A stretch of 64,000 nucleotides of DNA from positions 39,476,635 through 39,540,634 of the forward strand of contig NC_057718.1 in assembly GCF_004010195.1 (NCBI RefSeq). Direction: 5' to 3'. This document shows, piece by piece, positions 1-64,000 of this stretch. This stretch comes from Chiloscyllium plagiosum (Eukaryota). The number at the start of each line of letters is the position of its first letter. Positions within the stretch are counted from its first letter, which is position 1. The notes under the pieces were generated by a model. It worked only from the letters and a program-made list of their open reading frames with translations, did no database searches and had not been told where the DNA came from. Position numbers and translations under genes: made by a program.

Positions 1-190
1 GGGGAAAGATATAAAAGGGGCAACTTTTTCACACAGAGGGTGGTACGTGTATGGAATGAGCTGCCAGAGGAAGTGGTGGAGGCTGGTACAATTGCAACAT
101 TTAAGAGGCATTTGGATGGGTATATGAATAGGAAGGGTTTGGAGGGATATGGGCCAGGTGCTGGCAGGTGGTACATCTCTATGACTCTAA
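1..190 (+). mobile_element. CR1 LINE 3' end fragment
   Basis: TGGAATGAGCTGCCAGAGGAAGTGGTGGAGGCTGG ([11 protein letters not shown]) and a TCTATGAC tail; same family as the copies at 5.2, 18.1, 22.7, 23.6, 27.8 and 36.1 kb. Confidence 0.85.
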
Positions 191-419
191 GTCACAGAGG
201 ATAAAATGTCAATGAGAACACTATTTATACTGAAGAATCACAATACCTCCTTTTTGAGCAGAAGTGCATGTATTTATGTAGTTTTCTTAAATAGAATACA
301 GTATTTCAGGATGAAGATTGGAGAAAATTTCAGCAAGACGTTGCAGAAGGTATTCAAAGGTTTAGATAAACTAAAGCAGGAGTATCGCAGTACTAAATCT
401 ATTTGCTTGTACATTCCCA

Positions 420-2690
420 GAGAGAAAAAAAATTCTCAGTCTTTGATGGAAAAAATAAAACCTCACTGAGACAGCATGATTGAAAGCAGGGTCATTTCGC
501 GAGGAACAAAACTGATGGAATGATGTTCAAGGCTACTAACTGTTCCCAAGCCAAATGGGGATCTAAGATTCTGTGTAGATGTCACTCAGTTAAGCAAAGA
601 AGTTAGAAAAGAAATCTGTCCTTTTTTATCTGTGAACGATAGTTTGCAAAATTGGCCACAGGTATGTTTTTCACAGATATGGATACCACCAGTGGAATCT
701 GGCAGATACTCTTGGACCAAGAATCAAGACAGATTTTTCAAAGAACAATGTTGAGAAACCTGAAAGGGAAGCAGAGAACCATCTGCCTTATGAATGATAT
801 CCTAGTGTGCTGAAAAATGAAGAAGGAAAATGACCAGAGCATCAGGGGTATGTTAAAGGTGATGCAGAACATAAACTGTACTCTAAGTGTGAAATGCCAG
901 TTCTCCAATGTCCAGGTTGCATTAGCCAAGAACAAGGCATCATGGTGGACTGATGGAAGATAACGGTCTTCAGTGAACTTCTGGTCCTAAAGTGCTGAAA
1001 TGATATAACATGGTTCTTAAGCATGGTGAATCATAGGATGAAGTCTATCTCCAACTTAGTCATTATTACTCAACTCATATGTTAGCATTTGAAAAAAGAG
1101 CAGCAGTGGTATTATAGAGTTAGGAATGCTAATGCAGCTTTTGAATGGATTAAAGAGAAGCTACTTTCTACTTGTTTTAACACATTACAATCCAGGCTTT
1201 TTAATGAAAGTAATCATAAATGTCCACAAGACTAGGAGTAATACTCATCCAAGTGCAAACTGACAGGACATGAAAGCTTGTCTACTTTATGTTGAGAACT
1301 TTGACACTGAACAGAATTATGCAACCATAGAGAAGGAAGCATTTGCAATTGGAAAGGTCACAGATTGTCTCATGTGACTCTAATTTCAGGTTGCGATAGA
1401 CTATAAATCTTTGATAATGTTATTGGAATCAAAAAGTATTTTAAAGATGCCTCTATGAATTCAATGTTTTGGCTTAGTCTGATGAGATGCGATAGAGAAT
1501 AGACTGTTCCAGCCCAGGCGAGCAGAAAAATATGTCTCGTTCTATAGTAGGAATCAACACTTTACTGTGGGAAAATTCAGACACACCTGTGCACCTCAAA
1601 CATCTGACAAGAAGTGCAGAGCTGTCAAACAAAGGTCAGACAACTGTCTACAAGACCAGTAAAATAGAGTGCTGAGTCAGTATTATGCGCACAAGCAGTG
1701 TTTGCCAGTGGTGGAAGATTTACTCACAAATTAAAACAGAAGCTACTGGAAAAACTCAGCAGATGTGAAAGCAGTGAAGAGAAATCAATGTTTTGGGTCT
1801 AGTGACTCTTCCTCAGATCAAGACCTCAAACGTTACCTTTGATTTCTCTTCACGGATGCTGCCAGACCTGCTGAGCTTTTCCAGCAACTTCCATTTTTGT
1901 TTCTGATTTACAGCATCCGCAGTTCTTTTCGTGGAAGATTTGTTGTTTTTTGAGCATTGAAAAGTTCTTTCAACTCCTGAGAAGAGTAATCCTACAGAAA
2001 CTCCATGTGGGAGAGTTCAGTGTGACAAAGTACAAGGCAAGAACACAACAATCAGTGTGCTGGCTAGGAATCTCAAAAAACGTTACAAGTTAACCATTTT
2101 TTTCATACCAAATGAATACTGTACACAATCAAGTACCAACAAAACCAATTACTTTGTCAAGATTTTCAGAAAAACCATGGGAAAATCTAATGTCAGATTT
2201 GTTTAATTTTTAAAGAAAAATGTATTTAGTCCTAATTGACTATTATTCAAAATAGATTGAAAGAAATGTCAAAACTTTATTGAACCATAGCAGACTCAGT
2301 AATCAGAACACTGAAATGAATCTTTGCAATACAAGGTTCCCTGAAAGATTTAATGTTGAGAAATGGAGCTCAATTTGTGACCAAAGATTTTCAGAAGATC
2401 ATACTGGAGACAGCAATCGATGATGTGACAAGTTCTCCATTCAATCCTCAGTGAAATAAAGATGTGAAAAGAGCAGTCAAGACTGTGAAGTCGCTGATGC
2501 CAAGAATCCAAACTGGGAATTAGCTCTATGCAGTTACAGAGCATTGCCATTGAATAATGGGCACTCGCCAGCGAATTGTTAATGGGAAGGAAGTCAAAAA
2601 TAGATTTACCAGCATTAGACCACAATCTCAGGCCAAACATAACCTCTCAAGACCATGAGAAGGTAAAACAACTGGAGAAATGCCTTTGGG
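420..2690 (+). mobile_element. Decayed Ty3/Gypsy LTR-retrotransposon pol (RT-RNase H-integrase), with stops and frameshifts
   Basis: Motifs in Gypsy order: VPKPNGDLRFCVD (~542), DTTSGIWQILLDQESR (~682), ICLMNDILV (degenerate YxDD, ~781), QNYATIEKEAFA (RNase H, ~1312), LQKLHVG..KARTQQSVCWLGIS (integrase Zn region, ~1992), KPWENLMSDLF and LIDYYSK*IE (integrase core). A purine tract GGGAAAAGAGAAG lies at 2875-2887. Confidence 0.88.
1722..1930 (+). mobile_element. Short Penelope-like (PLE) fold-back insertion inside the Gypsy remnant
   Basis: Imperfect inverted arms (CTGGAAAAACTCAGCAG ... CTGCTGAGCTTTTCCAG); direct repeat GTGGAAGATTT at 1711-1721 and 1931-1941. Confidence 0.75.
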
Positions 2691-2697
2691 AAAGAGG

Positions 2698-2787
2698 CAG
2701 AAGAAGGGCTTTTGCCCGAAACGTCGATTCTCCTGTTCCCTGGATGCTGCCTGACCTGCTGCGCTTTTCCAGCAACACATTTTCAAC
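2698..2787 (+). mobile_element. Penelope-like terminal repeat fragment (truncated hammerhead motif)
   Basis: GAAGAAGGGCTTTTGCCCGAAACGTCGATTCTCCTG...GATGCTGCCTGACCTGCTG; same family as the copies at 13.7, 16.2, 45.5 and 63.8 kb. Confidence 0.75.
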
Positions 2788-3099
2788 AATGAGATTTATG
2801 TCAGTCATGATGATGTAACTGAGGACATCTCTCTGTCATCAGTATGACAAAAGACATCAGTTTAAAATAAGTATGGGAAAAGAGAAGTCTATAACACTGC
2901 ACTAGAGAGCTGTATTGGAGAACCTTCTATGAACGGATGAAAATAAAGGTGTTTTACAGTATATAAAGAGTTGAAGAGCCTGAGCAAGAAGTATCAGAGA
3001 AGTGTATCTGCAGATATACAGCCTATAGACTGGAATATCAATGAATAGGTAGCAGTATTGGCTTAAAGTACAAGGAAAAATAGCAGAGGCTGTCCATTT

Positions 3100-4290
3100 G
3101 TTGCTGAAGATGTTCCTTGTATGCTGTTGTAGATAATCAGCAGAGAGCAACCCCCATTGAGAATTCAGTGTACATTTGTCTCAGATCACAAGTGAAAAAG
3201 GCTGAACAGCTTTCTGTCAGTTTGGGAAGTAATTAAACATCTCTGAAAATGACCTGAAGGTACATGACAGTGGAAAAGTGATGAATATGGAAAACGGTGC
3301 TGGTGTCAGAACACAACTCTGTTTAATTCCTCTGTGAATCACAATTGGCTCCAATATTGCCCCATCACAGCTATCTTTATTCATCATGTTGTCATGGAAA
3401 GAGGACAACATATCGATCATTTCCAGTGGTCAGTCGTTGTTAAACTGACGGTCTCTGCCTTCAAAGTTAAATGCCTCGATGAGACCAATAGAGACAATGT
3501 ATCACAATCTTCTTTGTTGACAGCATTTCTCATGTAGCTGCTGGACTGAGAAAGTCATGTTGAGTATCCAGGTCTAAAACTATGCTAGGAATTTGTTTAC
3601 ATATGGGCAGAAGTGGGTACTGCACATGCTGGTGATTAGAGTCAACATTAGAGTAGTGCTGGAAAAGCACAGCAGGACAGGAAGCATCCGAGGAGCAGGA
3701 AAATTGACATTTTGGGGAAAAGTCATAACAGACAGGCCTTCCATGGCACTTGAAACTTTCTTGGTGACAGCGCTCTCCTTAGTGTGCAATTTAAGGTAGT
3801 GTTCCACCCATCTCTCCAACTGCTTACTACAGTTGGTGATGGTCTCTTCTGCCTTTGTTTACACATGTTCAGTCAGGATATTTAAACTGACAAGGACAAC
3901 ATAGGCAAATATGATTCCCACCATGTTTAGCAGGGAAATACTTCAACAGTTGTTGCAATTACTGTGGTTGTCCTTGTTCTTGCAAAAGCTCACAATCTTT
4001 ACATCTTGTGTATCAAGGGATATTGCCTTCTGCCAGATTTCCATTTTCCCGTGCTTGACAAATTCAGGTGATATAGTTTCAGCATCTGCAGCTTTGTCCA
4101 CATCAAGCAAATCAGTAGTTTTTCCCTCATTTATTGTGTGTTGGATACCCAGCTTTTCCATGACAGACAGGCGCACTATGGCACTTGAAACTTTCTCGGT
4201 GACAGCTTTCTCCTTAGTGTGTAACTCAAGGTAGTGTTCCACCCATCTCTCCAACTGCTTACTACAGTTGGTGATGATCTGTTGCTTATG
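3100..4290 (-). mobile_element. Decayed RTE-clade LINE RT fragments, with a PLE fragment at ~3635-3720
   Basis: Minus-strand peptides QLERWVEHYLEL, DKAADAETISPEFVKHG and GIKQSCVLTPAPFSI are typical of RTE ORFs. Confidence 0.7.
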
Positions 4291-5221
4291 TTGCAATCTA
4301 TTTCAGAACGAAAATAAGCCCAGACTGATTTCTACCCCTATTGTTTACTATCTAACTTCAGTGGTAAAGAATTGCTTGTTGGAAGAGGGCTGCTCCTGTG
4401 GGATTGGTATTGCAACATCATTACTTTCGGTGGAGGAAGGATTAGAGGGGTATATCTGAGGAAAAGTTAAATGCTAAAAACATTTTATGTACCAGCTGGC
4501 AGTCTGAGGGGGGGATTCAGGTCCCTAGAGTCTGACTTAGGTCTGCTTGCAGCTCATTGATAAGTATTTGCCTGATTTCTACAGTAACCTTTTGGGAAAT
4601 TTATAGGTATTTACCTGTCTGGTGTGTCTGCTTCATCCAATGAGCCCATGGATAGGGAACAAGACTCAGTTTTTGATACATTAATGAGAATGTTTGCAAA
4701 TCCCCTATAGGGATGCCTATAGGTGGTGCCTATAGGCAAGGAAGACTTCACTGTCTGCAGCAGGTCTCTGATGATTTAAATTTAATCTCTCTCGGTTCTC
4801 TCTAGATTTATCATGGTGGACAGTCATATTTATTCTTACGTGATCTAAAGAGACTGAATGAGTTTGAGCCTTTGGATTCTGTGTCTGGTTTAGCTAATAT
4901 TCAAATTGTTAGCTAAAAAACATGAATTTTAAGCAGAATTACAAATTCTATTATTTCAAATTTCAGATTTTATTGAATTACAATGAAAACACAAGTATTA
5001 TTGAAACAAAGATATTTAACTTTTATTATCATCATCCAATAAATAATTTGATTCACTTTCAACCAGTGGATAATGTCAGGATATGCTTTAGAATTTAAAC
5101 AGACACAACAGGAAGGCAAAATTTGAAAAAAATGGCAAATGTAAATATTGTAACAAATTTGTGTTTAGCACTTAAATTTTGAAGATGATATATCTATAAT
5201 AGCAAACTTTATTATAACATA

Positions 5222-5657
5222 TATGGAGAGGCTGAATAGGCTGGGGCTGTTTTCCCTGGAGTGTCAGAGGCTGAGGGGTGACCTTTATAGAGGTTTTTAA
5301 AATCATGAGGGGCATGGATAGGATAAATCGACAAAGTATTTACCCTGGGGTGGGGGAGTCCAGAGCTAGAGGGTATAGGTTTAGGGTGAGAGGGGAAAGA
5401 TATAAAAGGGACCTAAGGGGCAATTTATCATGCAGAGAATTGTGTGTGTATGGAATGAGCTGCGAGAGGAAGTGGTGGAGGCTGGTACAATTGCAGCATT
5501 GAAAACGCATCTGGATGGATATATGAATAGGAAGGGTTTAGAGGGATATGGGCCAAGTGCTGGCAAATGGGAATAGATCCGGCTAGGATATCTGGTTGGC
5601 ATGGACAAGTTGGACTGAAGGGTCTGTTACTGTGCTGTACATCTCTATGATTCTATG
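5222..5657 (+). mobile_element. CR1 LINE 3' fragment
   Basis: [16 protein letters not shown]..., the conserved 3' UTR and a TCTATGA tail. Confidence 0.9.
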
Positions 5658-5989
5658 AACAGAGAACGAGAGGCAACATATTCTCTATGGGTTGGGACAT
5701 GAAATGGATCCTAATGAATCAGCAACTCATTTACATTGGGCTAAATCTTATGTTTGGTTGAATTTCAAGGAGGGTTTCTCTCTGATAGGCCTACCAATAT
5801 CTCTTGTCACATTTAATCAAACTTACCTCATCAACAACCTAACCTACCCCTTTGGCACTCTTGTCTGATCTAGCCGAATCCTAACTACGCGCTAATCCCA
5901 GAAGAACTCACCATTCACCAGATATCTGCTGAATGACTAGCATCTTGGTGTCTATGCCATTTGTAAAAGGCCTCATGCACCCAGACAAA

Positions 5990-6275
5990 CATTGTCATTT
6001 CAAAGCTGCCCCGCTTGTTAAGGACAGTCTTTCCTGTCTGAGATGTGTGAGAAGGGGAAAATGGATTTGTGATACTCCAACATGAAACCAGATGTCCTTG
6101 TGTGGTTCAGAGATTGGGTGTCCTCTTTCTGGGAGGCTGGTAGAAGATACTGAGCCACCAAATCCTGACAGCCTGGTCAGAGGGCGCCAACACTGGGTCA
6201 ATGCTGTATCTATAGAAATGGCTGGAAGTGCCTCAATAAGATCAATAACCTCTGATCCACCAGGGTGAGTACTCA
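5990..6275 (+). mobile_element. Possible decayed Myb/SANT-like exon of a PIF/Harbinger transposon
   Basis: Frameshifted peptides TAWSEGA...VNAVS...WKCLNKINNL*STR followed by a GTGAGT donor resemble the W..VA..VNA...QC.KK.NDL pattern of Harbinger Myb-like proteins; weak. Confidence 0.35.
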
Positions 6276-7439
6276 TACTCCCTCTATCTCTACTACCTCA
6301 CTCACCTCCAAACAAGGCACATGCTCCACCATGCTCATTATTGCATGAAATAGTGTTGGCAATCAGTAACTTCATCCAAACACACAAGGAGGAATAGGAG
6401 CAACAGGCAATGGGTGGCAATGAGCCTCATTGTCCAAAGGTTACAGGCATGCAGCTACACTTTGGGGACCAGCTACCTCAAGCTTGTTTGGCGGCGTCTT
6501 GGAGAACCAGGTCAAACACTCTCAGGGTCTCCTGGAGATGCACTTCATAACTCCACAGCCATTGGTCAACATAACCAAACACAAAGCAACAGGGAGCATA
6601 GGAAACCTGATGCTCAATCCCAGTGTCCCTTCTTCTCAAAAAGATATGATGGTGCCAGGAGGCACCCAGCCAGAACAGCCACACACAACCCTCAGAAGTC
6701 TTTTCTCAGGGAATACTAGAGGTGGTCATTCCCTCTACCTCCATCCTACATGTCCTTCTCCAACCTTTAGAAGTTCAATCTGAGGTGGTTGAACTTGTCT
6801 CTGACAAGGAGACTCTCAGCATTTCTGTGTCCTCTAGACAAACACCCTGGCATTACCAGATGAAATGGGATCCACTGTTGAACAGGCTCACTTTCACTTC
6901 ACTGCAGATGTGGAACCTGGGGCAATACTATGAGAATCAGTCCTAAGATGGAATCTAAAGTGAATTCACAAGTGCCTATCCCTGCATGTGAAGTTTCCTT
7001 GCAGCAGCTTTTCCAAGTCTGTGCCTTGCAATGCAGGGCAGTACGTTCTAAGGATCCTGCAAGTGGCCTGGAGAGGTGCTGTGATGATCCTGAGGGATTG
7101 GCAATTATATACAATGTGTTCTCTGTGGAGTTCTGGAGAAGGGTCAATGGACTTGAAACTCAGATGTCCAATATCCACAGTTCTTTGTTTTATTAAAATC
7201 ATACAGTTTGTTAATTTATAAGGGCAGAAGCTGGCCATAATGATGAAGAAAGATCCTAGATTGCTGCCATAGTACTATTGTGGGTTGCCTCACTGAGCTT
7301 GAAAATTGGTGAAACGGATTGGGGTTGAGCTCACTGAGGGTATAGGTAAAAGAAATCTTGCTTTCTCTCCGAAACTCCAACAAGGTATAGGTCCTCTTCA
7401 ACTTTCTCTTTCTTGTCCTTCAAAGTCATATTGAAGGAA

Positions 7440-7825
7440 AGTCTTTCATAAACACATCACCTTGTACAGTCACGTTCCAAAGCCATTGACTTTTTGTAGT
7501 ATAGTCTCTTATAATTTAGTATATGCAAGACCAATCTCTGCATAGCAAGCTCCCACAAACAGCAATGTAATAATGACAATTTTTTTTGTAATGAGGTTTG
7601 AGGAATAAATTTTGGCCAGGCCCCTGGGGATAACCCCACTTCTCTTCTTTGAAATAAGACTTAGGGCTTTTTACATACACCTGGGAGAGCACTCAGATTG
7701 GCATCTCAACTGAAAATTAGCATCTTTCAAAGTATAGCATTCCCTCAGTTCAGTACTGGAGTGTCAGAATCTTGAACTCACAACAATCTGACTCAGAGGC
7801 AAGATGACTACCAACTGAACCATAG
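7440..7825 (-). mobile_element. DeuSINE-like (SacSINE1-like) tRNA-derived SINE
   Basis: On the minus strand: tRNA-like head (TGGTTCAGTTGGTAG...GAGTTCAAGATTC) followed by CCTGGCCAAAATTTATTCCTCAAACC...ATTGCTGTTTGTGGGAGCTTGCT; homologous to 55750-56170. Confidence 0.65.
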
Positions 7826-9669
7826 ATAGCATACCATTAGTTTCACTGCTATGTACAGATGAATTTATTGTATACCTTATGTCAACACTTATTCCTCTTT
7901 TTCTTTTGCGTATGAACAGGTCCATGTCCAACAGCATGTCAAGGATCTGGGATATCATGCAAGAACCCTGACCTTGAGCACAAGCTCCTATATGTCCAAA
8001 TCAAGAGATACTGAAGGAGAGTTAGGACATTTGGCTTAGTGAAGAACCCAGTGCAAGTGAGAAGGAGAAGGCTGGAAAGAAATAGCTACAAAGGAAAGGA
8101 TGGCAAGTGGCAGATCTGGATCAATTTCAATTTTCAAACAGATTTGTACACTACTTAGCATGCAAAGCAGAAATTCTTGGTTATGAAAAATACTTTATTC
8201 AATGTTTTAGGAATCTTAAAGAGTTTCCAACATGGTGTCACAGATATTTTTCAGGAAAACAGTTTTGACACCTATGCAAGCTTGCAAAAATGTTTCACAA
8301 ACCTGCAGTGCTACCTTTACAGCCATTAATAGAAGAGTCCCCAAAAAGAGTTCCAAAGCTGGTAAGTTATCTTGCTCACTAAGGTTGTGAGTTGGGGCAA
8401 CATAGACCTGAGAGCTCCGGTTTACAGACAGCTCTCATTTTAGCTTTAATCGTGAATTCCTAATTCTGTAGTGCTCAAAAATATATGATGTAAATTATAT
8501 CCAATGGCATTCTAAAAATGATATTATGATAATACTAATAAGGTCTCAAATAAATTGCATTTTAATGCTAATTGGAACCTTCGGTCCTCTAACGCAGCAC
8601 TCTGCGGACAAAAGCAATTTCATAGCTAACAGCTAATTCCCATCTGGGACCAGCGCAAGGTTGTCTTGAACTATGATTCAAGACCAGACAACATACAAAG
8701 AGCAGGGAGAGATCTAACTCTTTTCTAGCTTGTCTTACCAGAAGAATTTATAGCTGCATATTCAATTTATAATTAATATGTAAATACGGCTTTTCTCAAG
8801 CCACTAAAAGTTTGCTCATTATAATTGCTTGCTAAGTTTCTGTCGAACGACAGTCACTAAATAAAGGCTTGCTTGCCACAAGATGTATTATTCTGATTGG
8901 TCAATAAATGATTGAATTAGTGCATGTGAATATCAGAAGGAGGAAAGGTGTGCCCGTAATTCCCTCATTGTCTTCAGCACTGTTGCTATAATAATGCAGT
9001 TATTGGGCTGAAATACTGAGACAATTTGTATTTTAACTTAATTACACTGTTATTGTCTTAAACACAAATTTTCTAAAATTGTTTTAACAGTGCAGCTCTT
9101 ATATAACTCAAAACCCATATGGTTGAGCACAAAATTAATGTTGTAATGAGCTTTAGGGCTTTCTCTGTGCAAAATCATGACTGTAAATAATACTCCCCCA
9201 GATAGCATGAGAGTGGTAGCTTGTGAAGCATATTGCACTAAAGATAGTCCTCCTAAGGCATAGCCAAGTAGATGTGCCTAGATTTGAATATGGATTCTAA
9301 GCCAAACCAGTAGGTCGCCAAATTCTTGAGGTACCTTTTATATTTTTTTTTAGCATATTCTTTCTCTAAATCCATAATAGTCCTTAGAAAGTTCAATACT
9401 AGTAATGGTATTGTCATCATAAGACTGTGGAAAAAAACAATCATGTCATGCAAAAATGTACAGCAATAGTAGAAGAAGGACTTACTTGTTATGAGTGAAC
9501 AATGCAGTGAGTGAAATGGAGTAATAAGACAGATCACAAAGCGGGCGTGGATAAATACGAGTTATAAAATTATAGGGTGTAAAAAGACCCTAGCAAACTC
9601 CATACATTATTTCCAAAACATTGCCTCATGATTCAGCCTTAGAAGCCCTCTGTAGCCCTTAACAATAAA

Positions 9670-10900
9670 TTGTTTCTGTGGCAGTTAGGAAACCACGGAT
9701 TTCATTCATGTTAGTGAAATGTTAAATTTCCTTTGACTTGTCTGCCCGCCACCTGTTTTCATGTCACGAGTGGTCTACTGTACTCAGCCTTTGCTTGTTG
9801 GAGAGTCAATTTCTTTTGTTCCGTGTTGGGTAATTCCACCAAGCATAGAAAGTTTTTTGCTTGCAATCAATAAATTAACATTCTTATAATTTTCATCAAA
9901 TCAGACCTGATGTTTCCTGACAGAATATCCAAATAACTTTTAGAAGGCATTGGCAATATTGAACCTAAGGACGTCCAAAGTGCTGTGAACACTTCTTCTG
10001 TTCTTGATTGAAATGTGAAAGTTTTTCTCTAAGGAATTGTTTCAATTGGTTTCTTTTGATTGGATCCTTCAGAATTTTGTCATTGATCTATTTTTGGACA
10101 TCTCTTCTGGTGCATCCATCATTTGGGAGTCAGTTTGATGGATGTGATTGAATGAATTAGTCAGCGATTGCTACAGCAATCACCATCAGTCACTGTTCTG
10201 GTGTAATGGACTTCTTTATGATTCTGAGCATAAATGATAATGCAATCAATGAGGTGTAAGTGTTTGAACCTTGGATGTTGTCATGATGTTTTGTACTCAT
10301 TCTTTGGTGGTAAGGGGTACTGGTGATTATGAGCCCATGTTCTGCTCATTTGATGAGGAGATGAATGCTGTCAGAATTGACATTTCTAATTCTTCCCTGA
10401 CAATAGCTGTATTCCAGAGTTTGAAATCTCTTCCAAGCAGAATATGTTTGCCCTCCTTTGGACAATTTTGTTAGGTTTGGCAAGACCTTCCTTAATTTCA
10501 TCAGTGGTTTTTGCAGTTGGGCATATGAATAGATCACATTAGTGCAAGGGCTTTGCTTTGTCAGTTTGAGTCATTAGGCATGTATTACTTCCAAGAGGGA
10601 ACTCATGAAACTAGTTGACAAATTCACTTTCGATGGCATATCAGTTTCATGGATTCTGAATTCTTCTTTCGATTTTCCCTTTGAGAAGAATGCATAAATA
10701 TTGCATGGCCATTGAGCCGTCCCGCTTCAGCTTGCTGGGTCTCACTCAGAGCAGCAATGCTGACCTCATATTGCTAGTGTTTCCAGTCATAAATGCAGTG
10801 TAATGTTCTGGGCATTCACTTGTGGATTTGTCCATGAAGATTCTATTATTCCAGGCTGAAACTTTATTACATGTCTTTTGTGTGTCTCCACTGCAGAAGG
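9670..10900 (-). mobile_element. Decayed RTE-clade LINE, AP-endonuclease region
   Basis: With frameshifts the minus strand reads SAWNNRIFMD...YEVSIAALSET...YAFFSKGKSKEEFRIH, matching the RTE endonuclease pattern WNVRTL..IDIAALSET..YTFFWSGK. Confidence 0.7.
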
Positions 10901-12611
10901 TGATCCATCTAGATCTGGCTATTTGTTGGGATAGGAAAGATAAAATACGTTCCGGGCACCTTTTCTAGCCCCCTCCCCAACAAGAAGTAAGTAGAGTGGG
11001 TCCTAAAGAGTTGTTCAGTTGCAGTTAACTCTGCAGAAAAGCATCCTAAATGCTACTTGATCATCTTGTAACTGTCACCTCTACACCTAATCATAATCCA
11101 AAACTTCCAGACAACACAATCCTGCTCCCATTACCACTTGCTAATCACTGTAGGGTTTGGAGGATCTGCTCAAAAGGAAATTGCCTGTAAGAAGACAGTA
11201 CACCAGCTTCCTGTGAGTTTTCATAAAATATAATCCTTGAACAGCAAGGAAACCAAGGTGATTTGTAAGGGAAATGGGAGATTGTTCTCCTGCATACTTG
11301 ATCACCCAACACAGCCGTAGTGATAGTCCAGATGGCACATGTTCCTCTGCCTGTTCTATAATGGAAGGCTTGTTTGCAATGCCTCGTCTGCTGAGTACAT
11401 AAAGTGTGCTAAACATGTGTTCACAATTACTAAAGCAATATATGTATAAAGAACCCCTTTTAAGTCTAATTATTTAGCCCCGTCCCCCTCTCACTTACCT
11501 TTGATGGTCTGCATTGCCCTTATCGGGCTTTGGATAGAAATTGGAGAACACGGGTGATTTACTGGAGGTGGTTAATAGATGAAAAAATACCATGTGTGAT
11601 TTGGAGATGGGGAAAAAAAGTGGTTGCGTGTAAGAGCACTTCTCCATTTAAAAAAACAGAGTCCCACCATACTTCACCTTATTTTGATCAATCATATTTC
11701 ACTCATTGCTCAGGCTCCAAGGCGCAGATGAAGGGGTTGCCTTTGAAAGGCACAGACAGAACACACAAATAATAATGAGACATATGACCAGGTAATCTCA
11801 TAAATTCAGCTTTGAAGGAAAGTTTTCTGAACCTGACCAGAGAAAATTCCTGTTGGAAATTAATACATACGGTACAGTGGGCTACTGGCAAGGTCAGCAT
11901 TTATTGCTCATTCCAAACTGCACTCAAAAAAGTGAACTGCTTCTTGAACTGCAGCAGTCCTTTTGGAGAAAACACTTACATAATACAACTTCCAGAATTT
12001 TGATCTAGCGATGATTAATGAATAAGGATGTGTTTTCATGCCAGGATGTTGTGCAGCTTGGACAGTAAACTGGAGTTGGTGGTGTTCCCATGAATCAGCT
12101 GCCCTGATCCTTCTGAGTATTTTAGTTTGCAGATTTTAGAAACAGTGTAGAAATTTTCATTGAGTTGGTACACTACAGTGTCAAATTGGGGAATTGAGTT
12201 GGGTTAACAAACTACAGAGATCAATGTACTTCCGAGGGGGATTTGAATCTCCCATGGTTCACAGTAAAAGAATCTTCTGTTTCTGCTGTAAGTCTTAATC
12301 ATATTAGTTTTGTACTTTCATCTTACTTTTCAGTCCCTAATACTCACTCTGGGAGACAAAATTGTAGTGTAGCATTTTCTAGGCTTGTGTTACCCCATCC
12401 AAGAAACAGATGTTCAATGGAAAATGAATTAGCAAGCTATTTTGATTGTCACAATATTTCTATTGCTGCAATGAATTTGATGATGAGATATAGTGATTTT
12501 GCCCTCACTTAACTGGTGTAAAAATGTGAAAATGTTAGCTATCTAATATTTGCTATGCTTTGGTTGAGAAAAGCAATTTGGAGACACATTTACTGTTTAA
12601 GGGCAGGGTTA

Positions 12612-13440
12612 ACAAAAACGAAGAACTGTGGATGCTAGAAATCTGAAAGTAAATCAGAAATTTTTGGAGAAACTCAGCATCTGTGGTAACATCTGTGGAC
12701 AGAAAGCAGAAGAAATATTTTGAGTCCAGTGAATCTTCTTCAGAATTAATTGTATCCAGAAAATTGTAGTTATACTGTATATGCTAAAGGTGGGGTGTGT
12801 GGAAAAGGAGTGAATGATAGGTAGAGATGGAACTCAGAGAGAGGGAACAGCCATTAAGGTAGAGAAAAGAATGGATAATTGTGAGCGAGGACAAAGAAAA
12901 GCTGACAATAGGGACCATTAGTGGGTGAAAATGGGTTGGTTGTGATGAAAACAGCCCATGTGATGACAGGACCTGGAGTGTGGGGGTGGATTAAGGACAT
13001 GGAAGAAGATGTTCAGGCTTTAAATTATTTGATATTGAGTCCTGAAGGCCTCAGGGTCCCCAAAAAGAAAATGCTGTTCTTCTACTGAACTTCACTGAAA
13101 TACTACAGCATACCCAAGACAGAAACATTGGCTAGGGAGCACAGTAATGTGTGAAGACAACAGGATGCTCTGGGTCATTTTTACAGACAGATCGTTGATG
13201 TTCTGCAAAGCAGTTGTCCAGCCTGCATTTTGTCTCCCCAGCTTACATGACACCAGATTGTGAGGAACAAATGCAGCAGACTAGAGTGGTGCAGGTAAGT
13301 CACAGCTACACCTGGAAGGTGTGTCTGGAGCCTTGGATATTGAAGAGGGGGAAGTAAACAGACAGATATTACACCTTCTGAGATTACATAGTGAGGTGCT
13401 GTGGAGGTGTGAGAGTGGTAGTCTTGCAAGTGGACCGGGT
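12612..13440 (-). mobile_element. Penelope-like element remnant (GIY-YIG endonuclease end plus terminal repeat)
   Basis: The minus strand reads HTFQV*..TCTTLVCCICSSQSGVM*AGETKCRLDNCFAEHQRSV (degenerate GIY-YIG), followed by a 3' repeat with CTGAAGAAGATTCACTGGACTCAAAA (decayed hammerhead). Confidence 0.8.
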
Positions 13441-13449
13441 TGTCTGTAA

Positions 13450-13853
13450 CTGCACACCTGCACCTCCACCCACATCATCTACTGCGTCCGCTGCAGCCGC
13501 AGACTGGGATCACGGATAGTTAGGTCAGGATCACGGTGAAGCAGACTGGGATCACATTTAATTAGGTCAGGATCACAGTGAACCAGACTGGGATCACGGA
13601 TAGTTAGTCTACTCCGACCTATCACCCTCACCTTGACCTCTTTCCACCTATCACATTTCCAACGCCCCTCCTCCAAGTCCCTCCTCCCTACCTTTTATCT
13701 TCTCCTGCTGAACACTCTCTGCTCATTCCTGAAGAAGGGCCTGTGCTTGAAACGTTGAATCTCCTGTTCCCTGGATGCTGCCTGACCTGCTGTGCTGTTC
13801 CAGCAATAAAGTTTCAACTTTGATCTCCAGCATCTGCAGACCTCACTTTGTCC
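13450..13853 (+). mobile_element. Younger Penelope-like fragment: GIY-YIG scrap, 42-bp minisatellite and terminal repeat with hammerhead motif
   Basis: TCTSTHIIYCVRCSR at ~13456-13500; ATTC-CTGAAGA-AGGGC-CTGT-GCTT-GAAAC-GTT-GAAT at 13725-13760; tail CTCCAGCATCTGCAGACCTCACTTT. Confidence 0.8.
13500..13607. repeat. Minisatellite, 42-bp unit x ~2.6 (GGATCAC every ~21 nt)
   Basis: CAGACTGGGATCAC...TTAGGTCAGGATCAC.GTGAA units start at 13500, 13542 and 13584. Confidence 0.9.
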
Positions 13854-13954
13854 TGTAAGTCATGCATCTACACAAGGGAATACCATTTTCCATTGAGGTT
13901 TAATCCTTGAGAGTTTTTTTTCAGGCAATTGGTACAATTTAGTTATAATTGACA

Positions 13955-14215
13955 AGAGTAGCATGGTGGCTCAGTGTTCAGCACTGCTGTCTCACAGACC
14001 TGGGTTTGATTACAGCCTTGGGTGAGTGCATCTGTGTAGATTCCAGCTGGGTACAGTGGGTTCCTCCCACACACCAAAGATTTTAAGGTTAAGTGAATTT
14101 GGAAGTGCAGGCTAGGTTTGGAGATGGGGTGGCATTCTGGGTGGGATGCTCCCTGGAGAGTGGTGCAAACTCAATTGGCTGCAAGGTCTCTTTCTACACG
14201 GTTGGGATTCTATGA
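13955..14215 (+). mobile_element. Degenerate HE1-like SINE
   Basis: Head GCATGGTGGCTCAGTG..AGCACTGCTGTCTCACAG, core TTCCTCCCACA.CCAAAGA and a CR1-type tail. Confidence 0.7.
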
Positions 14216-15061
14216 AATGTGTATAATGCAATTTTTTTGTTTTGGTAAAATAGATCAACATAAACTATAGGTTGTCAAATTCCTGCAAAAGTGTTTGTTT
14301 ATGGATATCCCAATTGTTTCCAAACAACTCGAAATATTCGAATTCACTCGATTCCAATGCACTAATACGCTTGTAAATTATTATTGTGCAACTTCTTCCA
14401 AGCTAAATTGGAAACGACAGAACAACTTCGTCAAAAGAGCACCACATCAATATAGCATACAGTTGAATTAAAAACTCAATATTAGCTATCTCTTTGTGTT
14501 TGTGTGTGTGCGTGCAGTAGCTCTGGTTTTTTTAAACGGCCGCTTCACCGCTGACGGGTTGCATCGACAGCTCGACCTTCCGCGGTCGGGTGCAGAGTGG
14601 GTGGGGGCGGAGAGAGAAAAGAGTGCGAAGGGAGAGTTAGGCGCGGTGAGGGATTCGCCGCCGCGCGCGCTGCAATTGTCCAGTTGGCGGTTTATTTCGG
14701 GTGGGGAAGAGAGAGAAGGGAAATGGGTCCTTGCAGCAGACGTGCAGTTTGGGGGTCAAAGGTCAACCCTTGTGGGGGGGGGGGGTGGAGAGAAGAAGGG
14801 GGCGGGAGGCTGCGTTGTTACCTCACCCGACCCGCCCCCAAAACACCCGCGGTGCTCAGGCCACCCGCTGCTTGTTGTCGGGCGGTGATCCGCCGCTCCG
14901 CCTGTCAATCCTCCGCGCCAAAGAAGTTTCGCTGCCGTCCTCACCCCCTCCTGCAGCTCCACCCACAACCCCACATCGGCCTCCTTCCATTGTTTCCAAC
15001 TCACATCGAGTTGCAGTAGTCTGCTTGTATATTATAACTTCTGCAATCAGACGCTTTTGCA

Positions 15062-15188
15062 ATGCCCGGAATGATGGAGAAAGGGTCGGAATACCTGGGG
15101 AAAGGCCGATCCAACGGCACCAAGAGCCCGGCTGGAGCCTCTTCCAATGGACACTATTCTGAAGAGAGTGGCAGCGACGACGAGCACG
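15062..15188 (+). CDS. RCOR3: RCOR3 coding exon 1
   Basis: ATG at 15062 with an in-frame upstream stop (TAG 15017-15019). Encodes [42 protein letters not shown]; donor G|GTGGTA. Confidence 0.92.
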
Positions 15189-18100
15189 GTGGTAGCCTCG
15201 AACGCTATGCGAAAAATTAAAATCAAACTTCATTCGCAGCTGTTGAATTCTTTAAAATCTGAAATCTTTCGGTGTCGGTAGCAGGACGCCGTTTATTACT
15301 TTTCCTCAGTTTGCATATCCTAATGTTTTATTTTTTTACTTTCCTTTTTATTGTTACAGATGTCGGAATGCGAGTGGGCTCTGACTATCAGGCATCCATT
15401 CCAGAATTTAACCCCGGTAAAGAATCAATCTCAGACTGACGATACTATTAATAAAGTGACTCTTTAGTGATGTGACCCTAGATTGTTCTGGAACTGATCG
15501 TGAGGGTTGTTAGCCTCGGCTCCGGTTGTACGTGACCCCCCTCTTCCCTGAGTGGCGGTCTGGAGGGGGGTGTAGGGAAGGTCTTCGCCGTTCAAACTTT
15601 CGGCTGGTTATTCCTGCGCGAGGGGGATGAACTGAACAGCTGTTTGCTGTCACTGCGAAGGGCTGGATTTTGTTTGTTTATTTTTGTGTGGAGGGGGCAT
15701 TTAATGACTGCGAGCGGCAGAGAACCGAAGCCACCCCGGGCAGGAAACCGGCTCTTTAAATAGGCTGGGAGGTACCTGAGCATGCGCACTGCGGCCGGTT
15801 GCTGTCGAGCGTGCGCACTGCCACCTGATTTAGAATGAGGCTGTTCAAATCCATTCTGGGACTCTCGAGCTAGTGGCAATGCTTGCCTATTGGGGATGTA
15901 CTGCATGTTGTCTATCTTCCCAATTGAACCTTTTTTATTTGGTTATTTATTTCCCTCAGTTATCAACTGCTTATCCTTTGCAATTTTAGCTAAACTGGTT
16001 ATTTGTTTTTGCATTGGTATTTTGCGTTAGAATGTATTTTACCCCTCTTTACCTCTTGAGCACAGTTGCCAAAAATAGTCTCAGACCAGCAATGCCACCT
16101 ACATTTAAGTATTTCTTTAAAGTATGAAAACATGAGCCATTCAACAACTTTTGAAAAGTGTGGTGCTGGAAAAGCGCAGCAGGCCAGGCAACATCTGAGG
16201 AGCAGGCGAATCGATGTCGATTCTCCTGCTCCTTGGATGCTGCCTGGCCTGCTGCGCTTTTCCAGCACCACACATTTCAACTCTGGTCTCCAGCATCTGC
16301 ACTCCTAACTTTCTCCCATTAAACAACTTGCTAAACTTGTAAATGTGAGAGCATATTTCAAAGTGAAAAATATAATACTTGGTGTGAACTTGAATACAGA
16401 ATTTATTGTTAGTGACATTGCCTTCAGGCAAGATCATATGGGTTAAATCTTGAAGCAGGTGTGACTGTCGCAATTATATCAAGTCACATAAAATATTCAG
16501 CACAGGCATAGGCCATTTGGTGATCTACATCTATCATGGTATCCCTCATATGCCTCTTCTATCAATTCATCTAAAATATTCAACCACTTCTTGTGGTTAC
16601 GTTTTCACCACTCTGTAACTTTTTTAATACAAAATTGCCAATTAATTTTCTTGGGGACTATTTCCTCTGGCATGATTCTTCTTCATTCATGGAACGTCAG
16701 CTTCATTGGCGGGCCATTTTTTATTGCTTGTATCCAGTTGCTCTTGGTGGTGAGCTGCCATTTTGAACTGCTGCAGACTATTTGATATGGCGACACTCAC
16801 AATGTTGTTAGGGAGAGTCTTCCAGGATTTTAACCCAGTGACAGTAAAGGAACAATGATTTATTCTAAGCCAGGATGGTGTCTGGCTTGGAAGGGAACTT
16901 GCAAGTAGTGGTGTTCAAATGTATCTGCTGCCCTCCTTTCTAAATGGTACTGGATGTGATTTGGAGGGTGCTATCTTAAGAATCTTAGAAAATTTCTATA
17001 GTGTATCTTGCAGATGATGACCACAAGATAGTGACCATGCAACCTTGTGTGATATGCATTAGTGGTAAAAGGGAATGAAGGTTTATGGATGTGGTGCCAA
17101 TCAGAAGGGCTAGAGAGTCGTGGATGGTGCCACTCTTCTTGAATGTTCTTGGAGTTGCAGTCATCAAAGCAAGTGGAGAATGTTCCAATATACTCCTGAC
17201 TGGTGCCTGCTGGACAGGCAGTTAGGAGGTGAGGTATTCGTTGCAAGTTTCCAAGCCTCTGATCAGTAATTATATGGTAAGTCCAGTTCCTTTGTGCTTT
17301 TGCTCTTTTCTATAAGGAGAAACATTTATTCACTTAATCAAAACTTTTGATAATTCAAAGACCTCCAATAGATCACCCCTCAGTTGCTGTCCATGAAATA
17401 TGTATGCAAACATTCCTATTATTATCCCTGTAAACCTTCTCTCCAAGTGCATCAGTATGCTTTCATATAATCTGGTGGCCAGAACTGCACACTTGAATGT
17501 AGTTTAATCGATGTTCAACGTATGTCGAGCAAACCTTCCTTACATTTCAGTTTTATCCCTCAAGTCATAAAGCTTAGTTCATTTTTATGATCTTGTTAAC
17601 CTGTTGTGCAACATTTTAGTAATTGATGATTTTGTACTCTTAAGAGCCCTTTGTTTCTTCTCCCAACCAAGATTTCCACTTTCTAAGTAATAAATGACTA
17701 GATTAGATTAGATTACTTACAGTGTGGAAACAGGCCCTTCGGCCCAACAAGTCCACACCGACCCGCCGAAGCGCAACCCACCCATACCCCTACATCTACC
17801 CATTACCTAACACTACGGGCAATTTAACATGGTCAATTCACCTGACCTGCACATCTTTGGATTGTGGGAGGAAACCGGAGCACCCGGAGGAAACCCACGC
17901 AGACACGGGGAGAATGTGCAAACTCCACACAGTCAGTCGTCTGAGGCGGGAATTGAACCCGGATCTCAGGCGCTGTGAGGCAGCAGTGCTAACCACTGTG
18001 CCACCGTGCCGCCGTGACCTTCTTATTCGTCTTCCATAATGCACCATCTCACATTTATCTGTGTTGAACGTCAAGTCCCAATTTATTTGCCCATTTTTGT

Positions 18101-21100
18101 GCACTTTATTAATATTTTCCTGTGATTTCATGTCTCACAAACTTGATTGAGTTTTTTGTAAAAGTAACAAAGAGGATTGATGAGGGTAGAGCGGTTGACG
18201 TGATCCATGTGGACTTCAGTAAGGTACTCGACAAGGTCCCCCATGGGATGCTGATTAGCAAGGTTAGATATTATGGTATACAGGGAGAACTAGCCATTTG
18301 GATACAGGACTAGCTCGAAGGTAGAAGACAGAGGGTGGTGGTGGAGGGTTGTTTTCAGACTGGAAGCCTGTGTCCAGTGGAGTGCCACAAGGTTCGGTGC
18401 TGAGTCCACTACTTTTCATCATTTGTGTAAATGATTTAAATGTGAGCATCAGAGGTATAGTTGGTAAGTTTGCAGATGACACCAAAATTGGTGATGTAGT
18501 GGACAGCAAAGAAGGTTACTCTGATTACAACAGGAGCTTGATCAGATGGGTCAATGGGCTGAGGAGTGGCAGATGGAGTTTAACTTATTTAAATATGAGG
18601 TGCTCCATTTTAGGGAAAGCAAATCTTAGCAGGACTTATACAGTTAATGGTATGGTCCTAGGGAGTGTTGCTCAACAGAGGGACCTTGGAGTGCAGGTTC
18701 ATAGCTCCTTGAAAGTAGAGTCGTAGGTAGATAGGATAACGAAGAAGGCGTTTCGTATGCTTTCCTTTATTGGTCAGAGTATTGAATATAGGAGTTGGAA
18801 GGTCATGTTTCAGCTGTACAGGATATTGGTTAGGCCTCTGTTGGAATATTGTGTGCAGTTCTGGTCTACCTTCTATCAGAAGGATGTTGTGAAACTTGAA
18901 AGGGTTCAGAGAAGATATACAAGGATGTAGCCAAGGTTGGAGGATTTGAAATATAGGGAGAGGCTGAATAGGCTGTAGCTGTTTTCCCGGGAACGTGGAA
19001 GGCTGAGGGGTGTCCTCATAGAGGTTTATAAAATCATGAGGGGCATGGATAGGATAAATAGACAAGGTCTTTTCCCTGAGGTGGGGGAGTCTAGAACTAG
19101 AGGGCATAGGTTCAGGGTGAGAGGGAGAGATATAAAAGAGACCTAAGGGGCAACCTTTTCACACAGAAGGTGGTGCATGTGTGGAATGAGCTGCTAGAGG
19201 AAGTGGTGGAGGCTGGTACAATCGCATTATTTAAAAGGCATCTGGATGGGTAAATAAAAAGGGTTTAGAGGGATATACATCAAGTGCTGGCAAATGGGAC
19301 TAAATTAGGTTGGGGTACCTAATTGGCATGGACGAGTTGGAGGGAAGTCTGTTTCCATGCTGTACATCTCTGTGACACTATGACTCTTTGTGGCAATCCT
19401 GAGTATTGACTATCTCTACCAGTTTGTTGTAATCTGCAAATTTTGAAGCCGTAGTCTGGATTGCAGCTAGGAAAATCTGAAACATAGCTTTTCATTTTCT
19501 TTCACTGTAAATATTCCTTTACTCCACTCTCCTGCTCTCTTTTTCCATTCTATAACAATCCATTCTATAATGGTTATGGACTCCACATATTTAAACATAT
19601 ATTCATTAGGTTGTTTTGGGGTGCCTTATCAAAGGCCTGTTGAAACTTCAGTTAAACTACACGTAATAAATTTCATCAACAGAATTGCACTGCTTTTTCC
19701 TTTCCTATGTCATATAGCATATATTAATATTTTTCCTGATTTAGCATGAGCACTTGGAGATTCTTCATTTGATCATTAGTTTATTCTGTCAGTTGATTTC
19801 ATTCCAGATATTAGTCATTCACAGTTAACCTCATTAGGCTTGAATTTGGGCTTTGGGTGAAACAGACACAGTTAAGGGTCAAATAAAAGCAAAATACTAC
19901 AGATTTGGAAATCTGAAATAAAACAACATGCGGGAGAAACTCAGGATGTTTGGTACTGTCTGTGGAGGGAGAAACAGAGTTAATGTTTCAAGTCAAAGAC
20001 AACTTCTCCATTCCAGTGAACTCAAAAATTTTGGACTCAGAATGTTAACTCAGTTTCTTTCCTCAAAGATGCTGCCAGACTTCTGATTTTATTTGAATGA
20101 GGCTCAAATTTGAAGACTAATACCATCTGCATCAAAAATGACATTAAAATGCAGATCTCTAAAATGAATGCACTGCTGTTCAGGTGTTCCTTGGGCCTCT
20201 AAAACAGGAGCTTTAGGTCCCTTGATTATTTAAAAGGTGCTCAGTACATGTTATAGGTGTCTTTGCTGAAATTAGTGTACAATGAGGAGGGCTATCATAG
20301 AGTCATAGAGATGTACAGCATGGAAACAGACTCCTTGGTCCAACCCGTCACCACTAAAGATTAAATAGTTGTTGCAGTACATGAAATACTGCCAACAGAA
20401 GGTGAGTTTTTTTTCAATTTAACCACTCTGGGCCAGAAGTACAAGAAAAGAAGCCTTTTTGTTGTTATCCTTGACCCCTTCCTTCATTGTAGTCATAGAG
20501 TTGCAAAGCATGGCAACATATCAGTGGTCTTGAACTCTTCAAAGGGGATGCAATTGTTTAGTATTTCCAAAACACACACCAATACAGAGGTAGTGTATTG
20601 GAGGAAATTCAAGTTTTTTTATGGTCTTTACAAGTGGAACCTCCACCACATTCATCCTAGCCTGCCAAAAATGCCACATGAAAATAGTATGGAGACAAGA
20701 AGCAAAGGAAGGTTGTTTTCCCATCAAAAAAGATTCAGCATTTTGGAACCCAGTTTGCATCTCCTTTGGGAGATGAATATCTGGCCCACTATATTTATTT
20801 ATACGTCAACAAATAAAAGGTCCATCTTGATTGAACTGAGACATTACTCCCCGATGGCAATAGTTGTACATAGACTATGGAAGTCATAGTCTTGATGTCT
20901 GAAAACTATTTCTTTGTAATCTTAATCTCAAAGTAATTTATCAATTTTCTTTCAGGTGCTACGAAATATAACGATAAAGAAATTGGTGGCATGCTGGTTT
21001 GGTCCCCTTATCATGTCATTCCAGATATGAAATGTAAGTAAATTAATCATCTTTTATTCTCCTTTCTTAGATATTATTTCTTCAAATCTTATTTTTCAGT

Positions 21101-24100
21101 ATATGAAATTACTCTTCAAAATGTATGATAATTTTCAGGAAATGAAAATTTAATTGAGCTAAAATCTGGGACCTTTTGGGAACTTTAGGCCAGATTCTGA
21201 AATCTGTTGCACAGTCTCAGGGTTTGGTAAACACAGCGATACTTGGTTTCTGCCATATTACTGGAAATTTTAAACAGAACAGTAGATAGGGGAGCACTAC
21301 AGAAACATGAATTTAATTGACATAAGAACTGTGGAGGTATTCCATGTTATCACCACTTTGAACTTGAAAAAACAGACTGGTAGTTTCCAGTGCACAAATT
21401 ACAACAACTTTTATTTACTTACAATTATTATGCTTACATAGATTACATTTATATTTAAAAATATCCACTTTCTGCTATAAAGTACCTAAAAATTAAATCT
21501 TGACCTTTGATGAATTCAATATTTTTGCATCTTAATTATGTACAATTTTGTATATTTGCCAGTGCAATGCTCAAAGTAAGCTAAATGTTTAGCAAGACAT
21601 GTGTGGTACTTCATCAGATGCACAACTTAGAAGTCAGAGAATTATGCCTCTTTAAGACAACAAAATTTAATTGATAAGTGTACATAGGCTCATTGTGACC
21701 CTTATAGTGCGGTGGAAGTGTGTCTACTTTTGGTCAGAAGATCGGGGTTCACATCCCATCTTTGTCACAACAAATCTCAACAAATTGGTTTAAAAATATC
21801 AAGGTAGGCTCCGTTATTAATACCAATTATGTAGTTATGAATGTTGGCATATTTGATTGCATTTGCCACTTTCCGGTTGCAGTGCAGAAAGATCCAGTAG
21901 TTGAATGCAAAAATAATCTTGGCACCCAAACATGTATCTGTGTGCATTAGGTTTATATGATTTAATACATTGCAACACAGCCTCTAAAATACACGTCGAC
22001 CAGGCTAATTATCTGCGACCATCTATATCAGACAAATGATGATAACTAGGCGAAAGTGAGAACTGCAGATGCTGGAGACCAGAGTCAATATTAGAGTGAT
22101 ACTGGAAAAACACAGCAGGTCAGGCAGCATCCGAGGACCAGGAAATTCGATGTTTCAGGCAGGAGCCCTTCATCAGGAATAAACAACTGACTGGCTGTGC
22201 TTTTACAGCACCACACTCACGAGTATGTTCCTCTGCCTAACTAATTGAGACTCCCTGAAATTTGCACATATTGACTGCCAAATTTGCTAACTGTGTAAGA
22301 AGCTGATTGTTTGAGATTTACTGATTTAAATAAATGGTCATTTGCTTTGAGATTGATTTAATATACTGCAGTGGATCCACCAATTTTAACCAGATTAGCA
22401 AGTCTAAGATCTTTACTCCTTCAAAATCATAAGTGTTACTAAGTGCAATAGGTTTAGCCACCATCATGTACAGTGAGTGAATTTGTCTTGCAAGAACATG
22501 CTGTGGGATGTTGTGGTAAACAATATATTGTAATAGCAGTTTGATGTCCATTTCCTGTTCCTAACAGCTTGAAGTTGCACTAAACTATCTATTTATTCTA
22601 TTTCAAAAAATATAAATGAAAAAATGACCTAAGTGAGTTACTAAAGCACTGTTGTCCAGTGGTTTAGTCACAGCTACACACAGTTATAGACTCAGAGATG
22701 TACAGCACAGAAACAGGTCCTACGGTCCAACCCGTCCATGCCGACGATATATCCCAAACCATTCTAGTCCCACCTGCCAGCACCTGGCCCATATCCCTCC
22801 AAACCCTTCCTATTCATATATCCATCCAGATGCCTTTTAAATGTTGCAATTGTACTAGCCTCCACCACTTCCTCTGGCAGCTCATTCCATACATGTACCA
22901 CCTTCTGAGTGAAGACGTTGCCCCTTAGGTCCCTTTTATATCTTTCCCCTTTCATCCTAAACCTATGCCCTCTAGTTCTGGACTCCTTCACCCCAGGGAA
23001 AAGATCTTGTCTATTTACCCTATCTATGCTCCTCATGATTTTATAAATTCAGTTATGACAAATTGTGAATTCTTTTAGAAATGAAAAATGCATAGATAAC
23101 ACACACTGAACATGTAACTTCATTACTCATTATTGTGGCATATCTATTTTAATTTTGTTTGTTTGTTGCACATTGCTTCAGCCACCGCTGTGGTTCAGCA
23201 ATTTCTTTTGGATAACACATCTTTAAAATTCCAACATGGAATGGCTCTCAATTGATCTCATGAGTTTTTTTTTAGGTCCTGCAGTTTGAATAGCAGTTGT
23301 ACTCTGAACTACGTTTTTGTTTATATAATCTGTAGTAAAAGAAACATGTCATCTAAACAGCAAAAAAAATCCATTGACTGTTGTATCAAACAGCTTTTTG
23401 GTCATTATAAACTTGTCACGCCAATCAAATATAAAGCTGTCTTTAAATGTTGAGAACTTCTCAGCACACTCTAGTTTCCAGATTTCTTATCAAACAATAG
23501 TTAAAATCAAAGGACTTCAGCTTAGTTTCTTTATGTAGCAATTAAATTTTCTGACCTAAAAAGGATAACTTAACTTGCTAAACTGTGTCATCGAATCATA
23601 GAGATGTACAGCATGGAAACAGACCCTTCGGTCCATGCCAACCAGATATCCTAACCTAATCTAGTCCCGTTTGCCAGCACTTGGCCCATATCCCTCTAAA
23701 CCCTTCCTATTCATATACTCATCCAGATGCCTTTTAAATCTTGCAGTTGTACCAGCCTCCACCACTTCCTCTGGCAGCTCATTCCATACATGCATCATTC
23801 TCTAAGTGAAAAGTTGCCCCTGAGGTCTCTTTTATATCTTTCCCCTCTCACCCTAAACCTATGCCCTCTAGTTCTGGACTTCCCCCACCTCAGGGAAAAT
23901 ACTTTGTCTGTTTATCCTATCCATGCCCCTCATGATTTTATAAATCTCTGTGAGGTCACCCATCAGCCTTCAATGCTCCAGGGAAAACAGCCCTCGCCTT
24001 TTCAGCCTCTCCCTATAGCTCAAATCCTCCAACCCTGACAACATTCTTGTGAACTGTGTGTTATCAATCACACTGTTTTGGCAGAATGATTACATATTCT

Positions 24101-27100
24101 GATAATTCTGCTGAGTAGTATAACAGAAAATCAATTTAAATGTATTACAGTATAGTGTACATTTGCTATCACATGAACTTCTGCAATGAGGCACTTTATT
24201 GGTGATTCAAATGAAGACAACAGCCAAACTGAAATTGTACTGTAGTAAATGTCCAAATCAGAAATGAGTAAAACCATGACTGATCAGATAATCCTCAACA
24301 CCATTTTACTGCCCTTTCCCCACATCCTTTAATTTCCTTACTGTTCAAAAATCTGCACATCTCAGCCTTGAATGTACTTAATGCTACAGTTTCTATAGTC
24401 CTCTGATAAAGAATTCCACAGATTCACTACTTTGTGAGAGAGGAATTTCTTCTTCACCTCTGTCCTAATTGAGTGACCCCTCCTTACTCTGGGATGTACC
24501 CTCTGGAGCTAGACTCTCCCTCAAGAGGAAGAATCTCTCAGCATCTATGTTGTCTAACCCCTGAAGAATCTTGTGTCTTTCAATAAATTCACCTCTCATT
24601 CTTCTAAACTCCACTGATTACATGCCCGGCATACTCAACCTCTCCTCATAAGAACATTTTTCCATACCCACGATCAATCTAGTGAACCCTTCATGGACTG
24701 TCTCCCATGACAGAATGAGATGAGGCAACCAAAACTGTTCATGGTATTCTAAATGTGGTGTAACTAGTGCCTTGTATAGTTTTAACAAGACTTCCTTATT
24801 TTTATACTCCCATTTCGTTTGCTATTTTCTTGTGATTTATGTATGAGGACCCATAATTTCAGTTCTCTGCAGTCCTTCTCCATTTAAATAATATTCAGAT
24901 CCTTTCCTACATCTGCCAAGTTTTTGCTGACTCACTTAACCTGTCTATGTGCCTGTTTAGACTCTCGTGTCATCCAATTGTCTTCCCACCTATTTTTGTA
25001 TCATCAGTAAACTTGGCAATAGTACATTCACTTTGCTCATCTGAGTCATTAATGCATGTTGTAAATGTGGCCCCAAAAATGAACCCCGTGGCACCCAGCT
25101 TGCAATTCTAAACATTCTCTCTTTATCCCATGTCTCTGTCTTCTATTAATTAGCCAATCGTCAATCCATGTTAAAATATTTTACCCTCAATACCCCAGTC
25201 TCTTATCTTATTAAGGTACCTTTATCAAATGTCTGAAAATTAGAATACAGAAAATTATATGTACTCTTATCCCTTTATTTAGCTTTCTTTTCAACACCAT
25301 AAAGGAAGTCTTCTTATAAATCTCTAAGGCATAATGTACTGCTTCTACTTGATTATATTATGTATTTTTAAATGGTTGGCTATTTTATCATTTAATAATG
25401 GGCTCAAACATTTTCCCAATGATCATAAGGCATAGGAGTGGAAGTAAGACCATTTGGCCCATCGAATCCACTCCGCCATTCAATCATGGCTGATGGGCAT
25501 TTCAGTGCCACTTACCCGCATTCTCCCCTTATCCCTTAATTCCTTGCGAGATTAAGAATTTATCAATCTCTGCCTTGAGGACATTTAACGTCCTGGCCTC
25601 CACTGCGCTCCGTGGCAATGAATTCTGTAGGCCCACCACTCTCTGGTTGAAGGAATGTCTCCTCGTTTCCATTTTAAATTGACCCTCTCTAACCCATGGG
25701 TCCTAGTATCCCCGCCTGATGGAAACAAATTCCCAACATCCACCCTTTCTAAGCCATGACAGATAATAAGTTCCTTGGCTTTTTGTTACCTGTTTTTTGT
25801 CATCGTCTTGCTTTCATTATGGTGTTACATTGGCAGTTTTCAAAGCCTCTGGGATATTTCCAGAATCCAAGCAATCTTGGAGGATTGCTACCCATATGTC
25901 CACTGTCACTGTTGCTACTTCCTTTAATATCAGTTGATGCAAACCATCAAGTTTAGGGAACATTTCCACATGTAGCCCCTTTGGTTTCCTTAGTACTTTT
26001 TCTCTAGTGATAATTATTGTTTTTATTTCCCCTCCCCTTTTGCTCCTTGATTGTTAAGTGCTTTTGGAATGCCAGTAATGTTGTCTTCTACTGTGAAGAC
26101 GAGGGTAACGTTTTTATTCAATGTCCTGCTATTTTCAGGTTTCTCATTATCATTTCCCCTGGCTCATCCTCCAATGGCCTATGTTCACTTTGGCCTCTCT
26201 CTCGTTCTCTCTCTCACGCGCGCGCTCTCTCTCTCTCTCTCTTTTTTTTTATATATATATATATATATATGAAGGAGCTCGTACTGTCCATTTTGATATT
26301 ACTTCCTAAGTTTACCTTCAAATTTCTTTTCGACCCCTTTTCTTTGGGCATCTTACGTTGGTTTTGGAACTTTCCCAATTCATGGTTTATCACTAATCTT
26401 TGCAATATTGTATGATTTTGCTTTCAATTTGTTACCATCTTTAACTATGTTAGGCAATAAATGATAGCCTGGCCAACAATGCCCACATCCCTTGAATTAG
26501 TTTAAAAAAGAAATTGGTAAATTGAAGATTCTGCTGAGTGATTCTTCTATATCTGCAACCTTTTGAAAGTCTCCATTTCAATCAGAATTTGGAAGGTTCT
26601 GATGAAATCAAGTAAAAATGACTCCATAAATGTTAGGCTGTTAAATACAGCCTGAGTAACTATTCAACGACCCAATGCTTACCTTGCACACTACCAAATG
26701 CACCTCCTCCAGCCTCTGACTTGAAATCTGTGAAGCAGATCATTCTCCACCCATGCCAAACCTGACCCCCACTCAAAATCCAACTGTCCCTGCCCCTGCT
26801 GGATCTTATTTCTCGCACTTATTGTAACCTACACTAAACACTGCAAAACTTACCTTGGCACCACCTTGCCATCTGGCACTCAACTTACCAAGCAGCAGAT
26901 CACCTATTCTCCCAGTACTCTTAACTTCATAGTTAGCTTTTACTATTGTTTGACCACAGCTGTGATTTAAATTTAAGAATAAGGTAGCTGACCACTGTGA
27001 AAAGAGGACATGGTTTGTCTTCTCCAACCATTCTGTGCTATGAGAGAACTATCATAGCTCCATATTTCTGAAGGAGCGCTGATCAGCCTCTCAGAAATGT

Positions 27101-30100
27101 GGAACTGTCTCCTTTCGTTTTAAAAAAAAAAGGACAGGCTGCTACTCCTCAGAAAATCTCACCTGTTACGCTTGGAATGCTACAAATCTAATCCAAGTGC
27201 AAAAGAAATGTATTTCATATTGCATTGCTTATGATGAGCGAATGCTATACTTGTTTAATATCTGCAAAATCCATTTTGATGTTAGCATTAACAAAGTCAT
27301 AAGTTCTTTTCAAATAATCTTATAAAAAAGGAAGCAATCCAGTTGAATTAAATGGGATACCTGAACTGATTAAAAACCAAAAGCACTGCGGATGCTATAA
27401 ATCGGAAACGAAAATCAAAGTTGCTAGAAAAACACAGTAGGTCTGTCAGCATCTGAAGAGCAATTAGAGTTAATGTTTTTGGTCCAGTGACCCAAAACTG
27501 AAGGGTTAAGTCTGACCTCTCTCCTCAAATGCTGCTAAACCTACTGAGCTTTTCCAGCAACTTTGGTTTTTGCGCCTAAACTGATGTTTGCTCTTTATCT
27601 GCATTATTCTGCTTATTGACAGGGAAGGGAATTAAGGATTTTTATGACTATTAAACATTGAGTGCCACCATTTGTAGAGATGCTTCGTGGGCACTCTATT
27701 GATGTTCGTAGATTTGGTCAATTTTGCATTTTCTATTTGAAATTGCAATTCATGTGCATCAAATGAATTAAGCAACATGGATCTATGTATTTAAATCTGA
27801 AAGAAAACCTGACTTCTGTTCCTTAATGATAAGGTCCTGGGGGGTGTTACTGAACAAAGAGACCTTGGAGTGCAGATCATAGCTCCTTGAAAGTGGAGTT
27901 GCAGGTAGATAGGATAGTGAAGAAGGTGTTTGGTATGCTTTCCTTTATTGGTCAGAGCATTGAGTCTATGAGTTGGAAGGTCATTTTGCAGCTGTACAGG
28001 ACATTGGTTAGGCCACTTTTGGAATATTGTGTCACCCTCCAATGAGAAGGATGTTGTGAAACTTGGAAGGGTTCAGAAAAGATTTTCAAGCAAGTCGCCA
28101 GGGTTGGGCTATAGAGAGAGGCTGAAAAGGCTGGGGATGTTTTCCCTGGAATGTGTGACCTCCTAGAGGTTTGTAAAATCATGGGGGGCATGGATAAGGT
28201 AAATAGACAAGGTATTTTCCCTGGGTGGGGAGGCCAGAGCTAGAGGGCATAGGTTTAGGGTGAGAGGGTGGTGTGTGTATGGGATGAGCTGCCAGAGGAA
28301 GTGGTGGATGCTGGGACAATTAACAACATTTAAAATGCATCTGGATGGGTATGTGAATAGGAAGGATTTAGCTAGATATGGGCCAAGTGCTGGCAAATGG
28401 GACTGGATTAATTTAGGATATCTGGTCGGAATGTACAAGTTGGACTGAGAGGTCTATTTCCGTGCTGTACATCTCTATGACTAAAATTCAACCAATAAAC
28501 ATCAGGTCTATTAGCATCTGAAAAAAAATGAGAGTGCGCTAACTTTCTGAGCCAACCTTCTTCAGAAGTAGCAATATTGAGAATTGATATTTTCTCTCCT
28601 CAGATACTGTTGGACGTACTGTACTTTTAATGCATTTGTTTTATTTCAAAATGTTCTGTTACATTTTATAGAAGGGGTAATAATTATTGATTACTTCTTT
28701 AAGATGTTCTATTGATTGATTGATGTGAGGGATCGATGGACCATTTTTTAAAAATTCCGCATCCATTGCTAGTATCAAGTGTGCCAAGATCTGGTATAAC
28801 ACCAGATAGGTGCAAACTAAAACTTCCTTTCCTCAACAAAGCACTGTAACTTTAGCAACTACTATTTTCATTTCCCCGACAAGAGGATTTCAACTATAGC
28901 AATCTTCTTTTTAGAAAATAATTTATACTTGCTATTATTTATACTTCCAGCTAATTAGTAATAAATCTTAGTTGAGGCTGTATTTGAAAGCAAACCATAA
29001 TCCTTAGTCAGACTATTGAATTTGTTGTAAGTCGTGACTTTTAGCATTGTACAGATGTTAGCAGAGCACCAATGCTTTTACAAAATGTTGCTGTAATATA
29101 TTCTACAGAAAATCATTTGGAAAATAATTGCATACCTAATACAGATTTGGCCATAGCAAATTTAAAGGAGATGTAAAATAACCATTTTGATTAAAAGTAA
29201 ACATGATACATTTAGCAAGCAGATTACACCAATTTGGAAAGCACTGATCACTTCGTATTTTTAAAGTATGTCCCCTCTACATTGCAAATTATAAATCACT
29301 AAAACACATGATGTTTTCTGTTCAACTTGACACTACTTTATAAATTTCATTAGGCCCTCTTCGCTTGAAATTTATATTGTCCTCTCGCACATTGAGAGTG
29401 TTGAAGACAGATTTTTATTTCATCAGTAGTTTGTAACAACAATAGACTTCTTTCCTCTGTTAGTTTTTAATATTGCAGACTGGCATGAATGTGACTGGAA
29501 TTGTTGTCTTGCTGCACTGTGGATGGAGGTTAGTTTTCCTTTTAAGAGTAACTGATGCTGATGTTAGCATGATGATTTTCAACAAAAGTCTGTATTGTGT
29601 AATACTTGTTAAAAATTCTGTATTTTTGTTTGTTTTTATAGTGGATGAGTATATTGCAGTTGCAAAGGAGAAGCATGGCTATAATGTGGAACAGGTTTGT
29701 GAAAAAACTATTCCAATAGTTATCTTAGAAGGCAGATTGCACACTTCAAATTTAGAGTCCAAAACTTTGGTTTCTTGTTGTTTTAAGGTTTTTTATAATG
29801 TTTAACCACATTAAACAGAAAGGATTTATTTCATTGAGACATTTAAATCACTTAAATAAACCATGTATTTTTAGTTGTCAGATCGTATTTGGCTGCCTGA
29901 ATTCCATCAGTGAAACTATTTTCTCATCAGATATACATTTTATACTAAGAATTTAATGTTGGTGCAAAGTGTTTACATTTTATGCCAGCAATAAACACGT
30001 TATAAATCCTAAATTAGCGCCTGATCTGACTTTATTGCAAAGTAGGCAGTCTTGTTCTATTATGAGAGATTATCATTATGAGGTTGGACATAAATTATGT

Positions 30101-33100
30101 CATTTGCACTGAGTTGTATCTGTACCACATGTTTATTGTATAAATGTAATTAAAGAATAAATTCATTATGTGATGTCATACCATCTGACTCAAAAACTCC
30201 AGCTTCCATTCTGATTTGAGTAATTAGGCAAATAAACCAAACAGACTGTTATGTTGATTAAAATTTCTCTAGAACCTTTTGAGTTACGGAGAAAACTCTT
30301 AAAATTGTCCATTCTACCTGCTTCCTCATGACCCTTTTTGTAATTTTGGGTGAGGATGAGTTTGGGATCAGCTGCTTCATGCACTGTTGAATAGACAATA
30401 TGGTGACAATATTTTGAGGAGTTACTTATGACAACTAGTAAGTGGAGAGATCTTAACAAATTTAATAGCAGGATCACATTTGAAATATTTACTTCCATTT
30501 GCTAGATAACTACCAATCAAACCAAAAGACTGACCAGCTGATGATTGGGAAGACCTAGTGGGATGAGCTGTCGCAGTACCAGTTGCAGGGAGATGGTTTT
30601 GCAGCAGATTGGCTTAAGTTCTGATGACCCACAGCAATACTGGAAAAGCAGTTAACTGCTAGGTCTGGCAGATCTTCACTCCTTTAGTGACTAGATTTCC
30701 CAAATCCTGGAAACCTGGCTTTCAACCAGATGTAATTAAATACATGTGCTACTAAACTGTGAGGTGCAGACCTTCATTAGTATGTTTTTTAATTGCTATC
30801 CAGCCTCTTGAGGGTAAGCTACTTGCCTGTGTCCTGTCCTACCCCAGTTAAACTGGAAGTTGGCAAATTCATTGCAGATTGAAGTTGAGTTTCAGACTTT
30901 TACATTGTTTAACCCTCTTCCAGGGGGAAAAAAAGGGTTGTAGGCAGGTGGTTAAAATCCCTTTTACTATATTATTGCAGGAAAGTTGGCATTTCAGGTG
31001 AGGGAAAAAAAGCAAAGGGGGAATGGAGGAGAAAGTCATCAGCTGTGCAAAGACAAATTCTGATATTCAAGGGACAGAATTGTGAGAAAAACCATGAACT
31101 TCCTGAGAACCCTCTAATGTGTCCTTATAGATTGAATGGTCAGTGCCTCACTTTTGTCCAGCGAAATGTGGGAAAATCCAGTAGCTCTTTGGGAGAAAAA
31201 GTTTGCCCTTAAGTTGTTACTTGCTTTGACAAATATTGTCTAAATTTGTGGTTTTCTAATACTTGTTACTTAATGTGTACCTCAAATAGGCTTTGGGGAT
31301 GTTATTCTGGCACAAACACAACATAGAGAAGTCATTGGCCGACTTGCCAAACTTCACCCCTTTTCCAGATGAATGGACAGTAGAAGATAAGGTTCTGTTT
31401 GAACAGGCCTTCAGTTTCCATGGAAAGAGCTTTCACAGAATTCAGCAAATGGTAATTACCTTTTGTAGTTTATTTCCTCAATTTTACTGTAACCTCCTTT
31501 GACACTGAATTCAGGTTGTATTCTGCTGAAAAAGATGAATGGTGAATATATTAATATAGAAGCAAAATACTACAGACTCTGGAAATGAGAAATATCAAAA
31601 AAATTGCTGTAAATTTTCAGGTTTAGTACCAATTGTTGAGAGAAAGAAATGTAAGATTGCTGGCTTTTCATCACTTTAGATCAAGCCAAATTCTTGCTTT
31701 TAATAAGATTAATTCTTTTGATTTTGAGAAATCTTTAAATAGGTTTTAATTCATTATTCTATCCCACCTGGCAGAAACCATGGGGGTGAGAAGTTAGGGG
31801 ACAGTTGCTTAGCAGTAATGTTACTGGACTAGTATATCCAGAGACCCAGGCCAATGCTCTGGGTAATAAACCTGATACCCACTCTAATGTTACAGGAACA
31901 CATTCAAATACCAATACAGTATCTGATATTTTAATTTGGCTAATCTGGAATTAAAATTTAGTATCAAGGGTAATCTTGTAAATTGAATTGTCATTCACAA
32001 ATGGTTCACTATTATTCTTTAGTGAACTAAATCTGCTGACCTTACCTGGTCTGGCGTACATGTGACTTCAATGCGGTTGACCCATAAATACATTTGAAAT
32101 GGTCTCAATTGTATCAGACCTCAAAAGAAATAAAACTAGATGGATCACTGGCATTGACCTAAGCATGGGAAATGACAACAGCACCACCCTATCTAGTTGA
32201 GTCTGAAAAATCCCCTCTAGGAGCTTGATCCAAACTTGGGTGAGCTAGTCAAACAGTAGCCTGACATTGGCCATAAAGTATATGATTTGTGGAGTATGAC
32301 AATGTTCTAAACACAATCATCATCATTCCTGGATATGTCCTGTCCCACCAACAGGGCAGACCCACCATAGTTGGGCAGCACAGAGGTATTCAGTTGGGAG
32401 AGAGTTTACTTGGAAGTCCTAAACATTGACTCCAGACTCCTTGAAATCACATAGCAACACGTCAAACGTGGGCAAGGAAACTACCTGTTGGTTGTCAATT
32501 ATCACCTTCCCTCAGCAGATGAATCAGTATTCTTCCATGTTGAACATCAATTGGAAGAAGCAGTGAATGTACCCTGAGTGGGGGTTTTAACATCTATCAC
32601 TAAGAGTGACCGTATCGTACCATTACTAGCTGACCTTGCTGATCCATGAAGGGCATAGCTACTGGACTGTGTTTGCAGTGGTTGTTGAGGTAAAACCTAT
32701 TACACCTTGTCCTCGTCAGTCCACTTGTTGTGAATGCATCCGTTCATAACAGTATAGGTAAGATTAACATCACACAATCTTTGTGAGGAGCAAGTCACAA
32801 CTTCACATGAGAGAGCCTCCACTGTGTTGTGTGACAAAACCACAGTACTATTTAGGATAAACTCAAACTGTGTTCATTAGGTGCTGTGATTCATCAGCAG
32901 CAGCACAATTATATCCAATCACAGTCTACAATCTTATTAACCTGACATATCCCTCATTCTACCATTATGCTAACAAGCAACCCTAGTACAATGAGAATTG
33001 CAAGAAAGCCTGCCATGAGCAACACCAGACATCTATGCACCCTGTCACTTTTACTGCAGTGTGCAGAGCTCTGAGGTCTGTACATAACAGCAGCTTCTGC

Positions 33101-36100
33101 TACTGGTTGTCAAGGTGCTTTCATGTTAATTGGCATGCACAGAACCTCCGAACAGCATGGGCACCAAGCCTAGAAGCTGCATTGCCAGAAGTTACATTTT
33201 TATATATAAAAATAAGGTGCCAAACCGTTGAAACTACATTGCAACGCTACATGTTGTGAAATGGTGTAAGACAGAGCTGAATAGTGCCATAAGCCAGAGG
33301 ATCAGTTAAAGCTCTTCAAGGCTTCCCCATATCTGGTTAGTATTGATAGCGGATAATTTAACAAATGACTGCAGGTAGAGGCTTCACTGATATCTCCATC
33401 TTCAATACTGGTGGAGCCTACAACATTAGTACAAATGATGAGACTGAAGCACTTGCAAACACCTTCAGCAAGAATGACAAGTGGATGACCCATCTTGACC
33501 TCCTCTTGAGATTCCTGGAATTTTAGATTGGTCTTCATCCAATTTGACTGTGATAATCTAGCCAAACTATTCCAGAATGGTTACAGTACTGACAGCTGTT
33601 TGATGGTGTGGAAATTTGCCCATGCCATGTCCTGTCACAGAAAGAAAGATAAATCCAATCCAACCAATTATCAACCCTCAAGCCCAATCTTGATCATCAA
33701 CGTAGTGTCAAAGGTGTTACTGACAGTGCTATCTATATCAAGCAGCACTTACACGCCAATAACTTGATCACAGAAGTTCCATTTGGATTTGCAGGGCTAT
33801 TCAGCTCCTAACCTCATTACAGCCTTAGTCCCAGCATGACCTGAGAGGTGAAGTGAGAATAATTTGCTTGACATCAAGACAGTACTTGACTGAATGTGGC
33901 ATCAAAAGTGAACCTGCAAATCTCTCCACTTGTTGGAATCATGCTAGCACAAAGGAAGACTTCTGATTGTTGGAGGCCAATCATATCAGCCCCAAGATAT
34001 TACTGCATGGTTTCTTCAAGACCATATCCTTGGTCCAACCATCTTTATCTTCTTCGTCAATAAACTTGCATCTATCCTAGGATCACAAATGAGGGTGTTT
34101 ACTGATATTTGGACAGTTTTCAGTACATTCACCATTCCTTAGATATTTCAGAAGTCTATGAGCCATATGCCAAAAGACCTGGATAGCATTCATCTTCAGC
34201 TGATAGTATGATTCTGTATGCATGTGTAAAACAAATGACACGCCAAATGAAAACAATTACTGATAAAAGTTTTACTTTTTCTTTTGGCTTTTATTTCAAT
34301 ACAAACTAGAATCAATTTTAAGAAAAACATTAGCAGGCAAATCATACTTAGTACTAACAGTAAATTGCATTTGCAATAACATAGAACAAAGATCAGTAAA
34401 GCACAGGAACAGGCCCTTCAGCCCACCAAATCTGTGCTGACTGTGATGCCATCCTAAATTAATCTTATTCTGCCTGCACATGGTCCATATACTTTCCCTG
34501 CCTGTTCATGTGTCTAAGTGCCTGTTAAACATTGCAATGGACTCTGCTTTTACAACCTTCCCTGAGATCGTGTTCTAGGCAACTACTACTCTTGGTGTTT
34601 TCTTAAATAAAAAAGGTTCTTTGCAAATCTCCTTTAAATTTTGCCCCTGTCACCTAAAACCTATGCAACCTAATTTGATATTTCCACCCTATTTCCAGGG
34701 AAAAAGGCTGAAAATCCACTCTATCCATGCTTGTCATAATTTTATATACTTCTATAAGATCACTTCTCAGCCTCATATTGTCTTTGCTCGAACATCAAAG
34801 TTTGAACAACCTTTCCTTATAGCTATTACATTTCAAACCTGGGCAACATCTTGATGAACAATTTTTTGCACCATCTCCAAAGCCTCCACTTCCAATAGTG
34901 TGGCAGCTAAAGTTTTATATAGCTGCAACATGACTCGCTAACTTTTATACTCAGTGCTCCAATCAATGTAGGCAAGCATGCCGTATGTCTTCTTTACCAC
35001 TTTATCCACTTGTGTTGCTACTTTCAGGGAGCAATGCGCTTGTACCCCAAGATTCCTCTGTATAGCAGTACTTCTAAGAGTCTTGCCATTTTTGTATACT
35101 TTCCTCTTTGACCTCCCAAAATGCGAGTAAACCCTATCCAATTTTTCTACCACTGATATAAGACTCACCAGCCTATAATTTCCTGGATTATCCCTGTTCC
35201 CTTAAACAAAGGAACAGCATTGGCTTTCTCCAGTCTTCTGGAACCTCACTTGTAGCTAAAAAGGAAAGAAAGATCTCAGATCTATGTCAATACCCCAGTA
35301 ATCTCCTCCTTTGCCGCCTTCAGTATCCTGTGGTAGATCCCCACAGGCCCTGGAGTCTTGTCAACCTTAATGTTTTTCAAGACACCCATCACCACCTCTT
35401 TCTTAATGTTGACATGCCCAACATACCCCTCCCTAACCTTCCCGTCATCCATATCCTTCCAGGTGAATACAAATGTGAAATATTCATTAAGGACATTACC
35501 TATTTGCTTTGGTTCCGTGAACAAATTCCCTCCTTTATTGTTGATTGGACCCAACTTTTCCCTCACTACCCTCTTGTTCCTAAAATACTTACAATATGCC
35601 TTGGGATTCTACTTAATCCTGTGTGCTAATGCCATTTCATGACCCCTTTTAGCCTTCCTAATTTCTTGTTTAAGTTTCTTTTTGGCTTCATTTGTACTCA
35701 AGGGTCTTATTTTGATTTTATTTGATTTTATTTTGGGCGGCACGGTGGCACAGTGGTTAGCACTGCTGCCTCACAGCGCCGGAGACCCGGGATCAATTCC
35801 CGCCTCAGGCGACTGACTGTGTGGAGTTTGCATGTTCTCCCCGTGTCTGCGTGGGTTTCCTCCCACAATCCAAAAGATGTGCAGGTCAGGTGAATTGGCC
35901 ATGCTAAATTGCCCGTAGTGTTAGGTAAGGGGTAAATGTAGGGGTATGGGTGGGTTGCGCTTTGGCGGGTCGGTGTGGACTTGTTGGGCTGAAGGGCCTG
36001 TTTCCACTCTGTAATGTAATCTAATCTAAAAAAAACCTCACATGTGCGTCCTGTTGATTTTCGACTAAGCTTTCAATATCTTGTTATCCAAGGTCCCCAA

Positions 36101-39100
36101 ATCTTATCGTAGAGTCATAGAGATGTACAGCACAGAAACAGACCCATTGGTCCAAATCATCCATGCTGACCAGATATCCCAACCCAATCTAGTCCCACCT
36201 GCCAGCACTTGGCCATATCCCTCCAAACCCTTCCTATTTATATACCCATCCAGATGCCTTTTAGATATTGCAATTGTACTAGCTTCCACCCCTCTGGCAG
36301 CTCATTCCATACATGTACTACCCTCTGTGTGAAAACGCTGCCCCTTAGGTCTCTTTTTTTATATCTTTCCCCACTTACCCTAAACCTATGCCCTCTAGTT
36401 CTGGACTCCCCCACCCCAGGGAAAAGACCTTGTCTATTTATCCTATCCATGCCCCTCATGATTTATAAACCTTTATAAGGTCACCCTATAACTCAAATCC
36501 TCCAACCCTGGCAACAGCCTTGTACGTCTTTTCTGAACCCTTTCAAATTTCACAACATTCTTCCGTTAGGAAGGAGACCAGAATTGCACGCAATATTCCA
36601 ACAATGGCTTTGCTTTCCCAAAATGCAGCACCTCACATTTATCTAAATTAAACTCCATCTGCCACTTTTCAGCCCATTGGCCCATCTGATTATCATCTTT
36701 ATCTTTCATCCTCACAGGAACATGCTAGTCCTGAACTCTGATCAACTTGCCTTTAAAAGACTCCCACATGTCAGATGTGGATTGACCCTCAAACAGCCAC
36801 CCCAATCTGATTTCTCCAGTTCCTGCCTAACACTGGTCCAGACTATCTCAAAACTTAAAGAATTATGATCACTGTTCCCAAAATGCTCCCCCACTGAAAC
36901 TTGGATCACCTGGCTAGACTCATTCTGCAATTTAGGGTCTAGTATGGCCCCTTCCCTAGTTGAACTCCACATATTTCAAGAAGCCTCCCAGATGCACCTA
37001 ACAAATTCTGCCCCATCTAAGCCCCTGGCACTTCTGGAGTCCCAGTCAATACTAGGGATGAGCAAATCACCCACTACAACAACTTTGCTTTCACATCTTT
37101 CCATGATCTGCTTGTATGTCTATTCCTGTATCTTGCACTGGCCATTGGGAAGCTGATCTTAACCCCATTATAGTGATTGCACTTTTCTTACTCCCCAAGG
37201 TCTATTAATATGGCCTTGCTGGATGAGCCCTCCAAAATGTCCTCTTTTAGTGCAGGTGTGGCATTTTCCTTAATTAGTCCTGCAGCTCCTGAACCCTTTT
37301 TACATCACTCTATATCTCACCTGAAACATCAAAACCCTGGAGTATTGAGCTGCATGATTGTTCCATGTACTAATCCAGACTCTAAAATCATCTGCTTTGC
37401 CTCTTATATTTCTTACATGAAAAAATAAACATCAGACCACCAGTCCCTCCATGTTCGTTAATCTGGCTCTGACACTTCTTCCTTATTAGACTGACTTACT
37501 TTTTCCTCAATCATTCCACATGCTGACTTACTGCTGTTCCCCCAAACTCCTGCCACACTAATTTAAACCCTTGCCGGTTGTAATAGCAGACCTCCCTGCA
37601 AAGATATCAATGCCCCTCCAGTTTAGGTTCAACCTGTCCTCTTTGTACAGATCCTTCCTGCTTTGGAGGAAATTCCAATATATCTGAAGTCCTCCTTCCT
37701 ACACACCAGATCTTTAACCATGCATTCAACTGTGTTACCTTCCTATTTCTGGCCTCACTAACACATGGCACAGGGACCAACCTAGAGATCCTGCTTTTCA
37801 ACTTCTTACTTAACGCCTTAATTTTCCTTTGCGAGATCTCATCTCTCTTAATGCTTACCTGTTATTACCAATATGATCTCAATCTCTGCTTACCCCCCTT
37901 TCAGAATATCTTGTGTCTGCTCTGAAGCATCATTGACCCTGGCCCCAGGGAAGCAGTGCACCATCCTGGAGCCTCACTTGCATCCGCAGAAGTGTCTATC
38001 TGTGCCCTGACTATAGAGTCCCCTAACTTACACATGGATCCTTCTTGCTGTACAACAGGGCCAATTGTGGTACCACTGATCTTGCTGTTGCTTTCCCTTG
38101 AGAGGCCATATCTCCACAATAGTGTTCAAAACAATGTGTGTTTGAAAGGGGAATAACTACAGGGTACTCCTGCACTGCATGACCATACTAAGTAGTATTC
38201 CTCATGGTCTCCCAACACTTCTGTCTGTGTAGCTCTTACTTGGGATCAAATATGAAGGTAGGCTAGCCAGTAATATTAGAAATGATAGTAAAGGTTTCTT
38301 TCAATACATAAGAAACAAATGACAGGCAAAAGTAGACATTGGGCCACTTCAAACTGATGCTGGAAGCCTAGTGATGGAAGATAAGGAAATAGCTGAGAAC
38401 TTCAAGACATGAGTAATATCCCAACAATTAAAGGGAGTCAGGGGGCTGAGTTGAGTATGGTTGCCATTATAAAAGAGAAAGTGCTAGATAAGCTAAAAGG
38501 TCTTAAAATTGATAAATCTCCTGGTTTCGATGGGCGAAGTGAGCTACTGGTATGGATTGAGGATTGGCTGTCTGACAGAAGGCAGAGAGTTGGGATAAAA
38601 TGTTCTTTTTCGGAATGGCAGCCGATGACAGGCGGTGTCCCGCAGGGTTCAGTGTTGGGGCCGCAGCTGTTCGGTATATATTAATGATCTGGATGAAGGG
38701 ACTGGGGGCATTCTAGCGAAGTTTGCCGATGATACGAAGTTAGGTGGACAGGCAGGTAGTACTGAGGAAGTGGGGAGGCTGCAGAAGGATTTAGACAGTT
38801 TGGGAGAGTGGTCCAGGAAATAGCTGATGGAATTCAATGTGAGCAAATGAGAGGTCTTGCACTTTGGAAAAAAAATACAAGCATGGACTACTTTCTAAAC
38901 GGTGAGAAAATTCATAAAGCCAAAGTACAAAGGGATCTGGTAGTGCTAGTCGAGGATTCTCTAAAGGTAAACATGCAGGTTGAGTCCGTGATTAAGAAAG
39001 CGAATGCAATGTTGTCATTTACCTCAAGAGGGTTGTGCTACTGAGACTTTATAAAGCTCTGGTTAGGCCCCATTTAGAATACTGTTTCCAGTTTTGGTCC

Positions 39101-42100
39101 CCACACCTCAGGAAGGACATACTGGCACTGAAACGTGTCCAGCGGAGATTCACACGGATGATCCCTGGAATGGTAGGTCTAACATACGAGGAACGGCTGA
39201 TGATCCTGGTATTGTATTCATTGAAGTTTAGAAGATTAAGGGGAGATCTAATAGAAACTTACAAGATAATACATGGCTTGGAAAGGGTGGACACTAGGAA
39301 ATTGTTTCTGTTAAGCGAGAAAACTAGAACCCATGGACACAATTAGAGGGGGTAAATTCAGAACAGAAATGCGGACACATTTCTTCAGCCAGAGAGTGGT
39401 GGGCCTGTGGAATTCATTGCCGCAGAGTGCAGTGAAGGCCAGGACGCTAAATGTCTTCAAGGCAGAGATTGATAAATTCTTGATGTCACAAGGAATTAAG
39501 GGCTACGGGGAGAATGTGGGTAAGTGGAGTTGAAATGCCCATCATCCATGATTGAATGGCGGAGTGGACTTGATGGGCCAAATGGCCTCACTTCCGCTCC
39601 ACTGTCTTATGGTGTAATGGTGATATGACCAGCTTGCTAAATGTGCATTGACAATGTTCTCTGCCTCATGGATGCTCCATAGTGAGTCCATTCGCAGCTC
39701 CAGTGCAGCAGATGAGGAGCTGCAGCTGAACACCGTTCCTGCATATGTGGTCACCATGAACAGTGGACGTGCCTCTGATTTCCCACAGGAAAAACATTCT
39801 GAGGCAGAGTTCTCCTGCTATTGTGAGCCTTAGCAACTATTGACAATAAGCCAATTACACAATCTTACCTACTACTCACCAAACTCAGGTTTCTCAGTTT
39901 CTATTTCTATTCTTAACAAGTTACACCCATAAAATTACAAACTTTATACTCTGTTTCCCTCCCGAGTACAACACACTCCATCTTTAGACTTGGTTCTCAC
40001 AGCTTTTCCAAGTTAAGCATTCTGCTGTTTGGCATCAGTTTCAGCCATTAAATTCTTCCCAGTTCAGATTTTCCTCAGCCATAATTCCTTCCCTTTGTGA
40101 ACTTTGTCAATTCTTCGTGGTATGGAGCTTTTACCCAACCAGCTCTCTGTCTCTTTCACAATGGCAGTCTTCTTTCCAGAATTTCTCAATCCTCTGCTCC
40201 GCTTGGTTATCGAACCACCTTCACCATTACACAGTATGGCTAATTTTTGGACATTTATTCACTTTGAAGTGAAAGAATCAGCTGCATCAATCCTGAATAT
40301 GTCTTCCGATTGTTTGGAACTCCAGCTTGCTGACCACTACTTCTTTTCAAATCTCCATGCTCCTCTTCATCTATCTGCCACGAGGTCATTGTATTTTAAC
40401 TTGCTTTCTATTAGTTGGGGATTCCTGGAAGCTATACCATTACTGCTTTTGAGTCAAAAGCTATCACACTGATAAGTTGCAAGTAACATTTATGCCAGGC
40501 AAAAGCCAGGCAATGACCATGTTATTTCTGAAAATATCTAACCATTTCTGCTTGACATTCTGCAGCATTGTTTTTACCTTAGTCTTGTATAGATTTGGTT
40601 GTCACTAACGAGGCTTGCATTTATTGTCCACTCCGAGTCGCATCTGAACTGATTTTTGGGGTGCAGTTAAGCACAAACCACATTGATACTGGTCTGGAGA
40701 CACATATAGACGAGTGTTAAGGACAACAGATTTCCTTTCCTAAAGGACATTGGTAGATAAAGTGGGTTTATACAACAATCAGCTAATTATATGGTCACCT
40801 CTAGTGAGCCTTCAATTCCAGATTTTTAAAAATGTAATTCAAATTTCACTATTTGCAATAATTGAATTCAAGCCCTTTTATTAGAATAGGGCTCTAGATT
40901 ACTAGTCTAGTTACATAAGCCACCATCTCCCCATATCATCAATTCCCCTACCATCAACATTCCAAGGGTTGTTATTGACAGTAAACTTAATGGGACCAGC
41001 CATATGAATTCTGTGGCTAAAAGGGAACCTCAGCGGCTTGGAGTTCTGCAGTGAATAAGTGCTCCCTGAATTCCCAAAAGATGTGTGCTATCTTTAGGAC
41101 ACAGGACAGAATTGTAATGGAATATTCAACACTTGCTCAATGAGTACTGCTTCAAGAACGCTTGAAGCATTTTTGATTGGCACCTTATCCACCAGATTAA
41201 ATATTTACTTTCACCCTCACTGATAGACAGTGGCAGCAGTGTGTACCATATGCAAGATGCACTGCAGAAAACTGTCAAGTTACCTGCAGCGGTCGGATCC
41301 AAACTTAAAAATTCAATCATCCCTGCTTATCCTGAATGTGCCCTCTATCCCATAATTCTAGCCTACTGTAGGTAAAGTAAACTGCAATTTCTGCTACTGA
41401 TGCATTTGGAGAACAATTAGGTGATGTAAAACATAAGAATTAAGAATTGGGGGCCCATTGATTGGGGGGACGTGATGGCCTAGTGGTATTATTGCTCGAC
41501 TATTAATTCAGAAACTCAGCTAATGCTCTGGGCCCTGGGTTCAAACTCTGCTATAGCAGATGGTGGAATTTGCATTGAATAAAAAAAATCTGGAATGAAC
41601 AATCTACCAATGAACATGAAACTATTGTTGATTGTCAGAAATACCCATCTGGTTTACTAAGGTCCTTCAGAGAAGAGAATATTTCATCCTCATTTGGTCT
41701 TGCCTACTTGTGACTCGATCCACAGCAATGTGGTTGATTCTTAATTACCACTGAAATGGCCTAGCGAGCCATGCAGTTATACCAATTGCTTAGAAGTCTC
41801 GAAGAAATGAAACCGGACAGATCACCTGGCATCAATTGTAGGCATCAGAAAAGACAATAGGAGAAACAGCCCTGTTGACCCTGAAAAGTCTTTATTGGAA
41901 GCTTGTGCAAACATTTGGAGAGCTGTCTCACAGACCAGTCGAGCAACAGCCTGACATAGTCATACCCATGAAATCATACCTTCGAGACAATGTCCCAGAT
42001 GCTACCATCACCATCTCTAGATATGTCCTATCCTACTAGCAGGACAGAACCAGCAGAGGTCGCGACACAGTGGTATACAGTTGGAAAGGAGTCCTCAAAG

Positions 42101-45100
42101 TTGACTCCGGACCTCATGAAGTCTCGTGGCTTCAGATGAAACATATGCAAGGAGCCCTCCTGCTGATTACCATGTACTGTCCTCCCTCAGTTGATAATAT
42201 CAGTATTCCTCCATGTTGAACAACATTGGGAGGAAACATTGAGGATGTCAAGGACACAAAATGTACTTTGGGTGGGGATTTCAATGTCCATCACCAAGAG
42301 TGGCTCAGCAGCAGTACTACTGGTCGAGTTGGTCAGCAAAACTAGGTCTGTGGCAGTTAGTGAGGGAACCAGCAAAAGGGAAAAACATACTTGATCTCAT
42401 GCTTACCGATATGCCAGCTGCAGGTGTCTGTCCATGACAGTATTGGTAAGAGTGACCACAACCACAATCCTTGTGGAGATGAAGTCCCACCTTCACATTG
42501 CGAATGAGCTCCATCGTGTTGTGTGAGACAGACTTTGAACAGATTTAGCAACTCAAGGCTGATCATCCATGAGGTGCTCTGGGCCATCAACTGCAGTAGA
42601 ATTGTGCGAGAGGACAGTCTGTAACCTCAAGATGTGACAAATCCCCCACTCAATCATTGCCATCAAGCTAGTGGGTCAACCCTGGCTCAGTGGAGAGTGC
42701 AGGAGGGTATGCCAGGAGCAGCTCTGGGCATATCTGAAGAGGAGATATCAACTTGGTGAAGCTACCCAACAGGATACTTACACGTCAAACAACATAAATA
42801 GCAAGTGATGAGCTAAGCAATCCCACAACCAACAGATCAGATCTGAACTCTGCGGTCCTGCACACCAGTTGTGAATGGTGATGGACAGTTAAACAACTCA
42901 CTGGAGGTGGAGACTCCAGAAATATACCCACCCTTGATGGAAAAGTCCAGCATATCAGTGGAAAAGATAAAGCTGAAGCTTTCACAGCAAACTTCAGCCA
43001 GAAGTGCCAAGTGGGTGATGCATCTCTGCCTCCTCCATGGTCTCCCAGCATTACAGATACCAGTCTTCAGCCAATTTGATTCACTCCACATGACCTCAAG
43101 AACGGTTGGAGACGCTGGATATTGCAAAATCTATGGATCCTAACAACATTCCAGCAATAGTGCTGAAGACGTGCTCCAGAACTTGCCACTGATCTAACCA
43201 AAATCTTCCAATACAGTTTCAACACTGGCATCTACCTAATAATGTGGAAAATTGCCCAGGTATGTCCTATACATAAAAAGCAGGACAAATCTAACCCAAC
43301 CATTTACTGCTGCTTCAGACTACTCTCAATTATCAGTAAAATGTTTGAAGGTGTCGTCAACAGTGCTATCAAGCAACACCTGCTTAGTTTGGGCTCTGCC
43401 AGGACCACTCAGCTCCTGACCTCATATAACCATGTTGAACCATGGACGAAAAAGCCAAATTCCAGAGGGAAGGTGAGAGTAACAGCCCTTGACATCAAGG
43501 CTGCATTCAATCAAGTGTGGCATCGATCTCTAGCAAAACTGGAATCAATGGATAATGAGGCAAACTCTTTGCTGGTTGGAGTCAAAATTGCAGATAGGAA
43601 GATGGTTGTGGTTGTTGGAGGTCAGTCATCTCAGCTCCAGGACATCTCTGCAGGGGTTCTTCAGGTAATGTTGTAGGCCCAACTATTCTCAGCTGCTTCA
43701 TCAATGACATACCCTCCGTCATAAGGTCAGAATAGGAATATTAGTTGATGATTACACAACGTTCAACATCATTCACAACTCCTCAGATACCGAAGCAGTC
43801 TATGTTCACGTGCAACAAGATCTGGACAGTATCCAGGCTTGGGCTGAAAGTGGCAAGTACATTTGTGCCTCACAAATGCAAGGCTATGGCCATCACCAGT
43901 AAGAGACAATTGAGCCACCGCCCCTTGACATTTAATGATACTTGCCGTCACTGATTACCAAACTGTAAACCTCCTGGGGGGTTATCATTGCCCAGAAACT
44001 CAATTGGACTCGTTATGTAAACACAGTGGCTACAAGAACTGGTCAGAGGCTACAAATACTGCAGCGAGTAACTCATCACCTGATTCCTCAAAGCTTATCC
44101 ATCATCTACAGTGTACAATTCAGGAGTGTGATGGAATACTCCCCACTTGCCTGGATGAGTGCAGCCTCAACAACACTCAAGAAGCTTGACATCATCCAGG
44201 GTAAAGCAGCCCACTTGATTGGTGCTACATTCTCAAGCATCCACTCTCTCACCACCAACATTCAGTAGTAACAGTATGTACTATCTACAGGAAGTACTGC
44301 AAAGATTTATCAAAGATCCTCAGACAGCACCTTTCAAACCCATGACCACTTTCATCTAGAAGGCCAAGAACAGCAGATCTGAACACTACCACTTCAAGAT
44401 CCCCTCCAAGCCACTCACCATTCTGACTTGGAAATATATCGCTGTTCCTTCACTGTCGCTGAGTCAGAATCCTGGAATTCTCTCCCCAGTGGCATTGTGG
44501 GTCAACCCACATCATGCAGACAGCAGCGGTTCAAGAAGGCAGCTCATCGTCACCACCACCACGGCAACTAGGGTTGGGCAATAAATGTTGGCCAGCCAGT
44601 GATGCCCCATCCCACAAAGGAATAAAAAAAGGATCACGCATTTAGCTGTTGCAGCTTGCTGTACCTTTCAGTAAGATCGTGGCTGATCTTCCTGAACTCC
44701 ACCCTCTCCTGCATTATCTGCATATCCCTTGATTTCCTTTGTATTCAAAAGCTATCACAGTCACTGTCTTGGAAGTATACAACACTGAGCATCTACAGTT
44801 CATGATTATCCTGGCAAGAGAAACATCATCCAGTATCTATAATGTGAAATTTGAGAAACTTCTATATTTCAAGAAAATCAATTTTCATTTGTTTAAACTC
44901 TTTGGAAGATAAGCCTAGTCAACTCAATTTCTCTTCAAAGCAGTCCTTCAGCCCAGGAATCAGACTACTGAACCTGTACTGCACTCCCACTTCAGACTAA
45001 TTGAATCCTTTTGGTTAAGGAGACCAAACTGTCCATAGTATTTTGGGAGTGATCTCACTAAGGCTGTATATAATTTCTCTAAGACTTAATTAACCTTACC

Positions 45101-48100
45101 TTTTAATCACTTTGTAATATAGTCAAATGCGCTATTTGATTTTTAAAAATTTATTTGCAATACCTCAAATTGTAACTTGTGATTTATGTGCCGAGATACC
45201 CTGGTCCCTCTGGAAAAACAGTTTCTCAATCCCTCACCTTTTAAATTAATTTTGCCAACCAAACGGATAATTCCACACTTCTCCATATTGTATGCCATAT
45301 ATCACATTTCTGCCCATTTACTTAACCTAACTCTATCCCATTGTAGCCTCTTTACAACCTCATCACAGCTTACTTTCATGCCTAACTTTGCATCAGCAGC
45401 AAACTTGGATACATTATCTTCAGATGCCTCATCTAAACCATTGATGTTGATTGGGCTTTAGACAGTCAATTAAAGCCTAGGTAAAAACAATGACTGTAGA
45501 TGCTGGAAACCAGATTCTGGATCAGTGGTGCTGGAAGAGCACAGCAATTCAGGCAGCATCCGAGGACAGGCAAAATCGACGTTTCAGGCAAAAGCCCTTC
45601 ATCAGGAATAAAGGCAGAGAGCCTGAAGCGTGGTGGCGGAGCAGACCCGAGGGGCCGAATGGCCTACTCATGTTCCCACTTCTAATGGTCTTTTGACCTG
45701 TTTTCCTTGACCTGAGAATAGGCAGTGAGGATAAGCTATTACTTTGATGAGTACTGTGTAGATTTAGCAGAACTACCTGAAAATCTTGGCAAGTCACTTT
45801 GTATTTGACCATAACATCCAAAAGAACTGTGAATGCTGAAAATCAGAAACAAAACCAGAGACCGCTGGTAAAGCTCAGCTGCATCGATGGAGAGAAATCA
45901 GGGTCCTGAAATATTAAATCTGATTTCTCTCCACAGATGCTACCAGACCTGCTGAGCTTTTTCTCTGCCTTTATTCCTGATGAAGGGCTTTTGCCCGAAA
46001 TGTCGATTTTGCCTGTCCTCGGATGCTGCCTGAATTGCTGTGCTCTTCCAGCACCACTGATCCAGAATCAATTAAAGCCTACCAATCTGAAAATGACCTA
46101 TTATTCCTACTTTATGTTCTTATTCACAAGCCAATTCTAGTACCATATATTATCCACAATGCTGTGAGTTATAAGTAAGTGTCTTAATGTTCTATGGCAC
46201 CTTATTGAAGGTATTTTTAAAAAGCAGGTTGCACAACAGCAGTTCATTCTTCCTTATCTATATTAACAGTAACACTTAAAAAAGAAACTTAGTTGTCAAA
46301 CGCTATTTCCCTTTCATAAATTCATGTTGACTATTATAGTTCTCGAAGTCTCTTGATCTTATGTACCTAGTAAAAGGTTCTAATATTTCCCATACTGATT
46401 TCATCCTGACTGGTCTATAGATCCCTTTTTTACTCTCTACTTTCTTGAATAATGGAGTAATATTTTGTGAATCTCTGAATTGTTGAAAGTAAAGATTGCA
46501 TTGATTCTATGAGAGACTTGAATCTCCTGGATTAATGTACTGAACATCAAATGAGTTCTAAGTACGATCCCATAAAACTTTCTATGTGGGTGTATGTAGA
46601 TCTTTGATTCTTTGACATAAGCAAATTATTCAAATAATCGTTTTTCCCTGTAGGCAAAGCTGTCCTAAGTTTCCTTGTCTTCTGTTTCTTTCCACAGGAT
46701 AGTGGTGGTTAATTAGTGGTGTGGCACTAAAATTCATACCTCTGAGTAGTATTTACCTCTTTTCCTTTTTCATTCATTTTTTTCATGTTCCCCATTAACC
46801 TTTCTCAATTGACCTAGTTTTTATCAATTTCTAGCTCGCAAGTTGAAACTCAGTTGAAAAATATTGCTGAGAATATTTAAATTACCTTATACCACTGGAA
46901 ATTTAAGCAAACTAATCATTGGTATGCTACGTTGATGTCTAGGCTTGGATTTTTGTGGTGAGATAACTTAATATTTGAAAACAATATTCGCAGATGAAAA
47001 ACATAATAATTTTCATAGGTATCTAATATTTGCTGAATGACCAGTTGAGATGGCCATCAGTCCTGAAACTGCTACCATCAAGGATACAGTGATATAAATC
47101 ACTGTTTTAAACTAAATTATTGTGAAAGCCATTTTAAAAGTTAAACAAAGCATCCTTTTTTCGTTAAAGATTTTTGAGGAATTATTAATTTAGAATATGA
47201 CGTTTTCTCTCTCTCTTTTCTGTCTGCCTCTCTCCTCACCCTCTCTTCTCTTCTCTCTCTCACTCCCCCCCTTCTCTCTCCGTCCTCACCCTCCCAACTC
47301 TACATTCGTTGCCTCCAGTTCCCTATCCTGTTTCGGTGATTGTTTTTATGCAACCATCAATATTATGCAGGGTTTTGATTGGTGGTTTCTTATATCATTG
47401 CCTCAGCTACCAGATAAGTCAATTGCAAGTCTAGTGAAGTACTATTACTCCTGGAAGAAAACTCGATCCCGAACAAGTTTGATGGATCGGCAAGCTCGAA
47501 AATTAGCAAGTCGAAACAATCAAGATGAAAGGTGAGGGAAGTCAGATGGTTATTTCCTTGGCATTCATGTCTACTAGTAGCAGAAACAATTATACTGTGC
47601 ACACTAAATTATGTTTCACACCAAGATCGAGCAAGACTATTGTAGTCCATTCGGTCTTGGATCCATCAAATTCTGCTTTGCAATTGGTACTCTGAGTAAA
47701 TTTTTCATCAGGTATTTATACATCTCTCTTGATTTTACTCATGGAATCAGTCACTGCTGCCTACTTTTCATCCTCTTCCTCCTAGGTTCTAGTCTTACAC
47801 CCTCTATTAAAATATATGTTCAATATTTTAATTAATTTGTCTGTATTCTTTAGGAACCTGAATATATTTCAATAAAATGATACTTAAATTTTAAAACATG
47901 TTTTATAGCATTAGGCCTTGAGCATTTAGCTCAAGGTTTTGGTGTGGTCATTGTTGACTGGAAAAGAGGTTTGCATAAGCCCTTGACCTCCGAAATGTAC
48001 CTCTTCAGACAATATTTCTAGGTAGAGTATCCCTACAGTGGCTTTTAAAAGAGTAGGCTGGTTAATAGCTAAACATATTACATGATATAACCATAATAAG

Positions 48101-51100
48101 GAATACCTGATCCTGAGAAGTAGAGACCCGTATGTCCTCAAAGCCTCCCTGAAAAGGTGAAACAAGCTGAATCCATCTCCCCAACCCTCTTGTCCCTCCT
48201 GTCCTGCTTGTGACTGAATCTGCGCATTACACGTTTGAGTTATTGGTCGTTCTCGAAGCTACTGATCTGGAGTGAAATCAAGTTATCCACAATTCCAAGG
48301 GACTGCCTAATAAAGAATGGCTTTGTCTGACACAAGTTTAAAGGACAGGTGACCAACTCAATCCTAGGAGGCAGGGCAGATATATTTGTGCCTTCAATTT
48401 AACTCTGGTTTATTCTTTTATCTGCTGAGGCCATGCTCAGGAGTGATGGGAGGAAAAGGGAGTTAGACTTTTGGACAGATTCATGAATAGAAAAGGTTTT
48501 ATGGGCCAAACACAGGCAAGTGGGACAGGCCACTATAAATGCCAGAGGAAATACCACAGAAGCGCTTCACAGGAGGCTCCCAAGCACTGAGGATGTCACC
48601 TAGACAGGGGACAAAACGTTTGCAACAAAAACTTCCAGCTCGGCAAACAGAACCACAGCAAGTGGGACTAGTTTAGTTTGGGAAACTTGTTTGGCATAGA
48701 CAAGTTGGACAGAAGGGTCTCTTCCTATGCTTTATGACTCCATGATTGTGGGTAATAAGTATTCTTTTAATAAAGTTAGACTCTAATCAACAGTATTAAT
48801 TGTATTGGATCATTTTATAGTTTTCTAACTCTTTTATGTTTCTAGGTACAAAAAGTATATGCATGTCATTTATAATATTTAAACTGGATTCTTGATTTTT
48901 AGTGATGATGGGATGGAGGAAGGAGCTGCAAACGATGTTGCTGACAGTGATTATGATCCCACTAAAGAAACTAAGAAAGAGGTGAGAAATTGTTGGAAAG
49001 TAAGAGGCAATGGCCTCATGGTTTTATTGCTGGACTGTTAATCCAGAGACCAGGTAATGTTCTGGGGTTCACGGATTCGAATCCTACCACAGTGGCATTT
49101 GAATTCAATAAATATCTGAAATTAAGAGTCTAATGATGACCATGAATCCATTGCTAATTGTCGGAAAAAACCCATCTGGTTCACTAATATCCTTTAGGGA
49201 AGGAAACTGCCATTGTTACCTGATGTGGCCTACATGTGACTTCAGACCTACAGCAACGTGGTTAACTCATAATTGCCCTTTGGCAGTTAGGGATGGGCAA
49301 TAAATGCTGGCCTAGCCAGCGACGCCCTCCTCCCATGAATGAATAAAGTATTATTGCTCTGCTGTTCATCCAGAGATGCAGGTAATGTTCTGGGGACTGG
49401 GTTCGAATCCCGCCATGGCATTGGTTGAATTTGAAGTCAGTTAAATTAAATCTGAAGTTAATAGTCTAATGATGACCACGAAACCACTGTTGATGATCAG
49501 GAAAATCCATCTGGTTCATAAATGTCACCTGGTCTGGCTCCTGACCCACAACAATTAGGGATGGCCTAGCCAGTGATGCCCTTGTCCCTTGAATGTATAT
49601 AAGAAACAAAGCCAAGTTTCCAGCTGAAGATTCAGTCACTGAACTGTGAAAGTTCATAATTTCTACATGTGCCATTTGATTAAAAGTTAAGATTGTGAAA
49701 GCAAAGGTTTGCTGCAATTAGATTTTCAACATTATGAAACCTTAATGCTTTTAAGGTTCCACAATGGCCTTATATCATTTACATTCTTCTTTAGATTTAA
49801 AGATGTGTATATAAATGGGCATTCCCTGGGCAGAAATTCTGGCTGATCAGAGACTGACAGCACTTCATTGCTTGGCAACAAAAGCAAGCAGAATGATGAC
49901 TGTTCTGCTGATAATGGACTTAAACTAATGTTTAAGATTGCTACAGGACCCAAGCCACGAGAAATGGCAGGAGGGGTGTCAAGGAGTGTCGCTCTCTGTT
50001 GGCTCCCTTCTTTCTGATTATGTGTCATTTGATCAGGCAATGAATGTCTTTGAATGACACCCACCTGAAAGGCCTCCAGTAACTCCAGTGAAATTCTTCA
50101 GGCTTCCTACATGGTAAGTCTCCTTCATAATGGTGGATGAACATCATTGGATGTGGATTGACACCCTCAAGTGGGCATTAATTGCTTCTGAAGGGCTGCA
50201 GGCCTTCCAGACCTAATCAGTGAAAAGCTGGGTCTTGCCAATAAAGTGCCCACCTCCTCCAAACTTGCCATGAAGGCAGGCATTAAATTTTAATTCTAGA
50301 GCCTTCAGTATAGCTTGCAAAAGAGTATTATTTTCATAAACTCATTGTATATAAACACAGATTAAAAATGCATTTTGTCCATTATGCCCATCCTTTCTTA
50401 TATATAAAAGCATGTGGAGAGTTAGCAAATGGAATGTCTACTATGTGAATTGGTGATTTGTTTTGGAGGCCTTTAAATATGATGATGACTTTCTACATGT
50501 GCCGTTGACCAAAGAGAAGGAAATGAGTACTTCCTGTTTAGCAAATGAAGCATTTATGTGGAAACTTGGAAGAGGAGAGAAACATTAATACTTCCCTCCC
50601 TACTGGTCTCAGCTGGGAATGTACTTGCAGAGATTGCATGGGACAGGGCAACGTAGTTGTGATATCTTTCACATTGCAGTAGCTGGGGGACGCACCTTGC
50701 CCAACTTCACATGAGGAGTAAACACTAGTGCAAGGTACTGTAGGGCTGTTTAAGCGCAAGTCATCACCTTAAGTAGAGAGAGGTAATCAGAGAAAACTGG
50801 TAGTGCAAATATTTGATTGGCTGATAAATGTTTGTGTATATGTTGTATTGAATTACTTATTTCTTTTTCCAGATTGTATGATTTGCGCAAGAAAAGGATT
50901 AGATGAAAATGATTTTGTTGCAAAGGTGTTTGCTATAGCAAGTGACAGTGAAGTGATTGTATAAAATAGCATTGTGCACTGATACCTTGTTTCTACTGAT
51001 TCTTATTCCTACAACTCAACATTTTTTTTGAGTGTATGCAGATTGACTGAAGCAAAGTAGAACTTCTCCATAGCTATTGGATATCTGTGTGATTCATGTA

Positions 51101-54100
51101 TTCTGCATCTTGATTTTAAAAGCATACTGTATAACTTAGAGCAAATATGGTGATGCTCCATTGCTTCATTGATTTATGGGCTGCCTCCTGAACCTAGAAA
51201 TCACTTTTAAAAATCTACTTCTCCCAGAAATAAGCAGGTTCCCATTCTTAGGACGTGATAAAACTGGATAATAGTATTAAACAAAAAGAGGAGGGTGGAA
51301 ATGTGCCACCACTCAAAATTATTTCTTGGAAGTTTTAGCAAAGAGGAGAGGTTGCCTTTACATAAGGAATGAAATGAGGAAAATATTAACTGGAATGTTG
51401 GATACAAAATACCAAGTACTTAAAGAAAAATCTGCAGAAGGATAAAAGCAATTAGTTACATTGTTGAGGGTGTGATGGATAACAGCAGTTGTTTTAGAAT
51501 TGGCTTTAATGGCAAAAGAACAGATTCTGCAGCAGATTACAACTCGTCATCTGTTCTAGAGTTTCTAAATGATCCTGCTAAGAAATCCATATGCCTGACA
51601 TTTCAGTCTGCCAAACATGATCTGGATGCTTGTACATTAGGATCTGTTTGACCACAGGAATTTGACATTGTTTAAAAAGATTCAAGAGTTGAGGCTCCTT
51701 ACCGCAACTATACACCAAAGTACTGCTGGAGTTCAAATAACTATAAAACATGCAAGTTTCCAACAGGTGGCATGATTTTGTTTTTTTTTTGCTTTTGTAC
51801 CATCCAGGATCACCTTAACATGCAGTGCATTGGCTTTCAGGAATATCTGGAGTTGGTGGGAAGGATTCCAATCCCAGTGACAGTACTTGAGGTCACCTCT
51901 TTTAATGAAATCAATCATCAGATGCGAGTATTGCGATTCAGCCTGTCTTCAGAATCAGATCTTTATATTAATTAGGAGTATCCATTTGTTTTCTGTCCCT
52001 CGTTGCTGGATGTGGCACTTAAGCCAACTTGTCCCAAAAGAGAAACTGCTTCTCAGCAAAATATTTACCTTGTTGAGAATCATGAATTGGGACTTTTACC
52101 AATGTCGCAGTTCCTCCCCCTGTGCGGCAGTCCTTATCATGCTATTTTCAGATGTGGGGTGGTAGCGACAGACTGGAATTTGTGTATCACAGTATTCTGA
52201 AGCAAGGCAGAGTGGATGGATGCTGAGGTAAACAGTTTAGAAGATTTGTCTCCATTCAATAGAACACTAGCCCAAATCAGAAGCTAAGTGTAAGGCCCCG
52301 AAATCCTCACCCTTCCACTCCTTCAACAGCTTCTCACCTCATGAAGCCCTTTCTGCTACACACCTACATAGTTCCTCAGTCCATTCTATATCTTTTCAAT
52401 CACCCCAATTTCCTTCACTCCTTCTTTCTGTTGCCCATTCACCAATACACATCAGTGCATCCAATACACACACACAGCCCCTAAATTCTATAATGATTTT
52501 GGGAAATGTCTGATGTACTTCTGAAGCTGAAAAGGTTGTGAAACCTTTACAATAAATGAACTTGCAATCCCCTTGACATCTGTTACCATTGTGCCATTAT
52601 GTGCAGTTGTCAACATCTTTTTGTATTTAGAAGGTTCCTGAAAACAAAATAGGAATATCCTGTTGTTTGCAACTTGGCTGAACTACAATGAATAACATGT
52701 CCTACTAAAATGGATCTGACTCCATGGACTGGATTTTATGGCTCAACACATTCCCCATTGCCCATTACCATCATCATCAATAGGAAAGTCAGTATTGAAC
52801 CCACCAAAATCGATCTGTTACACAGTGATAATATGCTGGGAAGAACAACAGTTGATTCATTATGTTCCCGTCTGGGAGGATATCCTATACTAAGGAGCTG
52901 GCAGCTCTTTAGTCCCTGCAGAACCAGGATTGAGCAATGGCCACTGCTGGGACTACAGCCAGTCCCTGAGGAAGAAAATTTGTGAAGTCAGGATCAGAGA
53001 GTAGTCCGAGAAGTCCACAGCACAGAAGAAAAAACCCTTCAGCCTAAATTGTCCACACCAGTCAAAAACCAACCACTTTTCTAATCGCATTTTGCAGCAC
53101 TTGGTCCATAGCCTGTATGCCTTGGCAGTGAAAGTGTATATCTAAATGCTTCTTAAATGTTACATGGATGTCTGCCTCTACAGGAAGTGAGTTCCACATT
53201 CCCCACTGCTCTTTGGGTGGAAAAGCTTTTCCTCACATCTCCTGTAAACCTTCTGCCCCTTCCTTAATCTACCCTGGTCATTGATCCTGCTATCAAGGGG
53301 AAAAATTTCTTCCTGGCTCCCCCTTCTATAACCTCAATTTTATACGTCCCCTCTCAATCTCCCCTGCTCTAAGGGAAACATCTAGTCTGTCCAATCTCTC
53401 TCTTCGTAACTGAAACTCTCCAAGTAAATTAACATCCTGGTAAATCTCCAGTACATCTTTGATTTTATGTCTCCAAAGTCTCCAGGCATAGTTTTATAGT
53501 CCTAACCCGAAGATCCCCATCATCGGGAAGATGATAGGTTGGGATGTTGAGTTGGAAAAGCCAGGTTAGGTTAAAGTAGGAGGTGCTGAGAGAGGGCTAT
53601 GGAGGCATCTGATGTTGGGGGAGGTTGCCTCTGATAGGCACATGAGAGCTTCTAAATATGGTACCTCCTTTCTTGCCCCAATGTAACCTGTAAAGGTTAC
53701 CAGCTTTTTTGTGTCTTGTCTTGACACATTTAAAATAATAACAAGCAGAATGGGGCCCTTATTGACACTTGACTCTCAGGGTTGACGGGCTGCTTGACAC
53801 ATGCCCTGCTGACAACAATGTAGGAAACAGGTCCAGGCTGGGCAGCAAAGGGACGAGAAGGCTATTTGTTTACTTTACAATCCTCCGCCTTTAAATAAGC
53901 AAGTGGAGGCTATAACATTCAGCACATGAAAATAGTGGGGTCTTTAAAGTGTTTAACTTGCAAGTGAAACTCGTCAGGTTGGGAGTACTTTGTACAGATA
54001 TGCTACCTGTACGCTTATCTCACTCCCTCAAAATATATCTGAACTCCGACTTACTTTCCTATCCACAAACTGGATGATCATTACTAGTTCAAGAAAATAA

Positions 54101-57100
54101 AGCACATGCAGTCCCCAAGTTTGCAAACAGGTTCCGTTCTGGAGTCCATTCACAAGTCAAAACATAATGCAGGACAGTGGAAAGCAGGTGTTCGTAAGTA
54201 CAGAAAATACTGGTATGTCAGATCTTTAAACATTAAAACCATATATGGGATCGTGTTCGTTAAGTACAAGTATTTGTAAATTGGGGAACCCCATAAGTCT
54301 GCATGATGCAGTTCAATGTATGAAAATAAGTTAAGTGTTAGTTACAAACAGGTACTATAACTTAATTTGTTTTAAATATGCCAATGAGGAAGCAAAACCA
54401 TACCTGAAAATGTGAACTTAAGTTTTGCTTGCCTTTAGAACGCATTAGTAATCTTCTGTCTTAGCATCATAACTATTGTAAGAAAATTTAAAACATACAA
54501 TTCTTCTAAATGGAAGCTCAGTATTTGTTTTATGATTCACTGACCAAGAGTTGTGTGTTTTCAGGGTTTTGTACTAATCACGTGCTGAGTACTATCGCAA
54601 CAGCTGACTTATGGTGAGTGTAGGGGAAACATTAAAATTAAGTTCAAACATATGATCACTGGATTTCTGAAAGTCCTATAGTGCTGTCACTGGCATGAAT
54701 GTGCTACCCAGAAGTCCAGAAATTCTGTAAATTCGCCTTAATCAATACTTTGGCTACTCCAGATTATAAAAGCCTCCTATCAAAAGTAGAGAAAGCTTGG
54801 ATTCTCAGATGATTACATTTTTCTGGCCCTTCTGAATTCAGTGTTGAAGAAGAGATCTGATTGTTTAGATCTTGTTTAAAGTTTGAAGTGGTACAGGCAG
54901 TGGTTATCATTCACACTTAATTTTTAACATTTGTTTTAGAACCAAGTTAACTGATTAAAACAATGAATTTGAAGTATTTTGGGCTAAATGTTATGTCATT
55001 TTTGATTAACTCGCATCTTAGTAATTCCTGTAACTTAGTTTTGCATTGTGTTTGAGTATATTGCTGTCTTAAAGCACCTCACATGATAATTTTGAAGTGT
55101 TGTTTATTATCTATTATCTAGGCTGATTCGCTGGTGATGTCTTCAAAATTCATTGCTGCTGACATCATCTGGACATTTATTGAACAACTAAAATTATTTA
55201 CTTGTTGATTTTTTCTTTTCCTTCTCCTAAAGTACATGTAACATCTGCCTGTATTCTTGTTCTCCTTTTTTCTGTTAGGGTAATCCTGATCCACCCGTGC
55301 AGGTCAGCAGAGTTGGTTCAGTCAGGCGTGAGCTTCCAAGTTTGCAGCATCGTCACCACCCTCTTCGATCCAAATGCCGACCACCAAAAGGAATGTATCT
55401 TAGCCAAGAAGATGTTGGAGCCATGTCCTGCAGCCCAAATGCAGCAAGTACCATTCTTAGACAGCTTGATATGGAACTAATCTCATTGAAGCGCCAGGTA
55501 TTTGGATACCTGTAGTGTAGTTTTAAAACTCCCCAGACGTAAATTTTGTTTCTTGTGTACCGTGTATAAAGTAATGAGTTTCATAACAAAAGCTATAATC
55601 TTCTCACTGCTAAATAAAGATGGACTTTATACAATTAATCCAACAAGTGTTAATTCATACTTGAACAAATGTTTAAAACTTCAGCACCAGGCTTTTATTT
55701 GATTTGCATGTTCAGTATCTTTGCTTTCTAATCCAGTAATGTCAAGTGTCAACCTGGCTAATGTGTGGCATCCTTGACGATCATGGGTTGAAGCCCCACT
55801 CTCGGGACTTGAGCACATAATCTAGGCTCACTCGTCAGTGCAGTTCTGAAGGATGCAGTAGAAATGAGGACACCATATATCTGGTGAGGGTTATAGCAAG
55901 GCTACATAACTTGTTCAGATGGCTTTTTTAAAAATCCCATGGCACTGCTCAAAATAGAGGTCTCCCAGTGTTTTGGCCATAATTTATTCTTCAAACAACA
56001 CCATTAGACTAACTCAACATTTATCCATGTCCATGCTGTTTGTGACATCCTGCTGTGTATAAATTGCCTGCTTGTTTGCCTATATAGCAACAATAACTGC
56101 ATTCAAATGTAGTTAATTGGCTATGAAGTAACTTTTGATTTTGAGGTCAGGAAGGTTTATTTCTTTCAACTAGAATACCTCCATTTAGTGAATGTAAATG
56201 AGAAGGAAATTGTTTTTGCATAGTGCCTTTCACATTTTTGGAGTTCCTTTCTCAAGCAGTATGTCAGTACACCTAGAAAGGTGGATTAGTAGCTAGATCT
56301 AGTTAGGAATAATTAAATACATCGAATGGGGTGAGCGTTTTACAACGAGTGATCACAATATGATTTGGTTTAAGATCCAACTTGAAAGTGAAAATGATCA
56401 GTAAAAAAGCTAAAATTCCAGATTGGTTTGGGAAAAATCTTAGATAGATAAAGAGCATGTTAGAGTGAAATTAGCAAGTAACAAGTGAAATTAGCATATA
56501 AGAATGTATAACAACTGGAGATGCACTTGATAAAGAAATTGAATAATTCAATTTAAAAAAACAACTTCGAGTAGATCTTTGGATAAATAGAGGCGAGAAA
56601 TCAATTAATATTGAAGAAACTGGTGTATGAGAGTTTTAAAACCAGTAAGGACAGAAATATATATAGATTAAAGGAGTGTTAGAAGGAAAGCCAAGAACAG
56701 ATGTGGTAGAGCAATTTCAGAGAATGTCAAATGTTACGGTGCAGTATTTTACAAATATATACATTTAGGGAATGGAAGACTACACCTGAGGGATTGAGGA
56801 TGCAGTGAAAACAACAAAGGAACTTGATGTAATTTGGATTAAGTTTTACAAAAGAGGATAGACTGGAAGATGTTGCAATTCCATAGAGTACTCAAACCTT
56901 TTAAATAGTGCATTTGTTTGTAATCTGCACTATTGTATTATAGGAGTAATAACGAAATAGTTGAAAAGCCATTTTTGAATCAAAGTTTTGGAGTGAAGTT
57001 TATGCAACTGATGTACATCTGTTTTTGACAAATTTTGGTTTTTCAAAATTAAACCTTAAAAGTTGGAGGTTATATGTAACTTCAATCAAACAATTTCCTG

Positions 57101-60100
57101 TGATGTGATGTATGAGGAGCAGGCTATTCAATCAGTTGTTGCAGTCCTTTATTGTAAGGAACCATGCTTTTGTTGACTGTTTGTAGTTTCTTATGCAATA
57201 TGAAAGGATGTAATAACTGCAAACTGCACTCTTTAGCCTCAATAAGCGATTTTAATATTGCTTGGGTTAATGTGATTAAACTAAAATTACCATCTGTACA
57301 TCATAGTTTTGTACCATTCTCTGCAACATCTTGATGTATTCCTTATATAATGGAGGAGATGAAGCTGGAAGCAGCGATGCAGACTGTCAAATTGGCTGTG
57401 ATGTTGGAGTTGAAAAAAATTTAAGAAAACATTAAATCTTTACTTCAGACATTTTGGTTAAAATGTTTATCCTTTATTTCTTCAGTCTTGTTCCATCTGG
57501 CCCCACATTTAAAAAAAAATCCACTAGACTTTCTGACTTGGTTGCTGTTTCTGTTAGCTTGGCTGTTTGAGCATACCATGATGGCATTCCTGTGTGGTAC
57601 AGACAGTTGAGGCCCCAACAGTGCCACCTTAGTCTGATTTAAATCATTAAAGAATCATCTGACTGGTGTACCTCTTGTGTGCTTAGAAGCACAGGTTATG
57701 ATCACAAAAAATGGGGAGGCAGCTTGACCAGTGTATATAAGTTGCATTGTTCATTTTACCTCATTACCTGTTTGGTTTATGCCAGGTTGGCAAGGTTAAA
57801 ATTAGTGCGTTAGTTCTTCATCATAGCAGTTTTGCAGCAGAATGAGATCATTAGGTTCATTGTGCCTGTGAAATTACTGGTTGCACTTAGAGTTAGGTAT
57901 ATCTAATCTGTTTTCCTGCCCTTTCCTCATATTCATTTAAAATTTGTTCTTCCTCTTCAAATTTATCCAAAAGTTGAGGGATATATTAAGCAAGGTCTCC
58001 TTCAAATAAATGTGGCTTTGAGGTGGTATACTCAATGTTAGAAATCCAGATTAATATCAAACCTGCATAGCAAACTAAGCCATCTGATGCCTTAACCATG
58101 CACGTCTGTGCATCATCATGCAAATTTGGATGATTAACGGGCTAGTCTGGCTCATAAATGGAACCTGGAAAGAAGCTGGGATTTTTCCCACTTCCCTCTA
58201 AGTAACATTGAAAATCAATGCCCCTGTGAACAAGTAGCAGGTAACTTGCCAGTGGTCTGTGCTGGAAGTTAAATGGCAAAACATTTACACTTGTATGTTT
58301 AACATAAAAATTCCCCAAGATAATTGAAAAGATGTGAAGAAAATGAACACTACGTCAAAAAGAAGACGTTAAAGACAAGACAAAAAAAAATTGTCAAAGA
58401 AGTAGAATTTAAGGAGGAGGAGATGATGGAGAGGCAGGAGTCTCACAGTGAGCCAGGTGAAATTACAGCCATCAGGTTAAAGGGAAGTGGGCACGTACAC
58501 GCTTGCTGAACAATGGTAGTAGATGTTGTGGGGCTGGAGGAGATTAAAAATAAAACTGAGGCCACATGACATTTTGAAGACAACTGTAAGAATTTTAACT
58601 TGATGGCATTAGACAAATGAGAACCAAGGTAGCCTACACATGCTTGGTGGATGAGATGAACTTGGTGTGAAACTGGATGCAAGAAGCAGGATTTTGGCTG
58701 AGCTGAGGTGCAGTAATCTAGTTTGCAGGGAGAAAATACACATATTATAGTTTTAGAGGCAGATGGAAAACAATAGACAATGCTTTGGAGGTTTTGTGAT
58801 AAAGTCTAGCTTTAAAAACTCATCTCACGGTTGAGTTGTATGTTAAGGTTGCAAAGAAGCTGATTTGGCCTGTGTTGATGACCATGGGAAGACATGGCAA
58901 AATATTAAATATTGTAATGGGGATGAAGGTCATGAATTTGGTTCTAAACTGCAGCAGCATCTTTCATCACCTTTGGGATCCTTGAGGCTTGGTTCTGCCA
59001 ATCTCTCATCATTGTTTCAAAACTTGCATAACTTGACTACTGAGGCATGTACATGTACATAATTAAAAAAACAAATCTTACATGTGTTGGATTTTGGTAG
59101 TTTAATTCAGAGACTGTTAATATTTCCACTGCTCTCAAATACCTGAATGTCTTCCCTCTAAGTTACTGGCACTCAGTAGACATTTGGAGTAATGTATTCC
59201 ATTTTTGTTATTATTGAAATAAAAATTTCTTCCAATATACCTTGCGTGCCTTTGGTACTAATCCTAAATTTGTGCTCTGAAACCAATTCAGTGGTTAATG
59301 CAAATAATTGTTTACCCTCCCTAATCCTTGCAAAATTTCTAGCACTTCTGTTAGATTCCCTCCTACTTCCTCAGCTCTAGTGATTATTGTCATAACTCCC
59401 AAAATGATGTGGGATAATATCACGTGAAAACTTGGTTCTTTTGTCCAAAGTTCCTGTTTTCCTACTGATTTTTGCTGATGCATTAACTCTCTTATTTTAA
59501 ATGAATTAACACTTCCACTAAAATAACAGAACAATTCCAGAAGAGCATATTAAGCAATCATGCATATCAGATGGTGTAATTTCAGGTTTGCAGCTTTTCA
59601 AATGTCTCATCACAACTATAATCCTCTGATCTGTAGTACCATCCTCATAAATCAACATTACAGCTTTTCCATGGCTATAGGAGTTTTCTGAAAACTGAAC
59701 AAAATAGTGCAAAGTCTTGTCTCTATCTTTTTTCAATGATCTATATATACAGTTGAACCTTTTATGACTCTTTCCTCTGCCCCAACCCAACTTTAAACAT
59801 ATACTATCTGTATACCTTCAATTTCTTTCTTTTTCAGCTCCCTTCTTTGCAACGGTTCTTAGATTTTTTTTAATAGGAAGTGCTAATTACCAAGATCCCT
59901 TTGGAAGTTTACCCAAAAGTTTGAGGAGTGAGGCTGAGATTATGTGATGAGGATCTGTATTTACTACCATTTGAACTCCTCTCCAGCAGATATCTGTATT
60001 TTTCATACCATGTTCTACCCAATTGAGGTAAAAAGTGGGGGAAGGTAAATTGACAAGGGAGCCTCTGGTCTTCCACTCCTCAGATGTGGACCTAACTGTT

Positions 60101-61666
60101 TTTCTACTTTGCCAAAGGATTTCTAATACCAACGCACAACTAAACTAAGATTCACACATTTGTGGCAATTTCAGTTATCTAAGGTTAGTATTTTTATAGA
60201 CAAAATGTTCAAATAGCATCTTCTTAGCCTTCAGTTTTCTTCTCCCTTAACACACATGGAGTGAAATAATTGGTAAGCATGCAAGCAACAAGTGATAGTA
60301 TTCTTCTCACTAACAATAGAGTAATGGATGTTGCACTAAAGCAGTGACAATGTAATTAGTGAATTAAGGATTGAGAATTTTTTTTAAACAAAACTTCGCA
60401 AATTGAAGAATCCATTGTAAAAATATTTCATGTATTATAAATGTGCTATCATAACAAGTCACTGGGCCCACTGTATCTTACTTTGGCTAGATATCCAACT
60501 TTGAGACTCCTAATCTTGATTCCATGAGGAGAACTCTGCACTTTGGATCAGGATCCAGACTTTGGGTCCTGACATTACACTGTTGGGATCAATTACTCAA
60601 CATGTTCTTTCTCTTGATTGACCTGATAGCAGCAGTCAAAGGCCAATCACTATCTAATTAAGGATGGCAGGTGGTGGTTTCTTGGTGGGTGGGGGAGATA
60701 TGAATACCTGAAACACAACATGTTACAGTCTGCCATTGCATATGGAGACTACGGCTTTAAGAATGTAAAATTACCAAGTGTCCTAGTTGTCCAGCCACAG
60801 TAGACAATGGGGAAATTCCCCCTAAAGAATGATGTTGTAGCTGTAGCTAAAACCAAAGAGATAAATCCAGAGTGGGGGGAATGCAGAAGGATAAGGGGAA
60901 CTTGGAGTTTCTCTGAAACACTGGTGTCCCCAGTTTGCTCCCAGGTGACTGACTTCAGAAAGATACCATTCTCTCGATTCAGCAGATGACCTACAATCAA
61001 TTGGAAAATTAGAAAATTTTATAAGATCTCTGTTACATAATTGATTTTTTTTAAACTAACAATTGGCCTTTTAGTGACTTAATTTAATAACCTATAGCTG
61101 TGGCTGACCCACCCTCCCTAAACTGGTTCACATGTAGATTGATGCATATGAGCCCATACGCAAGTCAACAATATGGAATTATGGGACATCAATCCTTCCC
61201 CACTTGGTGATTTGATGAGTAAATTTTGGGACAGCCTTAATGTCTCTATTTTAATTCAGTTGCCACCCTGCTTTAAAAAAAGTGCTTGCATTTTGCAAAC
61301 AGTCATATTGTTCTGAGCATAAATGAAACTACTGCTTGTCACCTATGTCAATAATTATTACAGATTTTCTCAGAAGTAAAAGCTTCTACTTCGCCTCTTC
61401 CCGCAACTGTTTTTTGATCCTATGTCTTAATTTTGCAAAATTAAAATCTGGTTATAGCAATATTTTATAAATTGCTTAAATTAATTTTAATCAATAGAGA
61501 AAAATTATGCTGCCTAAAGGAGCAATGTTAATTTCAAAATTGATTATAAAACGATAGGTAAAAGTCTAATTTTGAAATGGTTTCCCAGGTACAAAATGCC
61601 AAGCAAGTTAACAGTGCACTGAAGCTGAAATTAGAAGGAGGCATAGAAGAATTCAGACCATCTGAG
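15062..61666 (+). CDS. RCOR3: REST corepressor 3 (CoREST3), spliced CDS, coding exons 1-9, 3'-incomplete: join(15062..15188,15360..15416,20956..21033,29642..29694,31290..31451,47407..47531,48903..48981,55279..55497,61589..61666)
   Basis: The exons join in frame (978 nt, 326 aa) with GT-AG introns: [19 protein letters not shown]...[29 protein letters not shown]...[105 protein letters not shown]...CRPPKGMYL...[26 protein letters not shown]. The MPGMMEKG N-terminus and the [15 protein letters not shown] linker match RCOR3 as I recall it, rather than RCOR1/2. Confidence 0.96.
15360..15416 (+). CDS. RCOR3: RCOR3 exon 2 (start of ELM2)
   Basis: Acceptor ttgttacAG; encodes [19 protein letters not shown]; donor G|GTAAAG. 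Confidence 0.96.
16151..16315 (+). mobile_element. Penelope-derived fold-back (hairpin) insertion in RCOR3 intron 2
   Basis: Near-perfect inverted arms of about 60 bp with apex GAATCGATGTCGATTC; flanking repeat CCATT(C/A)AACAACTT at 16137-16150 and 16316-16329. Confidence 0.85.
16700..17290 (-). mobile_element. 3' fragment of the EN-RT LINE family seen at 41.5-44.6 kb
   Basis: GGTGGTGAGCTGCC..TTGAAC and neighbouring sequence are reverse complements of the 44100-44620 region; another such fragment lies at ~11880-12180. Confidence 0.65.
17699..18013 (-). mobile_element. HE1 SINE (V-SINE superfamily), well preserved
   Basis: Minus strand: GGCGGCACGGTGGCACAGTGGTTAGCACTGCTGCCTCACAGCGCC (A box)...GGGTTCAATTCC (B box), core GTGTCTGCGTGGGTTTCCTCCGGGTGCTCCGGTTTCCTCCCACA, and a (TAATC)n tail. 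Confidence 0.9.
18125..19387 (+). mobile_element. CR1 LINE, 5'-truncated (RT C-terminal half plus 3' UTR), nested in an older CR1
   Basis: [48 protein letters not shown]; stops and frameshifts present. Confidence 0.93.
19883..20095 (-). mobile_element. Old PLE fold-back remnant (similar remnants at ~27370-27575, ~28495-28650, ~31555-31660, ~45820-45960)
   Basis: AAAGCAAAATACTACAGA..GGAAATCTGAAATAAAAC...GAAACAGAGTTAATGTTTC and the inverted GTTAACTCAGTTTC...GATGCTGCCAGAC. Confidence 0.65.
20956..21033 (+). CDS. RCOR3: RCOR3 exon 3
   Basis: Acceptor ttttctttcAG; encodes [26 protein letters not shown]; donor T|GTAAGT. Confidence 0.96.
22048..22220 (-). mobile_element. PLE terminal repeat with hammerhead motif and a partial inverted arm
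   Basis: Minus strand 22180->22145 reads ATTC-CTGATGA-AGGGC-TCCT-GCCT-GAAAC-ATC-GAAT. Confidence 0.8.
22684..23046 (-). mobile_element. CR1 LINE 3' fragment
   Basis: ORF ...[19 protein letters not shown]...; reverse complement of the end of the 18.1-19.4 kb copy. Confidence 0.9.
23588..24052 (-). mobile_element. CR1 LINE 3' fragment
   Basis: Same family; begins CATAGAGATGTACAGCATGGAAACAGACC on the + strand. Confidence 0.9.
24275..26450 (-). mobile_element. Old CR1 LINE remnant with a younger CR1 3' end nested at ~25424-25755
   Basis: Reverse-complement motifs (AKFTDDTK at ~24990-25020, G..PRGSFLGP at ~25065-25095). The nested copy matches the 3' end of 38237-39613. Confidence 0.7.
26195..26270. 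repeat. Compound microsatellite (CT)n-(CG)n-(CT)n-Tn-(AT)n
   Basis: Directly visible in the sequence. Confidence 0.95.
27825..28482 (+). mobile_element. CR1 LINE 3' fragment with internal deletions
   Basis: Collinear with 18650-19385 apart from several short gaps. Confidence 0.88.
29642..29694 (+). CDS. RCOR3: RCOR3 exon 4
   Basis: Acceptor tttttatAG; encodes [18 protein letters not shown]; donor CAG|GTTTGT. Confidence 0.96.
31290..31451 (+). CDS. RCOR3: RCOR3 exon 5 (end of ELM2, SANT1 helices 1-2)
   Basis: Encodes [54 protein letters not shown]; donor ATG|GTAATT. Confidence 0.97.
31795..34205 (+). mobile_element. Older, decayed copy of the tRNA-headed EN-RT LINE
   Basis: Head [66 protein letters not shown]; collinear with 41465-43850. 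Confidence 0.8.
35735..36029 (+). mobile_element. HE1 SINE (V-SINE)
   Basis: Near-identical to the reverse complement of 17699-18013, but missing the segment between the two GGTTTCCTCC repeats. Confidence 0.9.
36110..36688 (-). mobile_element. CR1 LINE 3' fragment with internal deletions
   Basis: [24 protein letters not shown]; same young family as the 18 kb copy. Confidence 0.88.
38240..39613 (+). mobile_element. CR1 LINE of a second family, internally deleted RT plus 3' end
   Basis: [61 protein letters not shown]. Confidence 0.9.
40470..41290 (+). mobile_element. Decayed fragment of the EN-RT LINE with an antisense short derivative nested at ~40580-40930
   Basis: AAGT.GCAAGTAACATT..TGCCA and TAATGGAATA.TC match the 43850-44300 region; the nested part is a reverse complement of the 49004-type element. 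Confidence 0.6.
41465..44630 (+). mobile_element. Near full-length (~3.2 kb) single-ORF non-LTR retrotransposon (AP endonuclease + RT) with a tRNA-like 5' head; inactivated
   Basis: A box TGGCCTAGTGG (41476), B-box-like GGTTCAAACTC (41538); [12 protein letters not shown] and GKSDH (endonuclease); [31 protein letters not shown] and degenerate .DD (RT); A-rich tail at 44621-44630. Confidence 0.85.
45480..46067 (-). mobile_element. Composite PLE-bounded insertion with ~108-bp inverted arms and a 14-bp TSD
   Basis: Arms 45513-45620 and 45962-46069 are reverse complements; TCAATTAAAGCCTA occurs at 45466-45479 and 46068-46081. Confidence 0.85.
45973..46008 (+). ncRNA. Minimal type I hammerhead ribozyme motif (PLE-associated); inverted twin on the - strand at 45574-45609
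   Basis: ATTC-CTGATGA-A-GGGC-TTTT-GCCC-GAAA-T-GTC-GATT: catalytic boxes CUGAUGA and GAAA, stem II and a GUC triplet. The twin reads ...GCCT-GAAAC-GTC-GATT. Activity unknown. Confidence 0.7.
47202..47300. repeat. CT-rich low-complexity polypyrimidine tract upstream of exon 6
   Basis: Directly visible in the sequence. Confidence 0.85.
47407..47531 (+). CDS. RCOR3: RCOR3 exon 6 (SANT1 helix 3)
   Basis: Acceptor gcctcAG; encodes [41 protein letters not shown]; donor AG|GTGAGG. Confidence 0.97.
48527..48657 (+). mobile_element. Second PLE family terminal repeat inserted in a CR1 3' tail (~48465-48745)
   Basis: TSD GCAAGTGGGAC at 48516-48526 and 48658-48668; contains GCA-CTGAGGA-T-GTCACCT-AGAC-AGGGGAC-aAAAC-GTT-TGC. 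Confidence 0.75.
48903..48981 (+). CDS. RCOR3: RCOR3 exon 7 (acidic linker)
   Basis: Acceptor gatttttAG; encodes [27 protein letters not shown]; donor GAG|GTGAGA. Confidence 0.93.
49004..49600 (+). mobile_element. Two tandem tRNA-headed short elements (SINE-like derivatives of the 41.5-44.6 kb LINE)
   Basis: Copies at 49004-49347 and ~49348-49600; B boxes GATTCGAATCC and GGTTCGAATCC; tail TAGGGATGGGCAATAAATGCTGGCC. Confidence 0.8.
53012..53450 (-). mobile_element. Old CR1 3' fragment
   Basis: ACAGCACAGAA...CCCTTCAGCC, GCACTTGGTCCATAGCC, GAGTTCCACATTCCCCAC. Confidence 0.7.
55279..55497 (+). CDS. RCOR3: RCOR3 exon 8 (start of LSD1-binding linker)
   Basis: Acceptor ttttctgttAG; encodes [73 protein letters not shown]; donor CAG|GTATTT. 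Confidence 0.96.
55750..56170 (+). mobile_element. DeuSINE-like (SacSINE1-like) SINE
   Basis: GGGTTGAAGCCCCACTC..GACTTGAGCACATAATCTAGGCT...AATCCCATGGCACT...TTGGCCATAATTTATTCTTCAAACAACA...TGCTGTTTGTG. Confidence 0.65.
61589..61666 (+). CDS. RCOR3: RCOR3 exon 9
   Basis: Acceptor tttcccAG; encodes [26 protein letters not shown]; donor GAG|GTAAAT. Confidence 0.95.
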
Positions 61667-63780
61667 GTAAATAATATGGTGCTTATAATTTCACAACCAA
61701 TGTAATTCTCTTGTGTTGTTTTGTGTACAGTTTTAGATCTGTAGTTTTATACGTTATATTAAAGTATTCCTCTGTTCATTGACTACGTCTAAAACTAGAT
61801 GGATCTAGAGATCTGTGGCAAAAGTGGAATTCTGTATCAAGAAATTACTCTATCACGTGGCATAAATAATGACATGAATGCATCCGCATTGAATGCAGTG
61901 GCATTCCAAATGTGCAATGACCTTTCTTGATCTTCTGTACATGTGCTGGTGCAATGCACATCTGTGTTCATACCTGAGGTACATCTGCGTTTGCAGCTAG
62001 ACAAATTTATGGGGCAGTTCTCATTTTATTATTTTGGGGAATAAAGTGTGTGCAATTTAGACCTGGGGAAACCAGAACAAATGTTTCAAAAATTAGACAA
62101 AAAGTAAATAGTTTCTGTGTCCTTTACAGATGGGAAAAATCAATAGCCCAATAGCTATTTCAATTGAATATGGATTCTCTCTTTCTGGGGTATCTTTTTA
62201 CACACAGTTAATAATTGGACAAGCACTGTGTGGAAATCAGTGTGTATCAGGCTTGAAGTGGAAGATTTTATTTTGCTACAAATGTAGGTTCTAGTGTGCC
62301 TGAGATTATAGAGGGGACGTGTTTTTCAAACCTTTGAGAAAGGGACTTGGAAATTTTACAGAAATTTAGAAAAATGTTTTTATAGGGAGTATGTAAAATA
62401 AACGTCTTGTTGGAAACCAATATAATATGTTGAAAGAGTAAACCTAGTCTGTCTTAAGTCATTGTTTTGTAGTGCTAGTAGTAGTACACATTACCAAACT
62501 TAAAATAGATTACTGAAAACATTTGACCAAATAACAAAGTAAAAAGATTAGGAATTACATCATTTACCTGACAAATTGCTTAGAAATACTGGTAAGTATT
62601 ATCAAGCAACTTGACTTTTAGATTAAATTCTTTTTTGCAATAAAATATTCATCTGCAGAATTTGCAAATTGACAGATGACCAGTGGGAGAATTATAAGAA
62701 AGGTCAAAGATGTTTACAGTATTAAGGTGTAAGTCAACCCTGCTGCTGTAAGGTGTAAATCTTGACCTGATTGTGATGCCAATAGTACTCCACTTTCTAA
62801 GAGCAGGCATTTGAAAAAAAATTTATAAGATCGTGATAGCAAATGATGAGACAGCCAACATTTTCATCTCGGACCATTTATCCATAAAGCTTCTAAAATT
62901 CCCTCTTTGTAACATTGAGTTAGATCTTTAAGAAATCTATTCTGGGGTATTGATCACTATTTAATGTTAAGACGTACTTAACCAATATTAGTTCTGGATT
63001 TGCATTACAGTAGTAATCGGCAACTCCTTATCCATAAATAATTTTTGCAAATATACCATTATCCATACTGTTTATAATCTTGTACATTTCTACAGTAGAC
63101 CTCCCAGGCATGTCATGGCAGGATCAAAAAATCTTAGTCTAAGAAACACCTGCAAGTCTGGGGAACAGGTTTAAGGCTTTTGTTCTGCATAAGTCCATTG
63201 GATGAATGTTTCCCTTGTGTTTCATTGACCAGAACTTGGCAAGGTCACCAGGCACGTTTTAGACTGACCAGAGTATAGTATATTTTTATCATGACTCATA
63301 CTGATTTAGCATACTGATTGCTATACCTATGACATTTTGAGTTCTAAATCTATTAACACTTCCAAATCTTTTTTCAATTAAAAGACTGTTCATGGCAGTC
63401 ATATGTTGTCCAGTTTCCTTTGTGTTTACATTTGTCTCTTTCAGACTTCATCTGCCATTTCCTTACCTACTTTTAAATTTCGTCCATTTAATTCTGTAAT
63501 TGTTGATCTGCTTCATAAGATTTTACTGGCTTCCCTGTCATGTCTAATTTTAATTTGCATTGAGTTTCTGAGTTCAAGTAATTAATATAAATTAGAGATT
63601 GTGTTTGTCTCATCATCGATTCCTGAGGCACCATACTCAATGCTCTCCCCACATCAACCAAAGATCACATTTTTACTAACTACCTCATAATTTGTAACCT
63701 CAAGCTAAGAATTTAATTATGTTAACATCTATCCTGAATTAGTTTTGAGCTTGATACTTAGCTTAATTTTGTCAGATACC

Positions 63781-63984
63781 GAAAATGTGTTGCTGGAAAA
63801 GCGCAGCAGGTCAGGCAGCATCCAAGGAGCAGGAGAATCGACGTTTTTGGGCATGAGCCCTTCTTTCAGGCTCATGCCCGAAACGTCGCTTCTCCTGCTC
63901 CTTGGATGCTGCCTGATCTGCTGCGCTTTTCCAGCAACACATTTTCAGCTCTGATCTCCAGCATCTGCAGTCTTCACTTTCTTC
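63781..63984 (+). mobile_element. Penelope-derived fold-back insertion in RCOR3 intron 9
   Basis: Inverted arms of about 78 bp; perfect 14-bp TSD TTTTGTCAGATACC at 63767-63780 and 63985-63998. Confidence 0.88.
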
Positions 63985-64000
63985 TTTTGTCAGATACCAT

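What the first reader, a model, noticed from the sequence alone, without database searches (positions are those of the whole stretch)
45466..46081. Ribozyme-bearing inverted arms enclosing captured DNA, inserted as one unit (14-bp TSD)
Seen: one ~590-bp block lies between identical TCAATTAAAGCCTA copies. Its ends are ~108-bp inverted Penelope-type repeats, each with a hammerhead motif, and they differ at only about 2 positions. The interior (~45630-45960) is unrelated to the arms: a CR1 3' tail (GGGCCGAATGGCCTACTC), about 120 bp of apparently unique DNA, and an older PLE hairpin remnant. Established: PLEs often insert with a partial inverted terminal repeat. Inference: a PLE reverse transcriptase or the repair step template-switched into another locus or RNA and moved that host DNA here, giving a transposon-like cassette with cargo. 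That would be a route for sequence transduction in sharks.
Basis: partly seen in the sequence, partly recalled or inferred. Interest (0 to 1): 0.72.

Follow-up and report, generated by a model that had tools for sequence, protein, structure and literature searches.

The report
Host DNA inside Penelope fold-back insertion
A young two-armed insertion of a very common jumping gene landed in a gene intron carrying a 328-base piece of DNA from elsewhere in the genome between its arms; it is real and well supported, but it is another example of a capture already described for these elements.

Summary
A 602-bp insert lies in an RCOR3-like intron: repeat (12-14 bp), left element end 45480-45633, 328-bp filler 45634-45961, right arm 45962-46069, repeat. 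The arms match at 106 of 108 bases; both differences are CpG transitions. Only the left end has the 33-bp 'tail' typical of Penelope-like elements (PLEs). In a related organism one contig joins the flanks across exactly 602 bp (empty site), and another carries the filler's first 218 bp at about 95% identity, so the filler came from another locus. No donor lies in the window. Best reading: both cut target strands primed PLE cDNAs and a foreign fragment was sealed between them; a later repair patch at the hairpin centre is the main rival. Nothing suggests the cassette moves as a unit or that its hammerhead motifs work. No listed contig spans the inner junctions. Host DNA between PLE terminal repeats with a TSD is already published for a rotifer, and this scan earlier noted similar fillers elsewhere in this genome (unchecked notes). 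New member of a known kind.

The parts
45466..45479 (.). Left copy of target-site duplication (12-14 bp)
   Evidence: organism B contig skips exactly 602 bp here
45480..45512 (-). 33-bp one-sided PLE 'tail' (outer reverse-transcription start, inferred)
   Evidence: absent from the right arm; 130 family contigs in run X5 have unrelated flanks before 45480; 30-40-bp tail described in PMC8557442 and PMC11167929
45513..45620 (-). Left arm, PLE terminal-repeat piece with minimal hammerhead-like motif (about 45578-45605, minus strand; CpG change in the first pair of helix II)
45621..45633 (-). 13 more bases of the PLE, present on the left only
   Evidence: family loose ends begin after 45633 in 4 of 4 runs
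45634..45692 (+). Filler part 1: truncated LINE (CR1-type, label recalled) 3' tail
   Evidence: 78-81% like window copies at 39557 and 25478; high depth in all runs
45693..45811 (.). Filler part 2: low-copy host DNA
   Evidence: no other copy in the window; on organism B contig 22
45812..45961 (.). Filler part 3: older PLE-like fold-back remnant, cut off inside its second arm
   Evidence: 77-84% like four other window loci; inner hairpin 45881-45901/45920-45940; family continues past 45961
45962..46069 (+). Right arm, PLE terminal-repeat piece without tail, with minimal hammerhead-like motif (45977-46004; CpG change in the helix III palindrome)
46068..46081 (.). Right copy of target-site duplication (first two bases shared with the arm end)
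31452..47406 (+). Host intron of an RCOR3-like gene; the insert is about 1.3 kb upstream of the acceptor
   Evidence: flanking exon peptides and GT/AG ends; best PDB match REST corepressor 3, E 6e-19

Best explanation
One insertion event of a highly abundant Penelope-like element, with foreign filler at the join of its two halves. SHOWN: the block replaced an empty site, duplicating 12-14 bp; both element pieces point their 3' ends outward at the target; one has the tail, one not; the filler is a fragment of another locus, cut mid-repeat at both ends. INFERRED: the element's endonuclease made a staggered cut; each 3' end primed reverse transcription on the element RNA, the left at the outer start site (tail included, 154 nt made) and the right at the inner start site (108 nt made); both cDNAs stopped early; before the two ends were joined, one was extended on, or ligated to, a 328-nt piece of a distant locus (RNA or DNA), by a template jump of the RT or by end-joining repair, with 0-3 nt of microhomology. 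The product is a dead, one-off copy: a small duplication of host DNA.
For: Empty site: run X5 contig 17 lies on 44904-45463 (record 344-903) and 46066-46423 (record 1-343), contiguous in the record, skipping 602 bp, the repeat spacing. Donor: X5 contig 22 lies on 45634-45851 with 10 other letters and 8 gap letters, starting exactly at the filler's first base with 12 letters unlaid before it, and spans all three filler components in order. Its substitution rate (10 of 210) equals that of the flanks in the same run (48 of 1199; Fisher p 0.57), whereas paralogous window copies are only 77-84% alike. Outer junctions: in X1 and X2 (two samples of organism A) flank contigs run into the left tail (to 45503) and out of the right arm (from 46045). 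Youth: arms differ only by two CpG transitions. Anatomy: a purified PLE protein cleaves and extends both target strands and starts at two RNA sites that bound the tail (PMC11167929). Plain versions of the same design sit in the window: 63767-63998 (arms 75 of 78, 9-nt centre, 14-bp repeat, one-sided tail) and 16143-16329 (59 of 64, 2-nt centre, 8-bp repeat). For L1, extra templates at the inner junction of inverted insertions are reported (PMC11702581).
Against: No listed contig spans either arm-filler junction in organism A (31 pieces shown of 223,336). The empty site and the donor each rest on one contig of one run; I saw coordinates and counts, not their letters. The last 110 bp of the filler (45852-45961) are not on the donor contig; only an organism A contig (45825-45937, 1 difference) covers part of them. 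No donor was located in organism A, because no genome is held. The data cannot order insertion and capture in time. No RT or endonuclease gene could be tied to the arms.
Confidence: 0.62

Rival explanations
1. Two steps at one place: a plain PLE fold-back (arm, short centre, arm, TSD) inserted first; its near-perfect palindrome later broke at the centre and was patched with a templated or ligated 328-bp piece of another locus. The host repair system, not the element, did the capturing.
For: Fold-backs with centres of 0-60 nt are the usual form (window controls; many short contigs join left to right arm, e.g. 45609 to 45973 in 31-38 contigs per run). Near-blunt junctions fit end joining equally well. 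An earlier unchecked note (e1-7789019) reads another locus this way.
Against: The arms are hardly older than the filler (two CpG changes only), leaving a short time for a second event; both arms are intact up to the junctions; similar fillers at exactly the inversion point are noted several times in this genome (unchecked notes) and arise during L1 insertion in cells.
Confidence: 0.24
2. The arm-filler-arm structure (or arm-filler) was formed at another locus, transcribed, and copied here as a unit: transduction in trans through the terminal repeats, as proposed for the rotifer NRPS gene.
For: Published precedent (PMC3846280). X5 contig 22 has twice the depth of the flank contigs (58.4 against 28.6-30.2), so the filler may exist in more than one copy there. 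An earlier unchecked note (e1-7858329) reports a multi-copy PLE-mobilised host fragment in this genome.
Against: The filler's low-copy part has depth 1.8-3.6 times the flank in 4 of 4 runs (bin 45754-45814), against more than 100,000 times for the arms (summed depth, not a copy number). The filler lies between inverted, not direct, repeats.
Confidence: 0.08
3. The interior is mis-assembled or differs between individuals (arms real, filler wrong or partly deleted).
For: No contig of X1 or X2 is laid on 45693-45753, and none listed crosses the inner junctions.
Against: The tool states that a hole proves nothing; the same hole occurs in organism C; the filler's ends coincide to the base with where two different repeat families leave the window's sequence; the arms differ at two CpG sites, which a read-through artefact would not give.
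Confidence: 0.04
4. Two independent PLE insertions in opposite orientation around resident DNA, or a local inversion.
For: The family is dense: PLE-like pieces at 7 other places in the window, and one unrelated inverted pair exists at 2709/3722.
Against: The orthologous site in organism B lacks arms and interior together; one shared 12-14-bp repeat bounds the whole block.
Confidence: 0.02

Closest known systems
Host DNA captured between PLE pseudo-LTRs in the rotifer Adineta vaga (Arkhipova et al. 2013, PMC3846280; passages and section 9 read)
   Same: Unrelated sequence between PLE terminal repeats, whole unit bounded by a TSD, empty site shown; the paper also reports 'a few other cases' of non-coding sequence captured between solo pLTRs.
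   Different: There the NRPS gene lies between two direct pLTRs with a third inverted; here a short non-coding filler lies between two inverted, heavily truncated ends, in a vertebrate. The orientation of the paper's non-coding cases is not given in the text I read.
Standard PLE insertion with an inverted 5'-truncated copy and a one-sided 30-40-bp tail (Craig et al. 2021, PMC8557442, passages; Frangieh et al. 2024, PMC11167929, parts 1-2 of 4 read)
   Same: Inverted arms, tail at one end only (33 bp), hammerhead motif in the terminal repeat, AT-rich target.
   Different: The inversion point holds 328 bp of foreign DNA; no ORF is present.
Non-canonical L1 insertions: extra templates at the inner junction of inverted insertions, and templated insertions (PMC11702581 and bioRxiv 10.1101/2024.08.27.596794; passages read)
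   Same: Two target ends extended separately, then joined with a third sequence between them.
   Different: L1 twin priming copies two different parts of one RNA; here both ends copy the same terminal segment. The L1 templated insertions in tumours are typically under 250 bp and from within 15 bp of the site; here 328 bp with no donor within 45 kb upstream or 18 kb downstream.
Minimal hammerhead motifs of metazoan PLEs (Cervera and de la Pena 2014, PMC4209133; passages read)
   Same: Core boxes, an extra base before helix II, palindromic minimal helix III; pairs of motifs 100-700 bp apart on opposite strands are reported there too.
   Different: Each motif here carries a CpG change at a conserved position; single motifs of this type did not cleave in vitro in that paper.

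Membership tests
Penelope-like element insertion | Inverted, 5'-truncated second copy forming terminal inverted repeats | tested here: met
   106 of 108 bases, 3' ends outward
Penelope-like element insertion | 30-40-bp tail at one end only | tested here: met
   33 bp, 45480-45512; definition
Penelope-like element insertion | Target-site duplication with an empty site | tested here: met
   12-14 bp; 602 bp skipped on one contig of organism B
Penelope-like element insertion | Minimal hammerhead motif in the terminal repeat | tested here: met
   by inspection against the features; no Rfam hammerhead match
Penelope-like element insertion | Parent element encodes a PLE-type RT with GIY-YIG endonuclease | tested here: inconclusive
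   no ORF in the insert; a 29-residue decayed peptide upstream of a 77% similar window copy gave no relevant Pfam match; no genome held. Clade not determined
Mobile cargo-carrying cassette (composite or Pack-type element) | The arm-cargo-arm unit occurs in many copies | tested here: not met
   low-copy part of the filler is at 1.8-3.6 times flank depth in 4 of 4 runs; two or three copies are not excluded
Mobile cargo-carrying cassette (composite or Pack-type element) | Symmetric terminal inverted repeats reaching both ends | tested here: not met
   left end has 33 unpaired bases outside the arm
pLTR-mediated mobilisation in trans (rotifer NRPS type) | Cargo lies between direct pLTRs | tested here: not met
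   only inverted arms; no direct copy
pLTR-mediated mobilisation in trans (rotifer NRPS type) | Unrelated cargo between pLTRs, TSD, empty site | tested here: met
Active hammerhead ribozyme | Self-cleavage | not testable with these tools
   predicted fold of the host-sense strand pairs 27 of 28 motif bases with the other arm, which would block it

The most novel reading that the evidence does not exclude
In this lineage PLE insertions are finished by joining two separately primed cDNA ends, and that join regularly takes up DNA or RNA from distant loci. With a family this abundant, that would be a steady, genome-wide source of small host duplications in a vertebrate, and the fillers would be a fossil record of the still undescribed last step of PLE integration.
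Probability: 0.45. Interest if true: 0.55.

Novelty: new member of a known kind. Interest (0 to 1): 0.33.

Why it matters
As a single locus it matters little: a dead insert with non-coding filler deep in an intron. Its value is as a clean case, with empty site and separate donor seen in a relative, for how PLE insertions are completed, a step that PMC11167929 says is not yet validated. If a census shows many such fillers from distant loci, PLEs would be a route for moving host sequence in these genomes. A side effect worth noting: the host pre-mRNA gains a 108-bp double-stranded stem 1.3 kb from a splice acceptor (inference).

Tried and rejected
No whole genome is held, so the genome-wide donor search and arm-cargo-arm census could not be run. 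Donor search in the window: none for the low-copy part; none among this scan's noted windows (0 look-alikes). Metagenome scans: 0 matches for a 30-nt arm pattern; 5 matches for a 21-nt pattern, all only 21-25 nt long in contigs of 60-74% G+C, rejected as chance. Coverage hole: no depth at 45693-45753 in X1, X2 and X7; unexplained, not used as evidence either way. The flank-to-flank joint does not appear in the joints table, which shows 15 of 887 rows; it is read from the pieces table. Homologous recombination between the old remnant and the young arm: rejected, the right junction is not in register with their similarity. The inverted pair at 2709-2774/3657-3722 points inward and has no flanking repeat of 7 bp or more: not a second case. 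Rfam microRNA matches on the inner hairpin are far under their gathering scores. Literature: searches for PLE capture in sharks gave nothing relevant among the titles listed (9 papers, listing only, 0 papers); the library lacks most subscription papers, and supplements of the cited papers were not read and may hold closer cases. PMC8969392 (passages) added nothing.

Full report
Observation. The region was read directly. A 14-mer occurs twice, 602 bp apart (45466-45479, 46068-46081), and 108-nt inverted arms lie at 45513-45620 and 45962-46069. They are the longest of 55 inverted pairs within 3 kb in the window. The arms differ at two positions, both CpG transitions, one in each arm; this points to identical arms at origin and a young age (inference). 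Two bases of the right repeat are also the arm's last bases, so the duplication is 12-14 bp.

Setting. The insert lies in a 16-kb intron (31452-47406) of a plus-strand gene whose next exon matches REST corepressor 3 best. No whole genome is held.

Boundaries. Contigs of four public runs (X1 and X2, two samples of organism A; X5, organism B; X7, organism C; 4 of the 23 runs listed) were laid on 44900-46700. In all four, contigs of the young family leave the window's sequence after 45633, and contigs of an older family leave after 45961. So the left element is 45480-45633, the filler 45634-45961 (328 bp), the right arm 45962-46069. The left element has 33 outer bases that the right lacks, the size of the one-sided PLE tail (PMC8557442). 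Summed depth on the arms is over 100,000 times that of the flanks; this is no copy number but shows a very abundant family.

Empty site. One X5 contig (1201 nt, depth 30.2) lies on 44904-45463 and 46066-46423 with consecutive record positions, so it skips 602 bases, the repeat spacing.

Donor. A second X5 contig (222 nt, depth 58.4) lies on 45634-45851 from its 13th letter to its end, with 10 other letters and 8 gap letters. It begins at the filler's first base and covers LINE tail, low-copy DNA and the start of the old remnant in order. Its divergence matches the flank divergence in that run (4.8% against 4.0%, p 0.57), while paralogous copies in the window are 77-84% alike. Because the site is empty in that organism, this sequence lies elsewhere. 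No donor for the low-copy part exists in the 64-kb window.

Against. No listed piece crosses an arm-filler junction in organism A (31 of 223,336 pieces shown). Positions 45693-45753 have no depth in X1, X2 and X7; the tool warns that a hole proves nothing, and I cannot explain it. Empty site and donor each rest on one contig of one run. The filler's last 110 bp are not on the donor contig.

Junctions. The left join repeats three bases (element end and filler start are the same triplet); two LINE-tail copies in the window have other bases before that triplet, so the join is blunt or a 3-base microhomology with a stutter. The right join has 0-2 shared bases. It is not in register with the weak likeness between old remnant and young arm. 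Such joins fit an RT template jump or end joining better than long-homology invasion (inference).

Mechanism. A purified lizard PLE protein cleaves and extends both target strands and starts at two RNA sites that bound the tail (PMC11167929). That predicts what is seen: one end with tail, one without, both 3' ends outward, a TSD. Two well-preserved window copies show the plain form with 2- and 9-nt centres and 8- and 14-bp repeats; of the 5 loci with arms scoring 32 or more (12 loci examined), only this one has a long centre. I infer that a fragment of a distant locus was sealed between the two cDNA ends (0.62). The main rival is a later repair patch at the palindrome centre (0.24); the present data cannot order the two events. 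That the block is derived and its filler foreign I put at about 0.9.

Ribozymes. Both arms hold a minimal hammerhead-like motif of the type described for metazoan PLEs (PMC4209133). They lie on opposite strands, each has a CpG change at a conserved position, Rfam does not score them, and in the host-sense strand 27 of 28 motif bases are predicted to pair with the other arm. Single motifs of this type did not cleave in vitro, and cleavage was not needed for insertion by the lizard protein in vitro. They are best seen as passengers.

Comparison. Arkhipova et al. 2013 report a host gene, and a few non-coding sequences, captured between PLE terminal repeats with TSDs, with an empty site shown for the gene. 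L1 studies report extra templates at inner junctions and templated insertions. The insert meets four anatomical features of PLE insertions; the link to a PLE RT gene was inconclusive. It fails the tests for a multi-copy cassette and for cargo between direct repeats. Earlier notes of this scan describe similar fillers at other loci of this genome, mostly with donors about 1 kb away; they are unchecked and count only as leads.

Verdict. Real, well supported, a new member of a known kind. What is a little unusual is the distant donor and the clean comparative evidence. Interest 0.33.

Noticed in passing
window 63767-63998: Plain PLE fold-back: arms 75 of 78 alike, 9-nt centre, 14-bp flanking repeat, tail on the right only; used as a control.
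   Followed up: partly
window 16143-16329: Plain fold-back: arms 59 of 64 alike, 2-nt centre, 8-bp flanking repeat, one-sided tail.
   Followed up: partly
window 27364-27585: Older fold-back, arms 41 of 50 alike, 60-nt centre, 7-bp flanking repeat; same older family as the remnant in the filler.
   Followed up: partly
window 13450-13860: Longer PLE-like copy with a decayed Cys-containing peptide upstream that recalls the start of a PLE endonuclease (recalled; Pfam gave no support) and a short tandem duplication near 13500-13600.
   Followed up: partly
window 45738-45743: Four substitutions against organism B within six bases; five of these bases read as the reverse complement of the organism B letters, possibly a micro-inversion.
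   Followed up: no
window 45693-45753: No contig depth in two samples of organism A and in organism C, although organism B covers it; unexplained.
   Followed up: partly
window 3743-3830 and 4178-4265: Long direct repeat about 435 bp apart inside a LINE-like fragment.
   Followed up: no
window 2709-2774 and 3657-3722: Two older PLE pieces facing inward, 882 nt apart, no shared flanking repeat; probably independent insertions.
   Followed up: partly
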